Shown here: positions 1 through 64,000 of the stretch, piece after piece | Layout: every line of letters begins with the position of its first letter | How positions within the stretch are numbered: the first letter of the stretch is position 1 | Virus record (IMG/VR): IMGVR_UViG_3300023184_000026 | Location: 124,001-188,000 of that record | DNA length: 64,000 nt | Strand: one strand, 5' to 3' | Position numbers and translations under genes: made by a program | Notes under the pieces: model-generated | The model's input: only the letters and a program-made list of their open reading frames with translations | The model's database searches: none | Told to the model about the DNA's origin: nothing

Positions 1-2
1 TT

Positions 3-713
3 CTTAAGCCATGCATTGATGCTGCGTTGAAAGTTTCACACAAATTAATTGTACCATTTTGCACACATTTTCACGATGGAACTGAACAAGATCAAGAGTT
101 ATTAATGAAGTCCGCTAGTGAAAATCCAAAAGCCGAGTTTGTTGAATTTGAATATAATAAAAATGAATCATCCAGATGGCATTGCAATATTTCAAGAAAG
201 ATTGGCACAATGCTTGCACCAGAAGAGACCGATTATTTTATGTTCTTGGATACTGATGAAATCATCGTTCCGGAAATTTTTAATGAATGGTGGAAAGAAC
301 AACAAATCAATCCATTGGTGAGCTATAAGCTGTCAAATTACTTTTATTTCAGGGATTTCAAATATCAATGCAATGAATGGCAGGATTCAATTGCGCTAGT
401 ACAAAAAGGAACATTCACTGAAGACCAATTCATAATGCATCCACACGAACGTTCTGGTGTGTTTGATTATGTGCCATCCCATCTTCGTGCCAGAAATGTT
501 ACATATAACGGTAAGCCATTCATACATCATTATTCTTGGGTTCGTTCCAAAGAAGCTATGTTGAAGAAAGTAAGCTGCTGGAGTCACAACAAGGATCAGG
601 ATTGGTCTTCACTGGTTGAAAAAGAGTTTAGTGAACCATTTCGTGGCAAGGATATGATATTTAAATTTGAATACAAAACCGTATATCCATATTTGAATAT
701 TAAAATAGAATGA
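3..713 (+). CDS. glycosyltransferase family 2-like protein (5'-truncated by window)
   Basis: Frame open from the window edge; FLDTDE DxD motif and HHYSWVRS..KKVSCWSH segment typical of phage GT-A proteins. Confidence 0.65.
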   Translation, partial: LKPCIDAALKVSHKLIVPFCTHFHDGTEQDQELLMKSASENPKAEFVEFEYNKNESSRWHCNISRKIGTMLAPEETDYFMFLDTDEIIVPEIFNEWWKEQQINPLVSYKLSNYFYFRDFKYQCNEWQDSIALVQKGTFTEDQFIMHPHERSGVFDYVPSHLRARNVTYNGKPFIHHYSWVRSKEAMLKKVSCWSHNKDQDWSSLVEKEFSEPFRGKDMIFKFEYKTVYPYLNIKIE

Positions 714-1438
714 AAATTAAGATATTCGCAAGACACTGTAAGTTTTCCAGCAATTCGGCCAATAAACCGAGACCATCATTTTTTACCAGAGAAGGATGTT
801 TCAACAGTTTCCTCAATACAATGGATGAAGACTGTGAACTCACGGTGTGTTTTGATGGCATTGTATCCGGTAGCGGACATTTCTTAGAAAACCAAAAGTA
901 TAATGGTAAGTTCAAGCTCGCAGAAAAAGATGGTGGCAACGATGGCAAGAGTTTTCTTAATTTACTAAAAACCGCAACAGAATCAAACTTTGCTGATGAT
1001 GACATAATATATTTTGTTGAAGATGACTATCTTCATAACATCGGATGGGCAAAAATCTTAAAAGAGGGATTTAAATTTATTGACGTAGACTATATAACGC
1101 TATATGATCACAATGATAAATATTTTTTTCCCATGTACGAGGAACTATTAGCCAAAGTTGGGGTTACGCCAAGCGTTCACTGGAAGACAATTCCTAACAC
1201 AACGAACACATATGCTTGTCTTGGCAAGACGCTGCGACGAGATTATTCGACTCACGTTAAATACTGCGATGTTGTGGGTGGACTCACAAGAGACTTCGAT
1301 AAATTCGCTAAATTTGCGACTGAAGGTAGAACACTGATAAATCCTTTGCCTGGTTATTCTACACACTGCGAGCCTCAATATATGAGTCCGGTGATAAATT
1401 GGGAAGAAATATTCAATAAAACCTGCAATTACAATTAA
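710..1438 (+). CDS. putative GT-A fold glycosyltransferase
   Basis: YFVEDDYLH motif; ATGA-coupled within the sugar cluster. Confidence 0.6.
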   Translation: MKIKIFARHCKFSSNSANKPRPSFFTREGCFNSFLNTMDEDCELTVCFDGIVSGSGHFLENQKYNGKFKLAEKDGGNDGKSFLNLLKTATESNFADDDIIYFVEDDYLHNIGWAKILKEGFKFIDVDYITLYDHNDKYFFPMYEELLAKVGVTPSVHWKTIPNTTNTYACLGKTLRRDYSTHVKYCDVVGGLTRDFDKFAKFATEGRTLINPLPGYSTHCEPQYMSPVINWEEIFNKTCNYN

Positions 1439-1440
1439 TT

Positions 1441-2751
1441 ATGGACAATGATCAACGCATAGAAATATCTAAATTCGTGGAGGAAATGGCAAAAAAGCAT
1501 GGCCATATTCCAAAGTTCGCACACAACCTTGCAGCCAAGGATAAGAAAAAAGTGTATTATTCCGGACCTTACTTTGATAATACCGAAATAGTCGCGGCAA
1601 TTCACACCTTGCTATTTGGTAAATGGTCTTCTTCAGGAGAAGTATGCGCCCGTTTTGAAAGAGAATTTGGAAAACATATCAATAATAAGTTTTCCTTCTT
1701 TTGTAACAGCGGATCAAGTGCCAATCTTTTGCTGATAGCAGCTTGTAGAGAATATTTTGGATGGCAGGATGGGGACGAAATTATTGTATCATCGGTCGGA
1801 TTTCCAACCACAGTATCCGCAATCGTACATAATGACTTAAAACCTTCATTCGTTGATATTGAGTGGTCAACATTGAACTTTGATCTATCAAAAATTGAAG
1901 AAAAAATAACAGATAAAACTAAAGCTATATTCCTCAGTCCCGTTCTTGGCAATCCTCCAAATATGGATGAATTGATTACAATCACAAAGAAACATAATAT
2001 CAAACTGTTGTTGGATAACTGCGATTCTTTGGGAACTAAGTGGAGAGGCAAATATCTTAATGAGTACGCAGTTGTATCCAGTTGTTCCTTTTATCCAGCG
2101 CATGAAATCACCACATTGGAAGGTGGTATGGTATCCTCGGACATTCAAGAAATCGTCGATTTGGCAAGAAGCTTTGGAACTTGGGGAAGAGACTGTTATT
2201 GCGTAGGTGCTGCCAATCTTTTATGCAATGGTACATGCAACAAGAGATTTTCAAATTGGATTCCCGAGTTTCCAGAATTGATCATTGATCATAAGTATGT
2301 ATTCAATCGTATTGGTTGGAATTTAAAGCCATTAGACTTGCAGGCTGCGATTGGATTGGAGCAGCTTAAAAAGCTTGATAGTATATGCCAATTGAGAAAT
2401 GACAATCGCATAATGATACAAAACATACTTCAAACATATGTAAACGATTTGAGCTTTCCGGCAGTATATTCTGAAACGACGTGGATTCCATTTGGCGTAC
2501 CAGTTATTTGCAAAAACCGAGAAATTAAACATAGGCTTGTGACTTTTCTAGAATCCAACGGTATTCAAACTAGAAACTATTTTGCGGGAAATCTGTTGAT
2601 GCACAATGGATATAAGCATTTGGATGACTATCGTAAATATCCAGACGCCAATAAAGTATTGGATTTGGTATTCTTTGTCGGATGTGCGCCAACCATATCT
2701 GCGGAAAATCTTGATCATATCAACAATATAATGTCAACATGGAAAAACTAA
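1441..2751 (+). CDS. rfbH: RfbH/DdhC-type NDP-4-keto-6-deoxyglucose 3-dehydratase (DegT/DnrJ family)
   Basis: NSGSSANLL, SFYPAHEIT (His at the PLP-lysine position) and WGRDCYC...GTC..RF Fe-S cysteine loop. Confidence 0.88.
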   Translation: MDNDQRIEISKFVEEMAKKHGHIPKFAHNLAAKDKKKVYYSGPYFDNTEIVAAIHTLLFGKWSSSGEVCARFEREFGKHINNKFSFFCNSGSSANLLLIAACREYFGWQDGDEIIVSSVGFPTTVSAIVHNDLKPSFVDIEWSTLNFDLSKIEEKITDKTKAIFLSPVLGNPPNMDELITITKKHNIKLLLDNCDSLGTKWRGKYLNEYAVVSSCSFYPAHEITTLEGGMVSSDIQEIVDLARSFGTWGRDCYCVGAANLLCNGTCNKRFSNWIPEFPELIIDHKYVFNRIGWNLKPLDLQAAIGLEQLKKLDSICQLRNDNRIMIQNILQTYVNDLSFPAVYSETTWIPFGVPVICKNREIKHRLVTFLESNGIQTRNYFAGNLLMHNGYKHLDDYRKYPDANKVLDLVFFVGCAPTISAENLDHINNIMSTWKN

Positions 2752-3563
2752 GCATATTTGGAGGAACTGGATTTGTTGGTGGAAATTTCGCAAGAATGTA
2801 TCCAAACAAGACTGTAATTATACCAAGAGAGGAAAACAAAATCGAGGATATGAAAGATGTGTTGTATCTAATCAGTACTACTCATAATTATCATGTTCTA
2901 GATGATCTTCACAAGGATATAAATACCAATCTCAATAAATTGGTGGATGTATTACCAAATGTAAATGGAACATTCAACTTTGTATCAAGTTGGTTCGTTT
3001 ACGGAGGTGGATATGGAAAATATAATCCGGCCAAAGAAACGGATTATTGCAATCCAAAGGGATTTTATTCTATAACAAAAAAGACAGCGGAAGATCTTGT
3101 AGAATCTTATTGTAAAACCTTTAAAAAGAATTATCGCATATTAAGATTGTGCAATGTTATTGGAGGTGATGCCAAAGCCGGTTCCAAAAAGAATGCTCTG
3201 GAGTATCTAGTTGGAAATGTTGTGCGCGGAGAGCCGATTAATTTATACCACGGAGATAATTATAGAAATTTTCTTCATGTAGAAGACGTGTGTACCGCCA
3301 CCAATATGGTAATTAAGAAGGGTAAACTTAATGAAATATATAATATCGGAGCAGACGAAAGTACTAGTATAAATGACATTGTTGATTATGTTCGCAGAAA
3401 AACAAATTCTAATACCAAGATAACATACATTGATGCTCCCGAGTTTCATCAAATAGTACAATGCCCAAATTTTTTTATGGACAGTGAGAAACTAAGAAAT
3501 TTGGGATTTAAACAAAAATATACTACTTTTCAAGCTGTGGACAAAATAATTGAAAATTTATGA
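2739..3563 (+). CDS. NAD-dependent epimerase/dehydratase (extended SDR)
   Basis: GGTGFVG Rossmann motif; YSITK YxxxK; RNFLHVEDV. Confidence 0.88.
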   Translation: MEKLSIFGGTGFVGGNFARMYPNKTVIIPREENKIEDMKDVLYLISTTHNYHVLDDLHKDINTNLNKLVDVLPNVNGTFNFVSSWFVYGGGYGKYNPAKETDYCNPKGFYSITKKTAEDLVESYCKTFKKNYRILRLCNVIGGDAKAGSKKNALEYLVGNVVRGEPINLYHGDNYRNFLHVEDVCTATNMVIKKGKLNEIYNIGADESTSINDIVDYVRRKTNSNTKITYIDAPEFHQIVQCPNFFMDSEKLRNLGFKQKYTTFQAVDKIIENL

Positions 3564-4426
3564 AAATAGCAATGTTATGGCATGGCGATTCAACGGTGGA
3601 AGAATATTGGAATTGCCCCCTTGGATTATCGTTTGCTTTTAAAAGACTTGGACACAATGTTGATGTATTCAAATTTGATGCTGCGAATTGCGATTTGGAA
3701 AAATTTTTTATAGTATCAAACAATTACGATTTCATATGGGTGAGTTGGCCATGGAATTCAAAATCACTTGATGAACAGTTAAAAAAATTGAGAACAATCA
3801 GTCACAAAAAGATTATACTTGAGATGGGTGATGAACCACAAACATTTGGTCAAGGAATTGAAAGAGCCAAAATTGCAGACGCTATATATACTCCAGACAT
3901 ACGGTGTCAAAAGAAATATATTGAAATGGGAATAAATGCACATTGGATAACTCATTGGGGGGATGAATATCTGTTTGAACACAATAGCACTATACCAAGA
4001 TCAAACATATGCGTGACTACTTGCGGTGTCGAGAAATATACCAAATATCTTTCATCGGCCCTTGGTTCAAATTTTATATATCGTAAAAAATTAGCTGAAG
4101 AAAACAACGAATTTTACAATAGCGGTACTATTGCATTTCAATACGCAAGATGGGATGAAATAACTCGCAGAATATTTGAGGCGGGTGGATGTAAACTGGC
4201 AGTTGTGACAAACCGCATATCCACCGCAACTGGAATATATGACATGTTTGTTGATGGTAAAGACATACTGTATTATGATACGGAACAAGATGCTGCGGAA
4301 AAAATTAAATATTTGATAAACAACGAGTATATAAGAAATGTTTTATCTGAAAATATCTACAAAAAAATTAATTTATACCATAGAGCAGAAAAACGAGCCA
4401 ACCAGATCATAGGTATAATAACTTAA
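3560..4426 (+). CDS. GT-B glycosyltransferase (CgeB/Glyco_trans_1_2-like)
   Basis: RRIFEAGGCKLAVVT and FVDGKDILYY segments. Confidence 0.7.
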   Translation: MKIAMLWHGDSTVEEYWNCPLGLSFAFKRLGHNVDVFKFDAANCDLEKFFIVSNNYDFIWVSWPWNSKSLDEQLKKLRTISHKKIILEMGDEPQTFGQGIERAKIADAIYTPDIRCQKKYIEMGINAHWITHWGDEYLFEHNSTIPRSNICVTTCGVEKYTKYLSSALGSNFIYRKKLAEENNEFYNSGTIAFQYARWDEITRRIFEAGGCKLAVVTNRISTATGIYDMFVDGKDILYYDTEQDAAEKIKYLINNEYIRNVLSENIYKKINLYHRAEKRANQIIGIIT

Positions 4427-4470
4427 TTGATATAGTTGAAACTTTATTCTGACCATATGAGAAGTTTGAA

Positions 4471-4520
4471 AGTCAAACCCTATTATAGTTTGACTGTTTG
4501 GTAAAAATGTTCATAGTATC
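4471..4520 (+). promoter_or_regulatory. sigma70-like promoter with overlapping 8-bp inverted repeat
   Basis: TTGACT at 4490; AGTCAAAC (4471-4478) / GTTTGACT (4488-4495); upstream of the helicase. Confidence 0.5.
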
Positions 4521-4529
4521 TTTTCTACT

Positions 4530-5882
4530 ATGGCAAAAATAACCAACGCCCTGTTCACCAGTTTCAAAGAACTGAATGAGTATAAAAACTTGACAGCACT
4601 TCAAAAGAAGTTTTTCAAGGATTTTTTCTCCGGACGAAATATTTTCTTGACAGGACCAGCCGGAACAGGCAAGTCATATTGTGTAAATCTCTTATTCAAG
4701 TTCCTTGATTTGAATGGAATTTTTTATGCGAAGACTGCTACAACTGGTGTGGCTGCATTAAATATAGGTGGAGTAACTTTACATTCATGGTCTGGTATGG
4801 GATTGGCCGAAGAACATGGTATGGAACTACTTGATAAAGTGTCTGAAAATAACAAGGCAGTCAATCGTATCAAGCACAGTAAAGTGCTTATCATAGATGA
4901 AATATCAATGGCCAAGAGTGATTTGGTTGATAAACTGGACATTGTTTGTCAATATATTAGAAACAAAGACAAACCGTTTGGTGGTATTCAAGTGGTGTTT
5001 GTTGGAGATTTCATGCAGTTGCCACCGGTGTTCAAGAACTTTGATGAAGAAAAGTTTGCTTTTGATTCTCAAGCATGGCGCGATGCTAAAGTAAAAACAA
5101 TTCATTTGACTGAAATTGTAAGACAGCATGACGAACCCCATTTTGCCAAGTTGCTCAATGAAATACGAATGGGTTGTGCCAAAGATTTTACATTGCTATT
5201 GGGTTGTTTGGACAGAAAATTTCCAGATGATGGCATCAAGCCTGTCAAATTGTTTTGTAAAAATATTGATGTAAGCAAATATAACCACGACGAGTTGTAT
5301 AAAATAAAAAATCAAAGTAAGTTCTATCATTCATCTGATTCTGGTGGTGATATGTGGCGTCAATTTTTTGATAAGAATTGTCCAGCACCAACTACACTAG
5401 AATTGCGTAAAGGTGCTCAAGTTATTTTGCTGGTCAATCTGGATACAAAACTTGGATTGGTCAATGGCAGTGTTGGCACAGTGACCGAGGTACATGATAC
5501 ATATGTTGATGTAAAATTTGCGTGCGGTGATCAAATTATTGAAACATATAAATGGGAAGTAAAGCAAAACGAGTATGATGCATTGACTGGCAACATGAAA
5601 AAGATTGTATTGGCTTCGCGTTCTCAATTTCCATTGAAACTTGCATGGGCAATCACAATTCACAAAAGCCAAGGTAGCACGCTTGATAGAGCAGAAATTG
5701 ATGTGAGCGAAGCATTTGCGGCTGGACAAGTGTATGTGGCATTGAGCAGAGTGCGTAACTTGGCTTCACTGAAACTACTCAGCTTCTCTCCGCACAAAAT
5801 CAAAACAAATAAAAAGTGTTTGGATTTTTATAACTCGCAAATTGATGAAAAAGAGATAGAGTTCTTTGTTGATGAGGATTGA
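4530..5882 (+). CDS. Pif1/RecD-like SF1B DNA helicase
   Basis: GPAGTGKS, IIDEISM, GDFMQLPPV, TIHKSQGSTL, VYVALSR. Confidence 0.93.
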   Translation: MAKITNALFTSFKELNEYKNLTALQKKFFKDFFSGRNIFLTGPAGTGKSYCVNLLFKFLDLNGIFYAKTATTGVAALNIGGVTLHSWSGMGLAEEHGMELLDKVSENNKAVNRIKHSKVLIIDEISMAKSDLVDKLDIVCQYIRNKDKPFGGIQVVFVGDFMQLPPVFKNFDEEKFAFDSQAWRDAKVKTIHLTEIVRQHDEPHFAKLLNEIRMGCAKDFTLLLGCLDRKFPDDGIKPVKLFCKNIDVSKYNHDELYKIKNQSKFYHSSDSGGDMWRQFFDKNCPAPTTLELRKGAQVILLVNLDTKLGLVNGSVGTVTEVHDTYVDVKFACGDQIIETYKWEVKQNEYDALTGNMKKIVLASRSQFPLKLAWAITIHKSQGSTLDRAEIDVSEAFAAGQVYVALSRVRNLASLKLLSFSPHKIKTNKKCLDFYNSQIDEKEIEFFVDED

Positions 5883-5888
5883 TAAATT

Positions 5889-6323
5889 ATGACTACACAG
5901 AAAAAAGGTTGGTATTATTATGTTATAACAGTTTTATGCTTTTTGCATATTGTACTCACTGCTACTGCTATCTGGGCACTGAAGCATTTGTGGGACAATG
6001 GGCAGTTGATGACTGATTATGTTTCAACTTTAAAAGCGGTATTTACAATATGCGTACAATTTTGGTTTATCGGAGAGATGCTTTGGCATGATTCTGGATA
6101 TACTATCATAACAACTACGGAATATAAATTGTTCAAGTGTAAAGAAAGTGGCAAAGAAGAAGCATTTATGATGTTTGCTGATAGCACAGAAGAATTGGAG
6201 TATTTCTTTGAAGTCACAGAACCAACCAAAAAGATTTATATAGAAGAAGCAGAAATGACTGGTAAAAGTATTCAAATGAAAGTATTCAACAGAGACAAAG
6301 AAGACATGGGGGGCAACAAATGA
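5889..6323 (+). CDS. hypothetical membrane protein
   Basis: Two N-terminal hydrophobic segments; tiles with neighbours. Confidence 0.6.
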   Translation: MTTQKKGWYYYVITVLCFLHIVLTATAIWALKHLWDNGQLMTDYVSTLKAVFTICVQFWFIGEMLWHDSGYTIITTTEYKLFKCKESGKEEAFMMFADSTEELEYFFEVTEPTKKIYIEEAEMTGKSIQMKVFNRDKEDMGGNK

Positions 6324-7114
6324 AAACCAAGACAGCCGCATTTATATTAAATCACAATCTACCTGATTATACAGACATGTTGTATGAGTCGCTAAAGCCA
6401 TATGAGCGAACATACTATGACTTGTTTGTTATAGACAATGCTTCATCAACTGAAGGAAAAAGCAAGCATACTTCATTTGAGTTGGAAGAGAATGTTTATT
6501 TCGGTGGTGGCTTAAATGCTGCCATGCAATATACACTTGAAAACAAGCAGTATGATAGCATGATGTTCTTGAGCAATGATCTTACAATTCATCCATATAA
6601 TTATATATCAACAATGCGAGAAGAAATGTTTGAGGATGTGTTTGATGATATGCTTGCTGGAAAGTGGGTAAATAGAGAAATCAAATATGATATTGTTGCT
6701 CCAACATTCTATAACATAGAACCAAATCAACAATGTCATTGGAAATGTATGCATAGTCGCAACTCTAAAGAAACAAGAAAAGTTGATTATGTCGATTTTC
6801 AATGTCCTTTGATTTCTCGTAGATTACTTGAAGAAGTAAAAGAGATTGATATAGATCTGAAGTATGGTTGGGGACCGGATTTTTACTTTGCTCTTATAGC
6901 AAAAAAACTGGGATATAATCTTGGAGTAGTTGATAGATGCTGTATATTACATCACAACTCTCTAACTGTGAAACGAGGTGTAGCTGGTTTGGATATACCA
7001 ACATATTGTAGATTGGCAGAAGAAGGTATGAAAAACTTCTTTATAAAGAAAAATTTGTGGACAGAATATATTGAACTACGAACCAAAGCACAAAATTATG
7101 AATACACCAATTGA
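6320..7114 (+). CDS. glycosyltransferase family 2 (rhamnosyltransferase-like)
   Basis: ILNHN, VIDNAS, NVYFGGGLN, FLSNDL, GWGPD..F, ILHHNS. Confidence 0.75.
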   Translation: MKTKTAAFILNHNLPDYTDMLYESLKPYERTYYDLFVIDNASSTEGKSKHTSFELEENVYFGGGLNAAMQYTLENKQYDSMMFLSNDLTIHPYNYISTMREEMFEDVFDDMLAGKWVNREIKYDIVAPTFYNIEPNQQCHWKCMHSRNSKETRKVDYVDFQCPLISRRLLEEVKEIDIDLKYGWGPDFYFALIAKKLGYNLGVVDRCCILHHNSLTVKRGVAGLDIPTYCRLAEEGMKNFFIKKNLWTEYIELRTKAQNYEYTN

Positions 7115-7391
7115 AACACAACTAGAGTTTGACTTTATGGCACCGGCACAACTGACATTTGATTTGGCAAATAAAGATACTTATTTGACTACTACCTTTA
7201 AGCCCGATTTGGCCATGACTTTTTATGATGGTAAAGATGCGATTGGCAAATTGGATTGGAATGATGGCACAATGAAGTTTAGCGGAAGCATTGATGAAAG
7301 TGCTCAACTATTCTTTGATTGTATTATAAAAAAGCACACTCAAGGCACATTGTTTGACCAAAAGAAAAATAATACAGAGTGGAAATCATGA
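7098..7391 (+). CDS. hypothetical protein
   Basis: ORF tiles between GT genes; start taken at MNTPIET. Confidence 0.6.
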   Translation: MNTPIETQLEFDFMAPAQLTFDLANKDTYLTTTFKPDLAMTFYDGKDAIGKLDWNDGTMKFSGSIDESAQLFFDCIIKKHTQGTLFDQKKNNTEWKS

Positions 7392-8305
7392 ATATGAACA
7401 ATGCGTTATATACATGGATAATAAATACTTATAAAAGTTTGCCGTATCTCAAGCTGGCAATTGAGTCTATTCGTGAAAATGCTTATTATAAAAATCAACC
7501 TATTATTGTTTATACAGAGAATGACACAGAAACGAGGGATTGGTTAGCACAACAACCAGATATACAATATATCTATGAAGAAAATGTTGTTCCCGTTGGT
7601 ATTGGTGGTGGAGTAAACAAAGCAATAGAACATGTAAAAACAGAATACTTTTCATTAGTACATAGTGATTTTTATATAAGCAAAAACTATGACAAGCCAT
7701 TGTTTGATTTTGTATCTAGCACAGAAAAGCCACTAGTAGCAGGTGCGTGGCGGCTTGAACCAAACATATTCAACAACACAGATAGATTTGGTACAATATT
7801 TTCACCACCAAATACGACAGATGGATTTGGAACATATCATCACGACTTTAGAAAAAATGAATTCTTGGATTGGGCTGATCACGTATTTGTATCTTCGAGT
7901 GCACCGACATTTAGAAAAGTAGAAGGCGTGTCATATATGATGCGAACAAAGTATTTTCTAAATAACTCGGATGCTTATAGGCCCACGAGTTTCGAAGATC
8001 ATGATCAAAGTGTTAGAATGCAGTTGGAAAAATATGATTTTGTTGTGTCTGGTAAAGCACTAACTTGGCATTTTGGAGCACGAAGTAGTCATTTTCTTGG
8101 ACAGCACGACAAACTTACTGGCACATCTGATAGACAAAAACAAGGTGAAGCTCGTAACTATCAAAAGTGGTTGAAGATATGGGGAGAGCCACCGTCGTAT
8201 GACGAAGTAGGTTTTATCAAAGTAACCGATAAAATGCGTGAAATATATAACAAGCACAGAGATAAATACTTGACAGGTGACTATAGTAGTGTAATAATGC
8301 AGTGA
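7388..8305 (+). CDS. glycosyltransferase family 2
   Basis: IINTYK..YLKLAIESI, GVNKA, LVHSD, FEDHD, WHFGARS. Confidence 0.75.
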   Translation: MNMNNALYTWIINTYKSLPYLKLAIESIRENAYYKNQPIIVYTENDTETRDWLAQQPDIQYIYEENVVPVGIGGGVNKAIEHVKTEYFSLVHSDFYISKNYDKPLFDFVSSTEKPLVAGAWRLEPNIFNNTDRFGTIFSPPNTTDGFGTYHHDFRKNEFLDWADHVFVSSSAPTFRKVEGVSYMMRTKYFLNNSDAYRPTSFEDHDQSVRMQLEKYDFVVSGKALTWHFGARSSHFLGQHDKLTGTSDRQKQGEARNYQKWLKIWGEPPSYDEVGFIKVTDKMREIYNKHRDKYLTGDYSSVIMQ

Positions 8306-8306
8306 T

Positions 8307-8951
8307 ATGAATAAATACTCTAATACACTTGGAATACGCCGAAATGAAATGGATGCCACGTTGGTACATCTATTTTCACACACAAAGGACTATGTGGCTA
8401 AAAATGTCAATAATAAGGTTCTTGCGTTTGTAAATCAGATTGAGAGTGAACTAAACACAACCAAGAAAGAACTTGCCGCATTCAAGAAAAACAATGAGGA
8501 ACTTATTCAACGATGCAATGCTGCTATATCTTCTTGGGATGAAGAACGCGAGCGGGCTTTGAGAGAAGCCGATAGAGTTATGGAATGGAGAGAAAAGTAC
8601 GAAGATTTGGTAAAATATATTCGCCTTATCGGAAAACAGATTTTTTGTAGTACTGGTGGCACATTTGAGAATCATCCACCTGATGCTATTATTGATGCAG
8701 CTTTTAGATCGTTGAATGAATCTTGGAAGAATGAATCTTGGAAACAAGAAAAGGAAGAAATGAAACTATGTCACGATAAAACTTTAGAGTCGTTACGTTG
8801 TAATGTTGAACGCACAAAAGTGTTTGAGGCACTGGCTGAAATGCTATATAAGGCAGATTATGACAATACTGATGCTATTAAAAAGATTTACGAGATTGTA
8901 AGAGAGAAATATCCATCTGGAGCATATTGGATGCCTTCCAAAAGCGTTTAA
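8307..8951 (+). CDS. hypothetical coiled-coil protein
   Basis: Heptad-like charged stretch; NESWKNESWK micro-duplication. Confidence 0.6.
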   Translation: MNKYSNTLGIRRNEMDATLVHLFSHTKDYVAKNVNNKVLAFVNQIESELNTTKKELAAFKKNNEELIQRCNAAISSWDEERERALREADRVMEWREKYEDLVKYIRLIGKQIFCSTGGTFENHPPDAIIDAAFRSLNESWKNESWKQEKEEMKLCHDKTLESLRCNVERTKVFEALAEMLYKADYDNTDAIKKIYEIVREKYPSGAYWMPSKSV

Positions 8952-8953
8952 TT

Positions 8954-9136
8954 ATGACAGAACATGCTCGTAAATATTTTGAGTTGTATTATAAACTACA
9001 ACGCTGCGTTGATGAAAATACTATACAAGAAAAATCCAACAAACTGCGACAGGATATAATAGAGTATTATAATAATATGACCGAAAAAGAAAAGCAGTTG
9101 ATACACATTGTAGGAATAGAACACGACAAGATATGA
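8954..9136 (+). CDS. hypothetical protein
   Basis: Short ORF tiling between neighbours. Confidence 0.55.
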   Translation: MTEHARKYFELYYKLQRCVDENTIQEKSNKLRQDIIEYYNNMTEKEKQLIHIVGIEHDKI

Positions 9137-9179
9137 AAGAATTTATTGACATTGTGGGTAAAAATGATATAAAAGACTT

Positions 9180-10358
9180 ATGAAAATCTCATACTGTATT
9201 CCGTCGAAAAACAATCTTCGATACTTGAAGGGCTCGATTAAATCAATCAAAGAGAATTCTTCTTTACCATACGAGATTGTGGTATTTATTGACTCCAACA
9301 GCGATGGTACGGAAGAATGGCTGAAAAAGAACGCACCCGAAGTAAAATATACAAAGAACACATCATACGAATACAAGGGCATAGCACATGGATACAATCG
9401 CTGTATAGAGAATGCCACCGGTGATGTCATATGTGTATTTCACGCCGATATGTATATGGGTAAGGGATTTGACACTAATCTGATCAAGCATCTTAAACCC
9501 AATACGGTTGTTGCGGCAACAAGAATAGAACCACCGTTGCACCCGGTGGGAAAAGAAAAGATTGTTATGCCATTTGGCATGTACCCAGAAGACTTCAATA
9601 AGAAAGCGTTTGATGATTATGTTGAAGATGCCAAGGTTAAAAACACAGACGTTACAACCAGTGGAATTTTTGCACCTTGGATGACATATAAGAAAAACCT
9701 GACGGACATTGGAATGCACGACGAAACTCTTCATTCATATTATGAAGACTCGGACTTGTTCCAAAGAATGATTTTGAACGGATGCACGATGGTTCAAGCA
9801 TGGGATGCACTTGTATATCACTTTACATGTCGAGGTGGTCAGTTCCAAGATGGCGTTGAAAAGCAGACAGTTGATCCAAAGTTTCATGAAATGCGAAACA
9901 GATCCGGTAGATATTATATCAGAAAATGGCAGAGTTGGATCAAGAATGATGAATATCAACATCCCATAATTCCAAAAAAATATAATATTGGATTTGTACT
10001 AACCGATGTAATCAGTGAAGATTTTATTCATTTTGTTGAGCCTTGGGCAACCAACATCTTTGTTGATAACATGATTTGTGCTAAAAGATATATAGTAAAA
10101 GAACAACCTACTACTAAGATTGATCTAAGCACTCGCATATATAATCATGGCTATATAGAACAAATCAATAATGACATTCTTTTGTATTTCAGTCAAAAGG
10201 ATTTTATGCTCAATGCCAATGAAAACTCAGCAATCATAACTAAACTTACTGATATTATTTCAGAAGGTGTAGAAGACAATGCTGAAATGGAACTGGGTAT
10301 ATTCAAATTGAAAACAAAGATTGTAAAAGATATTAGCAAATCACTTATAAAAATATGA
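9180..10358 (+). CDS. glycosyltransferase family 2 with C-terminal extension
   Basis: IPSKNN, DSNSDGT, YNRCI, FHADM, YEDSD, YHFTCRG. Confidence 0.8.
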   Translation: MKISYCIPSKNNLRYLKGSIKSIKENSSLPYEIVVFIDSNSDGTEEWLKKNAPEVKYTKNTSYEYKGIAHGYNRCIENATGDVICVFHADMYMGKGFDTNLIKHLKPNTVVAATRIEPPLHPVGKEKIVMPFGMYPEDFNKKAFDDYVEDAKVKNTDVTTSGIFAPWMTYKKNLTDIGMHDETLHSYYEDSDLFQRMILNGCTMVQAWDALVYHFTCRGGQFQDGVEKQTVDPKFHEMRNRSGRYYIRKWQSWIKNDEYQHPIIPKKYNIGFVLTDVISEDFIHFVEPWATNIFVDNMICAKRYIVKEQPTTKIDLSTRIYNHGYIEQINNDILLYFSQKDFMLNANENSAIITKLTDIISEGVEDNAEMELGIFKLKTKIVKDISKSLIKI

Positions 10359-10663
10359 ACTACGACAACTTATTTATTTTTATTGTAACGCATGTAAAGC
10401 AACTCGGCGGCAATGGTCGCGGCGTTGTTATTACACGCAAAACAACATTAGAAGAAATTACTAATATATTTGATGCTTTTCTTGTTAGAGAAGAAATAGC
10501 CAAACTCATGAAGTTTACTAAAGAAACTTCACCTGAACATCCTAATATGGTTGTATATCGCACAGATGGTTCAGAAGAACATATTGTGTTTGGATTGAGT
10601 GAAGCTGGTTGGAAAGATGATTATGGATTGACTCATGATGATGTTGTTGTTAGTGTAGCATAA
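10355..10663 (+). CDS. hypothetical protein
   Basis: ATGA-coupled ORF. Confidence 0.6.
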   Translation: MNYDNLFIFIVTHVKQLGGNGRGVVITRKTTLEEITNIFDAFLVREEIAKLMKFTKETSPEHPNMVVYRTDGSEEHIVFGLSEAGWKDDYGLTHDDVVVSVA

Positions 10664-10666
10664 TAT

Positions 10667-10936
10667 ATGAAACTATTATCAATGGAAGATATTGATGCTA
10701 GGTTAGATAAAATATTACCAGAACTTCCATCAGAAAATGATGTAGAAGCATACATGAAAACATTTGGAATTGATCGTGTAGATGCTGTTCAACTGTGTCG
10801 TATTTCAACATATGATCGTAATCATGGGTTGATGAAGATATCTGATACCACAGGCAATGAGTATATGAAAACTCATGCTGAGTATCTTGAATTGAGCAAA
10901 ATGGTAGCAGAACACAACAGACAATTAAATTTATGA
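10667..10936 (+). CDS. hypothetical protein
   Basis: ORF tiles with neighbours. Confidence 0.6.
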   Translation: MKLLSMEDIDARLDKILPELPSENDVEAYMKTFGIDRVDAVQLCRISTYDRNHGLMKISDTTGNEYMKTHAEYLELSKMVAEHNRQLNL

Positions 10937-11487
10937 AATTCAAATATTATATCAAAAATGTAAAAGGACTTGTTTTTCCAGCGCGAGCAAATAAAACTGA
11001 TGCTGGTTATGATGTTATATCAACAAGTCCCGCTAATATTATAGGACAAACTTGGAACAGTAGTAGTGGTAAAACTTATTACAAGCGCATAGATTATATT
11101 GAATATGAAACCAATGTATACACCCATCCAGCCACCGAAGCAATTGATTCTTGCCAAAGTTCATATTCTATTTATAATTGTCACACAGATTTGAGACCAC
11201 GAAGTTCAATCAGTAAATATAATATTGTGCTTGCCAATTCTGTTGGTCTTATTGATCGTGGATATAGAAATCAAATATTGGTTCGCTTCAAATATATTTG
11301 GCAACCAGAAGATTATTCTATTATAGATGACCTAATTTTAGGTACACCTAATTTGAGCAAATTATACAATATGGGTGATAAGATTTGTCAACTACTACCT
11401 ATGGAAACACATGATATTGAGTTTCATCCAGTAGATATATTGGACAACAATGATCGTGGTGGTGGATTTGGATCTACAGGAAAGTGA
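10933..11487 (+). CDS. dut: trimeric dUTPase
   Basis: DAGYDV, RPRSSIS, GLIDRGYR, KICQL, RGGGFGSTG. Confidence 0.92.
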   Translation: MKFKYYIKNVKGLVFPARANKTDAGYDVISTSPANIIGQTWNSSSGKTYYKRIDYIEYETNVYTHPATEAIDSCQSSYSIYNCHTDLRPRSSISKYNIVLANSVGLIDRGYRNQILVRFKYIWQPEDYSIIDDLILGTPNLSKLYNMGDKICQLLPMETHDIEFHPVDILDNNDRGGGFGSTGK

Positions 11488-11524
11488 TCATTTTCTTTTT
11501 TTTAACATATATTTATTATGTGAT

Positions 11525-11686
11525 ATGAGTAAAAATCACGATAGATACAAAGAAGATTATTCAACAATAGACATTGAACAATTGGAAGAAATAGACACAG
11601 AGAAATTTGAGAAGTTTCGTCCAAAGAATAAAAAGAACATAAAGGGTAAATCAAAAGACAATAGTATAAAAAAAGACGACGAGTAA
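11525..11686 (+). CDS. small charged hypothetical protein
   Basis: ATG at 11525 just after a TATTTATT motif. Confidence 0.55.
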   Translation: MSKNHDRYKEDYSTIDIEQLEEIDTEKFEKFRPKNKKNIKGKSKDNSIKKDDE

Positions 11687-11701
11687 TATCGGCGTCTTTT
11701 T
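11670..11701. terminator. putative bidirectional intrinsic terminator
   Basis: AAAAAGACG..CGA/TCG..CGTCTTTTT hairpin over the stop codon of the upstream ORF. Confidence 0.55.
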
Positions 11702-11707
11702 GTTTTT

Positions 11708-11887
11708 ATGAGCACCACTGATGACAAGTGTGTCTTTTATTTGGAAATGTTCAGAGATGGACTTTATATAAAATTGTCAGAAGAACTACAAAAAGAAGAC
11801 GCCGCAACAACTGCGGCGTTTTGTTATTATTTGGCGAAGTATGAAGGCGTTCACCATTTAGATTTTTTGCGTAAGTTGATAGGTTAG
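11708..11887 (+). CDS. hypothetical protein (59 aa, below the ORF-track cutoff)
   Basis: MSTTDDKCVFYLEMFRDG...RKLIG translated by hand. Confidence 0.5.
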   Translation: MSTTDDKCVFYLEMFRDGLYIKLSEELQKEDAATTAAFCYYLAKYEGVHHLDFLRKLIG

Positions 11888-12891
11888 GATTCCATCTTTT
11901 TCTTTATTTCATCTAATACCGAGAAATCGTTGTTCAATATTTGCGTCTCCCAAATATAAAATAAGCTAAGTCCCTTTTCTTGGCAAAATTTTGCTTTATT
12001 TTTGTCTTTTTCAATCTTGGATGATTGTATTTTGTTTATAAGACGTTTTCCATCTCCATACAGTTCTGGATTTGCGTGCCAGTAATCTCCTTGTACTTCA
12101 ATCAATATTTTGTGTTTTTTATTTCCAAAATCAAACTGCTTGTGTCCAAGTATAACACCAAACTTGAATGACAGTCCTCGTTTATTTAGTTCGTTTTGTA
12201 CAATGGACTCTATTTTGTTGGGTTTCCATGTTTTCATTTGCGATACCATTGCTGCGGTTCCACCCTTTGCCTTCAACCGTCGGTATTCTTCGGGGTCGTC
12301 CCGCTGCAATCTTTTCTGCGACTCGGATATTTTGTTGGCGTATTCTTTGATATATTCTTCGGACAATGATTCTCTCCACATCTTTCTTTTTTTGCTAATC
12401 AAGTCTTGCGTTTCTTTATTGTGTGATTTTCCATGAAATGGATTTTTGTTTCCAGAAAATGCAACAGACATTTTTTTTGCTCTGACCTTTTCTCTATTAT
12501 CCGCCTCTTCTTTACCGTATTTTTCAACCCACCTTTTATAATTTGATTTTCCAAAGTTGGCATTATTTTTCCCAACTCCCCATTTTCCTTTTCTCTCCTT
12601 GCTCAATTTGTCTTTGAAGTATCGGCTGTGTTTCTTTCCCTTGAAAGGATTTTGATGGGTTCCCCGCCATCTATTTCCAAAATATTCCCTAGTAAGGTGC
12701 GCGGAAGTTATGGATTTTATTTTATAATAAGAACTATCTCCCTTACATTGTATTTTGACATCGCTACCAGCAAGATGTTCTTTCACAATCTTGCTGGTAT
12801 CATCCATAAGATAATATGATGGATTATTCTTTGATTTGCCGCGATGATATTCAATTACAACTTTATCGTTTATTTTTATTATGTTCTTCAT
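11884..12891 (-). mobile_element. free-standing homing endonuclease: NUMOD3-like repeats plus C-terminal Vsr/DUF559-like PD-(D/E)XK nuclease
   Basis: NPFKGKKHS and NPFHGKSHNKET; FDFGNKKHKILIEVQGDYWH. Confidence 0.8.
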
Positions 12892-12895
12892 ATGA

Positions 12896-12925
12896 GACTC
12901 CTATATTACTATAAATATAGGAGTC
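12896..12925 (-). promoter_or_regulatory. RBS-sequestering hairpin containing the TATTTATA motif
   Basis: Perfect 12-bp stem 12896-12907/12914-12925; AGGAG 6 nt before the ATG at 12891. Confidence 0.75.
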
Positions 12926-12937
12926 GCAGACCAAACA

Positions 12938-13975
12938 TCAAAGTTTTTTATTATTTTTAACGTCCCACTCAACATTTTTCAAATTTCCACCGGCGTATGA
13001 AATGGAGCTTTGAAGATGTCCTATCATATGACGAAGCTTATCGGCGTAAGATATGCCGTCGCATTCCAATTCAATCAGAGTTCCTTCAATGTGGCTATCA
13101 CCCGTTTTGTTGTGAGAAGAAGCGGAGCCGTAATATTGTTTGTAAGTTTTTGTTATTATAATCGGACCGCCACCGGCATAATATTCATTGGACGAAACAT
13201 TCTTATATACTGTTTCGGCTGGAGAATCAATGCTGCGAGCAAATATGCCACCGGCCATAACCACACTTGCACCTGCAACAAGAGCCTTTGCTATGTCCCC
13301 GCACTCGGAAATTCCTCCGTCCGCAATTATTGGCCGTCTAGCAATCTTGGAACACTCCAAAATACAGCTAAACATCGGAACACCAAATCCAGTTTCATTA
13401 TAAGTCCGACACGCTTTTCCAGCCGCAATTCCAACCTTCGTGGCGTCTGCACCCCAATTCTCCAAGTCAACAACCGCACCAGCCGCCGCAACATTTCCAG
13501 CAATGATGAATGGTCGTTCATATGCTCCTCTTTTATAAACACTATGTAAAAATTCAAGCATTTCCTTCATTCTTACGCTGTGTGCGTGCGCAATATCAAT
13601 AGTTAGAAAATCTATGCGAAGATTTTTTAAGATGCAATAATGAATCAATTCCACGTCCTCTTCTTTCACACCAATACTGATACTGATATTCTTAAAATTT
13701 TCTTTGTTTGCAACTTCAATAAACTTTTTATTATCTGTGTTGGATGGTGCGGTTTTGTCTGCGTTGAAGCGATGCATGATATAAAAATATTCATTTTCAC
13801 TCATATACTTTGCTTTATCAACATTCATGGTACATTCCATGTTGGCTGGCACAACTGGTAATTTAAATGTTTGATCACCAAATTTTATAGAAGTATTTGC
13901 TTCACTACGTGAATGAAACTCGCTATAACGAGGCTTTAGAAACACATCTTGATATGAATAATAGGTTTTTGACAT
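12938..13975 (-). CDS. guaC: GMP reductase
   Basis: LPVVPANM, YFYIMHRF, IDIAHAHS, AGNV, KVGIAAGKACRT, IIADGGI, LQSSISYAGG. Confidence 0.88.
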   Translation of the reverse strand: MSKTYYSYQDVFLKPRYSEFHSRSEANTSIKFGDQTFKLPVVPANMECTMNVDKAKYMSENEYFYIMHRFNADKTAPSNTDNKKFIEVANKENFKNISISIGVKEEDVELIHYCILKNLRIDFLTIDIAHAHSVRMKEMLEFLHSVYKRGAYERPFIIAGNVAAAGAVVDLENWGADATKVGIAAGKACRTYNETGFGVPMFSCILECSKIARRPIIADGGISECGDIAKALVAGASVVMAGGIFARSIDSPAETVYKNVSSNEYYAGGGPIIITKTYKQYYGSASSHNKTGDSHIEGTLIELECDGISYADKLRHMIGHLQSSISYAGGNLKNVEWDVKNNKKL

Positions 13976-14042
13976 ATGAATTCATACTACACACATCCAA
14001 AAAAGTGTCAATTTGTAATAAGTGGTATATATTTATTAGCAT

Positions 14043-14474
14043 ATGGCAAAAAATCTAAGAGTGTTCAAAGGTGTGGGCTGTCCAGATTTGGACACACAAA
14101 CTCTTGCTTTGTTGGTCAAGTTCTTAAAGTATGCGATCTCAGAGTTGAAATTGCAAGATGTTGAAGTGAAGATACGATTATTGGGCAAGTCGCCAAATGA
14201 ACCTATCACAACTGGCTGTTATTCACCTCAAAACAAGACTATATCTACTATATGTGATGGTAGGCATATGATTGATTATTGTCGCACAATTGCTCATGAA
14301 TTAACTCACATGAAACAAGATGTTGATAATAGAATAAATGGCAATGAACAAGAGATTGGTGGAGAAATTGAGAATGAGGCAAACGTAATTGCGGGAATCG
14401 TGATGAAAAAATTTATAAAAACGATACTAACACCCGATGACAAAAAGTATCTTGGTCTCGGAAATTATAATTAG
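14043..14474 (+). CDS. zincin-like (HExxH) metallopeptidase-fold protein
   Basis: TIAHELTHMKQ...EIENEAN. Confidence 0.65.
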   Translation: MAKNLRVFKGVGCPDLDTQTLALLVKFLKYAISELKLQDVEVKIRLLGKSPNEPITTGCYSPQNKTISTICDGRHMIDYCRTIAHELTHMKQDVDNRINGNEQEIGGEIENEANVIAGIVMKKFIKTILTPDDKKYLGLGNYN

Positions 14475-14536
14475 TATTTTTGTAAGATTTTAGTAAGTTT
14501 TATATTTGTTCCTTATACTTATATGAAAGGTTATAT

Positions 14537-14701
14537 ATGGGTAGAAAATCGCACAATCTAACAAAGGAACAAAAAGATGAACGCAACAGAGAATACCGAA
14601 TGCGGAGTTATTGGAAGCGCGTTGAAAAAGAACGAGCAGCCGGACGAGAAGCCTACTATCGTAAGCGGGATATACGGACTCCGCAGCAAAACAACGGGTA
14701 A
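14537..14701 (+). CDS. 54-aa basic helical protein overlapping the GIY-YIG gene
   Basis: MGRKSHNLTKEQKDERNREY... preceded by TACTTATA and GAAAGG. Confidence 0.6.
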   Translation: MGRKSHNLTKEQKDERNREYRMRSYWKRVEKERAAGREAYYRKRDIRTPQQNNG

Positions 14702-15572
14702 ATGGTATATAGGTCAAAGTACCGATATATTTGAGCGGTGGAGGGATTACCAAATGGTTCGGTGTAAAAATCAAACAAAAATATATCACGCATTGTTGAA
14801 ATACGGTTATGATGATTTTGATAGGATAATAATAGAAGATATGCCGACAGTAAGTTGGATGATGGATTATAGAGAGATGTATTGGATACGAAAATATGAT
14901 TCTGTAAAAAATGGGTACAATATCGCAGAAGGCGGTGGTGTCGGAATTTCATTCAAAGGAAGAAAACATTCGGAGGAAACCAAGCGAAAAATGTCGGCTT
15001 GGCAGACGGGAAGGAAGCGGACGGCGGAAACGGTGGAGAGGATGCGTAAATCTTTGACTGGAAAGAAATATGGACCAAAATCAATAGAGACTAAGGAAAA
15101 AATTCGGCTTGGGAATATTGGGAGGATTGTATCCGAAGAAACGAAGAGGAAACTATCAAACCGGAATGTATCAATAGAAACGCGAATGAAAATGTCCATT
15201 TCCAATAAAGGAATGTATGATGGTGAAAAAAACCCATGCTTTGGTAGAAGATGGATAACCGACGGAATTTCCAATAAATTTGTAAAAGGAACGGCTGAAT
15301 TGCCTATTGGATGGAAATATGGAAAAATTGGTACTCCACATTCGGAAGAATCGAAGCATAAAATATCAATTGGAAATACGGGAAAAATACGGTCAGAAGA
15401 AGTCAAGCGAGATGTATCTATCCGGCAATCTGGGAAAATACGGGGACCGAACAAACATGGACATTCTAAAGAAACAAAACTGAAATTATCAATTGCTATG
15501 AGCGGCAGGCCCAAATCACAAGAAACTAGAGACAATATGAAAATTGCTTGGATAAAACGAAAGGCTGCATAA
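14577..15572 (+). mobile_element. GIY-YIG homing endonuclease with multiple NUMOD3 repeats
   Basis: SGIYGLRSKTTGKWYIGQS; REMYWI; NGYN; repeated HSEETK..MS/LS motifs. Confidence 0.88.
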
Positions 15573-15631
15573 AAAGTATATATATTGACTTCATTCTGTG
15601 ATGTCGTTATATTTATAGTAATAGCATATAT

Positions 15632-15862
15632 ATGAAAAAATCAGAACTAAAAGCATTGATCAAAGAAGTTGTTGAAGAGTCACTAACAAATACCAATCAG
15701 CCAATAGACCAACGTTTATCTCTAATAAAAGGAAAAACTGTATCTTCGGCATTTATAGCGGGTGGAGGATATATAGTTATAACATTCAAAGATGGTTCTC
15801 GGCTTGAGATTGACGCCAAGGGAGAAAATAAATTTGGTGTATCACTGGATAAAAATTTATGA
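15632..15862 (+). CDS. MKKSELKALIKEV-leader protein 1
   Basis: Shared 38-nt identical 5' end; preceded by TATTTATA. Confidence 0.65.
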   Translation: MKKSELKALIKEVVEESLTNTNQPIDQRLSLIKGKTVSSAFIAGGGYIVITFKDGSRLEIDAKGENKFGVSLDKNL

Positions 15863-16146
15863 AAAAATCAGAACTAAAAGCATTGATCAAAGAAGTAATT
15901 GAAGAAGCGACAACCGACTCACCAGTATCATATCTAGAAGCGATTGATTTATTGGCAAAAGAAGAAGCACAACGATATATCAACAGCGGAAATTCAAAAA
16001 GAATGAATATCAGCGATGATGCCATGAGCGTCGTTGAGTTATTGTTCGGAAAAACGAAACAAGAAATTTTCCATGCAATAGAAACCGCGTCAAGAAAAGA
16101 ATTACAAAGCAGAGCGGGTGCAGGAACTTGGAAAAAATCGGTATGA
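15859..16146 (+). CDS. MKKSELKALIKEV-leader protein 2
   Basis: Shared 38-nt identical 5' end; ATGA-coupled. Confidence 0.65.
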   Translation: MKKSELKALIKEVIEEATTDSPVSYLEAIDLLAKEEAQRYINSGNSKRMNISDDAMSVVELLFGKTKQEIFHAIETASRKELQSRAGAGTWKKSV

Positions 16147-16448
16147 AAAAATCAGAACTAAAAGCATTGATCAAAGAAGTGATTGAAGAAATGACTGGAC
16201 CAAATTATATTTCTATAAAAGAGTCCGACGAAAATGTTCCATGGGGGCAACACAAAGATGATTGGTTGCCAGGTGGAGCAGGAGATCCTGCCCACGACAA
16301 AAAAAAGCCGTTTGTTGTGGTAGTAACTGATTCAGACACAGGTAAAAAGCGTGAAGTTGGATTTGATGATCATGATGCTGCTATGGATTTCAAGTTGGCA
16401 GCAGAAGAAGACGGAACATATTTGGGATTTCATCAAAACAAATCATGA
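16143..16448 (+). CDS. MKKSELKALIKEV-leader protein 3
   Basis: Shared 38-nt identical 5' end; ATGA-coupled. Confidence 0.65.
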   Translation: MKKSELKALIKEVIEEMTGPNYISIKESDENVPWGQHKDDWLPGGAGDPAHDKKKPFVVVVTDSDTGKKREVGFDDHDAAMDFKLAAEEDGTYLGFHQNKS

Positions 16449-16780
16449 ACGAGCAATATACAACAATGAATATATCAGCAATGATGACAAGAGGTCATAG
16501 TAATGACTCTGTAAGTAGTGCTGACATACAATCATTGTTGCGTGGTCGTTCATTTGGTAATCATAAACAACAAGCAGAAAAGCCATTTGAAATGAATCCA
16601 AGTATTCCAGATTATAATAATGCTGATATGCAAGAACTACAAGATTATTGCTCAAAGCGTGGCATACTTGGTGTGAATTTTAATGGTCGCGATCCAAAAT
16701 CAATTTTGAAAATGCTCAAAGCCAGAATGGGTGACAGAACATCTATCAACGAAACTAAAAAAGGATTACTAAATGGATAA
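16445..16780 (+). CDS. hypothetical protein
   Basis: ATGA-coupled ORF. Confidence 0.6.
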   Translation: MNEQYTTMNISAMMTRGHSNDSVSSADIQSLLRGRSFGNHKQQAEKPFEMNPSIPDYNNADMQELQDYCSKRGILGVNFNGRDPKSILKMLKARMGDRTSINETKKGLLNG

Positions 16781-17696
16781 AATACCAGCATACTACAGTT
16801 TTTATACAGACCTGATTGCAGAAGGTCATTGTATTATGGTTGATGTACCACAAAAAGAATCTATGCTTGAATTTATCAAGCAGATTCCAAACGAATGTGT
16901 ATATGAAGAAGTTGGCGAAAATTATGGTAAGGAAGCCAATCCACATGTAACTGTTATGTATGGCTTGAGTCCAGTAGAAGAAGGTAGAGTCAAAGAACTA
17001 TTGAATAAAGTACCAAAAAAGATTGTAGCAGAACTGGGAAAAATCAGTAAGTTTTCTAACACAGATACTCCATATGATGTATTGAAGATTGAAGTGAAAA
17101 GTCCTCATTTGAGCAAGATACATGAAATGATTCGCAAGAACTTTGACAACAACTATAAATGGCCACAATACAATCCTCATGTTACTTTGGCATATGTCAA
17201 AAAAGGAACATGTAATGAATATGTTGGTAATAAAACATTTGAAGGTATGAAAGTAATGTTTGAAACATTTATGTATAGCAACGGTATTAGAGAACTGAAT
17301 CATGCTGTGCCAATGAAGGAATATTATGTTGGTCAATCTGGTGGCTATGGTGGTGGAGCAATGGCTGGTGGAGGTGTGGCAGCAACCAATTGGGCTGGTA
17401 CATTCTCTAGCAATCAAACATCACGCCGCTTACAAAATTATCCAGCACAACGCAAATATACATATATGCAGGGCAATACTGTTATTGGTAGTCCATTATA
17501 TGATACTCTCACAGACGATGATTTGATAGATCCAAACTTTAGCAAAGATGAAATACGTACTGGACTGCGTTATGAAATGAAACGCATGGAATATCCAGAC
17601 AAAGATGTAGCCAAACCAACAGTATTGAAAAATCTTCACAAAAATCCAAAATATTATAGCGACTTGGAAATGTACTTTCAATCGGATAAAATTTAA
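16773..17696 (+). CDS. 2H phosphoesterase (2'-5' RNA ligase/Acb1-like) fused to a DUF5661-like C-terminal domain
   Basis: PHVTVMY and PHVTLAY HxT motifs; C-terminal GLRYEM..NLHKNPKYYSDL. Confidence 0.75.
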   Translation: MDKIPAYYSFYTDLIAEGHCIMVDVPQKESMLEFIKQIPNECVYEEVGENYGKEANPHVTVMYGLSPVEEGRVKELLNKVPKKIVAELGKISKFSNTDTPYDVLKIEVKSPHLSKIHEMIRKNFDNNYKWPQYNPHVTLAYVKKGTCNEYVGNKTFEGMKVMFETFMYSNGIRELNHAVPMKEYYVGQSGGYGGGAMAGGGVAATNWAGTFSSNQTSRRLQNYPAQRKYTYMQGNTVIGSPLYDTLTDDDLIDPNFSKDEIRTGLRYEMKRMEYPDKDVAKPTVLKNLHKNPKYYSDLEMYFQSDKI

Positions 17697-17716
17697 CAAA
17701 CAAGAAATATTATTGT

Positions 17717-18493
17717 ATGTCGGAATTTAAGAGACAATGCCCCGTTTGTAGTAATGATATATATCACACATCTAAATGTAATTTGATGAAAATGGTGAGA
17801 CTGAACTCTTGCTGTGTAAAATGCCGAGGAAAATCTCGAAGGAAATATAGTGTAGAAAAACTTGAAAGAGTTTGTTCAAAGTGCGAATGTAATATAAATT
17901 ACAATTCAATAAAATCATACAACCAAGCAATGAGTCGCAATTCTATGTGCAAGTTGTGTAGTTATAAAAATAGACCGCCTTGTTCAGAAAAAACTAAAAA
18001 TAAAATATCAATGGCAAATTCTGGAGAAAACAATGGTATGTTTGGAGAAACTCACAGCGAGGAATATAAACATGAATTATCCGAAAAATTAAAAAAGTCT
18101 CCACTTAAACAAACAGAAATTGGGATTGAAAAGATGAGAAACTCTCTACGAAAAAAATATGCAGAGAAATTTATAAAAACTGGATACAAATACCCAAGAG
18201 TCAATATAAAAGCGTGTGAGTTTATAGATCAATATGGAAAAGAGAATGGCTATTCGTTTATTCACGGACTGAATGGTGGCGAGAAATACTTCAAAGATGT
18301 TGGTGCATTTGTAGATGGGTACGATGAAAAAACCAATACAATATTTGAGTACGATGAAAGGCATCATTTTGACAGATTTGGAAATTTGATAAAGAAGGAC
18401 GCCGATAGAATGCAAGACCTATTGAAATATACAGGATGCAAAATAATAAGATACAACGAACTTAAAAAAACAATAAAGGAATATACATTATGA
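17717..18493 (+). mobile_element. homing endonuclease: Zn-ribbon CxxC pairs, NUMOD3 and PD-(D/E)XK domain
   Basis: CPVC/CVKC/CSKC/CKLC; NGMFGETHSEE; VDGYDEKTNTIFEYDERHH. Confidence 0.75.
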
Positions 18494-19188
18494 ACATTGA
18501 CCCAAACGAGCTGGCGATGGGAATCGCAGCAGAAAAAGACCATGAACAAGATAAAGCAAAAATGTGCAATCAAGACGATACACTTGCCAAAACTATCGCA
18601 CTTCATCACTTAAAAGAAGATCCCCGTTATTATACCAAACTGAATAAAGCCGGTCTTGAGCAAGAAGGCGCAATGACACCGCTTGAATCGGGTATGGATG
18701 AATGTGGATATGATATACCATCGGTTGCAATTATTCAAGTATCTGCTGAACCAGTTGGTCAAACTTCATTGAACAGTTCTGGATTGGGAAAAGGTGGAAT
18801 TGCAACACCACTGAAAACATCCAACATAAAAGCACCTGCCGAAAAAGCAAAAATTGGTGCAAATAAAATTGTTGTGGGCAAAACTCCAACCATGTCTGGA
18901 AATGCTGATCCGCTTGATCATTATTTTGGTGCTGCTATGGAAGAAGGTAAGAACTGGCCATATGATGATGAAGGTAAATTAGAACCAGAGCCAAAGGCAA
19001 AAGGTGATTATCAACCACATCAACATGGCAAATATTCTGACATGGGTGGCGTGGATAATCCTACTGGAGATTTTGGTGACTTTGATAAAAAGCCAAAACA
19101 TGGCGGCTATAAAAAAATAAAGCCAAGTGGAGCACAACGTGGTGGTCCAGATGACCCAGACATTGATACCCCACACATGGGTAGATAA
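18490..19188 (+). CDS. DUF5661-like domain protein
   Basis: ELAMGIAAEKDH...AKTIALHHLKEDPRYYTKL followed by a low-complexity tail. Confidence 0.65.
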   Translation: MNIDPNELAMGIAAEKDHEQDKAKMCNQDDTLAKTIALHHLKEDPRYYTKLNKAGLEQEGAMTPLESGMDECGYDIPSVAIIQVSAEPVGQTSLNSSGLGKGGIATPLKTSNIKAPAEKAKIGANKIVVGKTPTMSGNADPLDHYFGAAMEEGKNWPYDDEGKLEPEPKAKGDYQPHQHGKYSDMGGVDNPTGDFGDFDKKPKHGGYKKIKPSGAQRGGPDDPDIDTPHMGR

Positions 19189-19197
19189 TAATAAACA

Positions 19198-19548
19198 ATG
19201 AATGGAGATCATATAGACCATTTCTGTTCAGCCATTCAATTGTTGAATGAAGGTGGGTCAAAAATCACTGAACCAAATGCTGGTATAACAAGTGATATGA
19301 ATGGTCGTTGGACTATTGGTGCATTTGATACAAGCAAGAAAAATAAAAAAGAAACACCAGCATTGACTGAGTTGATATACGACAACAATGCTGGTGTCAT
19401 GGAGATTGCTAAGTTCTTCAATGTTGCCACGCCAGAACAAGAAGACAAATTGTTGAACCTGATGAACAACAACAAAACAAAAGCAGCGTGGAATTTTATT
19501 GAAGAGGTGTTGGGAATAAAATTTCAAGGTGATGGTCCTTGGAAGTAA
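19198..19548 (+). CDS. hypothetical protein
   Basis: ORF tiles with neighbours. Confidence 0.6.
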   Translation: MNGDHIDHFCSAIQLLNEGGSKITEPNAGITSDMNGRWTIGAFDTSKKNKKETPALTELIYDNNAGVMEIAKFFNVATPEQEDKLLNLMNNNKTKAAWNFIEEVLGIKFQGDGPWK

Positions 19549-19679
19549 GTTGTTATAGATTGACATATTAGATAACATGGTTGATACTGTGTATCAACAT
19601 GGTTAATATTATCAACAACTGAAAGCGAATATCAAAGCTGTTTGATACTTATATATACAACAATAAAAATAAAGGTTAT

Positions 19680-19997
19680 ATGTCAAAATATTATGTGATA
19701 GACTCTACAAAGAAACAAGGTAATAAAAATCCCGTGGTTCTTTTTGAAACAACTGATGGTGTAATAAAATATCTAGAAGGTATGTGTGAACGTCAGTTCA
19801 AACAAAGTCGCAAAGATTATATGAACAATGCCGAAAGCATTGGACACAGCGCGGATGAAACAACAGGTCGTGCTTTTTATGATTTGATGGAACAATATTT
19901 CAATATTGGTGTTATTCGCAACGGCAACAGTCCAGTCAAAACCAATATATTTCAAGCCTCTGAGTTTCTAAAGGGCAAAGACGCACACGGCAACTAA
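19680..19997 (+). CDS. hypothetical protein
   Basis: ORF preceded by TACTTATA at 19646. Confidence 0.6.
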   Translation: MSKYYVIDSTKKQGNKNPVVLFETTDGVIKYLEGMCERQFKQSRKDYMNNAESIGHSADETTGRAFYDLMEQYFNIGVIRNGNSPVKTNIFQASEFLKGKDAHGN

Positions 19998-20008
19998 AAG
20001 TATATATA

Positions 20009-21652
20009 ATGGGCGGAGACTCAAAGCTTTTTATAAACTGGTCTGAAACCAACAAGGTACAAACCAAATATGGTTCCAAGTGGATGAGGTATTGGGTCAT
20101 ACCAAAAGATTATCTAGAAGGCTTTTTTGTATTTTGGAACAGCAACAAAATAAAACTAAAAGCACAAGGTTATAGCATAAGTAAAAATAAACTGGGTCAA
20201 TGGACACTCAATGAATGGCAAACAAACAAAGCAGATTTCAGAGAAGACTTTGGCAGAGACAACAAAGTTGAACCATTAATTATACAAAAAGAAAGCACAC
20301 TTCAATCATACACTGTAAAAAATATCAAAGGATTGAAAGAATTCCAAATACCAAGTGTAGCTAAATTATGTGCTGCTATACTAAAAAACAAAGCGGCACT
20401 GGATGGCAGTGATACAGGTGCTGGAAAAACATATACAGCGGTTGGTGTAGCAAGAGAACTTAATATGGGCATAGCTGTAGTATGCCCTAAAGCTGTTATA
20501 TATTCATGGAACAAAGTAATCAAGGACCATTTTGGCATGAAGCCAGAATTTGTTCTAAATTATGAGTCTGTTAAAACTGGTAAATATAAAGATATTGGAG
20601 TATGGAAGTCTGTGAGTAAAATAAGCACCCGAGAGTTTTTTCAATGGAATATTCCAAAGAACACTCTTATTATATTTGATGAAAGTCATAGACTAAAAGG
20701 TCATGGCACTCAAAATAGTGAAATTGCAATTGCAGCCAAGAAACAAGGTTATAAAATATTATGTTGTAGTGCCACCAATGCAATAAATCCCATAGAACTA
20801 AAATGTGTGGGACTCATTACAGGATTGTATAAAACAGGCAAGTGGTTGGCTTTTTTACGAGATCATGGATGTGAACAAGGAAGATTTGGTTGGGAATTTA
20901 GCGGCGACAAAGATGTGTTAAAAAAATTACACGCCGATTTATTTTTGGACAGAGGAGTAAGAGTAAGACGCGACGACATCAAAGGATTTCCAGACAGTGA
21001 AGTTATTGCTGAAGCATATAACATAGATGAAAAGTCACAGAAAGAGTTGAAAGAAGTGTATGAAGAAATGGAAAAGGAACTGAAGTATCTACAAGCTCAA
21101 TGCAAGAACACCAAAGAGTATCAAATAAATAGTATGGTGATCATGTTGAGGGCGCGACAACAAGCCGAACTGATCAAAGTACCATTGTTTGTGGAAATGG
21201 TAGAAGATGCATTAGAAGATGGTATGAGTGTTGTTATATTTGTCAATTTTAGTGAAACTGTAAGAGCACTGTCAAAAAGATTAAACACAAATTGTGTTGT
21301 GTGGGGAGAAAATAAGGGAAATGAACGCGATGTTCATATAGCAGATTTTCAAGCAGACAAAAAGAGAGTTATTATAGTCAATATCAAAGCGGGTGGTGCT
21401 GGTCTAAGTTTACATGACCTAAATGGAAACTATCCAAGAATATCTTTAATCAGTCCAACACCTTCTGCTGTTGACTTGCGTCAAGCTCTTGGTAGAGTAT
21501 GGAGAGATGGAGGCAAAACCAAATCACTACAAAAAATAATCTTCGCAGCCAACACGGTTGAAGAAGAAGTGTGTGAAAAGGTCAAATTAAAATTAAGTGC
21601 TTTGGACACTATAAATGATGGCGATGTATCAATCGGAACAGATTTTAACTAA
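20009..21652 (+). CDS. SF2 (SNF2/DEAH-like) helicase
   Basis: GSDTGAGKT, IFDESH, CSAT, KAGGAGLSL, QALGRVWR. Confidence 0.9.
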   Translation: MGGDSKLFINWSETNKVQTKYGSKWMRYWVIPKDYLEGFFVFWNSNKIKLKAQGYSISKNKLGQWTLNEWQTNKADFREDFGRDNKVEPLIIQKESTLQSYTVKNIKGLKEFQIPSVAKLCAAILKNKAALDGSDTGAGKTYTAVGVARELNMGIAVVCPKAVIYSWNKVIKDHFGMKPEFVLNYESVKTGKYKDIGVWKSVSKISTREFFQWNIPKNTLIIFDESHRLKGHGTQNSEIAIAAKKQGYKILCCSATNAINPIELKCVGLITGLYKTGKWLAFLRDHGCEQGRFGWEFSGDKDVLKKLHADLFLDRGVRVRRDDIKGFPDSEVIAEAYNIDEKSQKELKEVYEEMEKELKYLQAQCKNTKEYQINSMVIMLRARQQAELIKVPLFVEMVEDALEDGMSVVIFVNFSETVRALSKRLNTNCVVWGENKGNERDVHIADFQADKKRVIIVNIKAGGAGLSLHDLNGNYPRISLISPTPSAVDLRQALGRVWRDGGKTKSLQKIIFAANTVEEEVCEKVKLKLSALDTINDGDVSIGTDFN

Positions 21653-21657
21653 TATAT

Positions 21658-22005
21658 ATGAATAAGATGAGTAAAATAAAAATGTTGAGTTTTTATGTAG
21701 AAGGACCAGATTGGGGACATACTGTATTCCTCAATCCTGAGTTATTTGACGACGAACGATCCCAAATTTTTGAAGCCGCAACTCTTGCTGTAGAAAAACA
21801 AATGAAAGAGTCTGACGAACTTAATCTCGGCCCAATATTGTTGGTGCGAAAAAGCAAAGCTGCCAAGAAAGAAGCAATGGTTAATGCTTTCTTATGCTTG
21901 GTTAATATTGGTCAATATGTATTGGCCGAAAATCTAAGAGAAAACTTTAAGAAAAGTTCAGGTCAAGATTTGTCACAAGACAAAAATGGATATTCATACG
22001 AATGA
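21658..22005 (+). CDS. hypothetical protein
   Basis: ORF tiles with neighbours. Confidence 0.6.
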   Translation: MNKMSKIKMLSFYVEGPDWGHTVFLNPELFDDERSQIFEAATLAVEKQMKESDELNLGPILLVRKSKAAKKEAMVNAFLCLVNIGQYVLAENLRENFKKSSGQDLSQDKNGYSYE

Positions 22006-22262
22006 CAAAAACACAAGCACAACGATTGATGATAGACCTTGGCAAGAATCTCATACATGATGATTATTGCGAGGATTTGTATATTAGCATAAACAACATA
22101 GGAACAAAGACATTCAAGAATTGTGCTTATTATGAGTGTGAAGGATACACTTTTATCTGGACAATTGAAGAAAATTTTTTAATCAGTAAAAAAGAGATGA
22201 ATAATTTTGTGCTCATACCAAAGAACACAGAAACAATGGTAAATCTAAAGAAGGTTACATAA
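22002..22262 (+). CDS. hypothetical protein
   Basis: ATGA-coupled ORF. Confidence 0.6.
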   Translation: MTKTQAQRLMIDLGKNLIHDDYCEDLYISINNIGTKTFKNCAYYECEGYTFIWTIEENFLISKKEMNNFVLIPKNTETMVNLKKVT

Positions 22263-22266
22263 ACAT

Positions 22267-22872
22267 ATGCTACTAAACGGAAGACCAAAAAGAATGTTGC
22301 TGGAAAGTGAAATCCTAGCAGCACAAAGTATCAGCAAGACCGAGGCAGATGTTGCTAGAAAATTGGGTGTGTCATTTATGACATATCGCAAATATGCCAA
22401 GATGTATGGATTGTATGGTAGGGTCTCCAATGCTGCTGGTAAGGGAATAAGCAAACCAATAAAGAACGAAGATAGTGGTAAGTATCCACTGAATCAAATA
22501 CTAGAAAACAAGTTTCCAAAGTATAGCACAACTCGTCTCAAGGCTCGTCTCATTCGCAGCAATAGAATCGAACAAAAGTGCAACAAGTGCAACTTCAACG
22601 AACGCAGAATATCTGACAGCATAGTACCATTGCTATTGAATTATATTGACGCCAATACTAAAAATAAAAAACGCGAAAATCTTGAACTATTGTGTTACAA
22701 TTGCTATTTTTTATATATAAACAATCCATTTGGATGTAAAAAGACATTTAAAATTTCATCAGATGATGCAACGCAATTGGAAAAAGCACCTGAATTATCG
22801 GAGCAAGACCTTGATGCCTTGAAGATCCAAGTTCATGAAGAAATAAAGAACGAAAACACACAAAATTTATGA
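22267..22872 (+). CDS. HTH plus degenerate HNH/Zn-finger protein
   Basis: ADVARKLGVSFMTY helix-turn-helix; CNKC...LNYIDAN..NKKRENLELLCYNC. Confidence 0.65.
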   Translation: MLLNGRPKRMLLESEILAAQSISKTEADVARKLGVSFMTYRKYAKMYGLYGRVSNAAGKGISKPIKNEDSGKYPLNQILENKFPKYSTTRLKARLIRSNRIEQKCNKCNFNERRISDSIVPLLLNYIDANTKNKKRENLELLCYNCYFLYINNPFGCKKTFKISSDDATQLEKAPELSEQDLDALKIQVHEEIKNENTQNL

Positions 22873-23171
22873 GTGATGATAATTCAAATCAACAAATTCG
22901 TATAGATCCAAATGAAGAAATAACGGAAGAAAAAAAGATTATATTGTTAAATCAATGGAAAGATAAAGTCCAAAACGAAGTGATAGAATACGAATCCCAA
23001 AAAGACAAGATTTTTCAATTTTATAAAAAGAAACGAGAAAAATTCGACAAGATACTGGGTGTGCAGATGAAAAAAATTAAAAAAATTGAAATGTCTGCCA
23101 ATTCTCGTAAAAAAGTTCTGGCGGAAATTGTTAAAGAGATAGAAAACTTGTCAAAACTTCCACCTTCGTAG
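22869..23171 (+). CDS. hypothetical coiled-coil protein
   Basis: ATGA-coupled; charged helical composition. Confidence 0.6.
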   Translation: MSDDNSNQQIRIDPNEEITEEKKIILLNQWKDKVQNEVIEYESQKDKIFQFYKKKREKFDKILGVQMKKIKKIEMSANSRKKVLAEIVKEIENLSKLPPS

Positions 23172-23222
23172 GTTATTGTAAATCAAAGGCGATATTCCAT
23201 TATATATGAGATTTGAAATAAT

Positions 23223-23483
23223 ATGAAAAAAGATAACGAGTTACATTTAACATGTTCATGTCATACGCATGAACTGCATATTGAAAAAGATCATGAGGAT
23301 GATATGTGGTATGTTTCATTTTGGCAGCGTGGTTATACAACAGACACTGGTTGGAGATATAAACTAAAAAATATATGGTATATATTGAAACATGGCAGAC
23401 CATATGGAGATGAAGTTATACTTGAAAATAAAGATCTAATAGAATTGAAACAATATATTGATGAACAATTAGTGAAAAAGTGA
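23223..23483 (+). CDS. hypothetical protein
   Basis: LTCSCHTHEL motif; tiles with neighbours. Confidence 0.6.
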   Translation: MKKDNELHLTCSCHTHELHIEKDHEDDMWYVSFWQRGYTTDTGWRYKLKNIWYILKHGRPYGDEVILENKDLIELKQYIDEQLVKK

Positions 23484-23534
23484 CAGCGTATTGATAGTCT
23501 CTTATATTTATAATATATCAAATTATTATAACCT

Positions 23535-26500
23535 ATGAGAAATATATTTAGTCAATTCGATCAATCCAGCCCAGAAGGCGTTGTAAAAGCCCCACGCGGC
23601 GCAAAATTCTGTAGAAATGGTGATGATTTCTTCCTTGATGTTCGAGGAAACTTGCAGAAATTGAATATTTCAAAGAAGGCATTTGTTTATGGATCATATA
23701 TAAATGCGGGATTTACAACTCTAAAAGAAGAATATATCTCGTTTTCAAAACCAAGCGAAACATGGATCAAGCGAGGTGAGGGAAACAATAAAATAGGCTG
23801 GGTCAGCGTTGGATCATACAATTTATTTACAAGAGTTGTTGCAAATAATGTTCCTATATTATTGGAAAATATCATTGGTGCTTGGGCTGGCTATTATAGC
23901 AGTTATATACTAAACACAAGCAATGAACTATGGTCCGTTGGATATAACGATGATGGACAACTGGGAATTGGAAATACCGATTATCGTGGATCTGCAAGTT
24001 TGTCTTTGACAGATGTAAAACTCGCGGCATCAAGTTGTGAAGGATATTTTGCTGGCGCAGTAAAGAATGATAATACTCTTTGGTTCACTGGAAACGGTGC
24101 AAACGGAACATTTGGTAATGGCGGATACAGCAGTTATGATACATGGACAGAAACAGTACTTGAAGGTGATATCACAGGTTCTGGAGCAATAACAAATCTT
24201 GTAACTGGCGAAAATTACAGTGCATTGCTTATGGAAGATGATACATTGTGGGTATCAACCGATGAAATATTTGGACTATCAGCAACCACATTTACTCAAA
24301 TAACAAGCAGTATTAAATCTATTTCTGGTGGCGGCTATCACCTATTGTTTGTCAAGAATGATAATACATTGTGGGGCATTGGAAATAATTATCATTATCA
24401 ATTGGGCACTGAGGCAAGTTCTTCATTTGATTGGGACAATCCATACCAAATTGCATCAAATGTAGCATCATGCGCAGCAATGGGATATCACAGTGCATAT
24501 ATTGATACCGATGGTAAACTATTTACATTTGGTAATAACGGCAATGGACAACTTGGTACATCATATGGATATGATGACTTTGATGTGTCTGAACCACAAC
24601 TGATTGACACAGATGTAAAGTTTGTTGGTGGTGGTGACGATTTTACATACTATATAAAGAATGATGGAACATTGTATGGTATGGGCAACGACAACGATGG
24701 ACAATTGTCCAATAAATTCTATAATGATGTCATTGAACCAATATTGATTGACACAGATGTAACATACGCAGTGGGTGGAAATGAACATGGACTATATATC
24801 AAATCAGATAAAACATTATACGGAATGGGATACAACTATCAATGGCAATTGGGCAAATATGCACTTCCATTCAGTATGTATTATACAGACGCAACAGGAT
24901 GGACCACAGAAGGCACAGATGAATTTATCTTCACGGATAGTTATGGTACGGATGAAATTTACTGGCGCGATGTTATTTATGCAGATGGTAAATTCATTGC
25001 TGGTGGCGGCGAAGGAAATACTCAAATAAAATATTCTTCAAATGGTAAAAATTGGTCAAGTGGTTCTATTACAAATGTAGAAGGTGGAATTTCTGGTATT
25101 GCATATAACGGAACTAATACATATGTCGCTGTTTCAAGTGTATCAAATGGATACAACGACGGCAGACCAGAAGCATTCACATCAAGTGATGGTATTACTT
25201 GGACAACAGGTTCTTTGAACAACACAAACTATGACGAACTAAATCGAGTAAGATATGTCAACGGAAAATTCATTGCTGTTGGCGAAGACAGAATAGTAAC
25301 ATCGTCAAATGGAACAGATTGGGCAGAACAAACTGGATCATTTTCATCATACAACACAAGCGTTGCATATGGCAATGGAAAGTATGTAATATCGACTAAT
25401 GGGGGGACTTATAACAGTTACGATGAAAGAAATACATTCACACAAACATTTGATAATAACACCGCAAGTTATGTATCAGCTGGGGAGGATCATGTTTTAG
25501 TTATAAAAGATGATACATTATATGGTGTTGGCAGAAATGGCGATGGTCAACTTGGAAAAGACAGTTCGTTGGGAGAATTCATAAAGTTTGTTCCAATAGT
25601 GTCTAATGTTAGAAATGTAGCATCTGGTCGAGATCACGTAACCTTTGTAAAAAATGACAATACATTGTGGGGTATGGGAGATAATTATGAAGGACAACTT
25701 GGAGACGGAACTCGTGTCGAAAGATACTCGCCTGTTCAAATAGACACAAATGTATCACAATCATTCTGCTCATCAGAAAATGGAAGTTGTACAGCATATA
25801 TTAAGAACGACAACACCTTATGGGGTATGGGATATAACGGATATGGTCAACTAACTGGGTCTGTTATTGGTACATATGTAACAACATCAATTCAATTGGA
25901 CACAAATATTGTACAAGCGGCAATTAGCGACAATCATATATTGTATATCAAGAGCAACGGAAATTTATATGGAATTGGATATAACAACTATGGACAACTT
26001 GGAACTGGTGACACTAATGCACGTACATCATCATATCTTATAGACACAAATGTTGTATCTTGCGCTGTATCCGACTATACCTCATACTATATCAAAAATG
26101 ATAATACATTATATGGCATGGGATATAACAGCGACGGTCAACTTGGAATTGGTGCAAATTATAGCAATCAAATCACCGCAAGCATGATTACCGGAAGCGT
26201 AAAGCAAGTTTCTGCTACAAATGACAATGCATTGTTTGTTGCACTAGACGGCACATTATATGGCATGGGATATAATGGATATGGACAACTTGGAACTGGT
26301 GATTATACAAGTTATGATGTTCCAACTATATCAACCACGGATGTAAGCAAAGTATCTTGTGGAGAAGACTTCACATATATCATCAAAAATGATGGAACTG
26401 TGCTGGCTACTGGTGACAATAACTATAATGTTTTGGGTATTACAAACACAGCTGACAAAGTAATGTACTCAACTGATGCAACCACTTGGCACACAGCTTC

Positions 26501-26867
26501 AGTACCGGATTATTATTATAACGATGTTGCATTTGGAAACAACAAATTTGTTATGGTGTCGGATGATGACAGTTTTATTGTATCTTCTACAGACGCCATC
26601 AATTGGACAAGTAGTTATGTAACAACAAGTTCTTATGTATCGTTGAGTAAAGTGATATATGACGGAACCAAGTTTGTGGCAAGTAGTTATTACACAGACG
26701 ATGGATATAATATCTTTACATCCGCCGACGCTGTAAATTGGACGGCTTCAACGACTGGATATAACCAGAATTGGGGAGCACTTGCATATGGCGATGGAAA
26801 ATATGTATTGTTGTCTGGTGGATGGCAAAATGATGTAAATCCAAAAGTAAAACTGAATATCGGCTAA
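23535..26867 (+). CDS. RCC1-repeat/BNR-repeat beta-propeller protein, probable virion surface or adhesin protein
   Basis: Many LYGMGYNxxGQLG RCC1 units interrupted by SSDGITWT/IAYNG-type units; preceded by TATTTATA. Confidence 0.8.
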   Translation: MRNIFSQFDQSSPEGVVKAPRGAKFCRNGDDFFLDVRGNLQKLNISKKAFVYGSYINAGFTTLKEEYISFSKPSETWIKRGEGNNKIGWVSVGSYNLFTRVVANNVPILLENIIGAWAGYYSSYILNTSNELWSVGYNDDGQLGIGNTDYRGSASLSLTDVKLAASSCEGYFAGAVKNDNTLWFTGNGANGTFGNGGYSSYDTWTETVLEGDITGSGAITNLVTGENYSALLMEDDTLWVSTDEIFGLSATTFTQITSSIKSISGGGYHLLFVKNDNTLWGIGNNYHYQLGTEASSSFDWDNPYQIASNVASCAAMGYHSAYIDTDGKLFTFGNNGNGQLGTSYGYDDFDVSEPQLIDTDVKFVGGGDDFTYYIKNDGTLYGMGNDNDGQLSNKFYNDVIEPILIDTDVTYAVGGNEHGLYIKSDKTLYGMGYNYQWQLGKYALPFSMYYTDATGWTTEGTDEFIFTDSYGTDEIYWRDVIYADGKFIAGGGEGNTQIKYSSNGKNWSSGSITNVEGGISGIAYNGTNTYVAVSSVSNGYNDGRPEAFTSSDGITWTTGSLNNTNYDELNRVRYVNGKFIAVGEDRIVTSSNGTDWAEQTGSFSSYNTSVAYGNGKYVISTNGGTYNSYDERNTFTQTFDNNTASYVSAGEDHVLVIKDDTLYGVGRNGDGQLGKDSSLGEFIKFVPIVSNVRNVASGRDHVTFVKNDNTLWGMGDNYEGQLGDGTRVERYSPVQIDTNVSQSFCSSENGSCTAYIKNDNTLWGMGYNGYGQLTGSVIGTYVTTSIQLDTNIVQAAISDNHILYIKSNGNLYGIGYNNYGQLGTGDTNARTSSYLIDTNVVSCAVSDYTSYYIKNDNTLYGMGYNSDGQLGIGANYSNQITASMITGSVKQVSATNDNALFVALDGTLYGMGYNGYGQLGTGDYTSYDVPTISTTDVSKVSCGEDFTYIIKNDGTVLATGDNNYNVLGITNTADKVMYSTDATTWHTASVPDYYYNDVAFGNNKFVMVSDDDSFIVSSTDAINWTSSYVTTSSYVSLSKVIYDGTKFVASSYYTDDGYNIFTSADAVNWTASTTGYNQNWGALAYGDGKYVLLSGGWQNDVNPKVKLNIG

Positions 26868-26887
26868 ACTCTTAAAAATAATAAATT

Positions 26888-27286
26888 ATGAAACTAGAAA
26901 CAACACCAAAAGTAGAATGGAACAAGGCTCCATATAGCCCAGACAACAAAATCTCTAAAGAAGTGCGAAATGCATTATTCAAGAGATTTGAAGTTGCTGT
27001 ATGTAATATAAGAGACACAAATGTATTTGATGATCTTAAACTTGAAGATGGTTGGATAATCAAGTCTAAATCAGATGTTGTGTTTGTGCTCAACGCCGAC
27101 AAGAATGAAGATATAACAGAAAATGCAAATCTAAAAGGTAAAGAGTTTGATGCTGGAAAGATTGGTGCTAGATTGCGTAAAGCACGCGATGCTGGATATG
27201 ATTTGGAAAAATACTCAGAACTGTTAAATGTTGAAGGACTGTCAATTGATCCAAGCACAGGAAAAATAACATACAAAGTGATATAA
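26888..27286 (+). CDS. hypothetical protein
   Basis: ORF tiles with neighbours. Confidence 0.6.
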   Translation: MKLETTPKVEWNKAPYSPDNKISKEVRNALFKRFEVAVCNIRDTNVFDDLKLEDGWIIKSKSDVVFVLNADKNEDITENANLKGKEFDAGKIGARLRKARDAGYDLEKYSELLNVEGLSIDPSTGKITYKVI

Positions 27287-27289
27287 TCC

Positions 27290-27318
27290 TTGACATTCTA
27301 TAAAAAGTAGAACAATGT
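27290..27318 (+). promoter_or_regulatory. sigma70-like early promoter with TATAAAAAG spacer box
   Basis: TTGACATTCTATAAAAAGTA, identical at 31519 and 52976. Confidence 0.7.
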
Positions 27319-27325
27319 ATAGTTT

Positions 27326-28168
27326 GTGAATAACGAACTCAACATTTCTATTTTTAGCAAGGCACTTTATAGCTCTTGGTGTTATGTACCACAACACAAA
27401 ATCCTTTTTGATTGTGGTGAAGGTGCTGCGACAGCTATTGGTAATAGTCTTGCCAACATAGAATATTTGTTCCTCACCCATAATCACGGTGATCATACTC
27501 TTGGACTGCCTTCTGTTGTTGGTTGCCGCAACTCTGGTCGCGGCATTTCTCGCAACAAAGACACTCAAGATCACAACAAGCCATTAACTATCTATTATCC
27601 AAAAGATAATACACATCTCAACGCATTGTTTGATTTTGTAATGGGTCGTAACTCAAACTATCTACGCTACAAAATAACATTTGTTCCTATTGAAGCTGGC
27701 TTTGAGTTTGATCTTGGCAACAAGCAATATGTTCGTGCGTTTAACATGAGTCATCAAAAGAATGTAAGCACTCTTGGTTATGTGATTTATGAAAATCGCA
27801 ATCGTCTCAAACCAGAGTTTTTGGGCAAGAACATTCCAGAACTGCTAAAGAATGGATTGAGCAAAGACGCTATCAATGAGTCTTATCGTGCCAATTTGTT
27901 TGCTTATTGTCTTGATGCATACGACATCCCCGATGCAGACCAACTAACTGGTTGCAAGGATGTTATTATGGATTGTACTTTTGTGAATGCAGAAGATCGT
28001 GATGATACTACTCATTTTACTATTGACGAGGCTATTAAAGTATGTAAAGATGCTGGTGTTAAAAAAATGTATGCTGCACACTTATCAGGACGCTATGACT
28101 ATAATGAAGTAGCCAAAAACTATCCAGACATCACATTTATCAACCCTTATAAAGTAAATAATTTATGA
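27326..28168 (+). CDS. rnz: tRNase Z (Thermotoga-type), metallo-beta-lactamase fold
   Basis: SKALYSSW, ILFDCGEG, THNHGDH, RLKPEFLG arm, CTF, HFTIDE, HLSGRY. Confidence 0.82.
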   Translation: MNNELNISIFSKALYSSWCYVPQHKILFDCGEGAATAIGNSLANIEYLFLTHNHGDHTLGLPSVVGCRNSGRGISRNKDTQDHNKPLTIYYPKDNTHLNALFDFVMGRNSNYLRYKITFVPIEAGFEFDLGNKQYVRAFNMSHQKNVSTLGYVIYENRNRLKPEFLGKNIPELLKNGLSKDAINESYRANLFAYCLDAYDIPDADQLTGCKDVIMDCTFVNAEDRDDTTHFTIDEAIKVCKDAGVKKMYAAHLSGRYDYNEVAKNYPDITFINPYKVNNL

Positions 28169-28950
28169 ACAACGATAAAGAACCCACAGAATCTATGAAA
28201 GAAGCCGCTGAAATTTTCAGCAAGCACAATCGTGCTGTAAAAATGCCAGAGACAGACACAACTACATTTCGTCATATGTATTATAACTTCTGCTATTGGT
28301 TGGATGACAACAACCCATTTACACGATATGTATATGTAAAGAGCGCAGATGAATATATGGATATGCCACGTAAAAAGCGTACATATTTATATTTCTGGTA
28401 TCTGGACGCCATCATAAATGATGGGCATACTATTCTTGGTCGCAAGTCTGAACGAGATGCTATTGACAACTTCCACGAATATAATTTTCCTTTTCAATAT
28501 TGGTTGCGTGAAAATGGATTTAGCTTGAAATGCAAGATGGGTAGAGCATATGATTGGCTGCGTTATAAATTGAATCCTCGTCAGAAATGGCTCAAAAAAC
28601 AGATCCCAGATGATTGGAGCGATAAGGTTTGGCTTATTACTGAACTCAATTTTGCTATGGTTGTTCATTTTGTTGATGGTGAAAAATGCTTTGACAACAC
28701 TGACTATGAAGCATCTGGTGAAAATCATGCAAAGTTTGCCAACGAGTTGAAGGACTGCTATGACTATATCAAAAACCGCCGCCCAGTTTTGCAAAAGCAG
28801 CACTCCGAGTCATATCCAGACGAAGAAACGAAGACTGGTGTATATGCAGTTGATTATGCTGAACTCAATCGGTTAGAAGTGCTCATCAGCAAAGAAGATA
28901 CAAAATATTTGGTTTGGATTGTGACCAACCGTGATTTCTTTTGGACTTAA
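28165..28950 (+). CDS. hypothetical protein
   Basis: ATGA-coupled 261-aa ORF. Confidence 0.65.
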   Translation: MNNDKEPTESMKEAAEIFSKHNRAVKMPETDTTTFRHMYYNFCYWLDDNNPFTRYVYVKSADEYMDMPRKKRTYLYFWYLDAIINDGHTILGRKSERDAIDNFHEYNFPFQYWLRENGFSLKCKMGRAYDWLRYKLNPRQKWLKKQIPDDWSDKVWLITELNFAMVVHFVDGEKCFDNTDYEASGENHAKFANELKDCYDYIKNRRPVLQKQHSESYPDEETKTGVYAVDYAELNRLEVLISKEDTKYLVWIVTNRDFFWT

Positions 28951-28959
28951 AATAAATTT

Positions 28960-29280
28960 ATGAACAACGATATTAAAGTAAAACTATGCCAAGATGACTT
29001 CTATCTTATGATGCGCAATGCTGTGCTACAAGCCGGTGGTGGTGATAATCTACCAAAGTGGAAGGGTATGAAGCTTGAAGAGCTTGTGAATCTTTTTGCT
29101 CAAAATGGAATACGAATAGTTCATATGCCAGAAAAGCATATGGATAATGTCAAGATTGTTTGGGAGTCAACAAAATCAAATACAAGACCTACACCGCCAA
29201 AGAAAAAGCAACTGCTTTGCGACGTTATGAGTAAAAGCGATGATGACTATGAGTGGACCAAAGATGACATGGGTGGCTAA
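28960..29280 (+). CDS. hypothetical protein
   Basis: ORF tiles with neighbours. Confidence 0.6.
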   Translation: MNNDIKVKLCQDDFYLMMRNAVLQAGGGDNLPKWKGMKLEELVNLFAQNGIRIVHMPEKHMDNVKIVWESTKSNTRPTPPKKKQLLCDVMSKSDDDYEWTKDDMGG

Positions 29281-29649
29281 ATGAAACATATCGTCCATAT
29301 GGATGATGTGCATATCAGTAGTTATGCTAATCTTGTGTTGCTGCAACGTTTGTATGCTCAAATGGAGCGCAAGCGTTGGGCAACATCACGCAATGATTTT
29401 CTCAAAGAAGAACTGGAAAATAAAAATAAGTTGATTTGTTTTTATTGTGAAAAAGAATTAAAATATAAATCTTTGTATAGAAACGACCAAGCAACTGTGG
29501 ACCATTATAAAGCAAAGTCCATTGGTGGTGATGCATTTGATCAAAACAATTTTGTGGTGTGCTGCAATGCTTGCAACAAAAAGAAATCAAATATGAATGC
29601 TGACAATTTCATGAATAGCAAATATTTGTGCAACAAGAAAAAGTATTGA
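29281..29649 (+). CDS. HNH endonuclease
   Basis: CFYC...ATVDHYKAKSIGG...NNFVVCCNACNKKK. Confidence 0.85.
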   Translation: MKHIVHMDDVHISSYANLVLLQRLYAQMERKRWATSRNDFLKEELENKNKLICFYCEKELKYKSLYRNDQATVDHYKAKSIGGDAFDQNNFVVCCNACNKKKSNMNADNFMNSKYLCNKKKY

Positions 29650-29681
29650 CTTTTATAGAACATTTGTGATATTGTATATGA

Positions 29682-30587
29682 ATGCGCACATTAGTCATTC
29701 CTGATATTCACAATCGTATCATACGAGCACAATCTATTATAGATAAAGTGCAGCATGATAAACTTGTGCTCACAGGTGATTATTTTGATAATCATGGTGA
29801 AGGTGCATACGCAGCAGAGTATGCTAGAAACACTGCTGTTTGGCTCAAAGAGAAAATTCTTTATAATAGAAAAGCAGTTGCTTTGATTGGAAACCACGAT
29901 AGTTCATATATCTGGAGCGAAAATATACATTTTAGGTGCTCGGGGTATACACAAGCCAAAAGTTTTGCTATAAATGATGTATTGACCAATGAAGATAAAT
30001 CAAAATTTGGTGTATATCATATTGATCAAAATCATGTGTTTAGTCATGCTGGCTTGACCAACAAACTTTGGAAAAAATATTCATTGAAATTTGATGAAAC
30101 AAAGTTTGATTCAAAACTTGAATTTTTTGATCATGTGTTGCGTGAAGAATCAAAAGATGCGCTAGAACAAGCATATCTAAACAACAATGTTGAATTGTTT
30201 GGTGCTGGTTGGGACCGTGGTGGATTTCAACAACATGGTGGCATCAACTGGATTGATTGGAACACATTGGGACCAATCAAAGGTATAAATCAAATTGTTG
30301 GTCACAGCATTCATCGCGTTCCTCAAGTGTTGATACAACACAAACATGGTGGATTCATGAAACAAGATGTAACTGAATATTACGATTTATTGAATGAAAT
30401 AAATAAACTTGACAAACCATTTGACACAGAGTATTTGAGTATCAGTTACAACTTGGACACTCAATCCAATCATTATGCTGTTGTTGAAGATGGTGTTGTG
30501 AATATATACGATTGTAGCAATGATATAAATTTGCGTGACCTAAATAATTATTATATACCAAGTAGCGAACTAAATAGTTCATTTTGA
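29682..30587 (+). CDS. calcineurin-like metallophosphoesterase
   Basis: PDIH, GDYFD, GNHD, SHAG, VGHS. Confidence 0.88.
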   Translation: MRTLVIPDIHNRIIRAQSIIDKVQHDKLVLTGDYFDNHGEGAYAAEYARNTAVWLKEKILYNRKAVALIGNHDSSYIWSENIHFRCSGYTQAKSFAINDVLTNEDKSKFGVYHIDQNHVFSHAGLTNKLWKKYSLKFDETKFDSKLEFFDHVLREESKDALEQAYLNNNVELFGAGWDRGGFQQHGGINWIDWNTLGPIKGINQIVGHSIHRVPQVLIQHKHGGFMKQDVTEYYDLLNEINKLDKPFDTEYLSISYNLDTQSNHYAVVEDGVVNIYDCSNDINLRDLNNYYIPSSELNSSF

Positions 30588-30626
30588 TTTTTATAACAAG
30601 CACAACATATACTTATAAAGTATATC

Positions 30627-30797
30627 ATGTTTGACAGAACACACATTATAAAAATATATTTAGGTGGTCAGGCTACACCCATATTAGAGTTTAGTGTAGA
30701 TGCTCAAAGCGTGAAAATAGATGGTCATGCTATTAGAATAGATGGAATGACCCTGAACTTTAGCGAACATCATTATATAGCCATAGAAACGGCGTAG
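30627..30797 (+). CDS. hypothetical protein (56 aa)
   Basis: Hand-translated MFDRTHIIKIYLGG...; preceded by TACTTATA at 30610. Confidence 0.55.
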   Translation: MFDRTHIIKIYLGGQATPILEFSVDAQSVKIDGHAIRIDGMTLNFSEHHYIAIETA

Positions 30798-30802
30798 AAA
30801 CA

Positions 30803-31525
30803 CTAGCGTAGCAAGTCGTAGCTGTCGCTGGTATTCACCATATATGGATGTATAGATTTTAGATGTTTTTCCGTTTTTCGTTTGTCTATATATTCAAACT
30901 TGGCAAATGAGTATAAAAAGATGTTGATGGGATTGCCAGATATGGTAGAACGCAATGCCCAAACCAATAATATTTCTTCATGATTGGGTCCAATTTTGAT
31001 TTGAAACTGCTGCATTCCATAATAATTTCCATAACTACCTTTACCCACATGTAGTTCTGGATATGTGCTGTGTTGATGTGTGCTGATGCTTCTGTGCCAC
31101 GGATCATATGTGGCAGTTACTCCTTTTCTTATATTCAATAAATTAGCAACAAAATTTTCACCATCCATCAAACATGCTTCTGTGAAATACCGATCTATTG
31201 CTGCATCATTGTTTACAAAAATACGTAAATCATCTGGCAGTTGTGATTTCATAACAAACTGCGTATAATGTGCGTTTGTGATTGGATATTGTTGCGTGAC
31301 AGAAAATGGTGCGCTGTTACTTATGATGGATATTGCCTTTGATACATCGTCATAAAAATCTAGATTTTTGTTTATACTGGATATTTGTGGAATGTCAGTT
31401 CCAGTACCAGTTAGTATTGTATATAATACATCATCTTTATCTTTTTTGTTCATGTCTGCGGTCATGCATATGAACATATATTGTTTACAAACAAAGTCAA
31501 AGCATAATAAGTTCATGCTTGACAT
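30803..31525 (-). CDS. hypothetical protein (true start likely ~55-75 nt inside)
   Basis: Only long ORF in the interval. Confidence 0.6.
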   Translation of the reverse strand: MSSMNLLCFDFVCKQYMFICMTADMNKKDKDDVLYTILTGTGTDIPQISSINKNLDFYDDVSKAISIISNSAPFSVTQQYPITNAHYTQFVMKSQLPDDLRIFVNNDAAIDRYFTEACLMDGENFVANLLNIRKGVTATYDPWHRSISTHQHSTYPELHVGKGSYGNYYGMQQFQIKIGPNHEEILLVWALRSTISGNPINIFLYSFAKFEYIDKRKTEKHLKSIHPYMVNTSDSYDLLR

Positions 31526-31556
31526 TCTATAAAAAGTAGTTCATTGTGTATCACAA

Positions 31557-31880
31557 ATGAAAAACGAATTTCTAAAAACATCACTGGAAAATCTTGGCTT
31601 CAAGCAAGGAACACGCGACAAAAATAACTATTATGAAGACATTGGCACACCTGTGACTGGTTTGGTTTATTTAACTCGCAAACATGAAAACCAACATCAA
31701 TATGTTTCATTGTGTTCATATGAAAATGAATTTGTTGAAGCAGTTGTGAATGTATATCAAAATGTATATAACAGCCGTGCCAAAGTTCAACAAAGTCCGT
31801 TACATGCTACATTATATCGCACACTGGAAGATGTAGTTGCGGCAGTAAATAAAGTTTATGAATTGCCAAAGAAATCTTGA
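31557..31880 (+). CDS. hypothetical protein
   Basis: Preceded by a TTGACA promoter at 31519. Confidence 0.6.
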   Translation: MKNEFLKTSLENLGFKQGTRDKNNYYEDIGTPVTGLVYLTRKHENQHQYVSLCSYENEFVEAVVNVYQNVYNSRAKVQQSPLHATLYRTLEDVVAAVNKVYELPKKS

Positions 31881-31913
31881 CTTTCTTCGAGCGGATCTTC
31901 AGTGTAGATTATT

Positions 31914-32216
31914 ATGAAATCAAAAAATAATAAAAAAGACAAGATCGTGAATTTTATTCTAGAACACCAGACCGAGGAGCAGCAAGAAACGATTTTGATT
32001 GATGGACATGAGAGTGCGTTTATTGGTTACACTCCCACCGCCGACGGTTTGTCTGCGGTATATTCATTCGACAAGATTATTGATTGTCTAATGAAAGATG
32101 GTATGACTTATGACGAAGCGGATGAATTTTACTGCTATAACATAGAGCGCGGCATTGCTTATATAGCAGGTGCAGTTAAGCCGACGATTTTTTATCCATA
32201 TGAAAATAAATCTTGA
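31914..32216 (+). CDS. conserved phage hypothetical protein
   Basis: DGHESAFIG..AVYS..KII..LMKDGMTYDEA.EF..YNI pattern. Confidence 0.6.
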   Translation: MKSKNNKKDKIVNFILEHQTEEQQETILIDGHESAFIGYTPTADGLSAVYSFDKIIDCLMKDGMTYDEADEFYCYNIERGIAYIAGAVKPTIFYPYENKS

Positions 32217-32247
32217 CTTATTATAAAAATCTGCTACTCTATATTCA

Positions 32248-33339
32248 ATGAAAACACTTCCAACATTATTCAGTCGCACATCAACTGGCGCAATTCAAAC
32301 TTGGCAAATGATTGTTGATGGCAACAAGTATTATAGCATCACTGGTCAACAGGATGGTAAAAAAATTGAAAATGAACCTACTGTTTGTGAAGGCAAGAAT
32401 ATTGGTAAAAAGAATGAAACCAGTCCATCTGAACAAGCATATAGTGAAGCACAAGCAAAATGGAATAAAAAATCCAAGACTGGATATACAACTGATGTGA
32501 AGAAAATTGACTCTTGTATAACCTACACGGAACCAATGTTAGCCAAGAATTTTGAAGATGTGGATTTTTCGTTTCCTGTTCACACTCAACCAAAGTTGGA
32601 TGGTATGCGTTGTATTGTTCGCAAAGATGGTATGTGGAGCCGAACGGGAAAGAAAATTTCTTCAGCACCTCATATCTATAATGCCTTGAAGCATCTTTTC
32701 GAGGAAGACCCCTCGTTGATTTTCGACGGGGAAATTTTCTGCGATAAGTTCAAGAACGATTTCAACAGCATCATCAGCCTTGCCAAGCAAACCAAACCGA
32801 CCAAAGAAGATTTGGATAAGAGCGAAGTATCGTTGCAATATTGGGTCTATGATTTACCCAGCAGCGAACTGGTATTCAGCAAACGAAATGCCGAACTCAA
32901 AAAGCTACTTCCCAAACACAATTCTATTGTGATGGTGGATACTGCATTGGTCAATGACCAAGAAGAACTTGATGCGAAATATCAAGAATATCTCACAGAC
33001 GGACAGGAGGGGCAGATGATTCGCACAGATGATGTGTATGAGGGAAAACGTAGCAAATTCTTACTCAAGAGAAAAGAGTTTGTTGATGATGAATTTAAGA
33101 TTCTGGACATTACAGAGGGTAAAGGAAATCGTTCTGGGATGTTTGGGCGTGCTCGTTTAGTGACTTCCAGTGGAATTGAATTTGAAGCAAATGCTCGCGG
33201 CAACGAACAATTTTATATTGATTTGCTAAAGAACAAGAAGAATTATATCGGAGAAATGGCAACTGTTCGCTATCAGAATATGACTCCAGATGGCAAGCCT
33301 CGGTTCGGGGTTATTGTGGCGATTCGTAATTACGATTAA
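32248..33339 (+). CDS. lig: ATP-dependent DNA ligase
   Basis: QPKLDGMRC (KxDG), FDGEI, WVYD, EGQMIR, LLKRK, OB-fold ATVRYQ..TPDGKPRF. Confidence 0.92.
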   Translation: MKTLPTLFSRTSTGAIQTWQMIVDGNKYYSITGQQDGKKIENEPTVCEGKNIGKKNETSPSEQAYSEAQAKWNKKSKTGYTTDVKKIDSCITYTEPMLAKNFEDVDFSFPVHTQPKLDGMRCIVRKDGMWSRTGKKISSAPHIYNALKHLFEEDPSLIFDGEIFCDKFKNDFNSIISLAKQTKPTKEDLDKSEVSLQYWVYDLPSSELVFSKRNAELKKLLPKHNSIVMVDTALVNDQEELDAKYQEYLTDGQEGQMIRTDDVYEGKRSKFLLKRKEFVDDEFKILDITEGKGNRSGMFGRARLVTSSGIEFEANARGNEQFYIDLLKNKKNYIGEMATVRYQNMTPDGKPRFGVIVAIRNYD

Positions 33340-33345
33340 AATTTT

Positions 33346-33558
33346 ATGAAAGCAACACTTGAATATAATCTACCCGAAGACACACAAGAACATTTGCGTG
33401 CTGTTCAATCTAATCATGCTTGGAGTGCATTATATGACATTGATAATATGCTTCGCAATCTATTGAAGCATGGTGATGATCGTTATAAAACATCAGAAGA
33501 ACTTGCTACTGCTATTCGTTTTGAAGTAAGATGTGCTCTTGACAAGATTGAAGAATAA
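33346..33558 (+). CDS. conserved phage hypothetical protein
   Basis: MKATLEYNLPED pattern. Confidence 0.6.
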   Translation: MKATLEYNLPEDTQEHLRAVQSNHAWSALYDIDNMLRNLLKHGDDRYKTSEELATAIRFEVRCALDKIEE

Positions 33559-33602
33559 AAACGTCTTGACATAGTATAAAAAGTAGTCATAGTATATTCT
33601 TT

Positions 33603-33950
33603 ATGAAAAACTCAAAAGCAACTGACACAATAAAATTTCTATCTATTCATAACTCTTGGAGGCGAGGTGATGAAACAGTTGAAATGCAAAATCCAACAGA
33701 TATTGGTGCTGCTATAGATGATGCTATAGATCTACTTAGTAAATATGATGAGTTGGAAACAGAAGTGCATGAACAATGTGTATTGAACGGAAAGGGTGCC
33801 GAACGTGAAGCAGCTTTGCTTGGCAAAGTTGAACGTCTTGAGAAGGACAATGCTATCTTGCAGAAAAAGTATAACATTTTGTTCCAGTATATGACAGATG
33901 CGAATGTTGAAATGCATAAGGCAATACTGGACGCACTTGAGGTTGATTAG
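33603..33950 (+). CDS. hypothetical protein
   Basis: Preceded by a TTGACA promoter at 33566. Confidence 0.6.
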   Translation: MKNSKATDTIKFLSIHNSWRRGDETVEMQNPTDIGAAIDDAIDLLSKYDELETEVHEQCVLNGKGAEREAALLGKVERLEKDNAILQKKYNILFQYMTDANVEMHKAILDALEVD

Positions 33951-34000
33951 TAGAAACATATTGACATTTTAATGAAAAGTCGTCATGTTATCAACATACA

Positions 34001-34174
34001 ATGAATAACATAGAATACTTGACCAGTGGATACTTTGACAACGCTGTTGAACGAGGATACAACGGTGTTGGATGGTATTTTTGGGACGAAGCAGATGGTC
34101 AATATTGTTATGGACCATACAACACAAAAGAGCTTGCTATTGAACAAATGAAACAGTATTATAGTACATTATGA
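34001..34174 (+). CDS. hypothetical protein (57 aa)
   Basis: Hand-translated MNNIEY..GWYFWDE..GPYNT; promoter at 33961; ATGA-coupled to the next gene. Confidence 0.55.
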   Translation: MNNIEYLTSGYFDNAVERGYNGVGWYFWDEADGQYCYGPYNTKELAIEQMKQYYSTL

Positions 34175-34512
34175 AAACATATTTTTGTTATTTAAATTAT
34201 TTCGCGACGGGCGAAGGTATGACAAATGCTATGGCCGTTGCGTATGCAGAAAATGAAGAAGATGCTAAAAAAGCATTTATTCTTAAGCATGTATGCAATG
34301 TATTCATAAACGAAAAACATACACAAAACTGTGTGAATTATTTTTCACACGGAGTTGTTGTTTATGATATAAATGATGAAACCCAACACACCAAAATAAA
34401 AAATATAATGAAGGACTTTTTCACAGAAAATAATATTGAATATATGCTTCATGCCAATAAAGCAGGAGCATTGATTGACTTTTATTATAAATCATACGCA
34501 AATTATAGTTAA
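34171..34512 (+). CDS. hypothetical protein
   Basis: ATGA-coupled ORF. Confidence 0.6.
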   Translation: MKTYFCYLNYFATGEGMTNAMAVAYAENEEDAKKAFILKHVCNVFINEKHTQNCVNYFSHGVVVYDINDETQHTKIKNIMKDFFTENNIEYMLHANKAGALIDFYYKSYANYS

Positions 34513-34535
34513 TTTTTATTGAAAAATCAAAGTTT

Positions 34536-37500
34536 ATGTCTAATAAAAAAATACACGAATGTATCAAAATTTTTAATATGAATAATATTCGCTTAATATA
34601 TCTATTGCTAATTTTTGCATCAAACTCCGTAGCTGCAACAGTGTCGGGAAATTTTCCGGCATCTACCATTCCTGCCGGAAATGTGGTGTCCTTAATTAAT
34701 CGGATGTATGTATATACAGCCGTGGTAGGCTCTGATAACAAGATTGTATTTACAAATGTTGAGGTTGGTCAATATACAATTCAATTATCGGCTCTGAGTG
34801 GATATACATTGAGCCAACCAATAACGACCACAGTTTCTTCAATGTCTGACAATGTTTTACTGGGCAACATGGCGGTCCAAAAGTACACTGTCGCTGGCAG
34901 TAGTTATAGTTATATATGGGCACAAGACCAAACATATGCGGGAACCGAGGCTGCTTCAAACGTCGTTGCTCCCACAGTCGTAAATATACTGGGTAAAGGA
35001 TATCAAATGTCTGATATCAGTTATGCCGGTCGTTTGAGTGACATATATAATATTACATTGGTTGATTCCATTCAACCTTGGGATTCTGAACGAGCTTATC
35101 GGCTATTTGCTACGCTTGATAGCATTCCTTATATTGACAAATCCCCGTATAGATTTAATGCAACAGCAACTCCGACGATTTGGAAATTAACCTCAGAATA
35201 TCTGGATAGTGATATAAAAATTGAAACAATTGGCGGAGTAAAGACCGTTACGATTGCATCTTCTGCATTTACTTACTCGGCTCCATTTGTTGCTCAAATT
35301 GAAAACAAGAAAGGACTGTACTTTTCCAAGAGGCTACACCACGCAGCACTTCTGTTCGTCACTGATGGCGGAACGGACAGTGTTGTAATAGATACGATTT
35401 TACAAACAAGATTTGGGGTAACTACTAAAATTCCCGATCATTTGACTCTTACGGGTGAACTTGCCGGAAGGTTCCAGCAATTCCGTCCAACCGAACTGCT
35501 CCAATTAATAAACACGTTTGAGGAATTACCGGAGGGATTTCATGTAATACCTATATTGAAGTATTTGGTACGAAGACTGGATGGTACGATTAATATCAAA
35601 TACCCAGAAGCTATGGCTATAGCGCATTCGTCGGGATATATAGAATTCATGGAAAAGGCTTTCGCGGGATACAACGAGATTGAAGTGCAGCGTGTTATTC
35701 TTCACGAGAAAGGGCATTTTATATATGGCTCGGTTATTTCTTCAGAAGTTCGAGATGCTTGGATAAAATTGGGAGGATGGTATAGAGAATCAAACGGCAC
35801 TTGGACAACAACCAAAACAACAGAGTTTGTGAGTGCATACTCTCATGCAAAAAATCCAGATGAAGATTTTGCAGAGACTGTAGCGGCATTTATCACCAAT
35901 CCGGATATTCTTAAATCTAGATCAATTCAAAAATACGAGTTTTTTAGAGACGCCATCATGTTTGGAAATAGTTATATTTCCCAAATCAGATCAGACCTTA
36001 CGTTTCAAGTATTTAATCTATTCCCCAATTATAATTATCCCGGAAAAATAAAACGAGTGCAGATCTCTGTTACCGGTGCTTCCAACGAAGATAAAACCGT
36101 AACATGTGAAATAGAAATCCAACCAGTTGGCATCAAGGATAACCCAGTACAGGTTATAAGCATGCGAGTTTTCGGTCCTAAAACAAAAGAATTGCCAATT
36201 GCCCCATATTTCGATTGGAATTTATATACAACATCCAATGGGTCAAATATTTTTAAAAGTTCATATACTATTTCAAAGCACTATCGTAGTGGATTTTGGG
36301 CTCCGGAACAGATTGTAATCACCGATTCTGTAAATAATCAACGATATGAAAGAGCCGTGCTTTATGGTTGGAAATGTTATATTGACAACCCATTGCAAGA
36401 TCTTGAAATTCCAAAATATGTCTCCAACAGTGCGAAAATGTCTGTCATCCCCAAAACAGTCAATGGTCGTCAAGTCCAAATTCTTTCAGTGGATTGGAAT
36501 GTTTCCGACGATATCGGACTTGAATCTTATTCAAGTGCCGTAAAACCGCCCGGCGACGGTTATACTATATATTCTTGGGGAACTTCTTTCTATGGGAACG
36601 GCGTAGCCCACACAGAATATATCATACCCGATTTTTTTCCATCCGGAGTTTATAAAGTACCTCAGTTTTTACTGAAAGATTATGGTGGAAACATAATATA
36701 TCCGTATTTCACAAATGGTGGGGGTGGTGCGGGTGGCGATGGAATTGGTATAAAAATAGACGAACCCAGTCCATCTATAACCATTACAACGCCATACCCA
36801 GACATTGAGCCACCGGAACTTGATCTAAATCGTATCACTCTTGCTGCTACACCAACTGTTCCGGATGCACCGAATGGAGAAACTCAAGTAACTATTACTT
36901 ATATGGTAAGAGACAATAGATCTGGCTTGGGAACTGTGTGGTTTAGATTGCGCGATCCACAGGGTATTGAACATTTTTATTATCATTTACACGAAAATTT
37001 TTATGAAACTTTTTTCAACGGAGATCCAACTGTTTGGAAGCAGTATAAAGTGACTGTTCTTCTGCCCATTGGTTCTGTTGCGGGAATGTGGGGACTTTCT
37101 AGCATGAATTTGGTGGATAAAGCAATGAACTCAAAATCATATTCGTTTGTTGAAACTATTAGATTCAACCCATATGTTATAACGGCATTTCCAGAATTTT
37201 CGGTTCAGCCAATATCTCAAACATCAACCGTAGCTGGTAATAACGTAACGTTTTCAACATCCGCCGCTGGAAGTCCAATCTATCAGTGGTATTTCAATGG
37301 CTCGCCAATATCCGGAGCAACCAATTCCATATACACCATAGTAAATGCTCAACCGAATTCGGTGGGAAACTATTGGGCAATTGCCACTAATAGCTCCGGC
37401 AGCATGAAGTCTTCCATTGCATCATACTCCATTGTTCAGACCGGAAACAGTGCAACTCATGTTTCTGTTGGCGATGGATACGTATCTGGTTTACCAATTA

Positions 37501-38159
37501 CAATTAAAAGTACGATATATTATACAGGAATAGCAACCGCCTTAAACATGGCAGTTTTACTTCCCGACGGATGGGGGTTTGTAGCATCATCGGGTGCCGT
37601 GGGCGAGCAGGGGCCAAAAATGTCACAGGCTGGTTATTTGGAGTGGATATGGACAAACATTCCCGCAAGTCCAGTGACGTTCACTTATACGATAATGGCC
37701 CCGCCGTCTGTTTCCGGACATCAAGAGTTCGTGGCGATAGTGGGTATTGAAAATGGATCTAGTATGAAGATTCTTGCCAACCCAGATCCACTTGTTATAT
37801 TGAAAAAATCACTACCCGAACAATCTATTCATTCCGCCGATTCTAATAAAGATTATAGAATAAGTTTAACGGAGCTTACGCGAGTTATAGAATTGTATAA
37901 CTGTCGCAATGGTTCAATTAGAACAGGAGCATATAATAACAAAAGCGGCACAGAAGATGGGTTTGAACCCGATAACACTCGCAATTCGGCAATTATTATG
38001 CCATATTATCATTCAGCGGACTCTAATAAGGATGGCAAGATTGGTTTAATGGAACTCACAAGAATTATTGAATTATACAACTATCGTGTAGGTTTAGTTC
38101 GCACAGGACAATACAGGGTGCAGTATGGCACAGAAGATGGATTTGCAACCGGACCATAA
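34536..38159 (+). CDS. secreted-type Zn-metallopeptidase (HExxH) with Ig-like domain and duplicated EF-hand/dockerin-like C-terminal repeat
   Basis: Signal peptide from Met at 34578; ILHEKGH; SAYSHAKNPDEDFAE; QPISQT..YQWYFNG..Y Ig domain; two HSADSNKD..I.L.ELTR.IELYN repeats. Confidence 0.75.
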   Translation: MSNKKIHECIKIFNMNNIRLIYLLLIFASNSVAATVSGNFPASTIPAGNVVSLINRMYVYTAVVGSDNKIVFTNVEVGQYTIQLSALSGYTLSQPITTTVSSMSDNVLLGNMAVQKYTVAGSSYSYIWAQDQTYAGTEAASNVVAPTVVNILGKGYQMSDISYAGRLSDIYNITLVDSIQPWDSERAYRLFATLDSIPYIDKSPYRFNATATPTIWKLTSEYLDSDIKIETIGGVKTVTIASSAFTYSAPFVAQIENKKGLYFSKRLHHAALLFVTDGGTDSVVIDTILQTRFGVTTKIPDHLTLTGELAGRFQQFRPTELLQLINTFEELPEGFHVIPILKYLVRRLDGTINIKYPEAMAIAHSSGYIEFMEKAFAGYNEIEVQRVILHEKGHFIYGSVISSEVRDAWIKLGGWYRESNGTWTTTKTTEFVSAYSHAKNPDEDFAETVAAFITNPDILKSRSIQKYEFFRDAIMFGNSYISQIRSDLTFQVFNLFPNYNYPGKIKRVQISVTGASNEDKTVTCEIEIQPVGIKDNPVQVISMRVFGPKTKELPIAPYFDWNLYTTSNGSNIFKSSYTISKHYRSGFWAPEQIVITDSVNNQRYERAVLYGWKCYIDNPLQDLEIPKYVSNSAKMSVIPKTVNGRQVQILSVDWNVSDDIGLESYSSAVKPPGDGYTIYSWGTSFYGNGVAHTEYIIPDFFPSGVYKVPQFLLKDYGGNIIYPYFTNGGGGAGGDGIGIKIDEPSPSITITTPYPDIEPPELDLNRITLAATPTVPDAPNGETQVTITYMVRDNRSGLGTVWFRLRDPQGIEHFYYHLHENFYETFFNGDPTVWKQYKVTVLLPIGSVAGMWGLSSMNLVDKAMNSKSYSFVETIRFNPYVITAFPEFSVQPISQTSTVAGNNVTFSTSAAGSPIYQWYFNGSPISGATNSIYTIVNAQPNSVGNYWAIATNSSGSMKSSIASYSIVQTGNSATHVSVGDGYVSGLPITIKSTIYYTGIATALNMAVLLPDGWGFVASSGAVGEQGPKMSQAGYLEWIWTNIPASPVTFTYTIMAPPSVSGHQEFVAIVGIENGSSMKILANPDPLVILKKSLPEQSIHSADSNKDYRISLTELTRVIELYNCRNGSIRTGAYNNKSGTEDGFEPDNTRNSAIIMPYYHSADSNKDGKIGLMELTRIIELYNYRVGLVRTGQYRVQYGTEDGFATGP

Positions 38160-38245
38160 TCCGATGTGTGATAATATCAAATAAAAATATATGCCAACGC
38201 ACATAAACTTCTTGACATTTATAATCCACAGTCTATTATTACAAC

Positions 38246-38548
38246 ATGAAACAAAAAATAACTATGCAGCAAGATAAGATTGACGATATCATGGACAATT
38301 TTGACTTTAGTAAAGTTGAAACAGTCATGAAAGCAACCAACTGGACATGGGCATCTACAAATGGTGTTCCAGCTGAACATGAACTACGCAAACAAGCCAG
38401 AGAACTTTTAAAAAGTGTATGCCGACATTATGTATCAGAACTTGGTTTTAGATATTCTATTTCTACTGGTGGATTCAAAGCAACCAAATATTATGATGGT
38501 GAACTTGAACTTGAGTTCATTATGTCCAAATGGGATACTGGTGATTAA
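38246..38548 (+). CDS. conserved phage hypothetical protein
   Basis: IMDNFDFSKV..MKATNWTW; STGGF; promoter at 38212. Confidence 0.6.
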   Translation: MKQKITMQQDKIDDIMDNFDFSKVETVMKATNWTWASTNGVPAEHELRKQARELLKSVCRHYVSELGFRYSISTGGFKATKYYDGELELEFIMSKWDTGD

Positions 38549-38558
38549 TATATAATAT

Positions 38559-38999
38559 ATGAACAAACACAAAGTTTATATCACTTATACATCTAAAGAT
38601 AATAAAGAAGAAATTTATTTTGATGAAGACGAAGCAATACTTCAATTATTATCAGATGGAATATTGTTTTCCAATTTTCGCACATATAGTAGTGATGATA
38701 AAAAACTAGCCAATGATGGCAAAACAATTGTATTGTTCATGATCTGCAATGATGTATTTGCTTGGTCTTGTGCTGATGCAGAAGATGTATCCAGCACAGA
38801 AGATCTAAAAAGCCTATATGATTATTGTGAAAAATATGGAGCGTGGGAAGGTTCAGCAATCTGGGTATGTATGAAACGTAAACAAAAACCGCAAAGACCT
38901 GTTGTAAAAATGCTAAAAGACAAAAATGCTTGGCCAATTGAACTTGATACATTGCAAGACAATAGATATGACACATTCTATAATATAGATAAAATATAA
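38559..38999 (+). CDS. hypothetical protein
   Basis: ORF tiles with neighbours. Confidence 0.6.
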   Translation: MNKHKVYITYTSKDNKEEIYFDEDEAILQLLSDGILFSNFRTYSSDDKKLANDGKTIVLFMICNDVFAWSCADAEDVSSTEDLKSLYDYCEKYGAWEGSAIWVCMKRKQKPQRPVVKMLKDKNAWPIELDTLQDNRYDTFYNIDKI

Positions 39000-39041
39000 T
39001 ATATACTTTTTATAATATAGTTCCATATATTTATATAATAT

Positions 39042-39227
39042 ATGGAAAACAGAGAATATCCTTTACTTTTTATAGATTATACCATAACTGTTGCTGTACC
39101 AGGAGTTATTATGTTTGACCCCGAAATTAACCCAGATCATATGTGTGTAAAAGACGGCGATATATTCAAAGTAATTATAAAAGACGGTAGAATATGTTTT
39201 CATGGAGTAAGTAGAAAAACAACATAA
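39042..39227 (+). CDS. hypothetical protein
   Basis: Preceded by TATTTATA at 39028. Confidence 0.55.
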   Translation: MENREYPLLFIDYTITVAVPGVIMFDPEINPDHMCVKDGDIFKVIIKDGRICFHGVSRKTT

Positions 39228-39234
39228 CAAAAAA

Positions 39235-39459
39235 ATGGTTACATCAAATAAAATTCCAAGTAAAAAGTCCGCTATAATAAAAGAAATAAAGGGAGATATT
39301 GGATTTGTATGTAGATTGCGTGAAATGGGATTTGGCGAAAGTATGACCATAACCAAAGTAAGTGATGACGCACATCGTTGTGTGATTATAAATTTAAAAG
39401 GTCACAAAATTTACTTGTCGGAAGCAGCAGCAGAGTGTATATTTGTTGAACTTGCATGA
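39235..39459 (+). CDS. feoA: FeoA-like SH3 domain protein
   Basis: AIIKEIKG...RLREMGFGESMTITKV..VIINLKG.KI.LS.AAA..IFV. Confidence 0.75.
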   Translation: MVTSNKIPSKKSAIIKEIKGDIGFVCRLREMGFGESMTITKVSDDAHRCVIINLKGHKIYLSEAAAECIFVELA

Positions 39460-39707
39460 TACAAATATTAGCCATATATTTTGCCACACTGGTTGTGGCT
39501 TGTGCAGTTAATTTTCAATATAGAAATGCTATAAAAGGCGACTATTTTGCCATTGGTTTAACTTCATGTTTGATTGGGTCTATAAATTTATTTATGTTGA
39601 AAACGATTCCACATGTAACACATATATCAGAAGGACTGGCTTATATACTTGGTGGAGCAACTGGAGCGGTTGGAGCCAATTATCTACACAAAAGATTTTT
39701 TAAATGA
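39456..39707 (+). CDS. small membrane protein
   Basis: Three hydrophobic segments; AYILGGATG. Confidence 0.6.
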   Translation: MIQILAIYFATLVVACAVNFQYRNAIKGDYFAIGLTSCLIGSINLFMLKTIPHVTHISEGLAYILGGATGAVGANYLHKRFFK

Positions 39708-39952
39708 AAGCACATATACCAGTTGAGCTGGGTAATCAACTACATAGTCAGATTAATAATCGGCCACTTAATCAGCTATGTGATCAGCTATATAGTCAGT
39801 TTAATATTAAGATTAATACTCAACTTAATAATCAGCTATATAATCTGTTTTATATTCAGTTGTCTGATCAACTATATAATCAGCTTGATAATCAGATATA
39901 TAGACAGCTATGTCTTCAGCTATATAATCAGCGACTTAATCAACTAAAATGA
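39704..39952 (+). CDS. xQLx tetrad-repeat protein 1
   Basis: About 18 units of the 12-nt consensus AATCAGCTATAT; leader MKAHIPVELG. Confidence 0.7.
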   Translation: MKAHIPVELGNQLHSQINNRPLNQLCDQLYSQFNIKINTQLNNQLYNLFYIQLSDQLYNQLDNQIYRQLCLQLYNQRLNQLK

Positions 39953-40173
39953 AATCATATAAAAAAGTAGATTTGGGTGTTGAAATACACACCAAACTAT
40001 ATAATCAGATTAATAATCATCTATATAATCATATATATAATCAGAAAGAAAGTCAGCTAGGTAGTCAGATAGATAATCAGCTAGTTAATCAGATACGTAA
40101 TCAGCTTGGCAATCAACTTAGTAATCAAATTGGTAATGAGCTACATAATCAACTTCGTAATCAACTAAAATGA
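39949..40173 (+). CDS. xQLx tetrad-repeat protein 2
   Basis: Same repeat; leader MKSYKKVDLG; ATGA-coupled. Confidence 0.7.
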   Translation: MKSYKKVDLGVEIHTKLYNQINNHLYNHIYNQKESQLGSQIDNQLVNQIRNQLGNQLSNQIGNELHNQLRNQLK

Positions 40174-40406
40174 AAGCACATAAACAAGTAGATTTGGGTA
40201 AACCAATTTATATTCAGCTAGTTAATCAAAAAGTAAAGTTGGGTAACACAATTTATATTCAGCTAGAAGATCAGCTAGATAATCAGCTATGTCTTCAGCT
40301 ATATAATAACCTAGCTAATCAACTATATCTTCAGCTATATAATAACCTAGCTATTCAGCTAAAAATTAAAAAGATTTATCTCGACAATCGGTATAAAAAA
40401 GTATAG
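40170..40406 (+). CDS. xQLx tetrad-repeat protein 3
   Basis: Same repeat; leader MKAHKQVDLG; ATGA-coupled. Confidence 0.7.
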   Translation: MKAHKQVDLGKPIYIQLVNQKVKLGNTIYIQLEDQLDNQLCLQLYNNLANQLYLQLYNNLAIQLKIKKIYLDNRYKKV

Positions 40407-40433
40407 TGTATTTCTCTAACATAAAAAACTATT

Positions 40434-40766
40434 ATGAATAAAAACGAAGTAATCCTCCACGGTGAATGTATGGTGTTTGCAAGCAAACTGCCATCTAATC
40501 TAAAGAAAATGAAAAAAAAGCCATTTATTATTGTTGCTCCAAGCGAAACCACAGGCAATCATCATGTTGTTGATGTTGTTGATGGTGTTGATTTTTATGA
40601 AAATGAGTCTGGAACTCTATTCATGGAAAGTTCGGTGGATACTACTATCCGCTGCGTTATGGCTGAACGACATGATGCTATTACTATTCCGGCTGGCACT
40701 TATGAATTTGGCAGTCAAGTGGAATATGATCCTTTTACTGCTCGACTTCAAAAGGTGCGCGACTAA
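40434..40766 (+). CDS. small beta-rich partner protein typically encoded next to DUF6745 genes
   Basis: ILHGE, APSETTGNHHV, H..ITIPAG.Y motifs; own promoter TCGACA at 40381. Confidence 0.65.
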   Translation: MNKNEVILHGECMVFASKLPSNLKKMKKKPFIIVAPSETTGNHHVVDVVDGVDFYENESGTLFMESSVDTTIRCVMAERHDAITIPAGTYEFGSQVEYDPFTARLQKVRD

Positions 40767-40814
40767 GTTCTTTATAGCAAAGATATAACATATAACACAT
40801 ATACAAATATCAAA

Positions 40815-41702
40815 ATGAGCAAGATTGAAAAACTCACAGCTGAACAAGAAAAAGACCTTCAAGTGTTTTATCGTGAAATGCTTGATTATGGTCGAAGCAT
40901 CAAACCTATTGATCATGAAAAGGCTGAAAATATTATCACAAGCTTTTATAAGCGAATGGGTCATGAAAAACCACAGTTCATGTATTTTTCCAGTCCCAAT
41001 GCAATTATTGAATATAAGAAAAAATGTGGCGATAATTCTGGTGTAGCTAATTATAGTCCCGGCCAGCAATGGATTTATTGGAAAGCTTTTTATACTTTTG
41101 CTGAAAAGATTGGCGTAAAATATTCAGAAGAAGACAGCAAGCTATTGGCCGAATGGATGACAGAATCCAAAGAGCTACATTGGTGGTTTCCATATGAGAA
41201 ATATGTGCTTGTATCTGAACGTCCCGTTCGTTTAACGGTCAATGAAGCTGGAATGCTTCATAATGAAAAGCACAAGGCTATTGAATATAGCGATGGCTGG
41301 GGTTTTTATTATCTCAATGGTGTTTGTGTTCCAGAAGAACTTGTTGTTACTGATTCTGAAGATCTTAGCTTGGATTTTTTTACAAATGAAAAAAATGCCG
41401 ATGTCAAGGCTGAATTTGTTCGCAAGTTTGGCGTTGAACGTATGCTTGATTTTGGCAAGAAAGTTGATAGCTATGAGAATTATGACAATGAAGAGCATCC
41501 TTATTGGCATGAATCTAGATATGAACTATGGGACATGAAAGTTCTGTTTGAAGGACTTGATTATCAGCCATATATAAAGATGCAGAATCAAACAACTGAA
41601 ATATGGCACGTTGAAGCAGTTTCACCAGCTTGTAGAACACTGAAAGATGCTATCAAAGAGCGTTTTGGTGGCAAAGATATGAAAATCTTGAACATCGCCT
41701 AA
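40815..41702 (+). CDS. DUF6745-like protein
   Basis: KLTAEQE N-terminus; FSSP; GQQWIYWKAFY; LHNEKHKAIEYSDGWGFYYLNGV; NADVK..FVRKFG; HVEAVSP. Confidence 0.75.
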   Translation: MSKIEKLTAEQEKDLQVFYREMLDYGRSIKPIDHEKAENIITSFYKRMGHEKPQFMYFSSPNAIIEYKKKCGDNSGVANYSPGQQWIYWKAFYTFAEKIGVKYSEEDSKLLAEWMTESKELHWWFPYEKYVLVSERPVRLTVNEAGMLHNEKHKAIEYSDGWGFYYLNGVCVPEELVVTDSEDLSLDFFTNEKNADVKAEFVRKFGVERMLDFGKKVDSYENYDNEEHPYWHESRYELWDMKVLFEGLDYQPYIKMQNQTTEIWHVEAVSPACRTLKDAIKERFGGKDMKILNIA

Positions 41703-41706
41703 AGCA

Positions 41707-41931
41707 GTGAATAAATATAAACAAGTTGAGCTGGGTAATCAGCTACATAGTCAGATTAATAATCAGCTATATAATCAGCTATATAATCAGCTTTGGAATC
41801 AGCTAGATAGACAGCTAAGTAATCAGCTATATAATCAGCTATATAATCAGCTTTGGAATCAGCTAGATAGACAGCTAAGTAATCAGCTATATAATCATGT
41901 TTATAACGAGAATAAGCTTGCCAAACTATAG
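41707..41931 (+). CDS. xQLx tetrad-repeat protein 4
   Basis: GTG start; leader MNKYKQVELG; NQLYNQLW repeats. Confidence 0.7.
   Translation: MNKYKQVELGNQLHSQINNQLYNQLYNQLWNQLDRQLSNQLYNQLYNQLWNQLDRQLSNQLYNHVYNENKLAKL
41761..41897 (+). repeat. exact 60-bp tandem duplication built from 12-nt units
   Basis: 41761-41820 identical to 41821-41880, plus a 17-nt partial third copy. Confidence 0.95.
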
Positions 41932-41954
41932 TTTATGTGCTTAAATAAGGCATT

Positions 41955-42629
41955 ATGAAAATTATTGGTATATCAGACTCCCACGGTTCTCATTGGGACA
42001 TAAAAGTTCCAGATGGAGATATTTTAGTTCATACTGGAGATTTTTCTTCACACGGAAGATTGCCAGACACACTTGATTTTTTGAGATGGTTCAACACACA
42101 TCCACACAAGCACAAGATTTTTATAGCGGGCAATCATGACTGGTTGATGGAACAAGATACAAACTTTTGGAGAATAATCAAAATGGAGTTTCCAGATTTG
42201 ACATATCTTCAAGATGAAGCTTGTGAAGTTGATGGACTTAAATTCTTTGGTTCTCCCCAAACCCCACGATTTTTTAATTGGGCATTTAATCGTGACAGAG
42301 GACAAGATATAAAGAGATATTGGGATAAAATTCCAACTGACACTGATGTACTTATTACACATGGTCCACCATATGGTATTTGTGATGAAGCATATCGTGT
42401 TGGCTTCAACACCACAGAACATGTTGGATGTAAAGATTTGCTTGATGCTACATTGCGTATTGCTCCCAAACTTCATTTGTTTGGACACATTCACTTTGCT
42501 GGCGGTCAAAGTTATGTTGCTCCAAAAACAACATATGCCAATGTTTCTTTACTCAACGAAGATTATCTTGTAGTGAACAAACCAATGATGTTTGATGTTG
42601 ACAACAATAAAATTGTGAGTATAGTATAA
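41955..42629 (+). CDS. metallophosphoesterase (MPPED/239FB-like)
   Basis: ISDSHG, HTGDF, IAGNHD, ITHGPP, HLFGHIH. Confidence 0.9.
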   Translation: MKIIGISDSHGSHWDIKVPDGDILVHTGDFSSHGRLPDTLDFLRWFNTHPHKHKIFIAGNHDWLMEQDTNFWRIIKMEFPDLTYLQDEACEVDGLKFFGSPQTPRFFNWAFNRDRGQDIKRYWDKIPTDTDVLITHGPPYGICDEAYRVGFNTTEHVGCKDLLDATLRIAPKLHLFGHIHFAGGQSYVAPKTTYANVSLLNEDYLVVNKPMMFDVDNNKIVSIV

Positions 42630-42635
42630 TCATAT

Positions 42636-42824
42636 ATGTTTATTATTTACGCAATATTGACACTATGGTCAGTTTTTGGTTTCATTTATTATATGGCAAT
42701 GATGGACGATGTAAAAGGATACAAATCAGTCATATTGTTGATTGTCGCTGGACCAATGCTTTGGTCTATATACACATTTACCGTTATATTTTCTATACTT
42801 CACAACTGGTTAACAAAAGATTAA
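42636..42824 (+). CDS. small membrane protein
   Basis: Two hydrophobic helices. Confidence 0.55.
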   Translation: MFIIYAILTLWSVFGFIYYMAMMDDVKGYKSVILLIVAGPMLWSIYTFTVIFSILHNWLTKD

Positions 42825-42830
42825 AATTTT

Positions 42831-43379
42831 ATGAGTACACTAAAAGAACTTACAGCATATTCACATGCCCAAGCCGAAAACACGCCTTTTATGCGATTGT
42901 TTATGGCAAAGGCTCTTACAGAAGAAGAGTACATGGAATATATTACTCAACTTTCTGTTATTTATACAGCACTTGAGTTTGCTGCCGAAAAGGTTGGCAT
43001 ATTACAAGAACTTGATGGCATTCAACGAGCATCAAAAGTGCGAGCAGATGTATATGAACTAAACAAGAAACTTGGCAAACAATCCAAGATTTATTGGGAA
43101 ACTATTATGTATTACAACGAGATTACTCGTATGACAGAACGAGATGAAATTCTTGCTCATTTTTATGTGCGATATGCTGGTGATATGTATGGTGGTCAGA
43201 TGCTCAAGCCGCTTGCTCATGGCAGCGGAACAATGTATGATTTTGACGACAAGTTGCCAGTTCTGCGTCAAAAGATGCGTGAGCTTGCTACACCAGAACT
43301 TGCTGATGATGCCAACATGGCTTTTAACAGAACAATTGATGTTCTAAACTGCTCCATCATACACGTCGGCACATTCTGA
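42831..43379 (+). CDS. ho1: heme oxygenase
   Basis: LKELT..SHAQAE (proximal His), IYTALE, AHFYVRYAGDMYGGQ. Confidence 0.9.
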   Translation: MSTLKELTAYSHAQAENTPFMRLFMAKALTEEEYMEYITQLSVIYTALEFAAEKVGILQELDGIQRASKVRADVYELNKKLGKQSKIYWETIMYYNEITRMTERDEILAHFYVRYAGDMYGGQMLKPLAHGSGTMYDFDDKLPVLRQKMRELATPELADDANMAFNRTIDVLNCSIIHVGTF

Positions 43380-43380
43380 T

Positions 43381-44058
43381 ATGAGTGTTATATTCGACGA
43401 AATGAAAGTGTTGTCTAGTGATTTATATCTAAAAATCGCGAAGGACAATAATGAAATAGAAAGTGATATGCTGACTGCATATAACTGGACCAATCGTATA
43501 TTTCGTGGAGCAAAATTTCGTCGTGGTCATATTGAAATATTGAATGTTGTCGAAGACAAAAAGATGTGGATTATGCATATATGTATATTTCCACATCTTG
43601 ATGACACTTCACCAATATTTGGCTTTGATGTAATTTGTGGTGCCAATAAGATCACAGGAATATTTCTTGATTTTAGTATGGCAACAAACAATCATCCCAT
43701 GAACGTATGGTTTAAAAATAGAACCAAAGATGTTGTATGGAAAAAAGATCGTGAGTTGCCAGATTGGGGCAAGCGTATATTCAGTGAAAATATGATTGCT
43801 GCTGGTGGAGTAAACACCGAATCTGAACTAAATCAAATCATTGAAGTAGCCAAAGATTGCTTGGATTATTATGTAAATAATGTGGGCAGAACCATTGTTG
43901 ATTTTAGCGTGGCAGAACGACACAACAAATATTGTATAAATCAAAAAGAAAATGTTCATACAAAACGGTTTTTGATAAACTGCGGATATAAAGAAGATGA
44001 TGTCAAAAATTTTATTGACAAACACCTGTTTCCTGAAGTAAAATACAACAATATATGA
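43381..44058 (+). CDS. ferredoxin-dependent bilin reductase (PcyA/PcyX family)
   Basis: FRRGHIE, MHICIFP, PIFGFDVI, LDFS, RELPDW..IFS, YCINQKEN.HT; 1 nt downstream of the heme oxygenase. Confidence 0.85.
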   Translation: MSVIFDEMKVLSSDLYLKIAKDNNEIESDMLTAYNWTNRIFRGAKFRRGHIEILNVVEDKKMWIMHICIFPHLDDTSPIFGFDVICGANKITGIFLDFSMATNNHPMNVWFKNRTKDVVWKKDRELPDWGKRIFSENMIAAGGVNTESELNQIIEVAKDCLDYYVNNVGRTIVDFSVAERHNKYCINQKENVHTKRFLINCGYKEDDVKNFIDKHLFPEVKYNNI

Positions 44059-44080
44059 TTTATAGGAAATCTTTATAATT

Positions 44081-44950
44081 TTACAATAAATGCGGACGTA
44101 TAGAGTTCCACTTATCTTTTTTACGTTTCATGTACAATGAAGTATTTCCGCCATATAACAAATCTCCAACTCTCAATAGAGAATCAATTTTCATGACAGC
44201 CAATATGTAAATAGTGTTTCTTTTATATATGTGAACACTTTTCACGCCATTCTCTTCGAGAAATCGTTTAAGAAAATTTCCCAACTTTTCTGACACTACA
44301 ACACTAAAGTTGCAACTGGCAATATTGCCAGTTTTAGAAAAAGTACAAGTTATGCAACCATCTCCTTCATATAACCCCAACAGAAAATATCTCACAAGGT
44401 CTGTTGGGACTGGCGGCATTCCAAAATTAAAATAAGTTTTTCCACAACATACGCCAAGATTTTTTAAATCATCATAGATTTTTGCACGTGATATGTCCAA
44501 TATATAAGTTCCACCAGCACGATAAGTTTTTCCGTTTAGTGGAGAAACCATGTCGTGTTCTTTAACGTATCCCAACGGACGAGTGGTTTTTAGTATTTTA
44601 TTTATATCTTGTAAATACGCCACATCATCTTCTTTCAATCTTAAACTCATGTTTTTATTATCTTTACTCATAGTGCCATCCGCAAATATCATCCCAAGAA
44701 TTTGAGCTTTCTCGGGAGTATCTATTTTTTCAAAAAAAGATTCGTCTATGTCATACTTGCTAACAAAACAATTTTTCCTCGTTAGTTTTAACCCCAACCG
44801 TTTCAGTATTTTACTAACAGTTGACGGTGCTATATTGAACCGCGTGGACAAAATATTGTTAGTTGTTTCGGGATTGTTCTTGACAAACTCCGCAATATTA
44901 GTATATACTTCGGGCTGAATTGAATTGGGTCTAAATTTAATATTATTCAT
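44081..44950 (-). mobile_element. double-motif LAGLIDADG homing endonuclease with N-terminal HTH
   Basis: LGMIFADGTM and FLLGLYEGDGCI; start reassigned to ATG at 44950. Confidence 0.85.
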
Positions 44951-45010
44951 GCATATACATATAACAAAATATGGATTTCCACGAATATTATACTTTTTAT
45001 AACAAAATAT

Positions 45011-45622
45011 ATGAATAAAACACTTGACGATCAGATTTGTAATAAGTACCCGAAGATGTTTCGGGACCGTAATAAACCCATGAATGAAACTGCCATGTGT
45101 TGGGGATTCCAGTGCAGCGACGGGTGGTTTAATATTATAGATTCTCTCTGCACGGCACTGACGTATACCTACACAACCTCGGTTAAGGTTGATGCAGAAG
45201 ACGGTAAACGACTGGGAATAGAACCCAGTGTCTATGACAAAAAAACAAACTATTATTGCGAAATAATCCAGCCTCAAGTTGTAGTTAATACCGTAAAAGA
45301 AAAATTCGGTACGCTGCGATTCTATTATCATACTGAACTGGAAGAAAAAATGTCGTACTTGAAAGGGACGGGCAAATATCCGGAACTGGATAAAATACTG
45401 GAACGTTATTACAATTATTTCGACGGCATTGTGCATATGGCTGAAACACTATCTGAACGCACCTGTGAAATTACTGGACAGAACGGTGAACTGCATGTTA
45501 GTGGAGCAAATCGGTCTGGATGGTATAAAACTCTTAATTGTGAATATGCCAAGAATGACCCATTCTGCGTTGATAGAAACTATGTTCCTGTAAGTTCATT
45601 GAATAAAAAAGAAACATCATGA
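45011..45622 (+). CDS. conserved phage hypothetical protein
   Basis: GWFNIIDSLC, VKEKFGTLRFY, CEITG motifs. Confidence 0.7.
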   Translation: MNKTLDDQICNKYPKMFRDRNKPMNETAMCWGFQCSDGWFNIIDSLCTALTYTYTTSVKVDAEDGKRLGIEPSVYDKKTNYYCEIIQPQVVVNTVKEKFGTLRFYYHTELEEKMSYLKGTGKYPELDKILERYYNYFDGIVHMAETLSERTCEITGQNGELHVSGANRSGWYKTLNCEYAKNDPFCVDRNYVPVSSLNKKETS

Positions 45623-45861
45623 GTAGAAATGGAAAAGGTAGCAAACCAAGACCATATAGTATATCATATAAAACATATGGCGACAACTTCGATGATATAT
45701 TCAGAAAAAAAGCAAATATAAACAAAACAACTCCAACAGATTGCCACAAGGCCGAGTGTGAGTTGTTTATAAAAGATCAAAATAAAATGATAAAGAGTAT
45801 TGTTGTAAACCCAACTTATAAAGTAAAAATAAAAATTATACCAAATGAAAATCAAAACTAA
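45619..45861 (+). CDS. small phage protein with GKGSKPRP motif
   Basis: MSRNGKGSKPRP...NFDDIF. Confidence 0.6.
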   Translation: MSRNGKGSKPRPYSISYKTYGDNFDDIFRKKANINKTTPTDCHKAECELFIKDQNKMIKSIVVNPTYKVKIKIIPNENQN

Positions 45862-46201
45862 ATATATGTATGCTTTAGCATTTATGGGACTTTTTGCACT
45901 CGTCATAAATGGTGTGGCTTATATCATAACTCGTCCCGCAAATGCTGATGAGATTGATTTATACTCATCATCCTATAAAAATATAATGAAACGGTCTGAT
46001 GCAGAAAGTGTGATGGCAGTCATTCAAGCCGAAACTTTTGATGGTGCATTTTCTCATTATTCTACATACAAAGATATTTCAGATACAAAGTTTCATGAAC
46101 TTCGTAAAGCTTATACAAGTGCTAGACAAGAGTTATTTGATTATGTAAATGAAGCCGCAAACAAATCAGTTGAAAAGCCTTATTATATGGCAACATACTA
46201 A
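45845..46201 (+). CDS. hypothetical protein with N-terminal membrane anchor
   Basis: Hydrophobic N-terminus. Confidence 0.6.
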   Translation: MKIKTKYMYALAFMGLFALVINGVAYIITRPANADEIDLYSSSYKNIMKRSDAESVMAVIQAETFDGAFSHYSTYKDISDTKFHELRKAYTSARQELFDYVNEAANKSVEKPYYMATY

Positions 46202-46219
46202 AAATAAACATTATACAAA

Positions 46220-46429
46220 ATGACAACAATAAACAAGAAACATAAGAAAGAAATAACAGCATTCCGCAAAGACATTCTGGCAGAAATGGCTAGGCAAGAT
46301 AAAGTTTTCTCTAAGCTGTGCAAGAAACTAAATATTGACCCTGATGGTGAAGATGGTGATGCCTTATTCGATCATATCTATAATGACACCGATTGGACAA
46401 TAGAATATACCGATGAAAATACAAATTGA
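46220..46429 (+). CDS. hypothetical protein
   Basis: ORF tiles with neighbours. Confidence 0.55.
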   Translation: MTTINKKHKKEITAFRKDILAEMARQDKVFSKLCKKLNIDPDGEDGDALFDHIYNDTDWTIEYTDENTN

Positions 46430-46619
46430 CATTGACGACGATCAACTTGATAACGCATTTCAAGAAAATTTGAAATGGCATATTGATAATGCCAAACAGT
46501 GTTTGGTAGAACTAAAAAAGAAAAAGAAACTGGAAAAATATCAAATAGAAGAAAAAGAACATTTTGAAAAGCTATTGCCAGCGTTGAAAATTGTTGGAGA
46601 ATATTTTGGTGTGAAATAA
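46413..46619 (+). CDS. hypothetical protein
   Basis: ORF tiles with neighbours. Confidence 0.55.
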   Translation: MKIQIDIDDDQLDNAFQENLKWHIDNAKQCLVELKKKKKLEKYQIEEKEHFEKLLPALKIVGEYFGVK

Positions 46620-46640
46620 AATTTAGGTACCCTACCCATC

Positions 46641-47045
46641 ATGGAACCATCATATGCACCCATCAATGAAAAAGTAGATGCTGCTGTAAAGCAATATACA
46701 AATGCTATTATAGAACATATTACTACCATAAATCCAGATATTGATTATGACTTGGACTATGATGAAACTACTAACAGTGCCAATACTCAAAAATCATCTA
46801 TAGCAAATATACATACTGAGCGTGGGTTTGTTACAATATTTCCAGATTTTATGCATGAATCTGCAAAAGCATCATTGCTGAACAGAGGAATGATAAGATC
46901 AATGGAACTTGAGGGGTTTGATGAAGACCAAATAAACGATGCACCAATTTATGGTACGCCTATGCCTTTTAGTATTGAAAATGCAAAAATATTCGCTATA
47001 ATTCTAACAAGAGACATGGGATTGCAACATCAGAAAAACTTATAG
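46641..47045 (+). CDS. hypothetical protein
   Basis: ORF follows a TTAGGTACCC motif. Confidence 0.55.
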   Translation: MEPSYAPINEKVDAAVKQYTNAIIEHITTINPDIDYDLDYDETTNSANTQKSSIANIHTERGFVTIFPDFMHESAKASLLNRGMIRSMELEGFDEDQINDAPIYGTPMPFSIENAKIFAIILTRDMGLQHQKNL

Positions 47046-47076
47046 TGTGTAGATTACACAGCGAGATAAATAATTT

Positions 47077-47703
47077 ATGAATAACAATATTGTAGAATTG
47101 CTGGGATGGTACGGAGACGATACTATAATTGCTTGCTCGGCTTGGACATCCACCAGTAGAGAGATTACAGATGAAAAACGTAATCGCATTCCATCGTTGC
47201 TAAAGATGCTGGCAGATGCTGGCCATCATACGCCATTTGAAAAATCTTCTTTACATTTTCTTATAGACACTGACATTGCAAGTCATATTCATTTGATAAA
47301 ACATCGAGTTGGTGTTTCTGTGAACGGAGAAAGTGCCAGATATAAAGAAATTAAGCAGGATAAGTATGTGGTTCCGACCGATTGGCCCGAAGATTGGCAA
47401 AATATTTTAAAATCTTATACACAACAAGGAAATGATTTATATCACAAGTGTGTAGCTGATCTTGTAAATAGAGGTATGGACAAGAAGCGTGTCAAAGAAA
47501 GCGCACGTTTTTTTAAAACATACAATAGTAAAATTTCCGCAGATGTTATGTTTAATTGGCGTTCATTTTATCATTTCTTAGAGTTGAGAAACAAACCAGA
47601 TGCTCAAAAAGAAATTCGAGAAATTGCAAGTGAAATGTTAAGATTGGTAAAGCAAATAGATGGACATCCATTCAAGCACACAATTGATGCATTTAATTTA
47701 TAA
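47077..47703 (+). CDS. thyX: FAD-dependent thymidylate synthase
   Basis: GHHTPFE, HLIKHRVGVSVNGESARY (R/KHRx8S), ESAR, NWRSF, AQKEIR. Confidence 0.9.
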   Translation: MNNNIVELLGWYGDDTIIACSAWTSTSREITDEKRNRIPSLLKMLADAGHHTPFEKSSLHFLIDTDIASHIHLIKHRVGVSVNGESARYKEIKQDKYVVPTDWPEDWQNILKSYTQQGNDLYHKCVADLVNRGMDKKRVKESARFFKTYNSKISADVMFNWRSFYHFLELRNKPDAQKEIREIASEMLRLVKQIDGHPFKHTIDAFNL

Positions 47704-47713
47704 AAAACAAATC

Positions 47714-48169
47714 ATGCACACAGACAAAGTAGAAACTACAGTTGAACAACATATATCAGAGTATGATGCTAAGACATATATTGATTTCAAGTTTGTTATA
47801 AAAGAATTATATGGTTATGGCGTGTTGCTATTCAATCCACCATTGGTTGTAGATGGTTCAATCGAAGTTGATGGAGAAATTGCGTATTATGGTTATGATT
47901 TTGGTATGTCTGACAAAGTATGTGTGAACAGACAAGACAATTATCTTTACAACTATGACAATGCCAACGCAGAATCCAATATTTTAAAAACCATACTCAA
48001 TATAATCAAATATGATTTGCAACATGCATTCAATCATATTGATATGGACCCAAATTATAGTCATACACATTGGGCACTGAGAGCAGAACTGCGAGATAGA
48101 ACAACATCATATGATTGGCACGAAGACCTAGTGGAGAAGCAGACGGAGTTTGATTTTAATAAAAAGTAA
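47714..48169 (+). CDS. hypothetical protein
   Basis: Start taken at MHTDKVE. Confidence 0.55.
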   Translation: MHTDKVETTVEQHISEYDAKTYIDFKFVIKELYGYGVLLFNPPLVVDGSIEVDGEIAYYGYDFGMSDKVCVNRQDNYLYNYDNANAESNILKTILNIIKYDLQHAFNHIDMDPNYSHTHWALRAELRDRTTSYDWHEDLVEKQTEFDFNKK

Positions 48170-48206
48170 TTGACATTATATAAAAAGATGTCATTGTGGT
48201 TGGTAT

Positions 48207-49202
48207 ATGAAATACGAACCAACTCTCACCGACATTGCCAACTATGATCGCGTTTTCACCTATTCGTGGGCTTATAGCGACTGGCCCGACCAGAACAAGT
48301 TTGGCGACACTTGGGTTCCAGCCGGTGTGAATGCGTTCGTCAAATGCGCCGCACGTGTTCGCGAAAGTCTAAACGTGCTCAAGCATGACTTTGACTCTGG
48401 CAAAGTTACCATTCACAATATTTGGGACGTGAGTGAGTATGCCAAAAAAATTGGCAAGTTCAAGATGCACAGCAAGGTTGACACCTCGATTGGTGACAAA
48501 GTTGGTCTTCGCGTTGATGGTTCCGCCGATTTGTATAACCTATCTCCAGCAGAAATGGCTATCCGGGTCAACGTGGAATTGTCCAAAATGGGACAACCCC
48601 TGAAGCGTTGTGGCTTAACCACTTGGCAATATCGCGCCGTGTCGGAAACGATTGAAGCATTTGAAGATGGTGCCACAGTGGTTTTGGCTGACATGTGCGC
48701 TCGTTCTGGCAAAACTTTGTATATTGGTGCAACTTTGCTTGAAACTGCGGCACCTATCACGGTTGTTGCAAGTTATGTTCTTACATCGTTTACGAGCGTC
48801 ATTGTTGATTTTTCCGGTTTTGAACAGTTCAAAAACGTGGTTTTTGTTGATAGCAAAGATGTTGACTACAAAAAGCAAGTCAAAGAAGCTCGGGCGGAAG
48901 GAAAGCAAGTTGTTGTTTTCTTGAGTCTTTGTAAGGGCGGTATTTCCGAAAACAAGCGCGAAGAGCGAATTGAGTTTCTGTTTGGTATGCAAGAGCAAGT
49001 GTTACTTGTCGTTGATGAAGCTGATTATGGTGCTTGGAAAGCTGGTCAATGCGATCCTTTAATCAAAAATGTCAGGGACGACGATCTCGTTATTTTGATG
49101 ACTGGCACGAATGCTGATCGTGCTATTGGTGGCTGGAATATTGATGCAGTAGTGCAAGTTACATATCTTGAAATGCTCATGGAGAAGAAAGAATCGCAAT
49201 AA
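48207..49202 (+). CDS. putative nuclease domain plus SF2 helicase N-terminal (RecA1) half
   Basis: YSWAY..PDQNKFGDT (T5orf172/GIY-YIG-like); CARSGKT Walker A; VVDEADYG; LMTGT; own promoter at 48170. Confidence 0.7.
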   Translation: MKYEPTLTDIANYDRVFTYSWAYSDWPDQNKFGDTWVPAGVNAFVKCAARVRESLNVLKHDFDSGKVTIHNIWDVSEYAKKIGKFKMHSKVDTSIGDKVGLRVDGSADLYNLSPAEMAIRVNVELSKMGQPLKRCGLTTWQYRAVSETIEAFEDGATVVLADMCARSGKTLYIGATLLETAAPITVVASYVLTSFTSVIVDFSGFEQFKNVVFVDSKDVDYKKQVKEARAEGKQVVVFLSLCKGGISENKREERIEFLFGMQEQVLLVVDEADYGAWKAGQCDPLIKNVRDDDLVILMTGTNADRAIGGWNIDAVVQVTYLEMLMEKKESQ

Positions 49203-49246
49203 AAAGCCAGCTTGACTTTTATAAAAACACTGACAATATAACTAAT

Positions 49247-50497
49247 ATGAAATTGACCCACTTTGAAATTGATCCATCTCGCCACGCTCTTGTTGTTGAC
49301 GTTGAGTTTTATCAGATGAATTTGAAGAATGTAGTTGATGGTGCTCGTAAAAATGATCCTGAACTATTCAGTGACGAGGGTATTTATCTACCCGCTTGGA
49401 GTAAGTTTGCGAAAAGCCCTATCAAGGCTAAAGGATTTTGGACGTATATGCTGCAATCGGTATTTGATGGTAAGCATGGTTATGACGAGCTTAACTTTGA
49501 TTTTCAACGAAACAGTGTAAATGACTCTGGTGTGTATATGATGTTTATGCCAGGTAATATGAAGATTGTGTGCTTGCGAGAGGCCGCTTTACTTGCTGAG
49601 TCGGCACTTCAAAATTTCTCTGTTGTCGTATTATCTAGCATCAATGGTGTTACAAACGCAAGTGCTCAATCCGATACCAAAGATGCCATTGAACTTGCTC
49701 GACGCAATGGAAAAAAGGTTCTTATTCTATCAACATGCTTGGCACAGCGTTCTTTTAGCGTTGGTGAGATTTCTGGAGTGTTTCTAGCATATGACAATGG
49801 CGAAGCTGGTGCAACTATCCAGAAAATTTCTCGCGGACTCACTCCGTCTGTCGTGGGTAAGATTGGACGAATTGTGAGTCTTTCGTTCGACCCACACCGA
49901 GATGACAAACTGGACAGCTTGATCTTGCAAACCGCCGTCAATTATCAAAAGAGTCACGATATTGCATCTATCAAAGAGGCACTCGCTCTTGTGCTCAAGA
50001 CCGTGGATATTTTCAGTTGCCAAGCTGGCGGTGCCGTAAAGATCGACGTAAGTACATATCTTGAAGAGATCGTTAATCAAGCTCGTATTAGCCGAGTTGT
50101 TGGTCGCATATCATATGTTGATAAGTTGAGTGAAAGTTTGCGTCAAGCATTACTCAATAGCAATTTTAGTCACTACGTTCCTGCAACCGACGAAGTTGCA
50201 CAAAAAGGTAAAGCAATTGCAAAGAAACTCAAAAAAGGCACACCAAAGCAGCAAAAACAGCGAAAGACCGAAGATCAAGAATTGCGTGAAAAAATTGTTG
50301 CATTGTGTGAAAATCTCGATGTTGTAGTGTATGGAACCAACTCAAACAATATGGCGGAAGCAATTAAAGTATTGAAGGTTAGTAAAGAACTTCAAGTTTC
50401 ATTTCAAGATGAAGCTGGTATGCCATATACTGCTCTCAAAGAATTGATTGACAGTGGTGCAATCAACTTGAGTATAATTGAACTTGTTAAATACTGA
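49247..50497 (+). CDS. putative SF2 helicase C-terminal half
   Basis: Follows the RecA1 half; QRSFSV..ISGVFL..D..TIQKISRGLTP resembles helicase motifs V-VI; own promoter at 49212. Confidence 0.5.
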   Translation: MKLTHFEIDPSRHALVVDVEFYQMNLKNVVDGARKNDPELFSDEGIYLPAWSKFAKSPIKAKGFWTYMLQSVFDGKHGYDELNFDFQRNSVNDSGVYMMFMPGNMKIVCLREAALLAESALQNFSVVVLSSINGVTNASAQSDTKDAIELARRNGKKVLILSTCLAQRSFSVGEISGVFLAYDNGEAGATIQKISRGLTPSVVGKIGRIVSLSFDPHRDDKLDSLILQTAVNYQKSHDIASIKEALALVLKTVDIFSCQAGGAVKIDVSTYLEEIVNQARISRVVGRISYVDKLSESLRQALLNSNFSHYVPATDEVAQKGKAIAKKLKKGTPKQQKQRKTEDQELREKIVALCENLDVVVYGTNSNNMAEAIKVLKVSKELQVSFQDEAGMPYTALKELIDSGAINLSIIELVKY

Positions 50498-50541
50498 AAC
50501 ACCTTGACTTTTTATAAATAAGGTTCATTATCTTCTACACT

Positions 50542-51690
50542 ATGAAGAAAGAAAACATGATTTTCCGCTTGAAGATGGAGATTGGCAGTCTCGTGAATGA
50601 GATGGTCGCCAAACTTCCAGATGAACTATTTTCAAGCGATTCTACCACATTCCTCGATCCTAGTATGGGTGGAGGACAATATGTATCAGCAATTGAAAAT
50701 AGGCTTCGCACACACGGTCACACTGATAAAAATATCAAAAGTCGTGTGTTTGGTGTTGAGAAAAATATGCTGCGTGTAAATTATGCAATCAAGAAGAACA
50801 AACTTGTTGGAACATACAGTGTTGACAAGAGTGATGTTCCATCTATACTTATATGTAGTATGAAATTTGATTGTATAGTTGGCAATCCCCCTTATCAAAC
50901 CCAGACTGATGGAAACAGTCGTCCTATCTGGCATTTATTTGTTGAAAGTTCTATTAATACTTTAGAAGATGGTGGGTATCTTTGTTACGTACATCCGTCG
51001 GGCTGGAGGAATGTTGAAGGTAAATTTAAAAATACTGGAAATTTGTTGGCATTGAAAGATGTTCAATATTTAGAAATTCATAATGAAAAAGATGGTATGA
51101 ATACATTTGGTGCAGAAACACGTTACGATTGGTATGTAATGAAAAACATACCATCCAAAAACAAAACCATCGTCAAATTCCAAGATAATGAAATTCGTCA
51201 AGTGGATCTGTCGTCGTTGCCATTTATTCCAAATGGGGAGTTTGATAAAATTTCTGATTTATTAGCAAAAAATGGGGAAGACAAATGCAATGTTCTTTAC
51301 TCGTGCGAGTATCATACTCAACGCGACTATATAAACGATGAAAAAACTCAAAAATTTAAATACCCCGTAATTTATACAGTTGCCAACAAAGATAAACTTA
51401 CTTTTAAATATTCTTCTGTAAAACGCGGTCATTATGGGGAGCCAAAATTGATTTGGAGCAATGGGCGAATTATATCCATTGGGTCACACGTGGACGGCAC
51501 TGGGGAATATGCATTAACTCAGTTTTCTTATGCTTTACTCGACGACGCTAAAAATTTGCCAATTATAAAAAAAGTATTTGATTCACCTTCTTTTAGAAAT
51601 TTAATGGAACATTGCGCCGTTGGCGAATTATCTTTAAATTATAAAGTCCTTGCACTGTTCCGTAAAGACTTCTACAAAGACTTTATATGA
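50542..51690 (+). CDS. Eco57I/TaqI-like N6-adenine DNA methyltransferase with TRD
   Basis: FLDPSMGGG (motif I), IVGNPPY (motif IV), YVHPSGW, KLIWS. Confidence 0.85.
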   Translation: MKKENMIFRLKMEIGSLVNEMVAKLPDELFSSDSTTFLDPSMGGGQYVSAIENRLRTHGHTDKNIKSRVFGVEKNMLRVNYAIKKNKLVGTYSVDKSDVPSILICSMKFDCIVGNPPYQTQTDGNSRPIWHLFVESSINTLEDGGYLCYVHPSGWRNVEGKFKNTGNLLALKDVQYLEIHNEKDGMNTFGAETRYDWYVMKNIPSKNKTIVKFQDNEIRQVDLSSLPFIPNGEFDKISDLLAKNGEDKCNVLYSCEYHTQRDYINDEKTQKFKYPVIYTVANKDKLTFKYSSVKRGHYGEPKLIWSNGRIISIGSHVDGTGEYALTQFSYALLDDAKNLPIIKKVFDSPSFRNLMEHCAVGELSLNYKVLALFRKDFYKDFI

Positions 51691-52118
51691 GTTACAAAAA
51701 GGATCACACTAAAAAAGCAATCAAAGAGCGTGGTGAAGTATTTACACCAGAGTCTTTGGTTGAAGAAATGTTGTCTAAACTACCAGACATATTTTTTACA
51801 TCTGCCGATAAAACTATGTTGGACAATAGTTGTGGCAATGGTAATTTTCTTGCTAAAATATTGGAGTATCGTATGAAGAATGGTATAACGCAAATTGATG
51901 CTCTAAAAACAATATATGGTATTGAACTTGATCCTGTGAATGCAAATGAATGCAGAACTAGATTGAGCCTTGGTAGCAAGGATGTTGAAATATGGAAAGT
52001 GTTGCAGCATAATATTGTTTGTGCTAATGCTCTTGATGCTAATCATAATGGTTGGAATGATGTTGGTTATATGTGGGAAGGCAAAAAGCCACAACAAGAA
52101 TTCTTTACATTTCAGTAA
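51687..52118 (+). CDS. DNA methyltransferase SAM-binding half (motifs X, I, II only)
   Basis: RGEVFTP, LDNSCGNGNF, IYGIEL, NIVCANAL; no NPPY. Confidence 0.8.
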   Translation: MSYKKDHTKKAIKERGEVFTPESLVEEMLSKLPDIFFTSADKTMLDNSCGNGNFLAKILEYRMKNGITQIDALKTIYGIELDPVNANECRTRLSLGSKDVEIWKVLQHNIVCANALDANHNGWNDVGYMWEGKKPQQEFFTFQ

Positions 52119-52154
52119 AATATTTGACAATACGACCGTAAAGTGTAGTATAGT

Positions 52155-52979
52155 TTGATGAAATTTGATTCTATTGTAGGAAATCCGCCATTCAATGCAG
52201 ACCGAAGTGCGGGCAAAGGTTCAACAAGCACATTATGGGATGTGTTTGTTGAACATTCTTTGCATACAATAAAAGATGGTGGATATATTCTTTATGTTCA
52301 TCCTTCAAATTGGAGAAAACCAGATCATTATCTATGGCCGATATTATCTATATATTCCATAAAATATTTGAAAATGTTTTCATTGAATGCATCAAAGAAT
52401 ATCTTTGGAGCAGGAACCAAAGTTGATTTTTATTGTTTGCAAAAACTTGCAGCCAATAAAGACAGCAAAGTTATTGATGCAAACGGTATTGACTGTGAAG
52501 TAAATCTAAAGAAATGGCCATTTTTACCAAACAGTGGGCTTGATACAATCAAAGACATAATAAGTTTAAATCCAGCAGAATGCTGCAATATTTTGTATGA
52601 TACTACATATCATGGTATTCATACAAGCGACGTTGAAACTGCCGATTTTTGTAACAAGGTTGTTCACACCATTCGTCAAGATGGACCAAGATTTAGATAC
52701 TCTCGTATTCGCAATGGACATTATGGTGTCAAGAAAATAATTCTAAATGAAGGTGGTAAATTGTATCCTATAAATGATGCAACTGGTCAATATGCTATGT
52801 CACAAGGCACTTTTGGAATTGTTGTTGATGATGATGCTATTCGTGAAAATATAATGAAAGCATTGCAAAGCAAAGAATTTGAAGAAAAGGTTGTGGAATC
52901 TATCAAATGGGGAATTTATAGAATTGACTATAAGTTCTTTAGACACTTGAAAAAAGACTTTTGGAAAAAATTCGTTTGA
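52155..52979 (+). CDS. DNA methyltransferase catalytic/TRD half
   Basis: Begins MKFDSIVGNPPF; YVHPSNWRK; KKIIL; no motif I; own promoter at 52124. Confidence 0.8.
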   Translation: MMKFDSIVGNPPFNADRSAGKGSTSTLWDVFVEHSLHTIKDGGYILYVHPSNWRKPDHYLWPILSIYSIKYLKMFSLNASKNIFGAGTKVDFYCLQKLAANKDSKVIDANGIDCEVNLKKWPFLPNSGLDTIKDIISLNPAECCNILYDTTYHGIHTSDVETADFCNKVVHTIRQDGPRFRYSRIRNGHYGVKKIILNEGGKLYPINDATGQYAMSQGTFGIVVDDDAIRENIMKALQSKEFEEKVVESIKWGIYRIDYKFFRHLKKDFWKKFV

Positions 52980-53010
52980 CATTCTATAAAAAGTAAGTCA
53001 CTCTATATAT

Positions 53011-53247
53011 ATGTTCCAATACACAAAAAAATGGGAAGACCAAAAAATTGATCCAGTTGATACAATGTATAAAATTGATCAAGTAAAATTGGTCAAATGG
53101 CTAAAGCATATGCGTGGTCTAAATCATTTATTGATGAATGATTTGCTGCGTGATGACCGTGAAAGAGAAAAGGCCAGAGGAGCATTTGATGCATATTCTT
53201 GTTTGCTTGGAGATATTCAGCGTGGAACAATCTTTATGAAGAAATAA
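53011..53247 (+). CDS. hypothetical protein
   Basis: Preceded by a TTGACA promoter at 52976. Confidence 0.6.
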   Translation: MFQYTKKWEDQKIDPVDTMYKIDQVKLVKWLKHMRGLNHLLMNDLLRDDREREKARGAFDAYSCLLGDIQRGTIFMKK

Positions 53248-53262
53248 CCTGTGTGAAAGCAA

Positions 53263-54093
53263 CTATAGTACACACTCAATTACATGCTGTGATGTAAAGT
53301 GAAAATGTGTTATTCCAATTGTTTTAAGCATTATATTTTTTAGAGAACCGTCATATATTTGGTGTGATGTTACGAAACGACAATAGTTGTCAAATTGTGT
53401 TGGTGTATAAAGACTATGTCGTTTGAGTTTGTTATATACAGACCATTTTGTGAGAGAATGTTCCGCGCAAAGTACTTTAGACTGCTTGATATCTTCATTT
53501 ATATTCCAAGTTCTAAATACTCTTTCAATCTCTTCATCCGGTTCATATAAAAAATCTGTATTGTTTGACGCAATAAATAACCAACTTTGGTATGTTAATG
53601 GACTATCAATATAATTGGTTTTTAACAGCGACTGTTGTTTTGCAAGATCATATCTTTGTATAATTTCGTGAGTTGCAACAGCTGGTAGATAATACATGTC
53701 CGCTTCTTCAATTTCAATATCAAGAAAATTATCAGACACTAGAATATCATTGCACAACTTTAATGTATATTTGCTACCAAGATTGTTTTTTGCAAACAAA
53801 TATCCGGTTTTATCCAATGCTACATGACCAACTTGATGTCCCATACCAATAGGGTGTGGTTGAATTAAAAATGAGCAATTAAAATTTTCGCGATATATGT
53901 TCCCAACTTCAATCATTTGACTTTCGGATATATCAGTTCCTCTGTTTAATACTAGCACAATGCTGTGACATGCTTCTAATACAGAACGATTAAATTCCAT
54001 TATACCTCGCATTTTATCCAAACAATTTTCTTTAGAATCAATTCTGCCGCAAATCATTGCAGTTGTTTCTTTTAAAATATCTTTAATAATCAT
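53263..54093 (-). CDS. hypothetical protein, possibly glycan-related
   Basis: 276-aa ORF; KLCNDILVSD; no firm family call. Confidence 0.6.
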   Translation of the reverse strand: MIIKDILKETTAMICGRIDSKENCLDKMRGIMEFNRSVLEACHSIVLVLNRGTDISESQMIEVGNIYRENFNCSFLIQPHPIGMGHQVGHVALDKTGYLFAKNNLGSKYTLKLCNDILVSDNFLDIEIEEADMYYLPAVATHEIIQRYDLAKQQSLLKTNYIDSPLTYQSWLFIASNNTDFLYEPDEEIERVFRTWNINEDIKQSKVLCAEHSLTKWSVYNKLKRHSLYTPTQFDNYCRFVTSHQIYDGSLKNIMLKTIGITHFHFTSQHVIECVL

Positions 54094-54180
54094 AATTTTA
54101 AAATATTACATCAAATATTAATATTGTCAATATTTGTTTGACAATGCTATTGAAATTTGTATGATACATATATAAATTTT

Positions 54181-54867
54181 ATGAACGAAACTATCACAAT
54201 TGTACCTGCTCATGCTAACAGCGATCAAAAAAAGAAATTGCTTAAAACCGGCCTTATGGCAATAAAAACTCCGAAAATAGTGTCAACAAATTTTCCAGTT
54301 GATGATGAAACTTACGAACTATGTGATTATGTCATTTACGACAAGCGAAATCCTCGTTTGATGGCAGCTGACTATTCTATATATGGAGTTGATTATTGGT
54401 TCCGAAAAGTTGTCGGCAGTGATAGCATGGTGGAACAATGCAAGTTTGATCATGGATTTGCGGCATATACACTCATTGCCAATGGAATAAAATATGCAAA
54501 AGCAATGGGGTTTAAAAATTGCAATGTAATAGAATATGACTATGAATGGGACGACGAAGTAATGATTACGCATGAAAATGAATTGAAAAATAATGACGCA
54601 GTATTTTATAGATATACTCCATCAGAATGGAACGGTGTGGCATATAACTCTTCATTTTTTAGCGGCAAATCTGATGCACTGCTACATTTTTTCGGAAAAT
54701 ATAATGAACTTGATTCTTATTATAGAAATAATCTTCCCACACCAGGTCCGAAACTTCTCGAGAGAGTATTGTATTATGGTATGCAAGGAGCGGAACATAA
54801 AATAAAAGAATTTTCCACGGACTATATAAAGAAAAAATTAAAATACGACCAATCAAAACGTGTATAA
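54181..54867 (+). CDS. hypothetical protein, possibly GT-like
   Basis: CDYVIYDKRNP, HGFAA, VIEYD, LLERV; start taken at MNETIT. Confidence 0.55.
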   Translation: MNETITIVPAHANSDQKKKLLKTGLMAIKTPKIVSTNFPVDDETYELCDYVIYDKRNPRLMAADYSIYGVDYWFRKVVGSDSMVEQCKFDHGFAAYTLIANGIKYAKAMGFKNCNVIEYDYEWDDEVMITHENELKNNDAVFYRYTPSEWNGVAYNSSFFSGKSDALLHFFGKYNELDSYYRNNLPTPGPKLLERVLYYGMQGAEHKIKEFSTDYIKKKLKYDQSKRV

Positions 54868-54885
54868 CCAACTTATCATTATAAT

Positions 54886-55617
54886 ATGAGTCTTGAACTA
54901 AATAAAATCTATCACGAAGATTGTTTGGCAACCATGAAAAAGATGCCAGACAACTTTGTTGATTTGGTATTTACTTCACCTCCATATAATATGAACCTGC
55001 GTATTCGCAATGGTAAATATTGTAGCAGACAGATTGTAAAAGAATTTAGCACAAAGTATGATGGCTTTGATGACAACTTGCCTATTGATGATTTTTATAT
55101 CTTACACAGCAAGATTTTGAATGAGTTGCTGCGTGTGAGCAAGATCGTGTTTTATAACATTCAGATTGTTACAGGCAGCAAGGTTGCTTTCTTTCATATG
55201 ATTGGCGACTTTGCTCCATATCTCAAAGACATTATTGTATGGGATAAAAAGCATGGTCAACCTGCTATGCAAAGTGGTGTATTGAATAGGCGCACTGAAC
55301 TTATTTTGATATTTGAAAGAGAATATGCTATTTCACGTCAGTTCAAGAATGCTAAATTTGATCGCGGCACACTTGAAGATATATGGTGTATTGGCAGAGG
55401 TAAAAAGATTTCCAAAAATCATGGAGCAACATTTCCCATTGAACTTGCCAATAAAGTGATGATGAACTTTACCAACAAAGGTGATATAATATATGATCCT
55501 TTTATGGGCAGTGGCACAACCGCTGTGGCAGCAAAACAACATGCTTGTAGTTATATTGGCAGTGAGATCAGTGAAGATTATATAAAAACTGCCAATGACA
55601 GAATAGCAGCATCATAA
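54886..55617 (+). CDS. beta-class N4/N6 DNA methyltransferase
   Basis: FTSPPYN (motif IV) precedes DPFMGSGTT (motif I); HGATFP. Confidence 0.9.
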   Translation: MSLELNKIYHEDCLATMKKMPDNFVDLVFTSPPYNMNLRIRNGKYCSRQIVKEFSTKYDGFDDNLPIDDFYILHSKILNELLRVSKIVFYNIQIVTGSKVAFFHMIGDFAPYLKDIIVWDKKHGQPAMQSGVLNRRTELILIFEREYAISRQFKNAKFDRGTLEDIWCIGRGKKISKNHGATFPIELANKVMMNFTNKGDIIYDPFMGSGTTAVAAKQHACSYIGSEISEDYIKTANDRIAAS

Positions 55618-55683
55618 ACATTGACAAACTCTATATATATTGATATACTAAGTACAAATTAAAACAATCAAGAGGATAAATTT

Positions 55684-55743
55684 ATGGGAATGTTTGACAA
55701 TATATCAATAGCAGATAAACTGCCATTCAATGTGATGGAATAG
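55684..55743 (+). pseudogene. 19-codon remnant duplicating the 5' end of the 56644 gene
   Basis: MGMFDNISIADKLPFN versus MGMFDTISVADKLPFN. Confidence 0.8.
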
Positions 55744-55751
55744 AAACAATA

Positions 55752-56627
55752 ATGCCAACAATTGTAAATTTTATAACACACTCTCTGGGAGACAACATTG
55801 CGTTTTCTCCTTATGCTGATTTATATCAAAAGAAGCATGGTGGGAAAGTGTATGTAAAAACGAAATGGCACAATATACTGCAAAGTGAAAATCAAGATGT
55901 GGAATTTGTAGATATAAATTTTCATATGTTGGATGCTGACATAAAGAATGTAGACTTTCTTTTTCAGCGCGGACCAATTCAAAAAATAATCTGCGACCAA
56001 CTTGGACTAGAATATAAAGAAATTTTGCCAAGTATAAAAAGAGACCCCAAGCAATCATTCAAGAAAAAGAAGAAATATATTTGTATAGGCATACAATCTA
56101 CTGCGCAATGCAAATACTGGAATGATAACAACGGTTGGGATAAGTTGGTCAAGTATATTAAAGATAAAGGTTATGATATATATTGCATAGACAAAGACGA
56201 AGTATTTGGCACAAAAGAGAAATGGAATCATATGCCAACCGGCACAATAAACGAAACTGGCAACTATCCAATTGAATATAGAATAGAACAATTGGCTGGA
56301 TGTGAATTCTTTGTTGGATTGAGCAGCGGATTGAGTTGGCTTGCTTGGGCATTAAACAAAAAAGTGGTTTTAGTCAGTGGATGTACCGACGAAGACAATG
56401 AGTTTAAGCACAACTGTTATAGAGTAATAAACAAAAATGTATGTCATGGTTGTTTAAATGATCCAACTATCGACAATGTTAATGGCCTAAAAACTGGATG
56501 GATGTACTGCCCCAGAAATAAAAAATTTGAGTGTTCAAAGAAAATTACACTTGACATGGTGAAAGAAAATGTGATAAGATGCATTGAAGACTTAAATCAT
56601 GAAAACAAAAAACAATATATGCTATAA
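55752..56627 (+). CDS. TibC/Aah-like O-heptosyltransferase (GT9-related)
   Basis: SLGDNIAF, QSTAQCKYWN, FVGLSSGLSWLAW, VCHGC..CPR..FECSK. Confidence 0.8.
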   Translation: MPTIVNFITHSLGDNIAFSPYADLYQKKHGGKVYVKTKWHNILQSENQDVEFVDINFHMLDADIKNVDFLFQRGPIQKIICDQLGLEYKEILPSIKRDPKQSFKKKKKYICIGIQSTAQCKYWNDNNGWDKLVKYIKDKGYDIYCIDKDEVFGTKEKWNHMPTGTINETGNYPIEYRIEQLAGCEFFVGLSSGLSWLAWALNKKVVLVSGCTDEDNEFKHNCYRVINKNVCHGCLNDPTIDNVNGLKTGWMYCPRNKKFECSKKITLDMVKENVIRCIEDLNHENKKQYML

Positions 56628-56643
56628 AGCACAATAAAATATT

Positions 56644-57201
56644 ATGGGAATGTTCGACACAATATCAGTAGCAGATAAACTGCCATTCAATGATGAAATG
56701 GTTAAACTTGGTTTGGATAAGAATGTATTTCAGTTTCAAACCAAAGATTTACATTGTAGTATGAGTGAGTATTTCATTCAAGGTGGTAAACTCTTTGAAC
56801 AGAAACATAAAGAAACCAAATGGGTAGAAACTAAAGATGCTTTGTTTGGTGGACACTTGGAACGTACAGACCCATATTTAGTTGATACTCAATATCATGG
56901 TACGCTAAAATTTTATCACAGCGAACCTGTAGATAATCTTGATTGTTGGATGGAATATAAAGCAAGATTTACCAATGGCACTCTTGAAGATATAGAACTG
57001 TTTGACTTTCACACAACTGATAATACAGAATCAAGAAAGAGATTAGAAGAAATATTTGCTCAAGCCGCATTGCAACGCAACAAATGGTATAACAAATATA
57101 TCTTTGACACATCGCCTTGGAGCAAGTTCAGAAAACTTGTTTGTAAAGTATTATATAAGTTTGAAAGATGGCTGGCAGACACCAGAATGCATTTTCCGTG
57201 A
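56644..57201 (+). CDS. conserved phage hypothetical protein
   Basis: MGMFDTI...FQTKDL..Y.I..G.L..EYKARFTNG pattern. Confidence 0.65.
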   Translation: MGMFDTISVADKLPFNDEMVKLGLDKNVFQFQTKDLHCSMSEYFIQGGKLFEQKHKETKWVETKDALFGGHLERTDPYLVDTQYHGTLKFYHSEPVDNLDCWMEYKARFTNGTLEDIELFDFHTTDNTESRKRLEEIFAQAALQRNKWYNKYIFDTSPWSKFRKLVCKVLYKFERWLADTRMHFP

Positions 57202-57212
57202 TTTGAATCATC

Positions 57213-57347
57213 ATGAAAGTGTATATCGCGTTGGGAATATTATGGTTGATGTGTGTAGCTGTGTTTGTTTATTTTATATATACAGCAGTCGAAGGTTATG
57301 AAGATGATGATGGTTATCATGATGGCAAGCCGCCAACCAATGAATAA
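57213..57347 (+). CDS. small membrane protein (44 aa)
   Basis: Hand-translated; one TM helix followed by an acidic tail. Confidence 0.5.
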   Translation: MKVYIALGILWLMCVAVFVYFIYTAVEGYEDDDGYHDGKPPTNE

Positions 57348-57351
57348 AAAG

Positions 57352-57384
57352 AAGCCGGTATAGAGTTCCGTCTATACCGGCTTT
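57352..57384. terminator. bidirectional intrinsic terminator
   Basis: 13-bp perfect stem AAGCCGGTATAGA/TCTATACCGGCTT between convergent genes. Confidence 0.8.
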
Positions 57385-57418
57385 GTACTGTCTAGCCCAC
57401 GTGACCAAACGCGGTTTA

Positions 57419-57865
57419 TTACCCCGTGAAGGGTAAAGTGTTTATAGTTTTACTTTGTAAAAATGTTATTTCGCCTTCGTTGAATGGGTATGCCATCCAT
57501 TTAGCAGTTGAGAAATGTATTGGTATTTGATACAATGCCGCCAGATCTTTGGCAGTTTTTTTTGCTTTTTCAGTTGCTTTGTTTGGTAAATATTCGGCGT
57601 CATATTCATTGTCTTCTCCGTAGTTGGATTTTGCTATACGCACACCACCAGAATTCAATATTTTTTCCATTTCACCCTTACCACCGGCAACTTCTTCATG
57701 ACCTCCCCAGTCATCCACAGTTCCAAACTCGCCATCGGGATATACAACATATCCGTAGGGAATGCGAGATATTGGCAATGAATCGAAAGAATCCATAGTT
57801 CTATTTTCAAGCAATTTCGTATTGCGATTTATTATATCACTATAAAAACTCCTGTAATCAAACAT
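57419..57865 (-). CDS. hypothetical protein
   Basis: Preceded by TATTTATA on the minus strand. Confidence 0.6.
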   Translation of the reverse strand: MFDYRSFYSDIINRNTKLLENRTMDSFDSLPISRIPYGYVVYPDGEFGTVDDWGGHEEVAGGKGEMEKILNSGGVRIAKSNYGEDNEYDAEYLPNKATEKAKKTAKDLAALYQIPIHFSTAKWMAYPFNEGEITFLQSKTINTLPFTG

Positions 57866-57967
57866 AGCTATAAATATAACCTACTCAACAAAAATCTATA
57901 ATAGACATATCATAGAAATAGTATAAAAAAGATATGTTTATGAGTTGATATATTATATATATAATAT

Positions 57968-58195
57968 ATGAACTGGATATACCGCATCAAAGAACAAACT
58001 GTCAATGATAAAACTTTATTTTATCCTCAACGTAAAAAGTTTCTTGGATTTGATGATATAATAAGATATCATGATTATAGACTAAGAGATGAAGTTATTT
58101 GCTTTGACACTATGAAAGAAGCAAAAGCGTGGATAGATAAAGAAATAGATGATAATGCTGACGACGTTATAACAACAAAGTTCCACACTTTATAA
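57968..58195 (+). CDS. hypothetical protein
   Basis: FYPQRKKFLG pattern. Confidence 0.55.
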   Translation: MNWIYRIKEQTVNDKTLFYPQRKKFLGFDDIIRYHDYRLRDEVICFDTMKEAKAWIDKEIDDNADDVITTKFHTL

Positions 58196-58201
58196 TAGTG
58201 T

Positions 58202-58984
58202 TTAGGACGTTTGTTTGTTATTCAATTTGATATCAAATGCTGCTTCAAACGCAGCTGGTGCTTTTTTATAACTATCTTGTGATTCATCCTTTGGATCAGT
58301 CAAGTATTGCCAATTGAAACTCAATTCAGTTGGCACTTGAAAGCCAAAAAATTTCAATACACTTTTTTGAGTTTCCAATACTTGCTCGCCGTTCCAATTT
58401 TGTCCAATGAATACTATACCAGCATCTTTATCTTTTATAATATTATCTTCACCAAGAGTACTATGACGATTTTCAAGCCAAGACAAACGTTCAATCAGTC
58501 TTTGATATACACCATTGGTTTGTCCCCATCTTACACTACCAAAGAATACAACTGCGTCTGATTCAAACAATACTTTTGAAATTTTCCAAAGATCATCATC
58601 TTTGTTATTGTAACTACACCAACAACGATGATTTCCAGTCGGATTTTTTTCTTTACTTTCCAAAGCGGCTTGTTTCACTCCACAATTGTTGCCTTCTTTT
58701 TTGCTGATGTTGCCTTCGCAGTCATAAATTTTTAGTTTTGATACATCAATAATCTCGGAGTTTTTTATTTCTTGTGCAACATATTCTGCCAATATGCTAC
58801 TTTTTGGTTTTTGTTTGTCACCAACCCAACGATTGCTTGTGGTAAGAATCAATACTTTCTTTTTGGTCTTGAGTTTGTTTATTAAACTTTCAAGTTTATT
58901 TTCATATTCAGCACTTTCATTTAGTTGAAAATGCTCACGCAATAATTTTTTATGCTTATTGAAAGTTGATTCAAAGGTATTCAC
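58202..58984 (-). CDS. flavodoxin-fold NAD(P)H-dependent FMN reductase / iron-sulfur flavoprotein-like
   Basis: VLILTTSNR, four Cys in C..C..CWC, SDAVVFFGSVRWG, LIERL. Confidence 0.72.
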   Translation of the reverse strand: MNTFESTFNKHKKLLREHFQLNESAEYENKLESLINKLKTKKKVLILTTSNRWVGDKQKPKSSILAEYVAQEIKNSEIIDVSKLKIYDCEGNISKKEGNNCGVKQAALESKEKNPTGNHRCWCSYNNKDDDLWKISKVLFESDAVVFFGSVRWGQTNGVYQRLIERLSWLENRHSTLGEDNIIKDKDAGIVFIGQNWNGEQVLETQKSVLKFFGFQVPTELSFNWQYLTDPKDESQDSYKKAPAAFEAAFDIKLNNKQTS

Positions 58985-59041
58985 GGTGATTATAAGTATA
59001 AACTACTTGACAAAACATACAGCATATGATTGTATATAATC

Positions 59042-59257
59042 ATGAGTAATAAACTAGATGGTGGCCCAGCATTTCCATTCACAGCAGAATGCGATGAAAC
59101 TAAACCAAATAAGATTTTAAGCACTGGAATGACACTGCGAGATTATTTCGCAGCCAAAGCTATGCAAGCACTATTACAAAGAGGATATGCTCAAGATGAT
59201 GCTACAAAACGAGCATACAACACGGCAGACTCTATGCTAAAAGCAAGACAATCATAA
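59042..59257 (+). CDS. conserved phage hypothetical protein
   Basis: GGPAFP...GMTLRDYFAAKAMQ..AY..ADSML.AR. Confidence 0.75.
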   Translation: MSNKLDGGPAFPFTAECDETKPNKILSTGMTLRDYFAAKAMQALLQRGYAQDDATKRAYNTADSMLKARQS

Positions 59258-59264
59258 ATATAAT

Positions 59265-59588
59265 ATGAACTTTATCAAAAAACTATTTGGCGTAAAAACC
59301 ACGATGATCGGCCCAACTCCAACCACCCCTACTCCTACATACACAATTGGCTGGTCGATATATACAAAGGATGGTACAATTCATTCTCGACAGTATGAAG
59401 ATGTTTCACTTGCACAAAGAATTGAAATCATTGAACTTATAAAAAAAGAAACAGAAGATATGCAAAACATGCTAAACAAAGCAACCAAAGAAGAAATTGA
59501 GTTTGTTAACTTACAAGGAAATGTGTTTAGATTGAGCGATATAACCAAAGTGGCATTTATCAATAATATAGAGAAATCTAAATATTGA
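59265..59588 (+). CDS. hypothetical protein
   Basis: ORF tiles with neighbours. Confidence 0.55.
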   Translation: MNFIKKLFGVKTTMIGPTPTTPTPTYTIGWSIYTKDGTIHSRQYEDVSLAQRIEIIELIKKETEDMQNMLNKATKEEIEFVNLQGNVFRLSDITKVAFINNIEKSKY

Positions 59589-60229
59589 TTATGTATCCAA
59601 CAGGATATAGAACAGGCGACGAAGACGATCAGTGTGACACCACTTACCGAGACTATAAAAATATGTATCCTAAAGACTATAGAGACAATGACATTGGAGA
59701 TGAATATCCCGACAACCGTGGTTATGGTAGTGGATGGCCAAGTGCAGACGTTCCGCCTTGGAATTCTCACGCTCCAATAAACAAACAAACAAACAAACAA
59801 ACAAACAAACATATGGGCGACATGGCAGATTATACATTGGAACAACTGAATTGGGATGTTGAGGATAGCTATGCTGGTGACGGCAGACCACAAACACCAG
59901 AAGGATTCTGGCGTCAAAAAGACGGCACATTTATTGAAATAAAGAAGATGACAGACAGTCATATATCAAATTCTATAGCATTGTGCGAACGCAAAGGATG
60001 CAGTTTTTTGGCTGCTGATTTGGTCTGTGAGCAAATTCGCAGAGAAAAAGTGTTGGATATATACAGACAAAAGCGTGATATAGTATATGCAGCATTTTGT
60101 GCAGGATGGAACTCAGGACATAAATCGGCATATAATGAAGCATATCCAGACGTTGGTCCGGGAGGATTTATTACAACAAAAGAAACTGCTTGGACACAAT
60201 ATAAGAAATCAAATATAAATAAAATCTAG
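59585..60229 (+). CDS. hypothetical protein, possibly two ORFs fused across an (AAAC)8 tract
   Basis: Internal MGDMADY start at 59813 directly after the repeat. Confidence 0.55.
   Translation: MIMYPTGYRTGDEDDQCDTTYRDYKNMYPKDYRDNDIGDEYPDNRGYGSGWPSADVPPWNSHAPINKQTNKQTNKHMGDMADYTLEQLNWDVEDSYAGDGRPQTPEGFWRQKDGTFIEIKKMTDSHISNSIALCERKGCSFLAADLVCEQIRREKVLDIYRQKRDIVYAAFCAGWNSGHKSAYNEAYPDVGPGGFITTKETAWTQYKKSNINKI
59779..59810 (+). repeat. (AAAC)8 simple sequence repeat
   Basis: Counted directly. Confidence 0.95.
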
Positions 60230-60248
60230 GTACCCCACCATCATATAT

Positions 60249-60494
60249 ATGAATGAGTCTAACTCATCAAAAGACCTTATAGATAGTTTGTTGTATGCAG
60301 CTGCACATCCTATATATGACTCTCTCAAGATACAAAGAGAACAAGCTAAAGATGAAGGAAATTTAGAGTATGATAGTAAATATGACGCTTATTATCACAA
60401 ACTTACTAACGAGTGGTTAGAAGAAGTATGCGGTCATAGTGATTGCGAATTTTGCGGTAAAAGACCAGATAAACATATATCCCAGAACATATAA
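60249..60494 (+). CDS. hypothetical protein with C..DC.FC Zn motif
   Basis: YDAYY..WLE.VCGHSDCEFC..RP. Confidence 0.6.
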   Translation: MNESNSSKDLIDSLLYAAAHPIYDSLKIQREQAKDEGNLEYDSKYDAYYHKLTNEWLEEVCGHSDCEFCGKRPDKHISQNI

Positions 60495-60499
60495 ATTTT

Positions 60500-60712
60500 A
60501 TGAATAAACTTAAACTAACTGCTACGATTTTTTGTGTTGTATTTTCTATTTCCATCATTGTTATGGGAGTTGTTTTTAAAGACATATGGCAAGTATTGGC
60601 TGGCGTATATCTGCAACTATATATTATGGAAGTATATGAAAATTATACAACCAAGAGCATAGCAGAAAAACTCAATGATAAATTAATTGATGCTTTAAAC
60701 AACAAGAAGTAA
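60500..60712 (+). CDS. small membrane protein
   Basis: Two hydrophobic segments. Confidence 0.55.
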   Translation: MNKLKLTATIFCVVFSISIIVMGVVFKDIWQVLAGVYLQLYIMEVYENYTTKSIAEKLNDKLIDALNNKK

Positions 60713-60720
60713 TAATATAT

Positions 60721-60990
60721 ATGAAAGCAGACAGCATATATGCTTCATATACAAACAACATATCTAAAAATATAGTGTTGTATTATGATGCAACAAACAG
60801 CAACAGCAACAGCAACATTGCTGCACCAGAAGCAAATGTGTATATACACAAAAATACCAGAACTGTTCAAGAAATAAAAGAATCTTATTATAAACCATAT
60901 GAATATGCACCTAGCAACACATATAAATTTAGTTTTGTAGTGTATATGATTTTGGCATTTATGCTTGTTTTATATATACTTTTTGTATAA
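60721..60990 (+). CDS. hypothetical protein with C-terminal TM helix
   Basis: Hydrophobic C-terminus. Confidence 0.5.
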   Translation: MKADSIYASYTNNISKNIVLYYDATNSNSNSNIAAPEANVYIHKNTRTVQEIKESYYKPYEYAPSNTYKFSFVVYMILAFMLVLYILFV

Positions 60991-61054
60991 AAAAGAAAAA
61001 TGAATAGCATACCATATATATCATATAGAAATTTACACAATATATATATAGAAT

Positions 61055-61222
61055 ATGAGCAACAAAGATAATAAAGAAATATACAAACAATTTGAAAATA
61101 TGGTTCTTGAATATAGCATACTTTCATATGATGCTAAAGTGAAGTATATGAACATGTTGACAGAATGGTATATGCGTGAAAAAGACGCATTGAATAGCAT
61201 ATTATACAAAATCAAAGACTGA
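61055..61222 (+). CDS. hypothetical protein (55 aa)
   Basis: Hand-translated MSNKDNKEIYKQFE... Confidence 0.45.
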   Translation: MSNKDNKEIYKQFENMVLEYSILSYDAKVKYMNMLTEWYMREKDALNSILYKIKD

Positions 61223-61563
61223 ATATTTTATAACACCATATATATGAACTGCATATATATACAAAATGGGACAGATTGGGGCAGATTGTTGCAAAATGAT
61301 ATGTTGCAGAGATGATATATGCAACAAAAATTATAATAAAGAAATATATAATCATCACAACATATGGTGATATACTATAATAGTGAGACTAGTATGAATA
61401 TAATATAATCCACGCCATTTTTGTCAATCTTATTTTTTTCTTATACACTTTTTATATATATTGACAAAAACTTAGGTACCCCCTATATGCATATCAAAAT
61501 AGTTGAACAAAATGTTTGACACATGTTAAAAATCATGTATTGTGTATCTTGTAACCAACAAAT

Positions 61564-61884
61564 ATGGCATATATACAGACCAATAACGAAAAGAAGAACA
61601 GCAACAAGCAGCCCAAAGGCACTATGCCATTGGACAAACTCAAGCAGTTTAAGCTGACTGGTAATCTAGAAGAGCCAGAGATTTATACTACTCATAACAC
61701 AAACAAGATTGCACGTAGTGTGCGAGCATTGGCAGCATATCGTACAAGTGTGCATGGTGTATCTCACACAGGCAAACTGCCAGCATGTCTTCGCAGCACT
61801 GTGCATTATTTTCAAGTGCAGATGCGTCGTAGCGACAGTGACAATAACAAAGATCGCAAAGGTACTGAAGCAGCATCTGTTTAA
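61564..61884 (+). CDS. hypothetical basic protein
   Basis: Preceded by a TTGACA promoter near 61517. Confidence 0.6.
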   Translation: MAYIQTNNEKKNSNKQPKGTMPLDKLKQFKLTGNLEEPEIYTTHNTNKIARSVRALAAYRTSVHGVSHTGKLPACLRSTVHYFQVQMRRSDSDNNKDRKGTEAASV

Positions 61885-61899
61885 AAAATATAATATTTT

Positions 61900-62088
61900 A
61901 TGATTACTAATATAATTGTGTTGATATCTATTATTTTTGTTGCAATTTTTATTGCAGCATACAAAAGCAAACGACAAGTTCCGCCATCTCAGAATGATCA
62001 TGAGCATGATGAACCTGCTGATGCATCTATTATTTCAGAAAATACATCTGATGCGCCAGCAACTGGCAGCATTGAATATAGCAAGTAA
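61900..62088 (+). CDS. small membrane protein
   Basis: N-terminal TM helix. Confidence 0.5.
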   Translation: MITNIIVLISIIFVAIFIAAYKSKRQVPPSQNDHEHDEPADASIISENTSDAPATGSIEYSK

Positions 62089-62125
62089 AATATATAATAT
62101 TTAAAATTTAGGTAGCCAGTATAAT

Positions 62126-62171
62126 AGCATAAATTATGATAGCGTTTTATATCATAATTTATGCTTTTTTT
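62126..62171 (+). terminator. 16-bp perfect hairpin followed by a T-run
   Basis: AGCATAAATTATGATA (62126-62141) / TATCATAATTTATGCT (62150-62165). Confidence 0.65.
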
Positions 62172-62395
62172 GTGCTCAAAACATACTAGGATAATTTAGG
62201 TACCCCCACCTAGCATATATACAGATATGCTATATACAACAGCAACAAAACAAAGTAATATTTAACAGTAATACAAAGTAAAATATTTAGGTACCCCCCC
62301 CCCACTTCTTATATGCTTGACAAACAGCATATAGTGTATATAACTGATAGCGACAAACCAAATATAGGCTAGTCAAACAACTAAACAAAAACAAT

Positions 62396-62794
62396 ATGCT
62401 AAACGTAGTAACAATGGTAGGTAATGTGGTGGCTGATCCATCCAACAGAAGCACAGGAACAGGTAAAAGTGTCAGTACACTTCGCCTTGCGGTTAATAAC
62501 CCACTCAATGATAAAGAAGTACTATTTATCAATGTAGATACATGGGAAAAACAAGCTGAATTCGTTAGTAAGTTTGTGAAGAAAGGCAGCATGGTAAGTG
62601 TTGTTGGACGACTCAAACAAGATGATTGGGAGAAAGATGGTGTTAAGCGTACATCATATGCCATTGTGGCTGAACGAGTCAACTTCATTGGCGGCAAAAA
62701 GAAAGATGATGCTGTTAAAGTTGCTGTTGTAAGTGATCAAAGTGAAGATTTTGATGATGCTGCATTTGCATCTGCGGCTGGTATAAAGAGTTGA
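62396..62794 (+). CDS. ssb: bacterial-type single-stranded DNA-binding protein
   Basis: GNVVADP, LRLAVN, FINVDTW..QAE, KKGS.V.V.GRL, acidic tail. Confidence 0.92.
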   Translation: MLNVVTMVGNVVADPSNRSTGTGKSVSTLRLAVNNPLNDKEVLFINVDTWEKQAEFVSKFVKKGSMVSVVGRLKQDDWEKDGVKRTSYAIVAERVNFIGGKKKDDAVKVAVVSDQSEDFDDAAFASAAGIKS

Positions 62795-62809
62795 TTATCA
62801 AAATGTTAC

Positions 62810-62836
62810 AAAACCCCGATTTTTTCGGGGTTTTTT
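62810..62836 (+). terminator. intrinsic terminator after ssb
   Basis: AAAACCCCGA-TTTTT-TCGGGGTTTTTT. Confidence 0.85.
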
Positions 62837-62842
62837 CTTTAT

Positions 62843-62978
62843 AGCTATATACAGTTTTATACAAGCTATATACAAAATATTATAGCTTATATACTTTTTG
62901 TTATACGCTATATACACTTTTATACAAGCTATATACTTTTTGTTATAGCGTATATACAAAACATTATAGCGTATATAC
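62843..62978 (+). repeat. seven phased copies of (A/C)GC(T/G)TATATAC-like units
   Basis: Starts at 62843, 62864, 62884, 62906, 62927, 62947, 62968. Confidence 0.8.
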
Positions 62979-63158
62979 AATATTATATAGCAAAAATTCG
63001 TTATATAATATGCACTATATAGAGAATATATGTTGTATCAAGAACAATATAGCATATATGGTTTTGTCAAAAAAACCTATATAACAGGGCACCAATTCAA
63101 TTATATATGAAATTTAAAAAATGTCAAACACATAAAAATTTATATCAAAAATTATTTG

Positions 63159-63369
63159 CTCGACTTTTTATAAAAAATAGTTTATAATAACGTATGGGGA
63201 GGAACCCAAAATTTTAAAAAAATTGGAATGAATATTCACGCAATTTGAGCAGCCTCCGGTCCCCCACCCATCGGCCACCCTTTCGGGACTCACCGTAGTT
63301 CGGCTTTTCGGAATCGCTCTCCTACTTCCACCGTGCTTTAATAATGACAGAAATTTATAAAAAGTCGAG
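63159..63369. other. 16-bp inverted repeat (convergent promoter-like elements) flanking a GC-rich non-coding island
   Basis: CTCGACTTTTTATAAA at 63159-63174 and its reverse complement at 63354-63369. Confidence 0.75.
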
Positions 63370-63457
63370 AACAATCAGCCATGTGTGTGCCAACCAACAT
63401 CACTTTTTTCAACGATTGTTCTCGCTTTTTCTATAAAAAGTAGTCAGTGTTGGCAGC

Positions 63458-64000
63458 ATGAATTCACGAGAAACCGCCATGCTGCACTTTGCGCAGGTCT
63501 ACACCGGACAGCCGTTCACTGGCACGCAGGTTGAACGTGAGCTTATCATGATGATGCTCACCAACAGCCAAGGCAGCGTTGGGCTTGAAGAGGCACTTTG
63601 TGGCATCTTGAACCTCCAGCAAACGGTATCAAAGCATGGGTTTGACGCCATTGACACCGCGACCAACGTGCGATATGAACTCAAGCCAACCATGCAGCAC
63701 AAGCCCACGGCACGCTACAATGACGTGACGCCAAAGAAGATTCATGAGATGAATCAATGTGAGAACATTGTGGTGTTTGAAGCTCATTGTGACGGAAGAA
63801 TGATTTTTCTTGCCAAAGTGAATGGAAAGCATGTTGCAACATTGCTGCAAGAAAAATTCATTGCTCGCCAGAAATCAATTGAAGCTAACAAAAACAAAGG
63901 CACTCGCCAAAGCCACGGCATTTATTTGAACGAGATTGTTGAACGATTTGGAAAAAATTCTGTTGATGTTGTTTACTATTTTCCAAATAACAAGTTTCAC
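63458..64000 (+). CDS. PD-(D/E)XK restriction-endonuclease-like protein (3'-truncated, absent from the ORF track)
   Basis: Hand translation: LEEAL...KHGFDAID...RYELK; promoter-like element at 63422. Confidence 0.6.
   Translation, partial: MNSRETAMLHFAQVYTGQPFTGTQVERELIMMMLTNSQGSVGLEEALCGILNLQQTVSKHGFDAIDTATNVRYELKPTMQHKPTARYNDVTPKKIHEMNQCENIVVFEAHCDGRMIFLAKVNGKHVATLLQEKFIARQKSIEANKNKGTRQSHGIYLNEIVERFGKNSVDVVYYFPNNKFH

Follow-up and report, generated by a model that had tools for sequence, protein, structure and literature searches.

A T4-like jumbo phage from freshwater encodes a putative exported zincin-type peptidase with an Opitutaceae-type C-terminal module

The Locus Encodes a Multidomain Protein With a Predicted Signal Peptide

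The window analysed here comprises 64,000 nt of a 297-kb freshwater phage genome, the phage nature of which is apparent from genes for a major head protein, a tail fibre and tRNAs. Coordinates are given as positions within this window, and residue numbers refer to the 1207-aa protein P0001 (Table 1). With more than 1400 homologues of the encoded protein, the ORF lies far beyond chance expectation. Translation probably starts at M15 (34578), since a phage relative of the protein, P0004, begins at the equivalent methionine. Every motif listed in the original prediction was located in this plus-strand ORF, including YSHAKNPDEDFAE (residues 435-447), WIWTNIPASPVTFTY (residues 1037-1051), NPDPL (at 1082) and HSADSNKD (at 1099 and 1159), with ELTR.IELYN and GTEDGF following each copy of the latter. 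The gene is located between a DNA ligase gene and genes for a Metallophos protein, haem oxygenase and bilin reductase, at a distance of 120 kb from the head gene. A scan for promoter and terminator consensus sequences revealed neither a conspicuous site immediately before the gene nor a terminator beyond position 38159, and the best promoter-like site, at 38212, belonged to the next gene.

Table 1. Features of the gene and the encoded protein (positions within the 64,000-nt window).
Feature	Residues	Position	Strand	Basis or remark
Whole ORF		34536..38159	+	1207 aa + stop
Sec-type signal peptide (MNNIR, hydrophobic core, SVAA/TVSG)		34578..34634	+	Inspection only: hydropathy peak at residues 18-30 and conserved cleavage context
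Prealbumin/CarboxypepD_reg-like beta domain	34-115	34635..34880	+	Weak SpaA and Y_Y_Y matches; PF13620 in homologues
Zincin-like domain	116-496	34881..36023	+	Alignment A2; VIA; weak Peptidase_Mx/Mx1 and TIGR04549 matches
HEKGH, putative zinc-binding/catalytic motif	390-394	35703..35717	+	H, E, K and H invariant in A2; present in all phage copies
NPDEDFAE, putative third zinc ligand helix	440-447	35853..35876	+	N, P, E, D, A and E invariant in A2; site of weak Peptidase_Mx match
Beta-rich region	497-880	36024..37175	+	Multi-phylum homologues align over 119-878 (40-45% identity)
Ig I-set/Ig_3 domain	886-952	37191..37391	+	Pfam Ig_3, PHROG 3995, PDB
Module part A, DUF11/NPCBM_assoc-like beta-sandwich	965-1090	37428..37805	+	AF2 model, VIA, profile matches of relatives
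Module part B, two repeats of about 60 aa	1091-1207	37806..38156	+	Alignment A1, model, EF-hand/Dockerin_1 matches of relatives
First 12-residue EF-hand-type loop	D1102-E1113	37839..37874	+	DxNxDxxIxxxE; D, L and E columns (near-)invariant in A1
Second EF-hand-type loop	D1162-E1173	38019..38054	+	Sub-cut-off Pfam EF-hand_5 at 1161-1177; alignment A1

The protein consists, in this order, of a Sec-type signal peptide, a prealbumin-like domain, a zincin domain, a beta-rich region, one Ig I-set domain and a C-terminal module. The signal peptide, which had been proposed before, was recognized by inspection as a hydrophobic core (residues 18-30) followed by the junction SVAA/TVSG, which is conserved in the phage and bacterial homologues. 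No Pfam family matched the beta-rich region (residues 497-880), which together with the zincin domain constitutes a conserved core of about 760 aa sharing 40-50% identity among homologues of several phyla. The predicted Ig domain exceeded the cut-off of Pfam Ig_3 (PF13927; 32 bits against a gathering score of 30, E 1.8e-7), and it also matched the tail protein family PHROG 3995 and Ig repeats of tail proteins in the PDB (E 3.5e-20).

As the Ig domain finds its best matches among phage tail and Hoc-like proteins, structural genes are scattered in jumbo phages and a host-derived docking module would provide a ready-made adhesin, P0001 might be a virion protein, i.e., an Ig-bearing fibre or decoration whose peptidase clears a proteinaceous surface layer while the module binds the host during adsorption. 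We regard this as unlikely: virion assembly is cytoplasmic, yet all phage copies possess the Sec signal peptide, the bacterial homologues share the architecture including the Ig domain, and the neighbouring genes serve DNA metabolism or auxiliary functions, none of them being structural.

The Zincin-Like Domain Belongs to a Widely Spread Protein Family

The zincin domain was aligned among 49 sequences (alignment A2, 69% mean column identity), all of which display the combination of an HExxH motif (HEKGH, residues 390-394) and a downstream Glu (within NPDEDFAE, residues 440-447) that is typical of gluzincin-type zincins. The conservation suggests a zincin-type metallopeptidase-like domain, a putative peptidase of an uncharacterised and widely spread family. 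None of the curated peptidase families among the Pfam and NCBIfam profiles matched the domain above threshold: Peptidase_Mx (PF15887) reached 15.1 bits and Mx1 (PF15890) 15.0 bits, below their gathering scores of 27 and 25.6, TIGR04549 ('substrate import-associated zinc metallohydrolase lipoprotein') scored 16 bits against a cut-off of 75, and ATLF (PF07737) gave no profile match at E<=1. The structural model of the domain was of moderate quality (pLDDT 66), and a Foldseek search with this model against PDB and BFVD returned nothing significant (E 0.06). In a pairwise comparison by VIA, the active-site subdomain of this pLDDT 66 model (model residues 256-374) aligned with ATLF/M34-type structures with Z scores of 4.5-8.1 over about 90-100 residues.

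The C-Terminal Module Is a Clade-Specific Tail of Giant Secreted Proteins

The last 243 residues of P0001 (965-1207) form a module of a DUF11-like sandwich and two EF-hand/dockerin-like repeats, as defined by alignment A1 of P0001 and 34 other sequences. The phage copy matches the 34 others from end to end at 41-80% identity, and the 26 invariant columns include HxAD, L.R, R.G.Y, DG and the terminal GP, so that P0001 carries the full-length module. Part A was modelled with high confidence (AF2 pLDDT about 90) and superposed on pilin, CLIPPER and cohesin domains with VIA Z scores of 10-13; NPCBM_assoc and DUF11 profiles matched five of the 35 module sequences. Each repeat of part B consists of an EF-hand loop, a helix and beta-strands, and the protein terminates with GTEDGFATGP-COOH. 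Between 18 and 21 of the 35 sequences were matched by EF-hand families and five by Dockerin_1 (PF00404; best E 5e-6), P0001 not being among the latter. EF-hand_5 scored 21 bits in P0001 against a cut-off of 25.9, and in relatives it reached E values as good as 3e-10. The loops at 1102-1113 and 1162-1173 are each followed by a helix in the model, and both are predicted to bind calcium. A modelled complex of residues 1091-1207 and calcium with L092, a small part-A-like secreted protein of Opitutaceae, yielded a score of 0.15 and a mark of 0.34, which has no bearing either way. No model of NCBIfam or Pfam covers the module.

The original prediction had regarded the C-terminal repeat pair as a signature of exported Opitutae proteins. 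This was borne out, the actual unit being the 243-aa module: the best 80 of 334 confirmed genome matches were all from Verrucomicrobiota, mostly labelled Opitutae or Opitutaceae, and hence were neither scattered over phyla nor chiefly from phages. Module-bearing genomes contain 4-41 copies. Within a phylum-wide sample the module occurred in 5 of 301 genomes, all five from one family, and within that family in 15 of 151. In almost all cases it forms the very C-terminal end of giant secreted proteins. The match is followed by 0 residues in P0001, as in nearly all other cases, and here, too, it concludes a multidomain protein with a signal peptide. The P0001 copy, however, resides in a 297-kb phage record and not in a Verrucomicrobiota genome. 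The module was absent from all other IMG/VR contigs and cultured phages searched, the only further viral copies being those of the near relatives P0002-P0004. Among labelled records, the module is otherwise restricted to a subset of Opitutaceae/Verrucomicrobiota.

The Gene Is of Bacterial Origin and Has Long Been Maintained in the Phage Lineage

A bacterial counterpart, P0072, shares 64% identity with P0001 over residues 33-966 (934 aa) and 58% over part B. It is encoded on a bacterial contig of 67% GC, adjoining genes for a TonB-dependent receptor and GH127, and its 90% cluster contains the Verrucomicrobiota MAG protein MEY4687333.1. In the phylogenetic tree, the phage sequences form the sister group of the bacterial P0072/P0016 clade with a joint support of 99, and both are nested in an Ig-bearing clade that includes Opitutales/Opitutaceae proteins. 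Cluster and tree position thus agree with the earlier proposal that the gene stems from bacteria of the Opitutia type. More than 1400 homologues are cellular, and viral ones are limited to the phage's own lineage and L089, as expected for an auxiliary gene of host origin (moron); when IMG/VR was scanned with the complete protein, with the module and with the zincin domain, only this contig (43% identity, zincin) and the marginal L090 were added. In the species-representative genomes searched, the gene has no close full-length counterpart. A little-studied subset of the Opitutaceae is the likely donor, because the 240-residue tail is otherwise confined to these bacteria. An RCC1 protein in the window, considered as a second gene derived from Opitutaceae, was uninformative (30-37% identity only).

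The TonB-dependent receptor gene next to P0072 and the weak TIGR04549 match would fit an auxiliary enzyme for nutrient acquisition, i.e., a secreted peptidase supplying the infected cell with peptides for uptake, a role that the bacterial homologue may also have. However, the zincin-core gene neighbourhood is not conserved across the homologues of three phyla (Shewanella, Acidobacteria and Opitutales), the TIGR04549 score is well below its 75-bit cut-off and a lipobox is lacking, rendering this role very improbable.

The gene has a GC content of 0.398 (GC3 0.326), and is literally more GC-rich than its neighbours (0.32-0.36), as had been noted from the codon usage. This observation does not point to a recent foreign origin, as the gene is no outlier, ranking 52nd by GC among 262 phage genes (mean GC 0.371, sd 0.043; mean GC3 0.308, sd 0.07), and is fully adapted to the composition of the phage. 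A recent transfer on GC grounds was therefore rejected. In the diverged phage contig L086 the gene occupies the equivalent position, and the phage copies have kept the signal peptide, the catalytic motifs and the module; between these copies, dN is 0.20, pS is saturated and dN/dS is about 0.06. These comparisons indicate that the gene is complete, long-maintained and under purifying selection in the phage. Together, the phage-like GC content (39.8%), the shared locus and the dN/dS ratio also indicate that the transfer into the phage lineage is old. An assembly chimera was rejected based on the phage-like GC, the synteny in L086 and L087 and a separate 3575-nt contig from another lake that spans the gene.

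The gene was recovered from 17 independent studies of lakes or fresh water, and megablast of the 12 kb around it against cultured phages gave no match. In two metatranscriptome runs, parts of the gene were matched by contigs at 95-100% identity, a hint of expression, although such contigs may stem from DNA carried over into the RNA libraries.

Candidate Host and Proposed Function

Opitutaceae are plausible as hosts of the phage, and a module-bearing member of the family is the most likely one, because the module should be useful only where its partner exists. However, the gene might come from Opitutaceae while the phage infects a different host, e.g., a member of the Bacteroidota or a cyanobacterium, the acquisition having been indirect or from a past host; P0001 would then be a periplasmic or secreted peptidase with a tail devoid of a specific partner. 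We consider this possible but rather doubtful. The phage has a GC content of 37%, compared to 58-70% in every Opitutaceae locus examined, and Shine-Dalgarno sequences are not enriched in its genes (7.6% versus a background of 7.0%), both of which resemble low-GC hosts poor in such sequences. In addition, the nearest cultured relatives of its major head protein are those of Microcystis phage Mel-JY01 and Flavobacterium 'immuto' phages (55-59% identity), and no direct host link was found by CRISPR, prophage or Hi-C evidence. Shine-Dalgarno usage does not discriminate between the hosts, however, because it is likewise low in Opitutaceae-type contigs (10 of 34 genes). Low-GC T4-like phages with many tRNAs are known from high-GC hosts, among them marine cyanomyoviruses and phiKZ, and the phage possesses 36 tRNAs, among them cognates of 16 codons that it uses often and Opitutaceae-type contigs use rarely; this tRNA-codon test was marginal (p 0.06). 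A cyanophage, as suggested by haem oxygenase and bilin reductase, was weakened as a candidate by the absence of psbA and by the bilin reductase itself, which has its nearest relative in Pelagibacter phage Mosig (41%) and shares 24-27% with cyanophages. Finally, the purifying selection on the module in diverged phage copies, its invariant residues included, is hard to explain in the absence of a partner.

With moderate confidence, we favour the explanation that a whole gene of an Opitutia (Opitutaceae-type) bacterium was captured by an ancestral member of this T4-like jumbo phage lineage and kept under purifying selection, and that the product is an exported, envelope-docked peptidase acting in an Opitutaceae host. 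During infection, the phage protein would be exported by the Sec system of the host, and the putative calcium-binding module would dock it at the site of the host's own module-bearing surface proteins, where the zincin domain may cut envelope or surface proteins. Removal or masking of receptors could benefit the phage by superinfection exclusion or by protecting the progeny from debris; alternatively, the surface layer may be loosened. In a more far-reaching and tentative version, the 240-residue tail with its GTEDGFAPGP end would represent an undescribed calcium-dependent surface docking system of an Opitutaceae clade, by which dozens of giant proteins are displayed, and the phage would have stolen a complete client, resulting in a phage-controlled metallopeptidase on the surface of the infected cell, amid the surface proteins of the host itself.

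Known phages of Verrucomicrobiota are very few in number. P8625 was described in 2015 as the first lytic one (PMC4642752), and the literature searched yielded few beyond it. A clade-specific tail that a phage maintains under selection marks the host more sharply than a generic shared gene would, and here it points to module-bearing freshwater Opitutaceae as candidate hosts of a widespread 297-kb phage. The analysis also highlights two uncharacterised families, the zincin core of about 760 aa and the C-terminal module, which is present in many copies and behaves in the manner of a sorting or docking signal. Should the peptidase target the surface of the infected cell, it would constitute a new phage route to receptor removal or surface remodelling.

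Comparison With Known Systems

The module resembles clade-restricted sorting domains at the C-terminus, such as the T9SS CTD of Bacteroidota and PEP-CTERM and its kin, in that one conserved tail occurs on dozens of unrelated secreted proteins per genome within a narrow taxon; however, it is much larger (about 240 aa) and has neither a transmembrane nor a short-motif anchor. A second parallel is provided by the cohesin-dockerin pairs of cellulosomes: part A superposes on cohesins (VIA Z 11-12.5), and, as in dockerins, a tandemly duplicated segment of calcium loop plus helix is present, here following the sandwich. Unlike in cellulosomes, both parts share one polypeptide and are situated at its extreme C-terminus. 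In addition, the repeats differ from dockerins by their length of about 60 aa, extra beta-strands and Glu at loop position 12, while part A is closer in sequence to DUF11/NPCBM_assoc than to cohesins, and the bacteria hosting the module are didermic Opitutaceae.

The zincin domain shares the HExxH motif and a downstream Glu in an E-x-x-A-E-like helix with the MEROPS M34/ATLF zincins, which comprise PPEP-1/Zmp1, PPEP-2/-3 and the anthrax lethal factor (LF) fold. Its active-site subdomain aligns with the N-domains of Certhrax and LF, the catalytic centre of LF and the PPEPs, and an Atlas feature search offered an ATLF cluster as a lead (0.80). The phage domain differs by its size of about 380 aa with an additional N-terminal subdomain, and the protein has a beta-rich extension of 380 aa and no toxin-type delivery domains. 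Weak sequence similarity centred on the NPxEDFAE helix also connects it to Peptidase_Mx/Mx1 (BACCAC_01431, PDB 4L7A) and the TIGR04549 lipoproteins, and 4L7A was among the top Foldseek rows, none of which was significant; P0001, however, is about four times longer, has no lipobox and is no lipoprotein. With regard to function, PPEP-1, a secreted enzyme that cleaves surface adhesins of its own producer, may serve as an analogy for the phage zincin. A further functional analogy would be offered by phage envelope proteins which block or destroy receptors, e.g., Llp of phage T5: it is unrelated to P0001 in sequence and fold, but both are phage-encoded, and P0001, which is predicted to be Sec-exported, would likewise act on the surface of the infected cell.

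The gene product combines an export signal, a zincin-like domain and a C-terminal module

The ORF at 34536-38159 (+) runs without a stop for 1207 codons, and every motif named in the original prediction was located in its product, P0001, where it had been placed. As the near phage relative P0004 begins with a Met matching M15 of P0001, the gene likely starts at 34578. An antisense ORF of 106 aa overlapping the gene start (34421-34741, -) is without support and is probably spurious.

Features of P0001, of the window and of the phage genome (G000)
Feature	Position	Remarks
Signal peptide	hydrophobic core at residues 18-30	junction between SVAA and TVSG; kept in phage and bacterial homologues
Prealbumin/CarboxypepD_reg-like domain	N-terminal, after signal peptide	weak matches; homologues have PF13620
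Zincin-like domain, ~380 aa	HEKGH 390-394, NPDEDFAE 440-447
Beta-rich region, ~380 aa	after zincin-like domain
Ig_3 domain (one)	after beta-rich region	exceeds Pfam cut-off
C-terminal module, 243 aa	end of P0001
Sugar-modification set	window 1441-10358	DegT/DnrJ aminotransferase, NAD epimerase/dehydratase, 3-4 glycosyltransferases (GT2, Glyco_trans_1_2)
GIY-YIG/NUMOD3 homing-endonuclease-like gene	window 14577-15572
RCC1-repeat protein, 1110 aa	window 23535-26867	PHROG 16766
Metallophos phosphoesterase, haem oxygenase, ferredoxin-dependent bilin reductase	window 41955-44058	consecutive; oxygenase 42831-43379, reductase 43381-44058
Two ORFs without family match	window 48207-49202, 49247-50497	within GC rise
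Eco57I-type methylase	window 50542-51690	within GC rise
Collagen-like tail fibre, 1515 aa	G000:C1:4718-9265	outside window
tRNA genes (36), two clusters	G000:C1:85822-100280 and 196133-198156	outside window
T4-type major head protein	G000:C1:280438-282051	outside window

Residues 119-878 form a unit common to more than 1400 proteins (40-45% identity), with labels including Acidobacteria, Shewanella, SAR86 and Opitutales, and in most of these the ~760-aa zincin core lies C-terminally behind cadherin/VCBS-type repeats; no common gene neighbourhood of homologues was found across the three phyla compared. HEKGH and NPDEDFAE were both invariant in an alignment of 49 sequences (mean column identity 69%). 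The core is covered by no family in Pfam, NCBIfam or PHROG, and only sub-threshold matches (Peptidase_Mx/Mx1, TIGR04549) occurred, at the NPxEDFAE helix. The AlphaFold model of the zincin domain is moderate (pLDDT 66) and had no significant match in Foldseek. In an exhaustive aligner, the active-site subdomain of this pLDDT 66 model matched ATLF/M34-type domains at Z 4.5-8.1, aligning with Certhrax and lethal-factor N-domains, the lethal-factor catalytic centre and Pro-Pro endopeptidases; an Atlas feature search ranked unnamed clusters first, with an ATLF cluster as a lead. Because no family covers the core, the matches remain below threshold and the ATLF/M34 likeness is confined to one subdomain, the core may be called an uncharacterised gluzincin-type family, M34-like in its active-site subdomain without membership of M34.

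The C-terminal module points to Opitutaceae

A word search with residues 965-1207 returned three full-length relatives as well as some 65 proteins of diverse build (Ig, RCC1, FGE-sulfatase, NHL, reprolysin, subtilase) carrying the module at 43-53% identity, in nearly all of which the module ends exactly at the protein C-terminus. The alignment contains two repeats of HSAD-x-N-x-D-x-x-I-x-L-x-ELTRVIELYN...RTG.Y...EDGF and terminates in ...GTEDGFAPGP. The module model is confident (pLDDT 89.8), showing a beta-sandwich (part A, 965-1090) followed by two loop-helix-beta units (part B, 1091-1207). Part A superposes equally on pilin, CLIPPER and cohesin domains (Z 10-13), and fold searches barely covered part B. 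No curated model exists for the whole module; some members match NPCBM_assoc and DUF11 in sequence, and the repeats match EF-hand families in 18-21 of 35 members and Dockerin_1 in five of 35. RCC1 proteins often carry the Opitutaceae tail; the phage RCC1 protein is without it and only 30-37% identical to the carriers. Five Opitutaceae genomes encode small proteins of ~145 aa with a signal peptide and a single part-A-like sandwich (25-35% identity), their genes lying just 3' of genes ending in the module, and the two may form a conserved pair.

The C-terminal pair had been proposed to be of Opitutae type, and a spread over unrelated phyla or mainly phages was not seen. In a scan of 185,579 species, each represented by a single genome, 334 stretches were confirmed, the best 80 of which were all from Verrucomicrobiota MAGs of lakes and groundwater, most bearing the label Opitutae, Opitutales, Opitutaceae or Opitutus. 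In each of five such genomes there are 4-41 copies, often clustered, in reading frames of 500-8000 codons. Part B occurred in five of 301 evenly sampled Verrucomicrobiota genomes, all from one family, and in 15 of 151 genomes of that family; distant part-B-only relatives (33-41% identity) exist outside, e.g., in a Hydrogenedentota protein. The module was found in no cultured phage and, among 2.9 million IMG/VR contigs, in none beyond the lineage of this phage. Among the matches listed, the module thus appears confined to Opitutaceae.

Origin and maintenance of the gene

Bacterial proteins of the same architecture match the whole of P0001, not the tail alone. One of these, P0072, shares 64% identity with P0001 over residues 33-966, rising to 75% within the zincin part, and 58% along part B; its gene lies on a contig of 67% GC between a TonB-dependent receptor and GH127, and its 90% cluster includes a protein of a Verrucomicrobiota MAG. 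A quick maximum-likelihood tree built from the core placed all four phage sequences in one clade (support 91), sister to the bacterial P0072/P0016 clade (joint support 99), both nested among Ig-bearing proteins with Opitutales and Opitutaceae entries and apart from the Acidobacteria/Shewanella type. The numbers, many bacterial paralogues against a single phage lineage, rather than the rooting, suggest transfer from a bacterium to the phage. No close copy of the whole gene occurred in the species-representative genomes searched; the core was found in only three of the 151 family genomes, where it is 52-53% identical and lacks part B, and in none of 401 phylum-sample genomes. A full-length homologue, P0076 (L099, 10001-13588), is 42% identical over 15-1207, tail included; its gene has only 40.7% GC, against 51-55% for the bacterial contig around it. 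IS transposase genes follow, and this copy may be mobile or foreign to the bacterium.

With a GC of 0.398 and a GC3 of 0.326, the gene differs from the phage genes by less than one standard deviation; GC is 56-72% at all Opitutaceae-type loci. The gene is found at the same locus in a related phage contig (L086/L087, 37-38% GC), with flanking orthologues 55-83% identical. Between the two phage copies synonymous sites are saturated, with dN 0.20 and dN/dS roughly 0.06, and every domain is conserved, with the signal peptide, the two catalytic motifs and the two repeats all retained. Because of its phage-like GC, shared locus, low dN/dS and retained motifs, the gene is a long-standing functional resident of the phage and no recent passenger. 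Besides the possible source samples, lake and freshwater metagenomes from 17 independent studies contained near-identical sequence. Two metatranscriptome runs yielded contigs 95-100% identical to several gene parts, which are RNA-library contigs, possibly of carried-over DNA, with strand and level unreadable; in one run, those stretches are also covered by high-GC contigs from bacterial homologues.

The phage and its candidate host

The IMG/VR virus record (297,258 bp, rated complete by CheckV), of which the window covers bases 124001-188000, is that of a tailed phage encoding a major head protein (PHROG 138, E 7e-74), a collagen-like tail fibre, a minor tail protein, helicases and DNA ligase, with 235 of 262 long ORFs on one strand. 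The tail fibre gene has a GC of 53% and a GC3 of only 25%, and GC rises locally to 0.39-0.42 at 47000-51700 of the window. The tRNAs, among them two Ile-TAT, Leu-TAA, Leu-TAG, two Arg-TCT and one odd Asn-ATT, serve 18 amino acids, with U34 in 19 of 36, and many read codons rare in high-GC bacteria.

Opitutaceae are mildly favoured as the host because that group is the likely gene donor, a conserved docking tail would need its partner, both share the freshwater habitat and the tRNA set is near-complete; it contains tRNAs matching 16 codons that are frequent in the phage but seldom used in Opitutaceae-type contigs, a marginal enrichment (p 0.06). Against this host stand a GC gap of ~25 points and the head protein, whose closest matches come from Microcystis phage Mel-JY01 (59% identity), from an uncultured phage of 484 kb (57%) and from Flavobacterium 'immuto' phages (55%). 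Shine-Dalgarno enrichment was absent at phage gene starts (4-mer core in 7.6% of 262 genes vs 7.0% of random positions), which was also counted against Opitutaceae but has no discriminating power because the bacterial contigs are SD-poor as well. The haem oxygenase and bilin reductase, following the phosphoesterase in identical order in L086, do not point to a cyanobacterial host: the phage genome lacks psbA, and the reductase is most similar to its counterpart in Pelagibacter phage Mosig (41% identity) and only 24-27% identical to cyanophage copies.

Proposed function

The architecture, conservation, origin and maintenance of the gene are the demonstrated steps of the proposed mechanism. From there, the protein would be exported through Sec from the infected cell and docked by its tail in a calcium-dependent manner, and the peptidase would cut envelope proteins to the benefit of the phage. 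That P0001 is instead a virion protein is argued against by the signal peptide, conserved in its homologues, and by the non-structural gene neighbourhood. For an exported peptidase, the nearest functional analogue is PPEP-1, a secreted M34 enzyme that cuts adhesins of its own producer.

Follow-up and report, generated by a model that had tools for sequence, protein, structure and literature searches.

The closest described relative of the locus studied here is the Pfam family DUF6745 (PF20530), represented for example by gp174 of Microcystis phage Ma-LMM01 and gp38 of the Mycobacterium prophage prophiGD102-1. The family is very large and almost purely viral (9,296 representative clusters at E <= 1e-3, clustered at 50% identity), but it has no assigned function and no solved structure, and literature searches on DUF6745, on tetrapeptide repeats in phage and on literal repeat strings found no paper in the searched library. 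Three other kinds of system share some of the features described below. Pentapeptide-repeat proteins such as Qnr and MfpA consist of short tandem repeats, A(D/N)LXX, with one fixed hydrophobic residue, a nearby N/D and a variable copy number. Multi-precursor RiPP loci such as those of the prochlorosins contain arrays of small paralogous genes with a conserved N-terminus and a hypervariable remainder, placed next to conserved larger genes. Variable proteins of diversity-generating retroelements (DGR) and repeat-protein receptors combine a fixed scaffold with variable positions.

Here we examined a 64-kb stretch (64,000 nucleotides, hereafter the window) of a 297-kb contig of a freshwater jumbo phage, in which an initial annotation based on sequence alone had pointed to a DUF6745-like gene pair surrounded by four small paralogous genes made of xQLx tetrads, and had proposed them as a candidate undescribed variable-cassette system. 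We find that the region is a copy of a widespread and apparently undescribed three-part module, composed of a DUF6745 protein, a small His-rich partner and a hypervariable tetrad-repeat element, which here occurs as four small genes and not inside the DUF6745 protein.

Results

The features of the locus, all on the plus strand, are as follows.
39456..39707 (+), predicted membrane protein of 83 aa, possibly a co-translated member of the unit, although its membership is uncertain.
39704..39952 (+), tetrad-repeat small protein T1 (82 aa), with the leader MKAHIPVELG followed by about 16 xQLx tetrads and ending in NQLK.
39949..40173 (+), tetrad-repeat small protein T2 (74 aa).
40170..40406 (+), tetrad-repeat small protein T3 (78 aa), the last gene of the upstream array, with a distinctive tail, IKKIYLDNRYKKV.
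40434..40766 (+), partner protein P (110 aa), suggested by its invariant residues to be a small metal-binding protein or enzyme.
40815..41702 (+), DUF6745 core protein (295 aa), the repeat-less form.
41707..41931 (+), tetrad-repeat small protein T4 (74 aa), the only downstream copy, with a GTG start 5 nt after the DUF6745 stop.
41737..41897 (+), recent tandem duplication of a 60-nt (5-tetrad) unit inside T4.

Every sequence statement of the initial annotation was confirmed. The four small proteins share the leader M-K/N-x-H/Y-x-x-V-E/D-L-G, the first three genes are chained by ATGA overlaps, and T1 is coupled in the same way to the membrane-protein gene upstream. Tandem Repeats Finder reported period-12 arrays in all four ORFs and, within T4, a period of 60 nt (2.7 copies, 95% matches, score 287). 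The 24-nt block CAGCTATGTCTTCAGCTATATAAT occurs exactly twice, at 39905 in T1 and at 40284 in T3, with 0 occurrences expected in shuffled sequences. T1 and T4 are 75% identical over 198 nt, and their first ~43 nt after the leader differ at one base. Only these four ORFs in the window contain 4 or more consecutive tetrads. Within the tetrads Q (44/53) and L/I (52/53) are nearly fixed, whereas the first position takes 16 different residues. The four ORFs thus fit a description of free tetrad-repeat proteins for which there is no database family: 40-150 aa, a short leader, at least 5 consecutive tetrads with a fixed polar residue followed by a hydrophobic one, and a tandem arrangement with stop/start overlaps. 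Homologues of these proteins were found (P0121-P0151 in our collection), of which P0128-P0133 share the leader and the NQLK end of T2, and P0122 is an orthologue of T3.

The 295-aa protein is a clear member of DUF6745 (E = 1.5e-16, 60.8 bits against a cut-off of 27), with 253 homologues found in a word index. Its AlphaFold2 model (mean pLDDT 95) shows an N-terminal helical domain (about residues 1-120) and a C-terminal alpha/beta domain. A Foldseek search of this model against the PDB gave no match (best E = 1.3), while the best BFVD match was the DUF6745 protein of Microcystis phage LMM01 (E = 1e-15). The initial annotation had further claimed that many DUF6745 proteins carry an internal xQ(V/L)x run, which this copy lacks, and this is true as well. 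Of 263 sampled family members, 60 carry a run of 6-56 tetrads in 11 flavours (QV, QL, SV, NL, AV and others) at one fixed site, between helix 3 and helix 4 of the N-terminal domain and between the SP and GQxW motifs. The prophage protein gp38 carries about 50 internal [W/R/G][G/D]QL tetrads at this site. The window protein does not belong to this repeat-bearing subtype, as it has there only a 12-residue loop (residues ~70-82).

The partner was found by HMM in 52 of 55 DUF6745 viral loci, usually adjacent to the core gene, and in Ma-LMM01 its homologue gp175 lies next to gp174. The invariant residues are H9 G10 E11, S37 E38 G41 N42 H43 H44, C74, R79 H80, E97 D99 and D110, and the window protein carries the defining motifs HGE ... 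SETTGNHH ... RH ... QQEYD ... VRD. No Pfam or PDB sequence match was found for it. One protein, encoded at the locus we denote L158, unites tetrads, core and partner in a single 469-aa chain, with the partner fused at the C-terminus.

The association of free repeat genes with repeat-less cores, which had been named beforehand as a test of the proposal, was then examined in viral contigs. Free arrays next to repeat-less DUF6745 genes occur in many viral lineages, with up to 15 genes per array; they were found beside 1 of 28 repeat-bearing DUF6745 genes and 29 of 42 repeat-less ones (Fisher p = 1.5e-8). With flanks of at least 2 kb the counts were 0/10 against 25/33 (p = 2e-5). As the second set of loci was selected for QV repeats, which biases the counts, the unbiased first set should be regarded separately, and it alone gives only 0/4 against 24/37 (p = 0.024). 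The internal and free states switched at least six times on the DUF6745 tree, and free and internal tetrads have the same positional profile. However, the association is not obligate: 13 of the 42 repeat-less loci showed no free array within 6 kb in the fetched flanks, and in a reverse scan 55 of 120 viral loci with QV-tetrad runs, including giant-virus MAG contigs, had small tetrad ORFs but no DUF6745 or partner in the stretch fetched, which was often short. No other recurrent neighbour family was found there.

Comparison with near-identical relatives (contigs L056-L059) indicates that the arrays change quickly. These relatives carry 11 small genes, 4 upstream and 7 downstream, where the window has 3 and 1. 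The small ORFs are 53-87% identical at the amino acid level where flanking genes are 95-99% identical, and the upstream membrane protein is conserved at the same position with 96-98% identity. The positional orthologue of T1 in L056 is 72% identical and differs by tetrad indels. T3 against its orthologue in L056 (4170-4406) shows 10 non-synonymous and 0 synonymous changes, while DUF6745 shows 3 and 11, and the neighbouring genes are under purifying selection; the T3 values are nevertheless also compatible with relaxed constraint (P about 0.1 under neutrality). T4 is 53-60% identical to the last downstream gene of L056 and L059 and has the tail of that gene, NENKLAKL. Its first-gene-type leader, its T1-like start of the repeat region and its last-gene tail suggest, by inference, an array collapsed by recombination. 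Strains identical over 830 nt differ only by one 12-nt unit, although it should be kept in mind that repeat copy numbers in short-read assemblies can be artefactual.

Several properties indicate that the small ORFs are coding. The fixed positions vary synonymously (Q is CAG 35 times and CAA 9 times; L is CTA, CTT, CTG or TTG), indels are always multiples of 12 nt, and leaders and stop/start overlaps are conserved. Contigs assembled from lake metatranscriptome runs cover the partner and core genes, and one spans T1 with an in-frame 168-nt skip; this is not a proof of transcription, since DNA carry-over was not excluded.

Searches of family libraries (Pfam, PHROGs, NCBIfam and PADLOC) gave nothing meaningful for the small ORFs or the partner. 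Matches to PADLOC models were of low complexity only (E >= 2e-4) and all confined to the repeat region. PDB profile searches for the partner and for DUF6745 gave nothing below E = 0.25. The ESM Atlas places the small protein in purely viral "hypothetical" clusters of 54-146 members. Megablast and blastn of the region and its neighbourhood against deposited phages found nothing, tblastn with the window protein found only one distant uncultured record, and tblastn with another sequence of our collection, P0098, found Microcystis phages and one mycobacterial prophage. A scan of bacterial genomes returned 3 MAG contigs only, but its patterns were specific to this subfamily and therefore say little about the wider family. 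The upstream 83-aa membrane protein gave only weak hits (phrog_30225, E = 1.6e-4; the holin phrog_7045, E = 0.004; Pfam Phage_holin_3_1, E = 0.049, below its cut-off), and no endolysin was seen nearby.

Discussion

Our data support the view that the small ORFs are a free-standing version of the tetrad module that other DUF6745 proteins carry internally. The initial annotation was right in what it observed, whereas its interpretation is supported only in part. It is supported that free arrays go with repeat-less cores, that the gene pair is a conserved one and that the arrays diversify quickly. Docking of the small proteins on the core, a role as decoys or specificity subunits and membership in a host-conflict system were also proposed, and for these we have no direct evidence; no defence or anti-defence family matched, so that host conflict rests only on evolutionary rate and genomic position. 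The term variable cassette is apt only at the level of expressed paralogous proteins, since these are not silent donor cassettes: each has its own start codon and conserved leader, and most are joined to their neighbour by a stop/start overlap.

The explanation we prefer, though only tentatively, is that the region is one copy of a large, phage-borne module of three parts: a DUF6745 core with a predicted two-domain fold not seen in the PDB, a ~110-aa partner rich in His, Glu and Cys that almost always accompanies it, and a tetrad element with the pattern [hypervariable, often W/Y/R/G/D/S]-[N/D/S]-[one lineage-specific polar residue, here Q]-[L/V/I]. In roughly a quarter of DUF6745 proteins the third part is an insertion in one loop, and in this phage lineage it has been split from the core and multiplied into small, translationally coupled genes on both sides of the pair. 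The analysis itself establishes this anatomy, the fusion and fission between the parts, the near-complete mutual exclusion of internal and free tetrads, the rapid change in copy number, repeat number and residues, and the presence of the pair in lake metatranscriptome assemblies. It remains our inference that the small proteins act together with the core and partner and supply in trans what the insertion supplies in cis, most likely as an exposed, fast-evolving surface whose variable positions contact a changing target. In this view the module would work during early or middle infection in host take-over or counter-defence, and diversification would proceed by 12-nt unit slippage, by unequal crossing-over or gene conversion between paralogues and by residue replacement at the first two tetrad positions. 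The hints on timing come from cultured phages, in which the gene sits among replication genes: in Ma-LMM01 gp174 and gp175 lie between the DNA polymerase and UDG genes, which are transcribed as middle genes (PMC5780444), and in prophiGD102-1 gp38 sits between RepA-like and WhiB genes.

One would argue that the tetrad proteins are an independent family of small viral repeat proteins, which merely accumulate in the same variable accessory island as DUF6745, the internal runs being a separate acquisition of an easily generated repeat. The 55 loci without DUF6745 or partner and the purely viral clusters of the ESM Atlas speak for this reading, but we consider it unlikely, as unrelated neighbours are not expected to exclude each other so nearly or to switch state repeatedly on the core tree. 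Moreover, the arrays bracket the pair on both sides in the window lineage, free and internal tetrads share their positional profile, the triple fusion in L158 links all parts, and DUF6745 may lie elsewhere in genomes for which only short flanks were fetched. It could also be that the tetrad run is a length-variable spacer or low-complexity element whose sequence matters little, and that the free genes are nearly neutral by-products of repeat-driven recombination kept going by translational coupling. The huge variation in repeat number, the absence of synonymous changes in T3, the collapse of the downstream array to a single chimeric gene with a GTG start and the low AlphaFold2 confidence in the repeat region agree with it. 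However, the third and fourth tetrad positions are strictly kept within a lineage while the first two vary, the leaders, tails and overlaps are conserved across diverged lineages, arrays of up to 15 intact genes persist, and a spacer role cannot explain free-standing proteins. This possibility seems somewhat less likely still.

A RiPP-like arrangement, in which the small ORFs are precursor peptides and the partner and/or DUF6745 modify them, is suggested by tandem small genes with a conserved 10-residue N-terminus and a variable remainder beside two uncharacterised proteins, one of which has invariant His, Glu and Cys residues typical of metal sites. We regard it as very unlikely. No known RiPP enzyme, protease or exporter domain was found in the pair by Pfam and NCBIfam searches, the leader is very short and differs between lineages, and the variable part is a regular repeat which in a quarter of the family is embedded in the middle of the DUF6745 protein, whereas known precursor-enzyme fusions carry the core peptide at the C-terminus. 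It is least probable of all that the ORFs are not genes and that the 12-nt arrays act as DNA (binding sites, recombination hot spots) or are diversified by a DGR. Two of the three forward frames are indeed open across the repeats (for example 39723-39947), and the variable codons are mostly NNT, which superficially resembles AAY-codon mutagenesis, but an AT-rich genome explains such codons. The same protein pattern is kept across lineages that use different residues and codons, in addition to the synonymous variation, in-frame indels and conserved leaders and overlaps described above. The DGR idea was rejected, without an exhaustive search for a reverse transcriptase, because differences between orthologues involve all bases and are not adenine-specific, and because repeat analysis of the locus (39650-41980), which does not cover the rest of the 297-kb contig, reported only the tetrad arrays and no template/variable repeat pair.

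The tetrads also differ from pentapeptide repeats, since their period is 4 residues and not 5, N/D lies two residues before the hydrophobic residue and not next to it, and there is no Pfam hit at E <= 0.1. AlphaFold2 calls the tetrad region helical and not a beta-helix, but with low confidence (pLDDT 53-69), and in our assessment the N/D/S/G/V-rich composition does not favour helices. A canonical heptad coiled coil does not fit, because the hydrophobic residue recurs every 4.0 and not every 3.5 residues. As in DGR variable proteins and repeat-protein receptors, a fixed scaffold carries a variable position rich in W, Y, R, D, G and S, residues typical of binding sites, and turnover between strains is fast; here, however, the variation would arise by slippage, recombination and ordinary substitution. 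The repeat itself may also be a new structural motif. A more far-reaching possibility, which is not excluded but which we consider unlikely, is that the tetrad proteins form a new kind of peptide-repeat scaffold displaying a stripe of hypervariable, binding-type residues, and act as interchangeable specificity subunits for a DUF6745/partner effector enzyme. Phages could then either build one such subunit into the enzyme or carry a rapidly reshuffled repertoire of up to 15 detachable ones, tracking variable host targets such as defence proteins.

This analysis shows that DUF6745 is the core of a three-part module with a constant small partner, that the third part is a fast-evolving tetrapeptide-repeat element which moves repeatedly between being built into the core and being encoded as tandem small genes, and that strains otherwise identical differ only in these repeats. 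Such a pattern is the signature expected of a phage-host interface under an arms race. As cultured systems exist, namely Ma-LMM01 gp174/gp175 and the M. abscessus prophage gp38, the module offers a concrete and testable entry point to the family.

Two further observations concern the gene pair. The sequence P0103 looked like a DUF6745-partner fusion, but it lacks the end of one gene and the start of the other, may be a deletion or an assembly chimera, and was not relied on. A conserved minus-strand ORF next to DUF6745, at first taken for a separate family, turned out to be the antisense shadow of the partner gene.

Gene organization of the region

The window is part of a 297-kb IMG/VR contig from a freshwater lake (IMGVR_UViG_3300023184_000026). 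Its GC content is about 35%, most of the larger ORFs lie on one strand, and the genes are typical of a large phage: PIF1 helicase, DNA ligase, ThyX, glycosyltransferases, heme oxygenase and a bilin reductase. The two DNA stretches that we compared with deposited phages (39.4-42.1 kb and 42-47 kb) matched none of them. Between 39.4 and 42.0 kb the plus strand encodes, in this order:

39456-39707 (+), 83-aa predicted membrane protein
39704-39952 (+), first small ORF (ORF1), joined to the previous gene by an ATGA stop/start overlap
39949-40173 (+), second small ORF (ORF2), joined to the previous gene by an ATGA stop/start overlap
40170-40406 (+), third small ORF (ORF3), joined to the previous gene by an ATGA stop/start overlap
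40434-40766 (+), 110-aa ORF
40815-41702 (+), 295-aa ORF
41707-41931 (+), fourth small ORF (ORF4), with a GTG start

Just upstream of the membrane-protein gene that leads into the array lies a gene for a 74-aa FeoA-domain protein (39235-39459; PF04023, E = 5e-8), which is conserved in relatives.

The four small ORFs share the leader M-K/N-x-H/Y-x-x-V-E/D-L-G, after which they consist of 12-nt units, and they are the only ORFs in the 64 kb with four or more consecutive tetrads. The observation made in the initial annotation holds in every detail: the exact 24-nt block shared by ORF1 and ORF3, the similarity between ORF1 and ORF4 and the 60-nt duplication in ORF4 were all confirmed.

The small ORFs are coding

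The fixed tetrad positions vary synonymously: Q is encoded 35 times by CAG and 9 times by CAA, and L is encoded by CTA, CTT, CTG or TTG, while the first tetrad position takes 16 different residues. All length differences between relatives are multiples of 12 nt. The leader, the C-terminal tails and the stop/start overlaps are conserved in homologues from other samples, and other phage lineages keep the same protein pattern with other residues and codons, such as xQVx, xSVx and xNVx. A second frame is also open across the repeats (39723-39947), but this follows simply from the unit sequence. A contig from a lake metatranscriptome spans ORF1 with an in-frame 168-nt skip, and contigs from four metatranscriptome runs cover the 110-aa and 295-aa genes at 95-99% identity, although DNA carry-over in those libraries cannot be excluded.

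The DUF6745 protein and its partner

The 295-aa protein is a member of DUF6745 (E = 1.5e-16). This family is very large, as a profile search found 9,296 representative clusters at E <= 1e-3. The AlphaFold2 model of the protein is confident (mean pLDDT 95) and shows an N-terminal helical domain and a C-terminal alpha/beta domain. The model has no fold match in the PDB (best E = 1.3), and in BFVD it matches only other DUF6745 proteins, the best being that of Microcystis phage LMM01.

The 110-aa protein is a constant companion of DUF6745: an HMM built from it hits 52 of 55 DUF6745-containing viral loci, usually as the adjacent gene. Its invariant His, Glu, Cys and Asp residues suggest a metal site, which is an inference from the sequence alone. 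No profile of the family libraries or of the PDB matched this protein.

Internal and free-standing tetrads

The initial annotation stated that many DUF6745 proteins carry a similar tetrad run internally, and this is right: many homologues have such a run at one fixed place, between the third and fourth helices of the N-terminal domain. Of 263 sampled members, 60 have 6-50 tetrads, in the flavours QV, QL, SV, SL, NL, AV, KV, EV, NI, TL and TV, and the proteins encoded in the fetched loci reach 56 tetrads. One example comes from a cultured M. abscessus prophage: gene 38 of Mycobacterium phage prophiGD102-1 (locus L060, 4929-6374) encodes a 481-aa DUF6745 protein with about 50 consecutive [W/R/G][G/D]QL tetrads, whereas the gene after it (gp39, Cys-rich) is not a homologue of the 110-aa partner.

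In order to compare the two arrangements we collected 55 viral loci around DUF6745 genes and 120 loci by a reverse scan for seven consecutive QV tetrads. Among 70 non-redundant complete DUF6745 genes, 28 have internal tetrads and only 1 of those has a free tetrad ORF nearby, while of the 42 that lack internal tetrads, 29 have free arrays of 1-15 small genes on the same strand (Fisher p = 1.5e-8). When at least 2 kb of flank was required on both sides, the counts were 0/10 against 25/33 (p = 2e-5), and in the first set alone, which was not selected on repeats, they were 0/4 against 24/37 (p = 0.024). On a tree of the core protein with the repeat columns dropped, the internal state needs at least six changes. 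Free and internal tetrads have the same positional profile: a variable position rich in W, R, G, Y, E and S is followed by D/N/S, then by a fixed polar residue and then by V/L/I. Additionally, one 469-aa protein (locus L158, 10080-11489, minus strand of the locus) combines in a single chain the DUF6745 N-terminal domain, 20 xAQV tetrads, the DUF6745 core and a C-terminal domain matching the 110-aa partner (E = 1.4e-4). Taken together, this is fusion/fission ('Rosetta stone') evidence that the three parts belong to one functional unit.

However, the association is enriched but not obligate. In 55 of the 120 QV-tetrad loci there were small tetrad ORFs without DUF6745 or the partner in the fetched stretch, and no alternative recurrent neighbour appeared in them. 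Some of these lie on contigs binned as giant-virus MAGs (L084, L095, L103, L110, L131, L141, L144 and other loci of the reverse scan), where small ORFs with 7-11 QV tetrads could be either homologous to the phage tetrad proteins or convergent low-complexity ORFs. Also, 13 of the 42 DUF6745 loci lacking internal tetrads showed no free array within the fetched flanks.

Dynamics of the arrays

Syntenic relatives from other lakes (loci L056-L059) have the same flanking genes at 93-99% amino-acid identity (85-95% in the case of the downstream metallophosphoesterase), but they carry four small genes upstream and seven downstream (four or five in L059), where the window has three and one. Copy numbers are all subject to the caveat that repeats were assembled from short reads. 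Positional orthologues of the small genes are only 53-87% identical. ORF3 differs from its orthologue by 10 non-synonymous and 0 synonymous changes, whereas DUF6745 shows 3 and 11 and the membrane protein 2 and 6, respectively. L056, L057 and L058 are identical over 830 nt of the downstream array except for a single 12-nt unit, and L058 has a 24-nt deletion in another gene. The single downstream gene of the window combines a first-gene-type leader with the tail of the last downstream gene and has a fresh 60-nt duplication, which we interpret as an array that collapsed by recombination and is expanding again, although this is an inference.

Possible role of the module

None of the analyses assigns a function, but the genomic context hints at early or middle expression. 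In Microcystis phage Ma-LMM01, gp174 and gp175 (the DUF6745 protein and the partner homologue) lie between DNA polymerase gp178 and uracil-DNA glycosylase gp173, and those two, as well as neighbouring replication genes such as gp169 and gp180, are reported as middle genes (PMC5780444). In prophiGD102-1, gp38 lies between a RepA-like initiator and WhiB genes, and in the window the module sits among auxiliary and nucleotide-metabolism genes.

It could be that the small proteins supply in trans what the insertion supplies in cis, namely an exposed, rapidly changing surface on a DUF6745/partner complex that would be used in host interaction during infection. This is our best explanation, but it remains tentative: the gene organization, the alternation of internal and free tetrads and the rapid turnover of the arrays are seen in the sequences, whereas the complex, its surface and its use in host interaction are inferred. 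The proposal of the initial annotation, that the repeats are provided in trans as a diversifying repertoire docking on the DUF6745 core, is only partly supported. Regarding the fold of the repeat, AlphaFold2 predicts three helices at pLDDT 53-69 for an internal xQLx run; however, in our assessment a hydrophobic period of exactly 4 and the N/D/S/G/V-rich composition do not fit an ordinary coiled coil or a stable helix.

Alternatively, one could argue that the tetrad proteins function independently of DUF6745, that the tetrads are a near-neutral spacer, that the arrangement is RiPP-like with the small ORFs as precursors, or that the repeats are explained at the level of DNA or by a DGR. The last of these explanations is essentially excluded, as regards a DGR within the limits of a repeat analysis of the locus (39650-41980), which reported no template/variable repeat pair.

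Searches of Pfam, PHROGs, NCBIfam, PADLOC, PDB sequences and folds, BFVD, the ESM Atlas and 8.4 million papers produced only the label 'DUF6745'. In these sources we found no description of the three-part organization, of the partner family, of the tetrad element or of the alternation between its built-in and free-standing forms.

Other features of the window

Downstream of the module, at 42831-44058, a heme oxygenase (PF01126, E = 4e-17) is directly followed by a ferredoxin-dependent bilin reductase (PF05996, E = 3e-16), a phage-borne bilin-synthesis pair in a freshwater jumbo phage, which is conserved in L056-L059. Between the bilin reductase and a 203-aa gene, a LAGLIDADG plus winged-HTH homing-endonuclease-like ORF lies on the opposite strand (44081-45436, minus strand). 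In L056 and L058 those two genes are adjacent, so this looks like a mobile insertion. The listed 451-aa ORF overlaps the 203-aa gene, so its true start is probably later. A minus-strand island (11884-13975) in the predominantly plus-strand sequence holds an IMPDH/GMP-reductase-family gene (E = 2e-49) and a NUMOD3/DUF559 endonuclease-like gene, and GC skew is inverted there.

A 1,110-aa protein (23535-26867) has several RCC1-like repeat domains (PF25390, E = 2e-111), which is unusual in a phage. A 1,207-aa protein (34536-38159) has a hydrophobic N-terminus, an HExxH motif (HEKGH), an Ig_3 domain and two C-terminal copies of an HSADSNKD...L.ELTR.IELYN motif that looks dockerin- or EF-hand-like, and it may be a secreted or virion-associated metalloprotease. 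Finally, at 62838-62991 there is a tandem array of about seven 21-nt units (also scored as 42- and 63-nt units) built around the core TTATAGCTATATAC, which may be a set of promoters or binding sites.

What the first reader, a model, noticed from the sequence alone, without database searches (positions are those of the whole stretch)
42831..44058. Heme oxygenase plus bilin reductase operon in a phage with no phototroph hallmarks, with hybrid PcyA/PcyX residues
Seen: adjacent ho and FDBR genes; the reductase has H50-x-E52, I64, H66, C68 and D83. Established: HO makes biliverdin; PcyA makes phycocyanobilin, while phage PebS and PcyX make phycoerythrobilin. From recalled numbering, the spacing (acid to His 14, His to Asp 17) matches PcyX, but Glu52 and Ile64 match the PcyA positions (E76, I86) where PcyX has Asp and Met. 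Inference: a distinct FDBR clade with an unknown product, in a phage whose host may be verrucomicrobial; possible roles are iron release, redox sink or chromophore supply.
Basis: partly seen in the sequence, partly recalled or inferred. Interest (0 to 1): 0.75.

Follow-up and report, generated by a model that had tools for sequence, protein, structure and literature searches.

The report
Phage heme-to-bilin enzyme pair
A giant lake-water phage carries an intact-looking gene pair that should cut heme open and reduce the product to a bilin pigment; this is a known kind of phage cargo, but the reductase sits on an untested side branch that keeps the key residues of the phycocyanobilin enzyme PcyA, so its product is open.

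Summary
Window 42831-43379 encodes a short heme oxygenase (182 aa). One base later, 43381-44058 encodes a 225-aa ferredoxin-dependent bilin reductase with H50, E52, I64, H66, C68 and D83.

The reductase is far closer to phage PcyX (PDB 5owg, E 1e-43) than to PcyA (E 1e-9). In a tree it lies inside the phage PcyX supergroup (support 100/100). Its own clade (100/96) branches outside the Asp/Met clade that holds the characterised, phycoerythrobilin-making PcyX.

Glu52 with Ile/Val64 is the ancestral state. It is shared with cyanobacterial PcyA, with alpha-proteobacterial-type PcyA (the Falsiroseomonas clade here), and with the phage CB_2 enzyme, which was shown to make phycocyanobilin. Glu is kept in 62 of 66 phage Glu-type sequences, whereas the site drifts in the Met clade. 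One lake phage carries both types in tandem.

I predict phycocyanobilin (about 0.5) over phycoerythrobilin (about 0.3). This is inference only.

The phage is a 297-kb freshwater T4-like myovirus. It has no photosystem, phycobiliprotein, lyase, GAF, ferredoxin or flavodoxin genes. Its host is undetermined, and I found no positive evidence for Verrucomicrobia.

The pair is a new variant of a known cassette and of moderate interest.

The parts
41955..42629 (+). Calcineurin-like metallophosphoesterase gene. It is the conserved upstream neighbour of the cassette; a functional link is not shown.
   Evidence: Pfam Metallophos E 4.7e-11. The same gene precedes HO-FDBR in related contigs.
42598..42625 (+). 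Promoter-like site (TTGACA-16-TATAGT) ahead of the small ORF and the cassette. Weak evidence.
   Evidence: 11 of 12 consensus matches. The region as a whole is not clearly enriched over shuffles (24 found against 18.5 +/- 4.6).
42636..42824 (+). 62-aa hydrophobic ORF directly upstream of HO, possibly co-transcribed. Function unknown.
   Evidence: ORF; no Pfam or PHROG hit. A 64-aa ORF follows the phosphoesterase gene in two of the three relatives examined. RNA-library contig X17 spans 42624-42870.
42831..43379 (+). Short heme oxygenase (182 aa) of the phage HemO type. Predicted reaction: heme b to biliverdin IX-alpha plus Fe plus CO.
   Evidence: PF01126 63.1 bits. Best PDB match is Synechocystis HO-1, E 9e-10, with proximal His12 and the distal G117-D118-x-x-G121-G122 aligned. 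These residues are 99-100% conserved in 83 distinct phage HOs of 160-240 aa (the full set of hits clusters at 168-197 aa). A 177-aa phage homologue (CB_2 vHemO) was shown to be active (PMC11480375).
43381..44058 (+). Ferredoxin-dependent bilin reductase (225 aa). It belongs to the Glu52/Ile64-retaining early branch of the phage PcyX supergroup (AX clade). It is predicted to reduce biliverdin; the product is untested.
   Evidence: PF05996 60.1 bits. PcyX 5owg E 9.5e-44 against PcyA 7.9e-10. AF2 model pLDDT 95.5. Fold matches: PcyA TM 0.81, PcyX TM 0.82. Trees. H66 and D83 are invariant.
44081..44950 (-). LAGLIDADG homing-endonuclease gene with an HTH (ORF open to 45436). It is a strain-specific insertion right after the FDBR stop and is not part of the cassette.
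   Evidence: Pfam LAGLIDADG_3/LAGLIDADG_1/HTH_24. It is absent from relatives L075, L103 and L076 and from the contigs. Contigs in runs X15 and X17 diverge exactly at 44058.

Best explanation
This is a two-gene auxiliary metabolic cassette of a freshwater jumbo T4-like phage, probably translationally coupled. Step 1 (inferred from family, catalytic residues and an assayed homologue): the short heme oxygenase opens host heme b to biliverdin IX-alpha, releasing iron and CO. Step 2 (inferred likewise): the bilin reductase takes electrons from a host ferredoxin or flavodoxin, since the phage encodes neither, and reduces biliverdin to a phycobilin. The reductase is a member of the phage PcyX supergroup within the AX clade. 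It belongs to an early-branching lineage that still has the PcyA-type Glu-His-Asp triad plus Ile (E52, H66, D83, I64). It does not have the Asp/Met pair of the characterised phycoerythrobilin-making PcyX. My working prediction is that it carries out PcyA-type chemistry, that is D-ring vinyl reduction followed by A-ring reduction, giving phycocyanobilin. I put this at about 0.5, against about 0.3 for phycoerythrobilin and about 0.2 for a two-electron or other product. The physiological role in an apparently non-phototrophic infection is not shown. The most economical reading is heme turnover for iron release, with the reductase pulling the reaction by removing biliverdin. Supply of a chromophore to a host bilin-binding protein is the alternative.
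For: Identity and integrity: Pfam hits are well over their cut-offs. The PDB sequence hits are PcyX, then PcyA, and HO-1. The model is confident and has the FDBR fold. Catalytic residues are conserved across 83 phage HOs, and H66/D83 are invariant across FDBRs.

Inheritance: the order phosphoesterase-HO-FDBR is conserved in related phage contigs at 54-74% (FDBR) and 57-74% (HO) identity. HO lies directly upstream on the same strand in 87 of 141 FDBR loci.

Placement: the supergroup has 100/100 support, the query clade 100/96 as its first branch, and the Met clade is derived. The quick tree of 164 rows gives the same picture.

Glu as a constrained residue: Glu is present in 84/85 outgroup sequences, 18/18 in E group 1 and 44/48 in the query's group. 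In the Met clade the site reads D81, S11, N8, K5, Q2. All five mutationally studied PcyA sites (H74, E76, I86, H88, D105) are kept in the query.

Precedent: the phage CB_2 FDBR has Glu and Val at these sites (supplement read) and makes PCB. The authors attribute this to the absence of PcyX's Asp55 (PMC11480375). Among enzymes of the PcyA/PcyX lineage, every PCB maker cited in the papers read here has the Glu (PMC13446030 Table 2).

Non-redundancy: lake phage L083 carries HO, then an Asp/Met FDBR, then a Glu/Ile FDBR in tandem. Both are intact, and the arrangement recurs in more than 20 lake metagenomes.

Dependence on the host for electrons: no Fer2, Fer4 or flavodoxin gene.

In situ signal: contigs from four lake metatranscriptome libraries cover HO and FDBR.
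Against: No assay exists for any member of the query's clade. The closest characterised enzyme by sequence is PcyX, a PEB maker (41% to the Mosig enzyme, which matches 5owg at E 2e-138). From my memory of the abstract of Ledermann et al. 2018 (FEBS J; not held in the library), changing PcyX Asp55 back to Glu did not turn it into a PcyA, so Glu alone does not set the product. FDBR regiospecificity is said to be poorly predictable from sequence or phylogeny (PMC13193486). The query is PcyX-like at several clade-discriminating columns (63, 65, 105, 141, 208). It differs from both enzymes at the PcyA V225 and D220 positions (F197, V192). Four members of its wider clade have Gln at 52. The L083 Glu-type paralogue is in E group 1, not in the query's clade. 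RNA-library contigs do not prove transcription, because DNA carry-over is possible and no silent control region was available. No benefit to the phage has been shown.
Confidence: 0.6

Rival explanations
1. It is simply another PcyX. Despite Glu52/Ile64, the enzyme reduces biliverdin via 15,16-dihydrobiliverdin to phycoerythrobilin. On this reading the change of product happened on the long stem of the phage supergroup, before the Glu-to-Asp change.
For: The best solved relative is PcyX by 34 orders of magnitude in E-value. The query lies inside the 100/100 supergroup, whose stem is long (0.78 changes per column). It is PcyX-like at five discriminating columns. From my memory of Ledermann 2018, Asp55 is not catalytic in PcyX and D55E does not change the product.
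Against: Glu is strongly conserved in the Glu-type phage clades, while the same site drifts in the Met clade. The tandem Asp/Met and Glu/Ile paralogues in L083 would be redundant. The only assayed Glu-type phage enzyme makes PCB.
Confidence: 0.3
2. It is an ordinary cyanophage pigment module. The host would be a freshwater cyanobacterium such as Microcystis, and the pair would keep phycobilisomes supplied with bilin during infection, as proposed for cyanophage HO/PcyA/PebS.
For: The nearest cultured relative is Microcystis phage Mel-JY01: 62 of 346 ORFs are shared, with MCP 58.6%, TerL 52% and PolB 42.5% identity. The phage comes from lake water. PCB is the main cyanobacterial chromophore (established knowledge).
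Against: There are no psbA/psbD, phycobiliprotein, CpeT lyase or ferredoxin genes. Mel-JY01 itself gave no FDBR match. The phage is about as close to Flavobacterium phage immuto (MCP 55%, TerL 51%). It shows no Shine-Dalgarno enrichment (8% against 7% background), whereas Mel-JY01 shows 31% against 7%. The FDBR is not in the cyanobacterial/cyanophage PcyA clade. In the literature PcyX-type genes are reported from non-cyanophages (PMC13193486).
Confidence: 0.12
3. The product identity is irrelevant and the cassette is an iron-release or heme-disposal device. HO frees iron from host heme for phage needs, and the reductase only removes biliverdin, which would otherwise slow HO turnover. No bilin acceptor exists.
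For: The phage has no bilin-binding protein or lyase. The cassette is widespread in phages of heterotrophs, with at least 594 hits in IMG/VR, the SAR11 phage Mosig and mis-binned contigs in MAGs of many phyla. In Mosig it sits beside four 2OG-Fe(II) oxygenase genes and a ferrochelatase gene. Iron supply is the role discussed in the literature (PMC11480375).
Against: If any reduction would do, strong conservation of the regiospecificity-linked Glu and retention of two different FDBR types in one phage are unexpected. Host genomes could not be searched for acceptors because the host is unknown. This rival concerns the physiological role and is compatible with the enzymology of the best explanation.
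Confidence: 0.4
4. The genes are decaying or non-functional passengers.
For: A homing endonuclease is inserted right next to the FDBR. One low-depth RNA-library contig skips 599 nt inside the FDBR. An FDBR-like pseudogene exists in a Spirosomataceae genome.
Against: Both reading frames are intact, with all catalytic residues. They are conserved in sequence and order across relatives diverged to 54-74% identity. The structural model is very confident.
Confidence: 0.03

Closest known systems
PcyX (phycoerythrobilin synthase; PDB 5owg PcyX_EBK42635; near-identical enzyme in Pelagibacter phage Mosig EXVC030M)
   Same: Same phage supergroup of the AX clade (100/100). Same length and residue spacing, same His/Asp catalytic pair, and the same gene order with a short HO directly upstream. 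Same fold.
   Different: PcyX has Asp55 and Met67 where this enzyme has Glu52 and Ile64. It lies in the derived Met clade, whereas the query clade branches outside it. Identity is only 41%. The characterised examples are marine (PMC11480375), while this one is from lakes. The product here is untested.
vPcyA of freshwater phage CB_2 (Crystal Bog; PMC11480375)
   Same: It is from a freshwater jumbo phage of a presumed non-cyanobacterial host that also encodes a short, assayed HemO. It has Glu at the E76 position and Val/Ile at the I86 position. It was shown to make phycocyanobilin.
   Different: By its motifs, CB_2's enzyme resembles the P0053 group, which branches outside the PcyX supergroup. 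I did not put CB_2 itself in the tree. Its cassette is 'broken' and comes with alaS, whereas this genome has no AlaS-type gene.
Alpha-proteobacterial PcyA of the AX clade (Bradyrhizobium sp. ORS278 BRADO1265; Falsiroseomonas homologues here)
   Same: Glu-His-Asp triad (PMC13446030 Table 2). It belongs to the same AX lineage and occurs in non-cyanobacterial organisms.
   Different: It is a separate clade (99/96) at 26-30% identity to the query. It is a chromosomal gene linked to a phytochrome in Bradyrhizobium (PMC11480375), whereas no photoreceptor gene is present here.
Cyanobacterial and cyanophage PcyA (PDB 2d1e; phages S-SSM4, ACG-2014j)
   Same: H74, E76, I86, H88 and D105 are all matched (H50, E52, I64, H66, D83). 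Fold TM is 0.81.
   Different: Only 24-27% identity, and it serves as the outgroup in the trees. There is a two-residue shorter spacing between Glu and His. V225 and D220 are not matched (F197, V192). pcyA is not next to HO in any of 31 cyanobacterial loci.
PebS (cyanophage phycoerythrobilin synthase)
   Same: It is a phage-borne four-electron FDBR that sits next to a phage HO gene.
   Different: It belongs to a different FDBR lineage (PebA/PebS/PUBS; PMC13446030). The structural match is much weaker (TM 0.60, E 1e-5), and there was no sequence hit at E 1 or better.

Membership tests
Ferredoxin-dependent bilin reductase family (Pfam PF05996) | Significant match to the family profile and the FDBR alpha/beta/alpha fold | tested here: met
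   60.1 bits against a cut-off of 31. AF2 pLDDT 95.5. Foldseek top hits are PcyA, PcyX, PebB, PebA and HY2.
PcyA/PcyX 'AX clade' and phage PcyX supergroup | Phylogenetic placement with phage PcyX rather than with cyanobacterial PcyA | tested here: met
   The supergroup of 46 rows has 100/100 support and includes the query and the Mosig/PcyX proxy. In the 164-row tree its support is 96.
PcyX sensu stricto (phycoerythrobilin synthase) | Asp at the position of PcyA Glu76 (Asp55 of PcyX) | tested here: not met
   The query has Glu52 aligned to Asp55. All 29 Asp/Met-signature representatives of the Met clade have Asp there, and the query clade has E14/Q2.
PcyX sensu stricto (phycoerythrobilin synthase) | Placement inside the clade that holds the characterised enzymes | tested here: not met
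   The query clade (100/96) branches outside the Met clade that holds the Mosig enzyme, the stand-in for crystallised PcyX 5owg. The branch separating them has only moderate support (81/68 and 87/83).
PcyX sensu stricto (phycoerythrobilin synthase) | Product is phycoerythrobilin via 15,16-dihydrobiliverdin | not testable with these tools
   Needs an enzyme assay.
PcyA (phycocyanobilin:ferredoxin oxidoreductase), functional class | Catalytic triad Glu76-His88-Asp105 (with Ile86 and His74) | tested here: met
   E52, H66, D83, I64 and H50 align to these residues. The triad definition is from PMC13446030.
PcyA (phycocyanobilin:ferredoxin oxidoreductase), functional class | Product is phycocyanobilin via 18(1),18(2)-dihydrobiliverdin | not testable with these tools
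   Needs an enzyme assay. The prediction is indirect.
Canonical heme oxygenase (Pfam PF01126, HO-1 type) | Proximal histidine and distal-helix G-D-x-x-G-G motif | tested here: met
   His12 and G117-D118-M-Y-G121-G122 align with Synechocystis and human HO-1. They are 99-100% conserved in 83 phage HOs.
Canonical heme oxygenase (Pfam PF01126, HO-1 type) | Full-length fold (about 215-240 aa) | tested here: not met
   The protein is 182 aa, and the profile is matched only over positions 6-141 of 204. This short form is the norm in phage cassettes (168-197 aa), and a 177-aa homologue is active (PMC11480375).
Cyanophage photosynthesis and pigment AMG set | Co-occurrence with psbA/psbD, phycobilisome-related genes, bilin lyases or ferredoxin | tested here: not met
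   No hits in the complete 297-kb genome.
Three-gene alaS-hemO-FDBR cassette (PMC11480375) | A 5-aminolevulinate synthase gene in the genome | tested here: not met
   No Aminotran_1_2 match at E 0.01 or better.

The most novel reading that the evidence does not exclude
The Glu/Ile-type phage reductases (the query clade and E group 1) would be a functionally distinct enzyme class. Their product would differ from that of PcyX: phycocyanobilin or a further bilin. That product would be delivered to a bilin-binding protein of a heterotrophic freshwater host (a BBAG-type globin, a phytochrome or an unknown acceptor). The phage would then reprogram a light- or redox-sensing pathway rather than merely recycle iron. 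The tandem Asp/Met plus Glu/Ile phage would make two different bilins.
Probability: 0.15. Interest if true: 0.75.

Novelty: new variant of a known kind. Interest (0 to 1): 0.45.

Why it matters
Heme oxygenase plus PcyX-like cassettes in phages of non-phototrophs are abundant, with at least 594 hits in IMG/VR, yet their purpose is still called enigmatic in the literature. Only Asp/Met PcyX enzymes and one distant Glu-type enzyme (CB_2) have been assayed.

This clade is a natural intermediate. It has the PcyX backbone with the PcyA triad intact. Assaying it, together with the two paralogues of the tandem phage, would show on which branch the switch from phycocyanobilin to phycoerythrobilin happened and which residues beyond Asp55 cause it. 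That question was left open by single-residue mutagenesis.

The finding also shows that both enzyme types are common in lakes and not only in the ocean. It does not overturn anything. If the product turns out to be phycoerythrobilin, this is just one more PcyX.

Tried and rejected
1. Near-identical DNA search of 16 kb against cultured phages found no match. A single-protein scan of IMG/VR found nothing until an alignment was used.

2. The FEBS J 2018 PcyX structure paper is not held, so its mutagenesis result is cited from memory only.

3. Test of co-evolution of positions 52 and 64 by independent pairs: there were only 4-5 independent contrasts, so no test is possible. The Glu+Ile/Val against Asp+Met association is explained by one or a few ancestral changes.

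4. Host inference:
- The tmRNA is the standard one-piece type, which is uninformative.
- The language-model atlas on the DegT aminotransferase gave mostly viral clusters.
- Absence of Shine-Dalgarno motifs matches a Flavobacterium phage and differs from the Microcystis phage. However, two Verrucomicrobiota MAG contigs were also SD-poor in my crude measure, with small samples. This therefore neither supports nor excludes Verrucomicrobia.

5. FDBR hits in bacterial MAGs (Verrucomicrobiales, Polynucleobacter, Pirellulales and others) were considered as host evidence and rejected. The two 'Verrucomicrobiales' contigs checked (L016, L021) carry tail-fibre and neck genes, and that MAG has three rpoB copies. 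The one Coraliomargarita contig checked gave no structural hit.

6. I did not place the CB_2 sequence in the tree, because it is only available as supplementary text and should not be retyped. Its position is judged from motifs.

7. Complex prediction for HO with FDBR was not run, because I make no claim that they bind.

It was redone without that row.
Full report
**What is in the sequence.**
The window is bases 124001-188000 of a 297,258-bp IMG/VR virus record that CheckV rates complete. At the stated coordinates there are two + strand ORFs: 42831-43379 (182 aa) and 43381-44058 (225 aa). They are separated by a single base between the TGA and the ATG, which suggests coupled translation.

The first ORF matches Pfam Heme_oxygenase (63.1 bits, cut-off 23). 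The second matches Fe_bilin_red (60.1 bits, cut-off 31).

- Glu52 aligns with Asp55 of PcyX and Glu76 of PcyA.
- Ile64 aligns with Met67 and Ile86.
- His66 aligns with His69 and His88.
- Asp83 aligns with Asp86 and Asp105.

**The two proteins look functional.**
The oxygenase aligns with Synechocystis and human HO-1 over its first 130-150 residues. It keeps the proximal histidine (His12) and the distal G-D-x-x-G-G motif. It is short, but that is the rule in this cassette. Heme oxygenases next to phage FDBRs cluster at 168-197 aa. His12, Gly117, Asp118, Gly121 and Gly122 are 99-100% conserved among 83 distinct ones. A 177-aa homologue from phage CB_2 was purified and shown to make biliverdin IX-alpha (PMC11480375).

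The reductase gives an AlphaFold model with mean pLDDT 95.5. Its best structural matches are PcyA (TM 0.81) and PcyX (TM 0.82 by target). His66 and Asp83 are invariant in alignments of 32 and 68 relatives.

**Where the reductase belongs.**
By sequence it is much nearer to PcyX (5owg, E 9.5e-44) than to PcyA (E 7.9e-10). The only cultured phage with a close homologue is Pelagibacter phage Mosig (41% identity, HO directly upstream). The Mosig enzyme is nearly identical to the crystallised PcyX (E 1.8e-138), so I used it as the PcyX marker.

The family is large:
- 53 clusters at 90% identity in a word-indexed search, 37 of them at 56-97% identity to the query.
- 231 clusters at 50% identity with E 0.001 or better.
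- At least 594 hits in IMG/VR.

I built trees from 264 distinct full-length sequences. One was a quick IQ-TREE (LG+C20 PMSF) of 164 representatives. The other was a careful one of 84. Both were rooted on cyanobacterial PcyA and they agree:
- A mostly viral 'PcyX supergroup' is strongly supported (96 and 100/100).
- The query's clade (100/96) is its first branch.
- One or two further Glu-type viral clades follow.
- A large clade with Met at position 64 and Asp (or Ser, Asn, Lys, Gln) at position 52 is derived (88; 87/83) and holds Mosig/PcyX.

Everything outside the supergroup has Glu with Ile or Val. This includes a clade with Falsiroseomonas (alpha-proteobacterial-type PcyA), several uncultured clades and cyanobacterial PcyA. 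So the 'hybrid' is better described as a PcyX-lineage enzyme that retains the ancestral PcyA-state residues. It is a distinct clade but not a new FDBR lineage.

**What product?**
This cannot be settled in silico, and the field itself says regiospecificity is poorly predictable (PMC13193486).

Evidence pointing to PcyA-type chemistry (phycocyanobilin):
1. All five PcyA residues probed by mutagenesis and crystallography (H74, E76, I86, H88, D105) are matched. Glu76 is the residue needed for D-ring vinyl reduction (PMC13446030).
2. Glu is under constraint where it occurs: 84/85 in outgroups, 18/18 in E group 1 and 44/48 in the query's group. In the Met clade the same site drifts (D81, S11, N8, K5, Q2). 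That fits the report that Asp55 is not catalytic in PcyX.
3. The one assayed Glu-type phage enzyme, from freshwater phage CB_2, makes phycocyanobilin. Its authors attribute this to the absence of Asp55. I read its sequence in the supplement and it has Glu and Val at these sites.
4. Lake phage contig L083 carries ketoacyl synthase, HO, an Asp/Met FDBR and a Glu/Ile FDBR in a row. Both FDBRs are intact, and the arrangement is found in more than 20 lake metagenomes. Two copies with the same product would be odd.

Evidence against:
- The nearest assayed relative makes phycoerythrobilin.
- By my memory of the 2018 FEBS J abstract (paper not held), the Asp-to-Glu back-mutation did not convert PcyX.
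- The query is PcyX-like at columns 63, 65, 105, 141 and 208. It is unlike both enzymes at the V225 and D220 positions.
- The L083 Glu-type copy is in a different Glu clade.

I put phycocyanobilin at about 0.5, phycoerythrobilin at about 0.3 and something else at about 0.2.

**The phage and its host.**
The genome is a T4-like myovirus with tail sheath, T4-type DNA polymerase, rIIA, tape measure and fibres. It has 37 tRNA genes and a tmRNA. The DNA recurs in many lake-water metagenomes from 2017-2025.

The nearest cultured relatives are about equally distant:
- Microcystis phage Mel-JY01: 62 of 346 ORFs shared, with MCP 58.6%, TerL 52% and PolB 42.5% identity.
- Flavobacterium phage immuto: MCP 55%, TerL 51%.

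The whole genome lacks psbA/psbD, phycobiliproteins or BBAG globins, CpeT lyase, GAF domains, AlaS-type aminotransferase, 2Fe-2S and 4Fe-4S ferredoxins and flavodoxin. The enzymes must therefore draw electrons from the host, and any bilin acceptor must be host-encoded.

Upstream of its genes there is no Shine-Dalgarno enrichment at all (8% against 7% background). That resembles the Flavobacterium phage (6.5%) and differs from Mel-JY01 (31%) and the Mosig piece (60%). This leans towards an SD-poor host such as Bacteroidota. However, two Verrucomicrobiota contigs were also SD-poor in my crude measure.

The FDBR hits inside 'Verrucomicrobiales' MAGs are phage contigs with tail and neck genes, and they come from a contaminated bin. 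I therefore found no positive evidence for a verrucomicrobial host, and the host stays open.

**Context and expression.**
The order metallophosphoesterase, small ORF(s), HO, FDBR is conserved in relatives whose FDBR is 54-74% identical. The cassette is therefore inherited within this phage lineage.

A LAGLIDADG homing-endonuclease gene lies on the opposite strand immediately after the FDBR stop. It is absent from those relatives. Contigs in two runs diverge exactly at 44058.

Contigs from four independent lake metatranscriptome libraries cover HO and FDBR. This is consistent with expression but is not proof.

**Comparison with what is known, and verdict.**
HO plus PcyX cassettes in phages of non-cyanobacteria have been described since 2016. 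The SAR11 phage Mosig carries one, and freshwater examples, including a PCB-making enzyme, were published in 2024 (PMC11480375). [quoted passage not shown]

What is new here is modest but concrete:
- There is a sizeable, uncharacterised, Glu/Ile-retaining early branch of the phage PcyX supergroup, carried by freshwater jumbo phages.
- There is evidence from site-specific conservation and from a tandem pair that Glu-type and Asp/Met-type enzymes are not equivalent.

I rate it a new variant of a known kind, with interest about 0.45. The decisive experiment is a standard recombinant assay.

Noticed in passing
window 44081-45436 (- strand): A LAGLIDADG/HTH homing-endonuclease gene is inserted immediately after the FDBR stop. 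It is absent from related phages, and metagenome/metatranscriptome contigs diverge exactly at 44058.
   Followed up: partly
L083:7574-10669 (IMGVR_UViG_3300043438_000976): A lake phage carries beta-ketoacyl synthase, HO, an Asp/Met-type FDBR and a Glu/Ile-type FDBR in tandem. The stretch recurs in more than 20 lake metagenomes.
   Followed up: partly
window 39949-40173, 40170-40406, 41707-41931: A family of roughly 75-aa ORFs is made almost entirely of 'NQLxNQL' repeats. Several small ORFs of similar size stand at the same place in relatives.
   Followed up: no
window 43405-44005: Two 105-nt contigs in RNA library X17 (depth 2-3) join 43405 to 44005, skipping 599 nt inside the FDBR. This could be a deletion variant or an assembly artefact.
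   Followed up: no
whole genome G000 (294-346 ORFs): There is no Shine-Dalgarno enrichment upstream of genes (8% against 7% background). Upstream regions are A/T-rich and G-poor. This resembles a Flavobacterium phage and differs from Microcystis phage Mel-JY01.
   Followed up: partly
G000 85.8-100.3 kb and 196-198 kb (L007, L008, L010): There are 37 tRNA genes, mostly in one array, plus a standard one-piece tmRNA (Rfam RF00023, 94 bits) with an unusually long predicted tag peptide.
   Followed up: partly
window 16773-17693: A 307-aa protein matches the anti-CBASS Acb1 / 2H phosphoesterase families (E 1.6e-9). It is a candidate counter-defence gene.
   Followed up: no
window 23535-26864; G000 9655-11976: Large proteins (1110 and 774 aa) contain many RCC1-like repeats (PHROG 'regulator of chromosome condensation', E 3e-88).
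   Followed up: no
L074:5700-6500 (Spirosomataceae bacterium RE-19, OZ248446.1): An FDBR-like reading frame is interrupted by stop codons, in a stretch with few long ORFs. It is a decayed FDBR remnant in a Bacteroidota genome.
   Followed up: partly
L016, L021 (MAG 'Verrucomicrobiales bacterium CPC23'): Both FDBR-bearing contigs of this MAG are phage DNA (tail fibre, head-tail adaptor, head closure genes), and the MAG has three rpoB loci. It is a mixed bin.
   Followed up: yes
window 11884-12888 (-), 14577-15569 (+): Further homing-endonuclease-type genes (NUMOD3; GIY-YIG plus NUMOD3) flank a GMP-reductase/IMPDH-like gene on the minus strand (12938-13972).
   Followed up: no
L001:1491-5346 (Pelagibacter phage Mosig): In Mosig the HO-PcyX pair lies directly downstream of four 2OG-Fe(II) oxygenase genes and a ferrochelatase gene. 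This iron/heme-centred neighbourhood is not seen in this phage.
   Followed up: no
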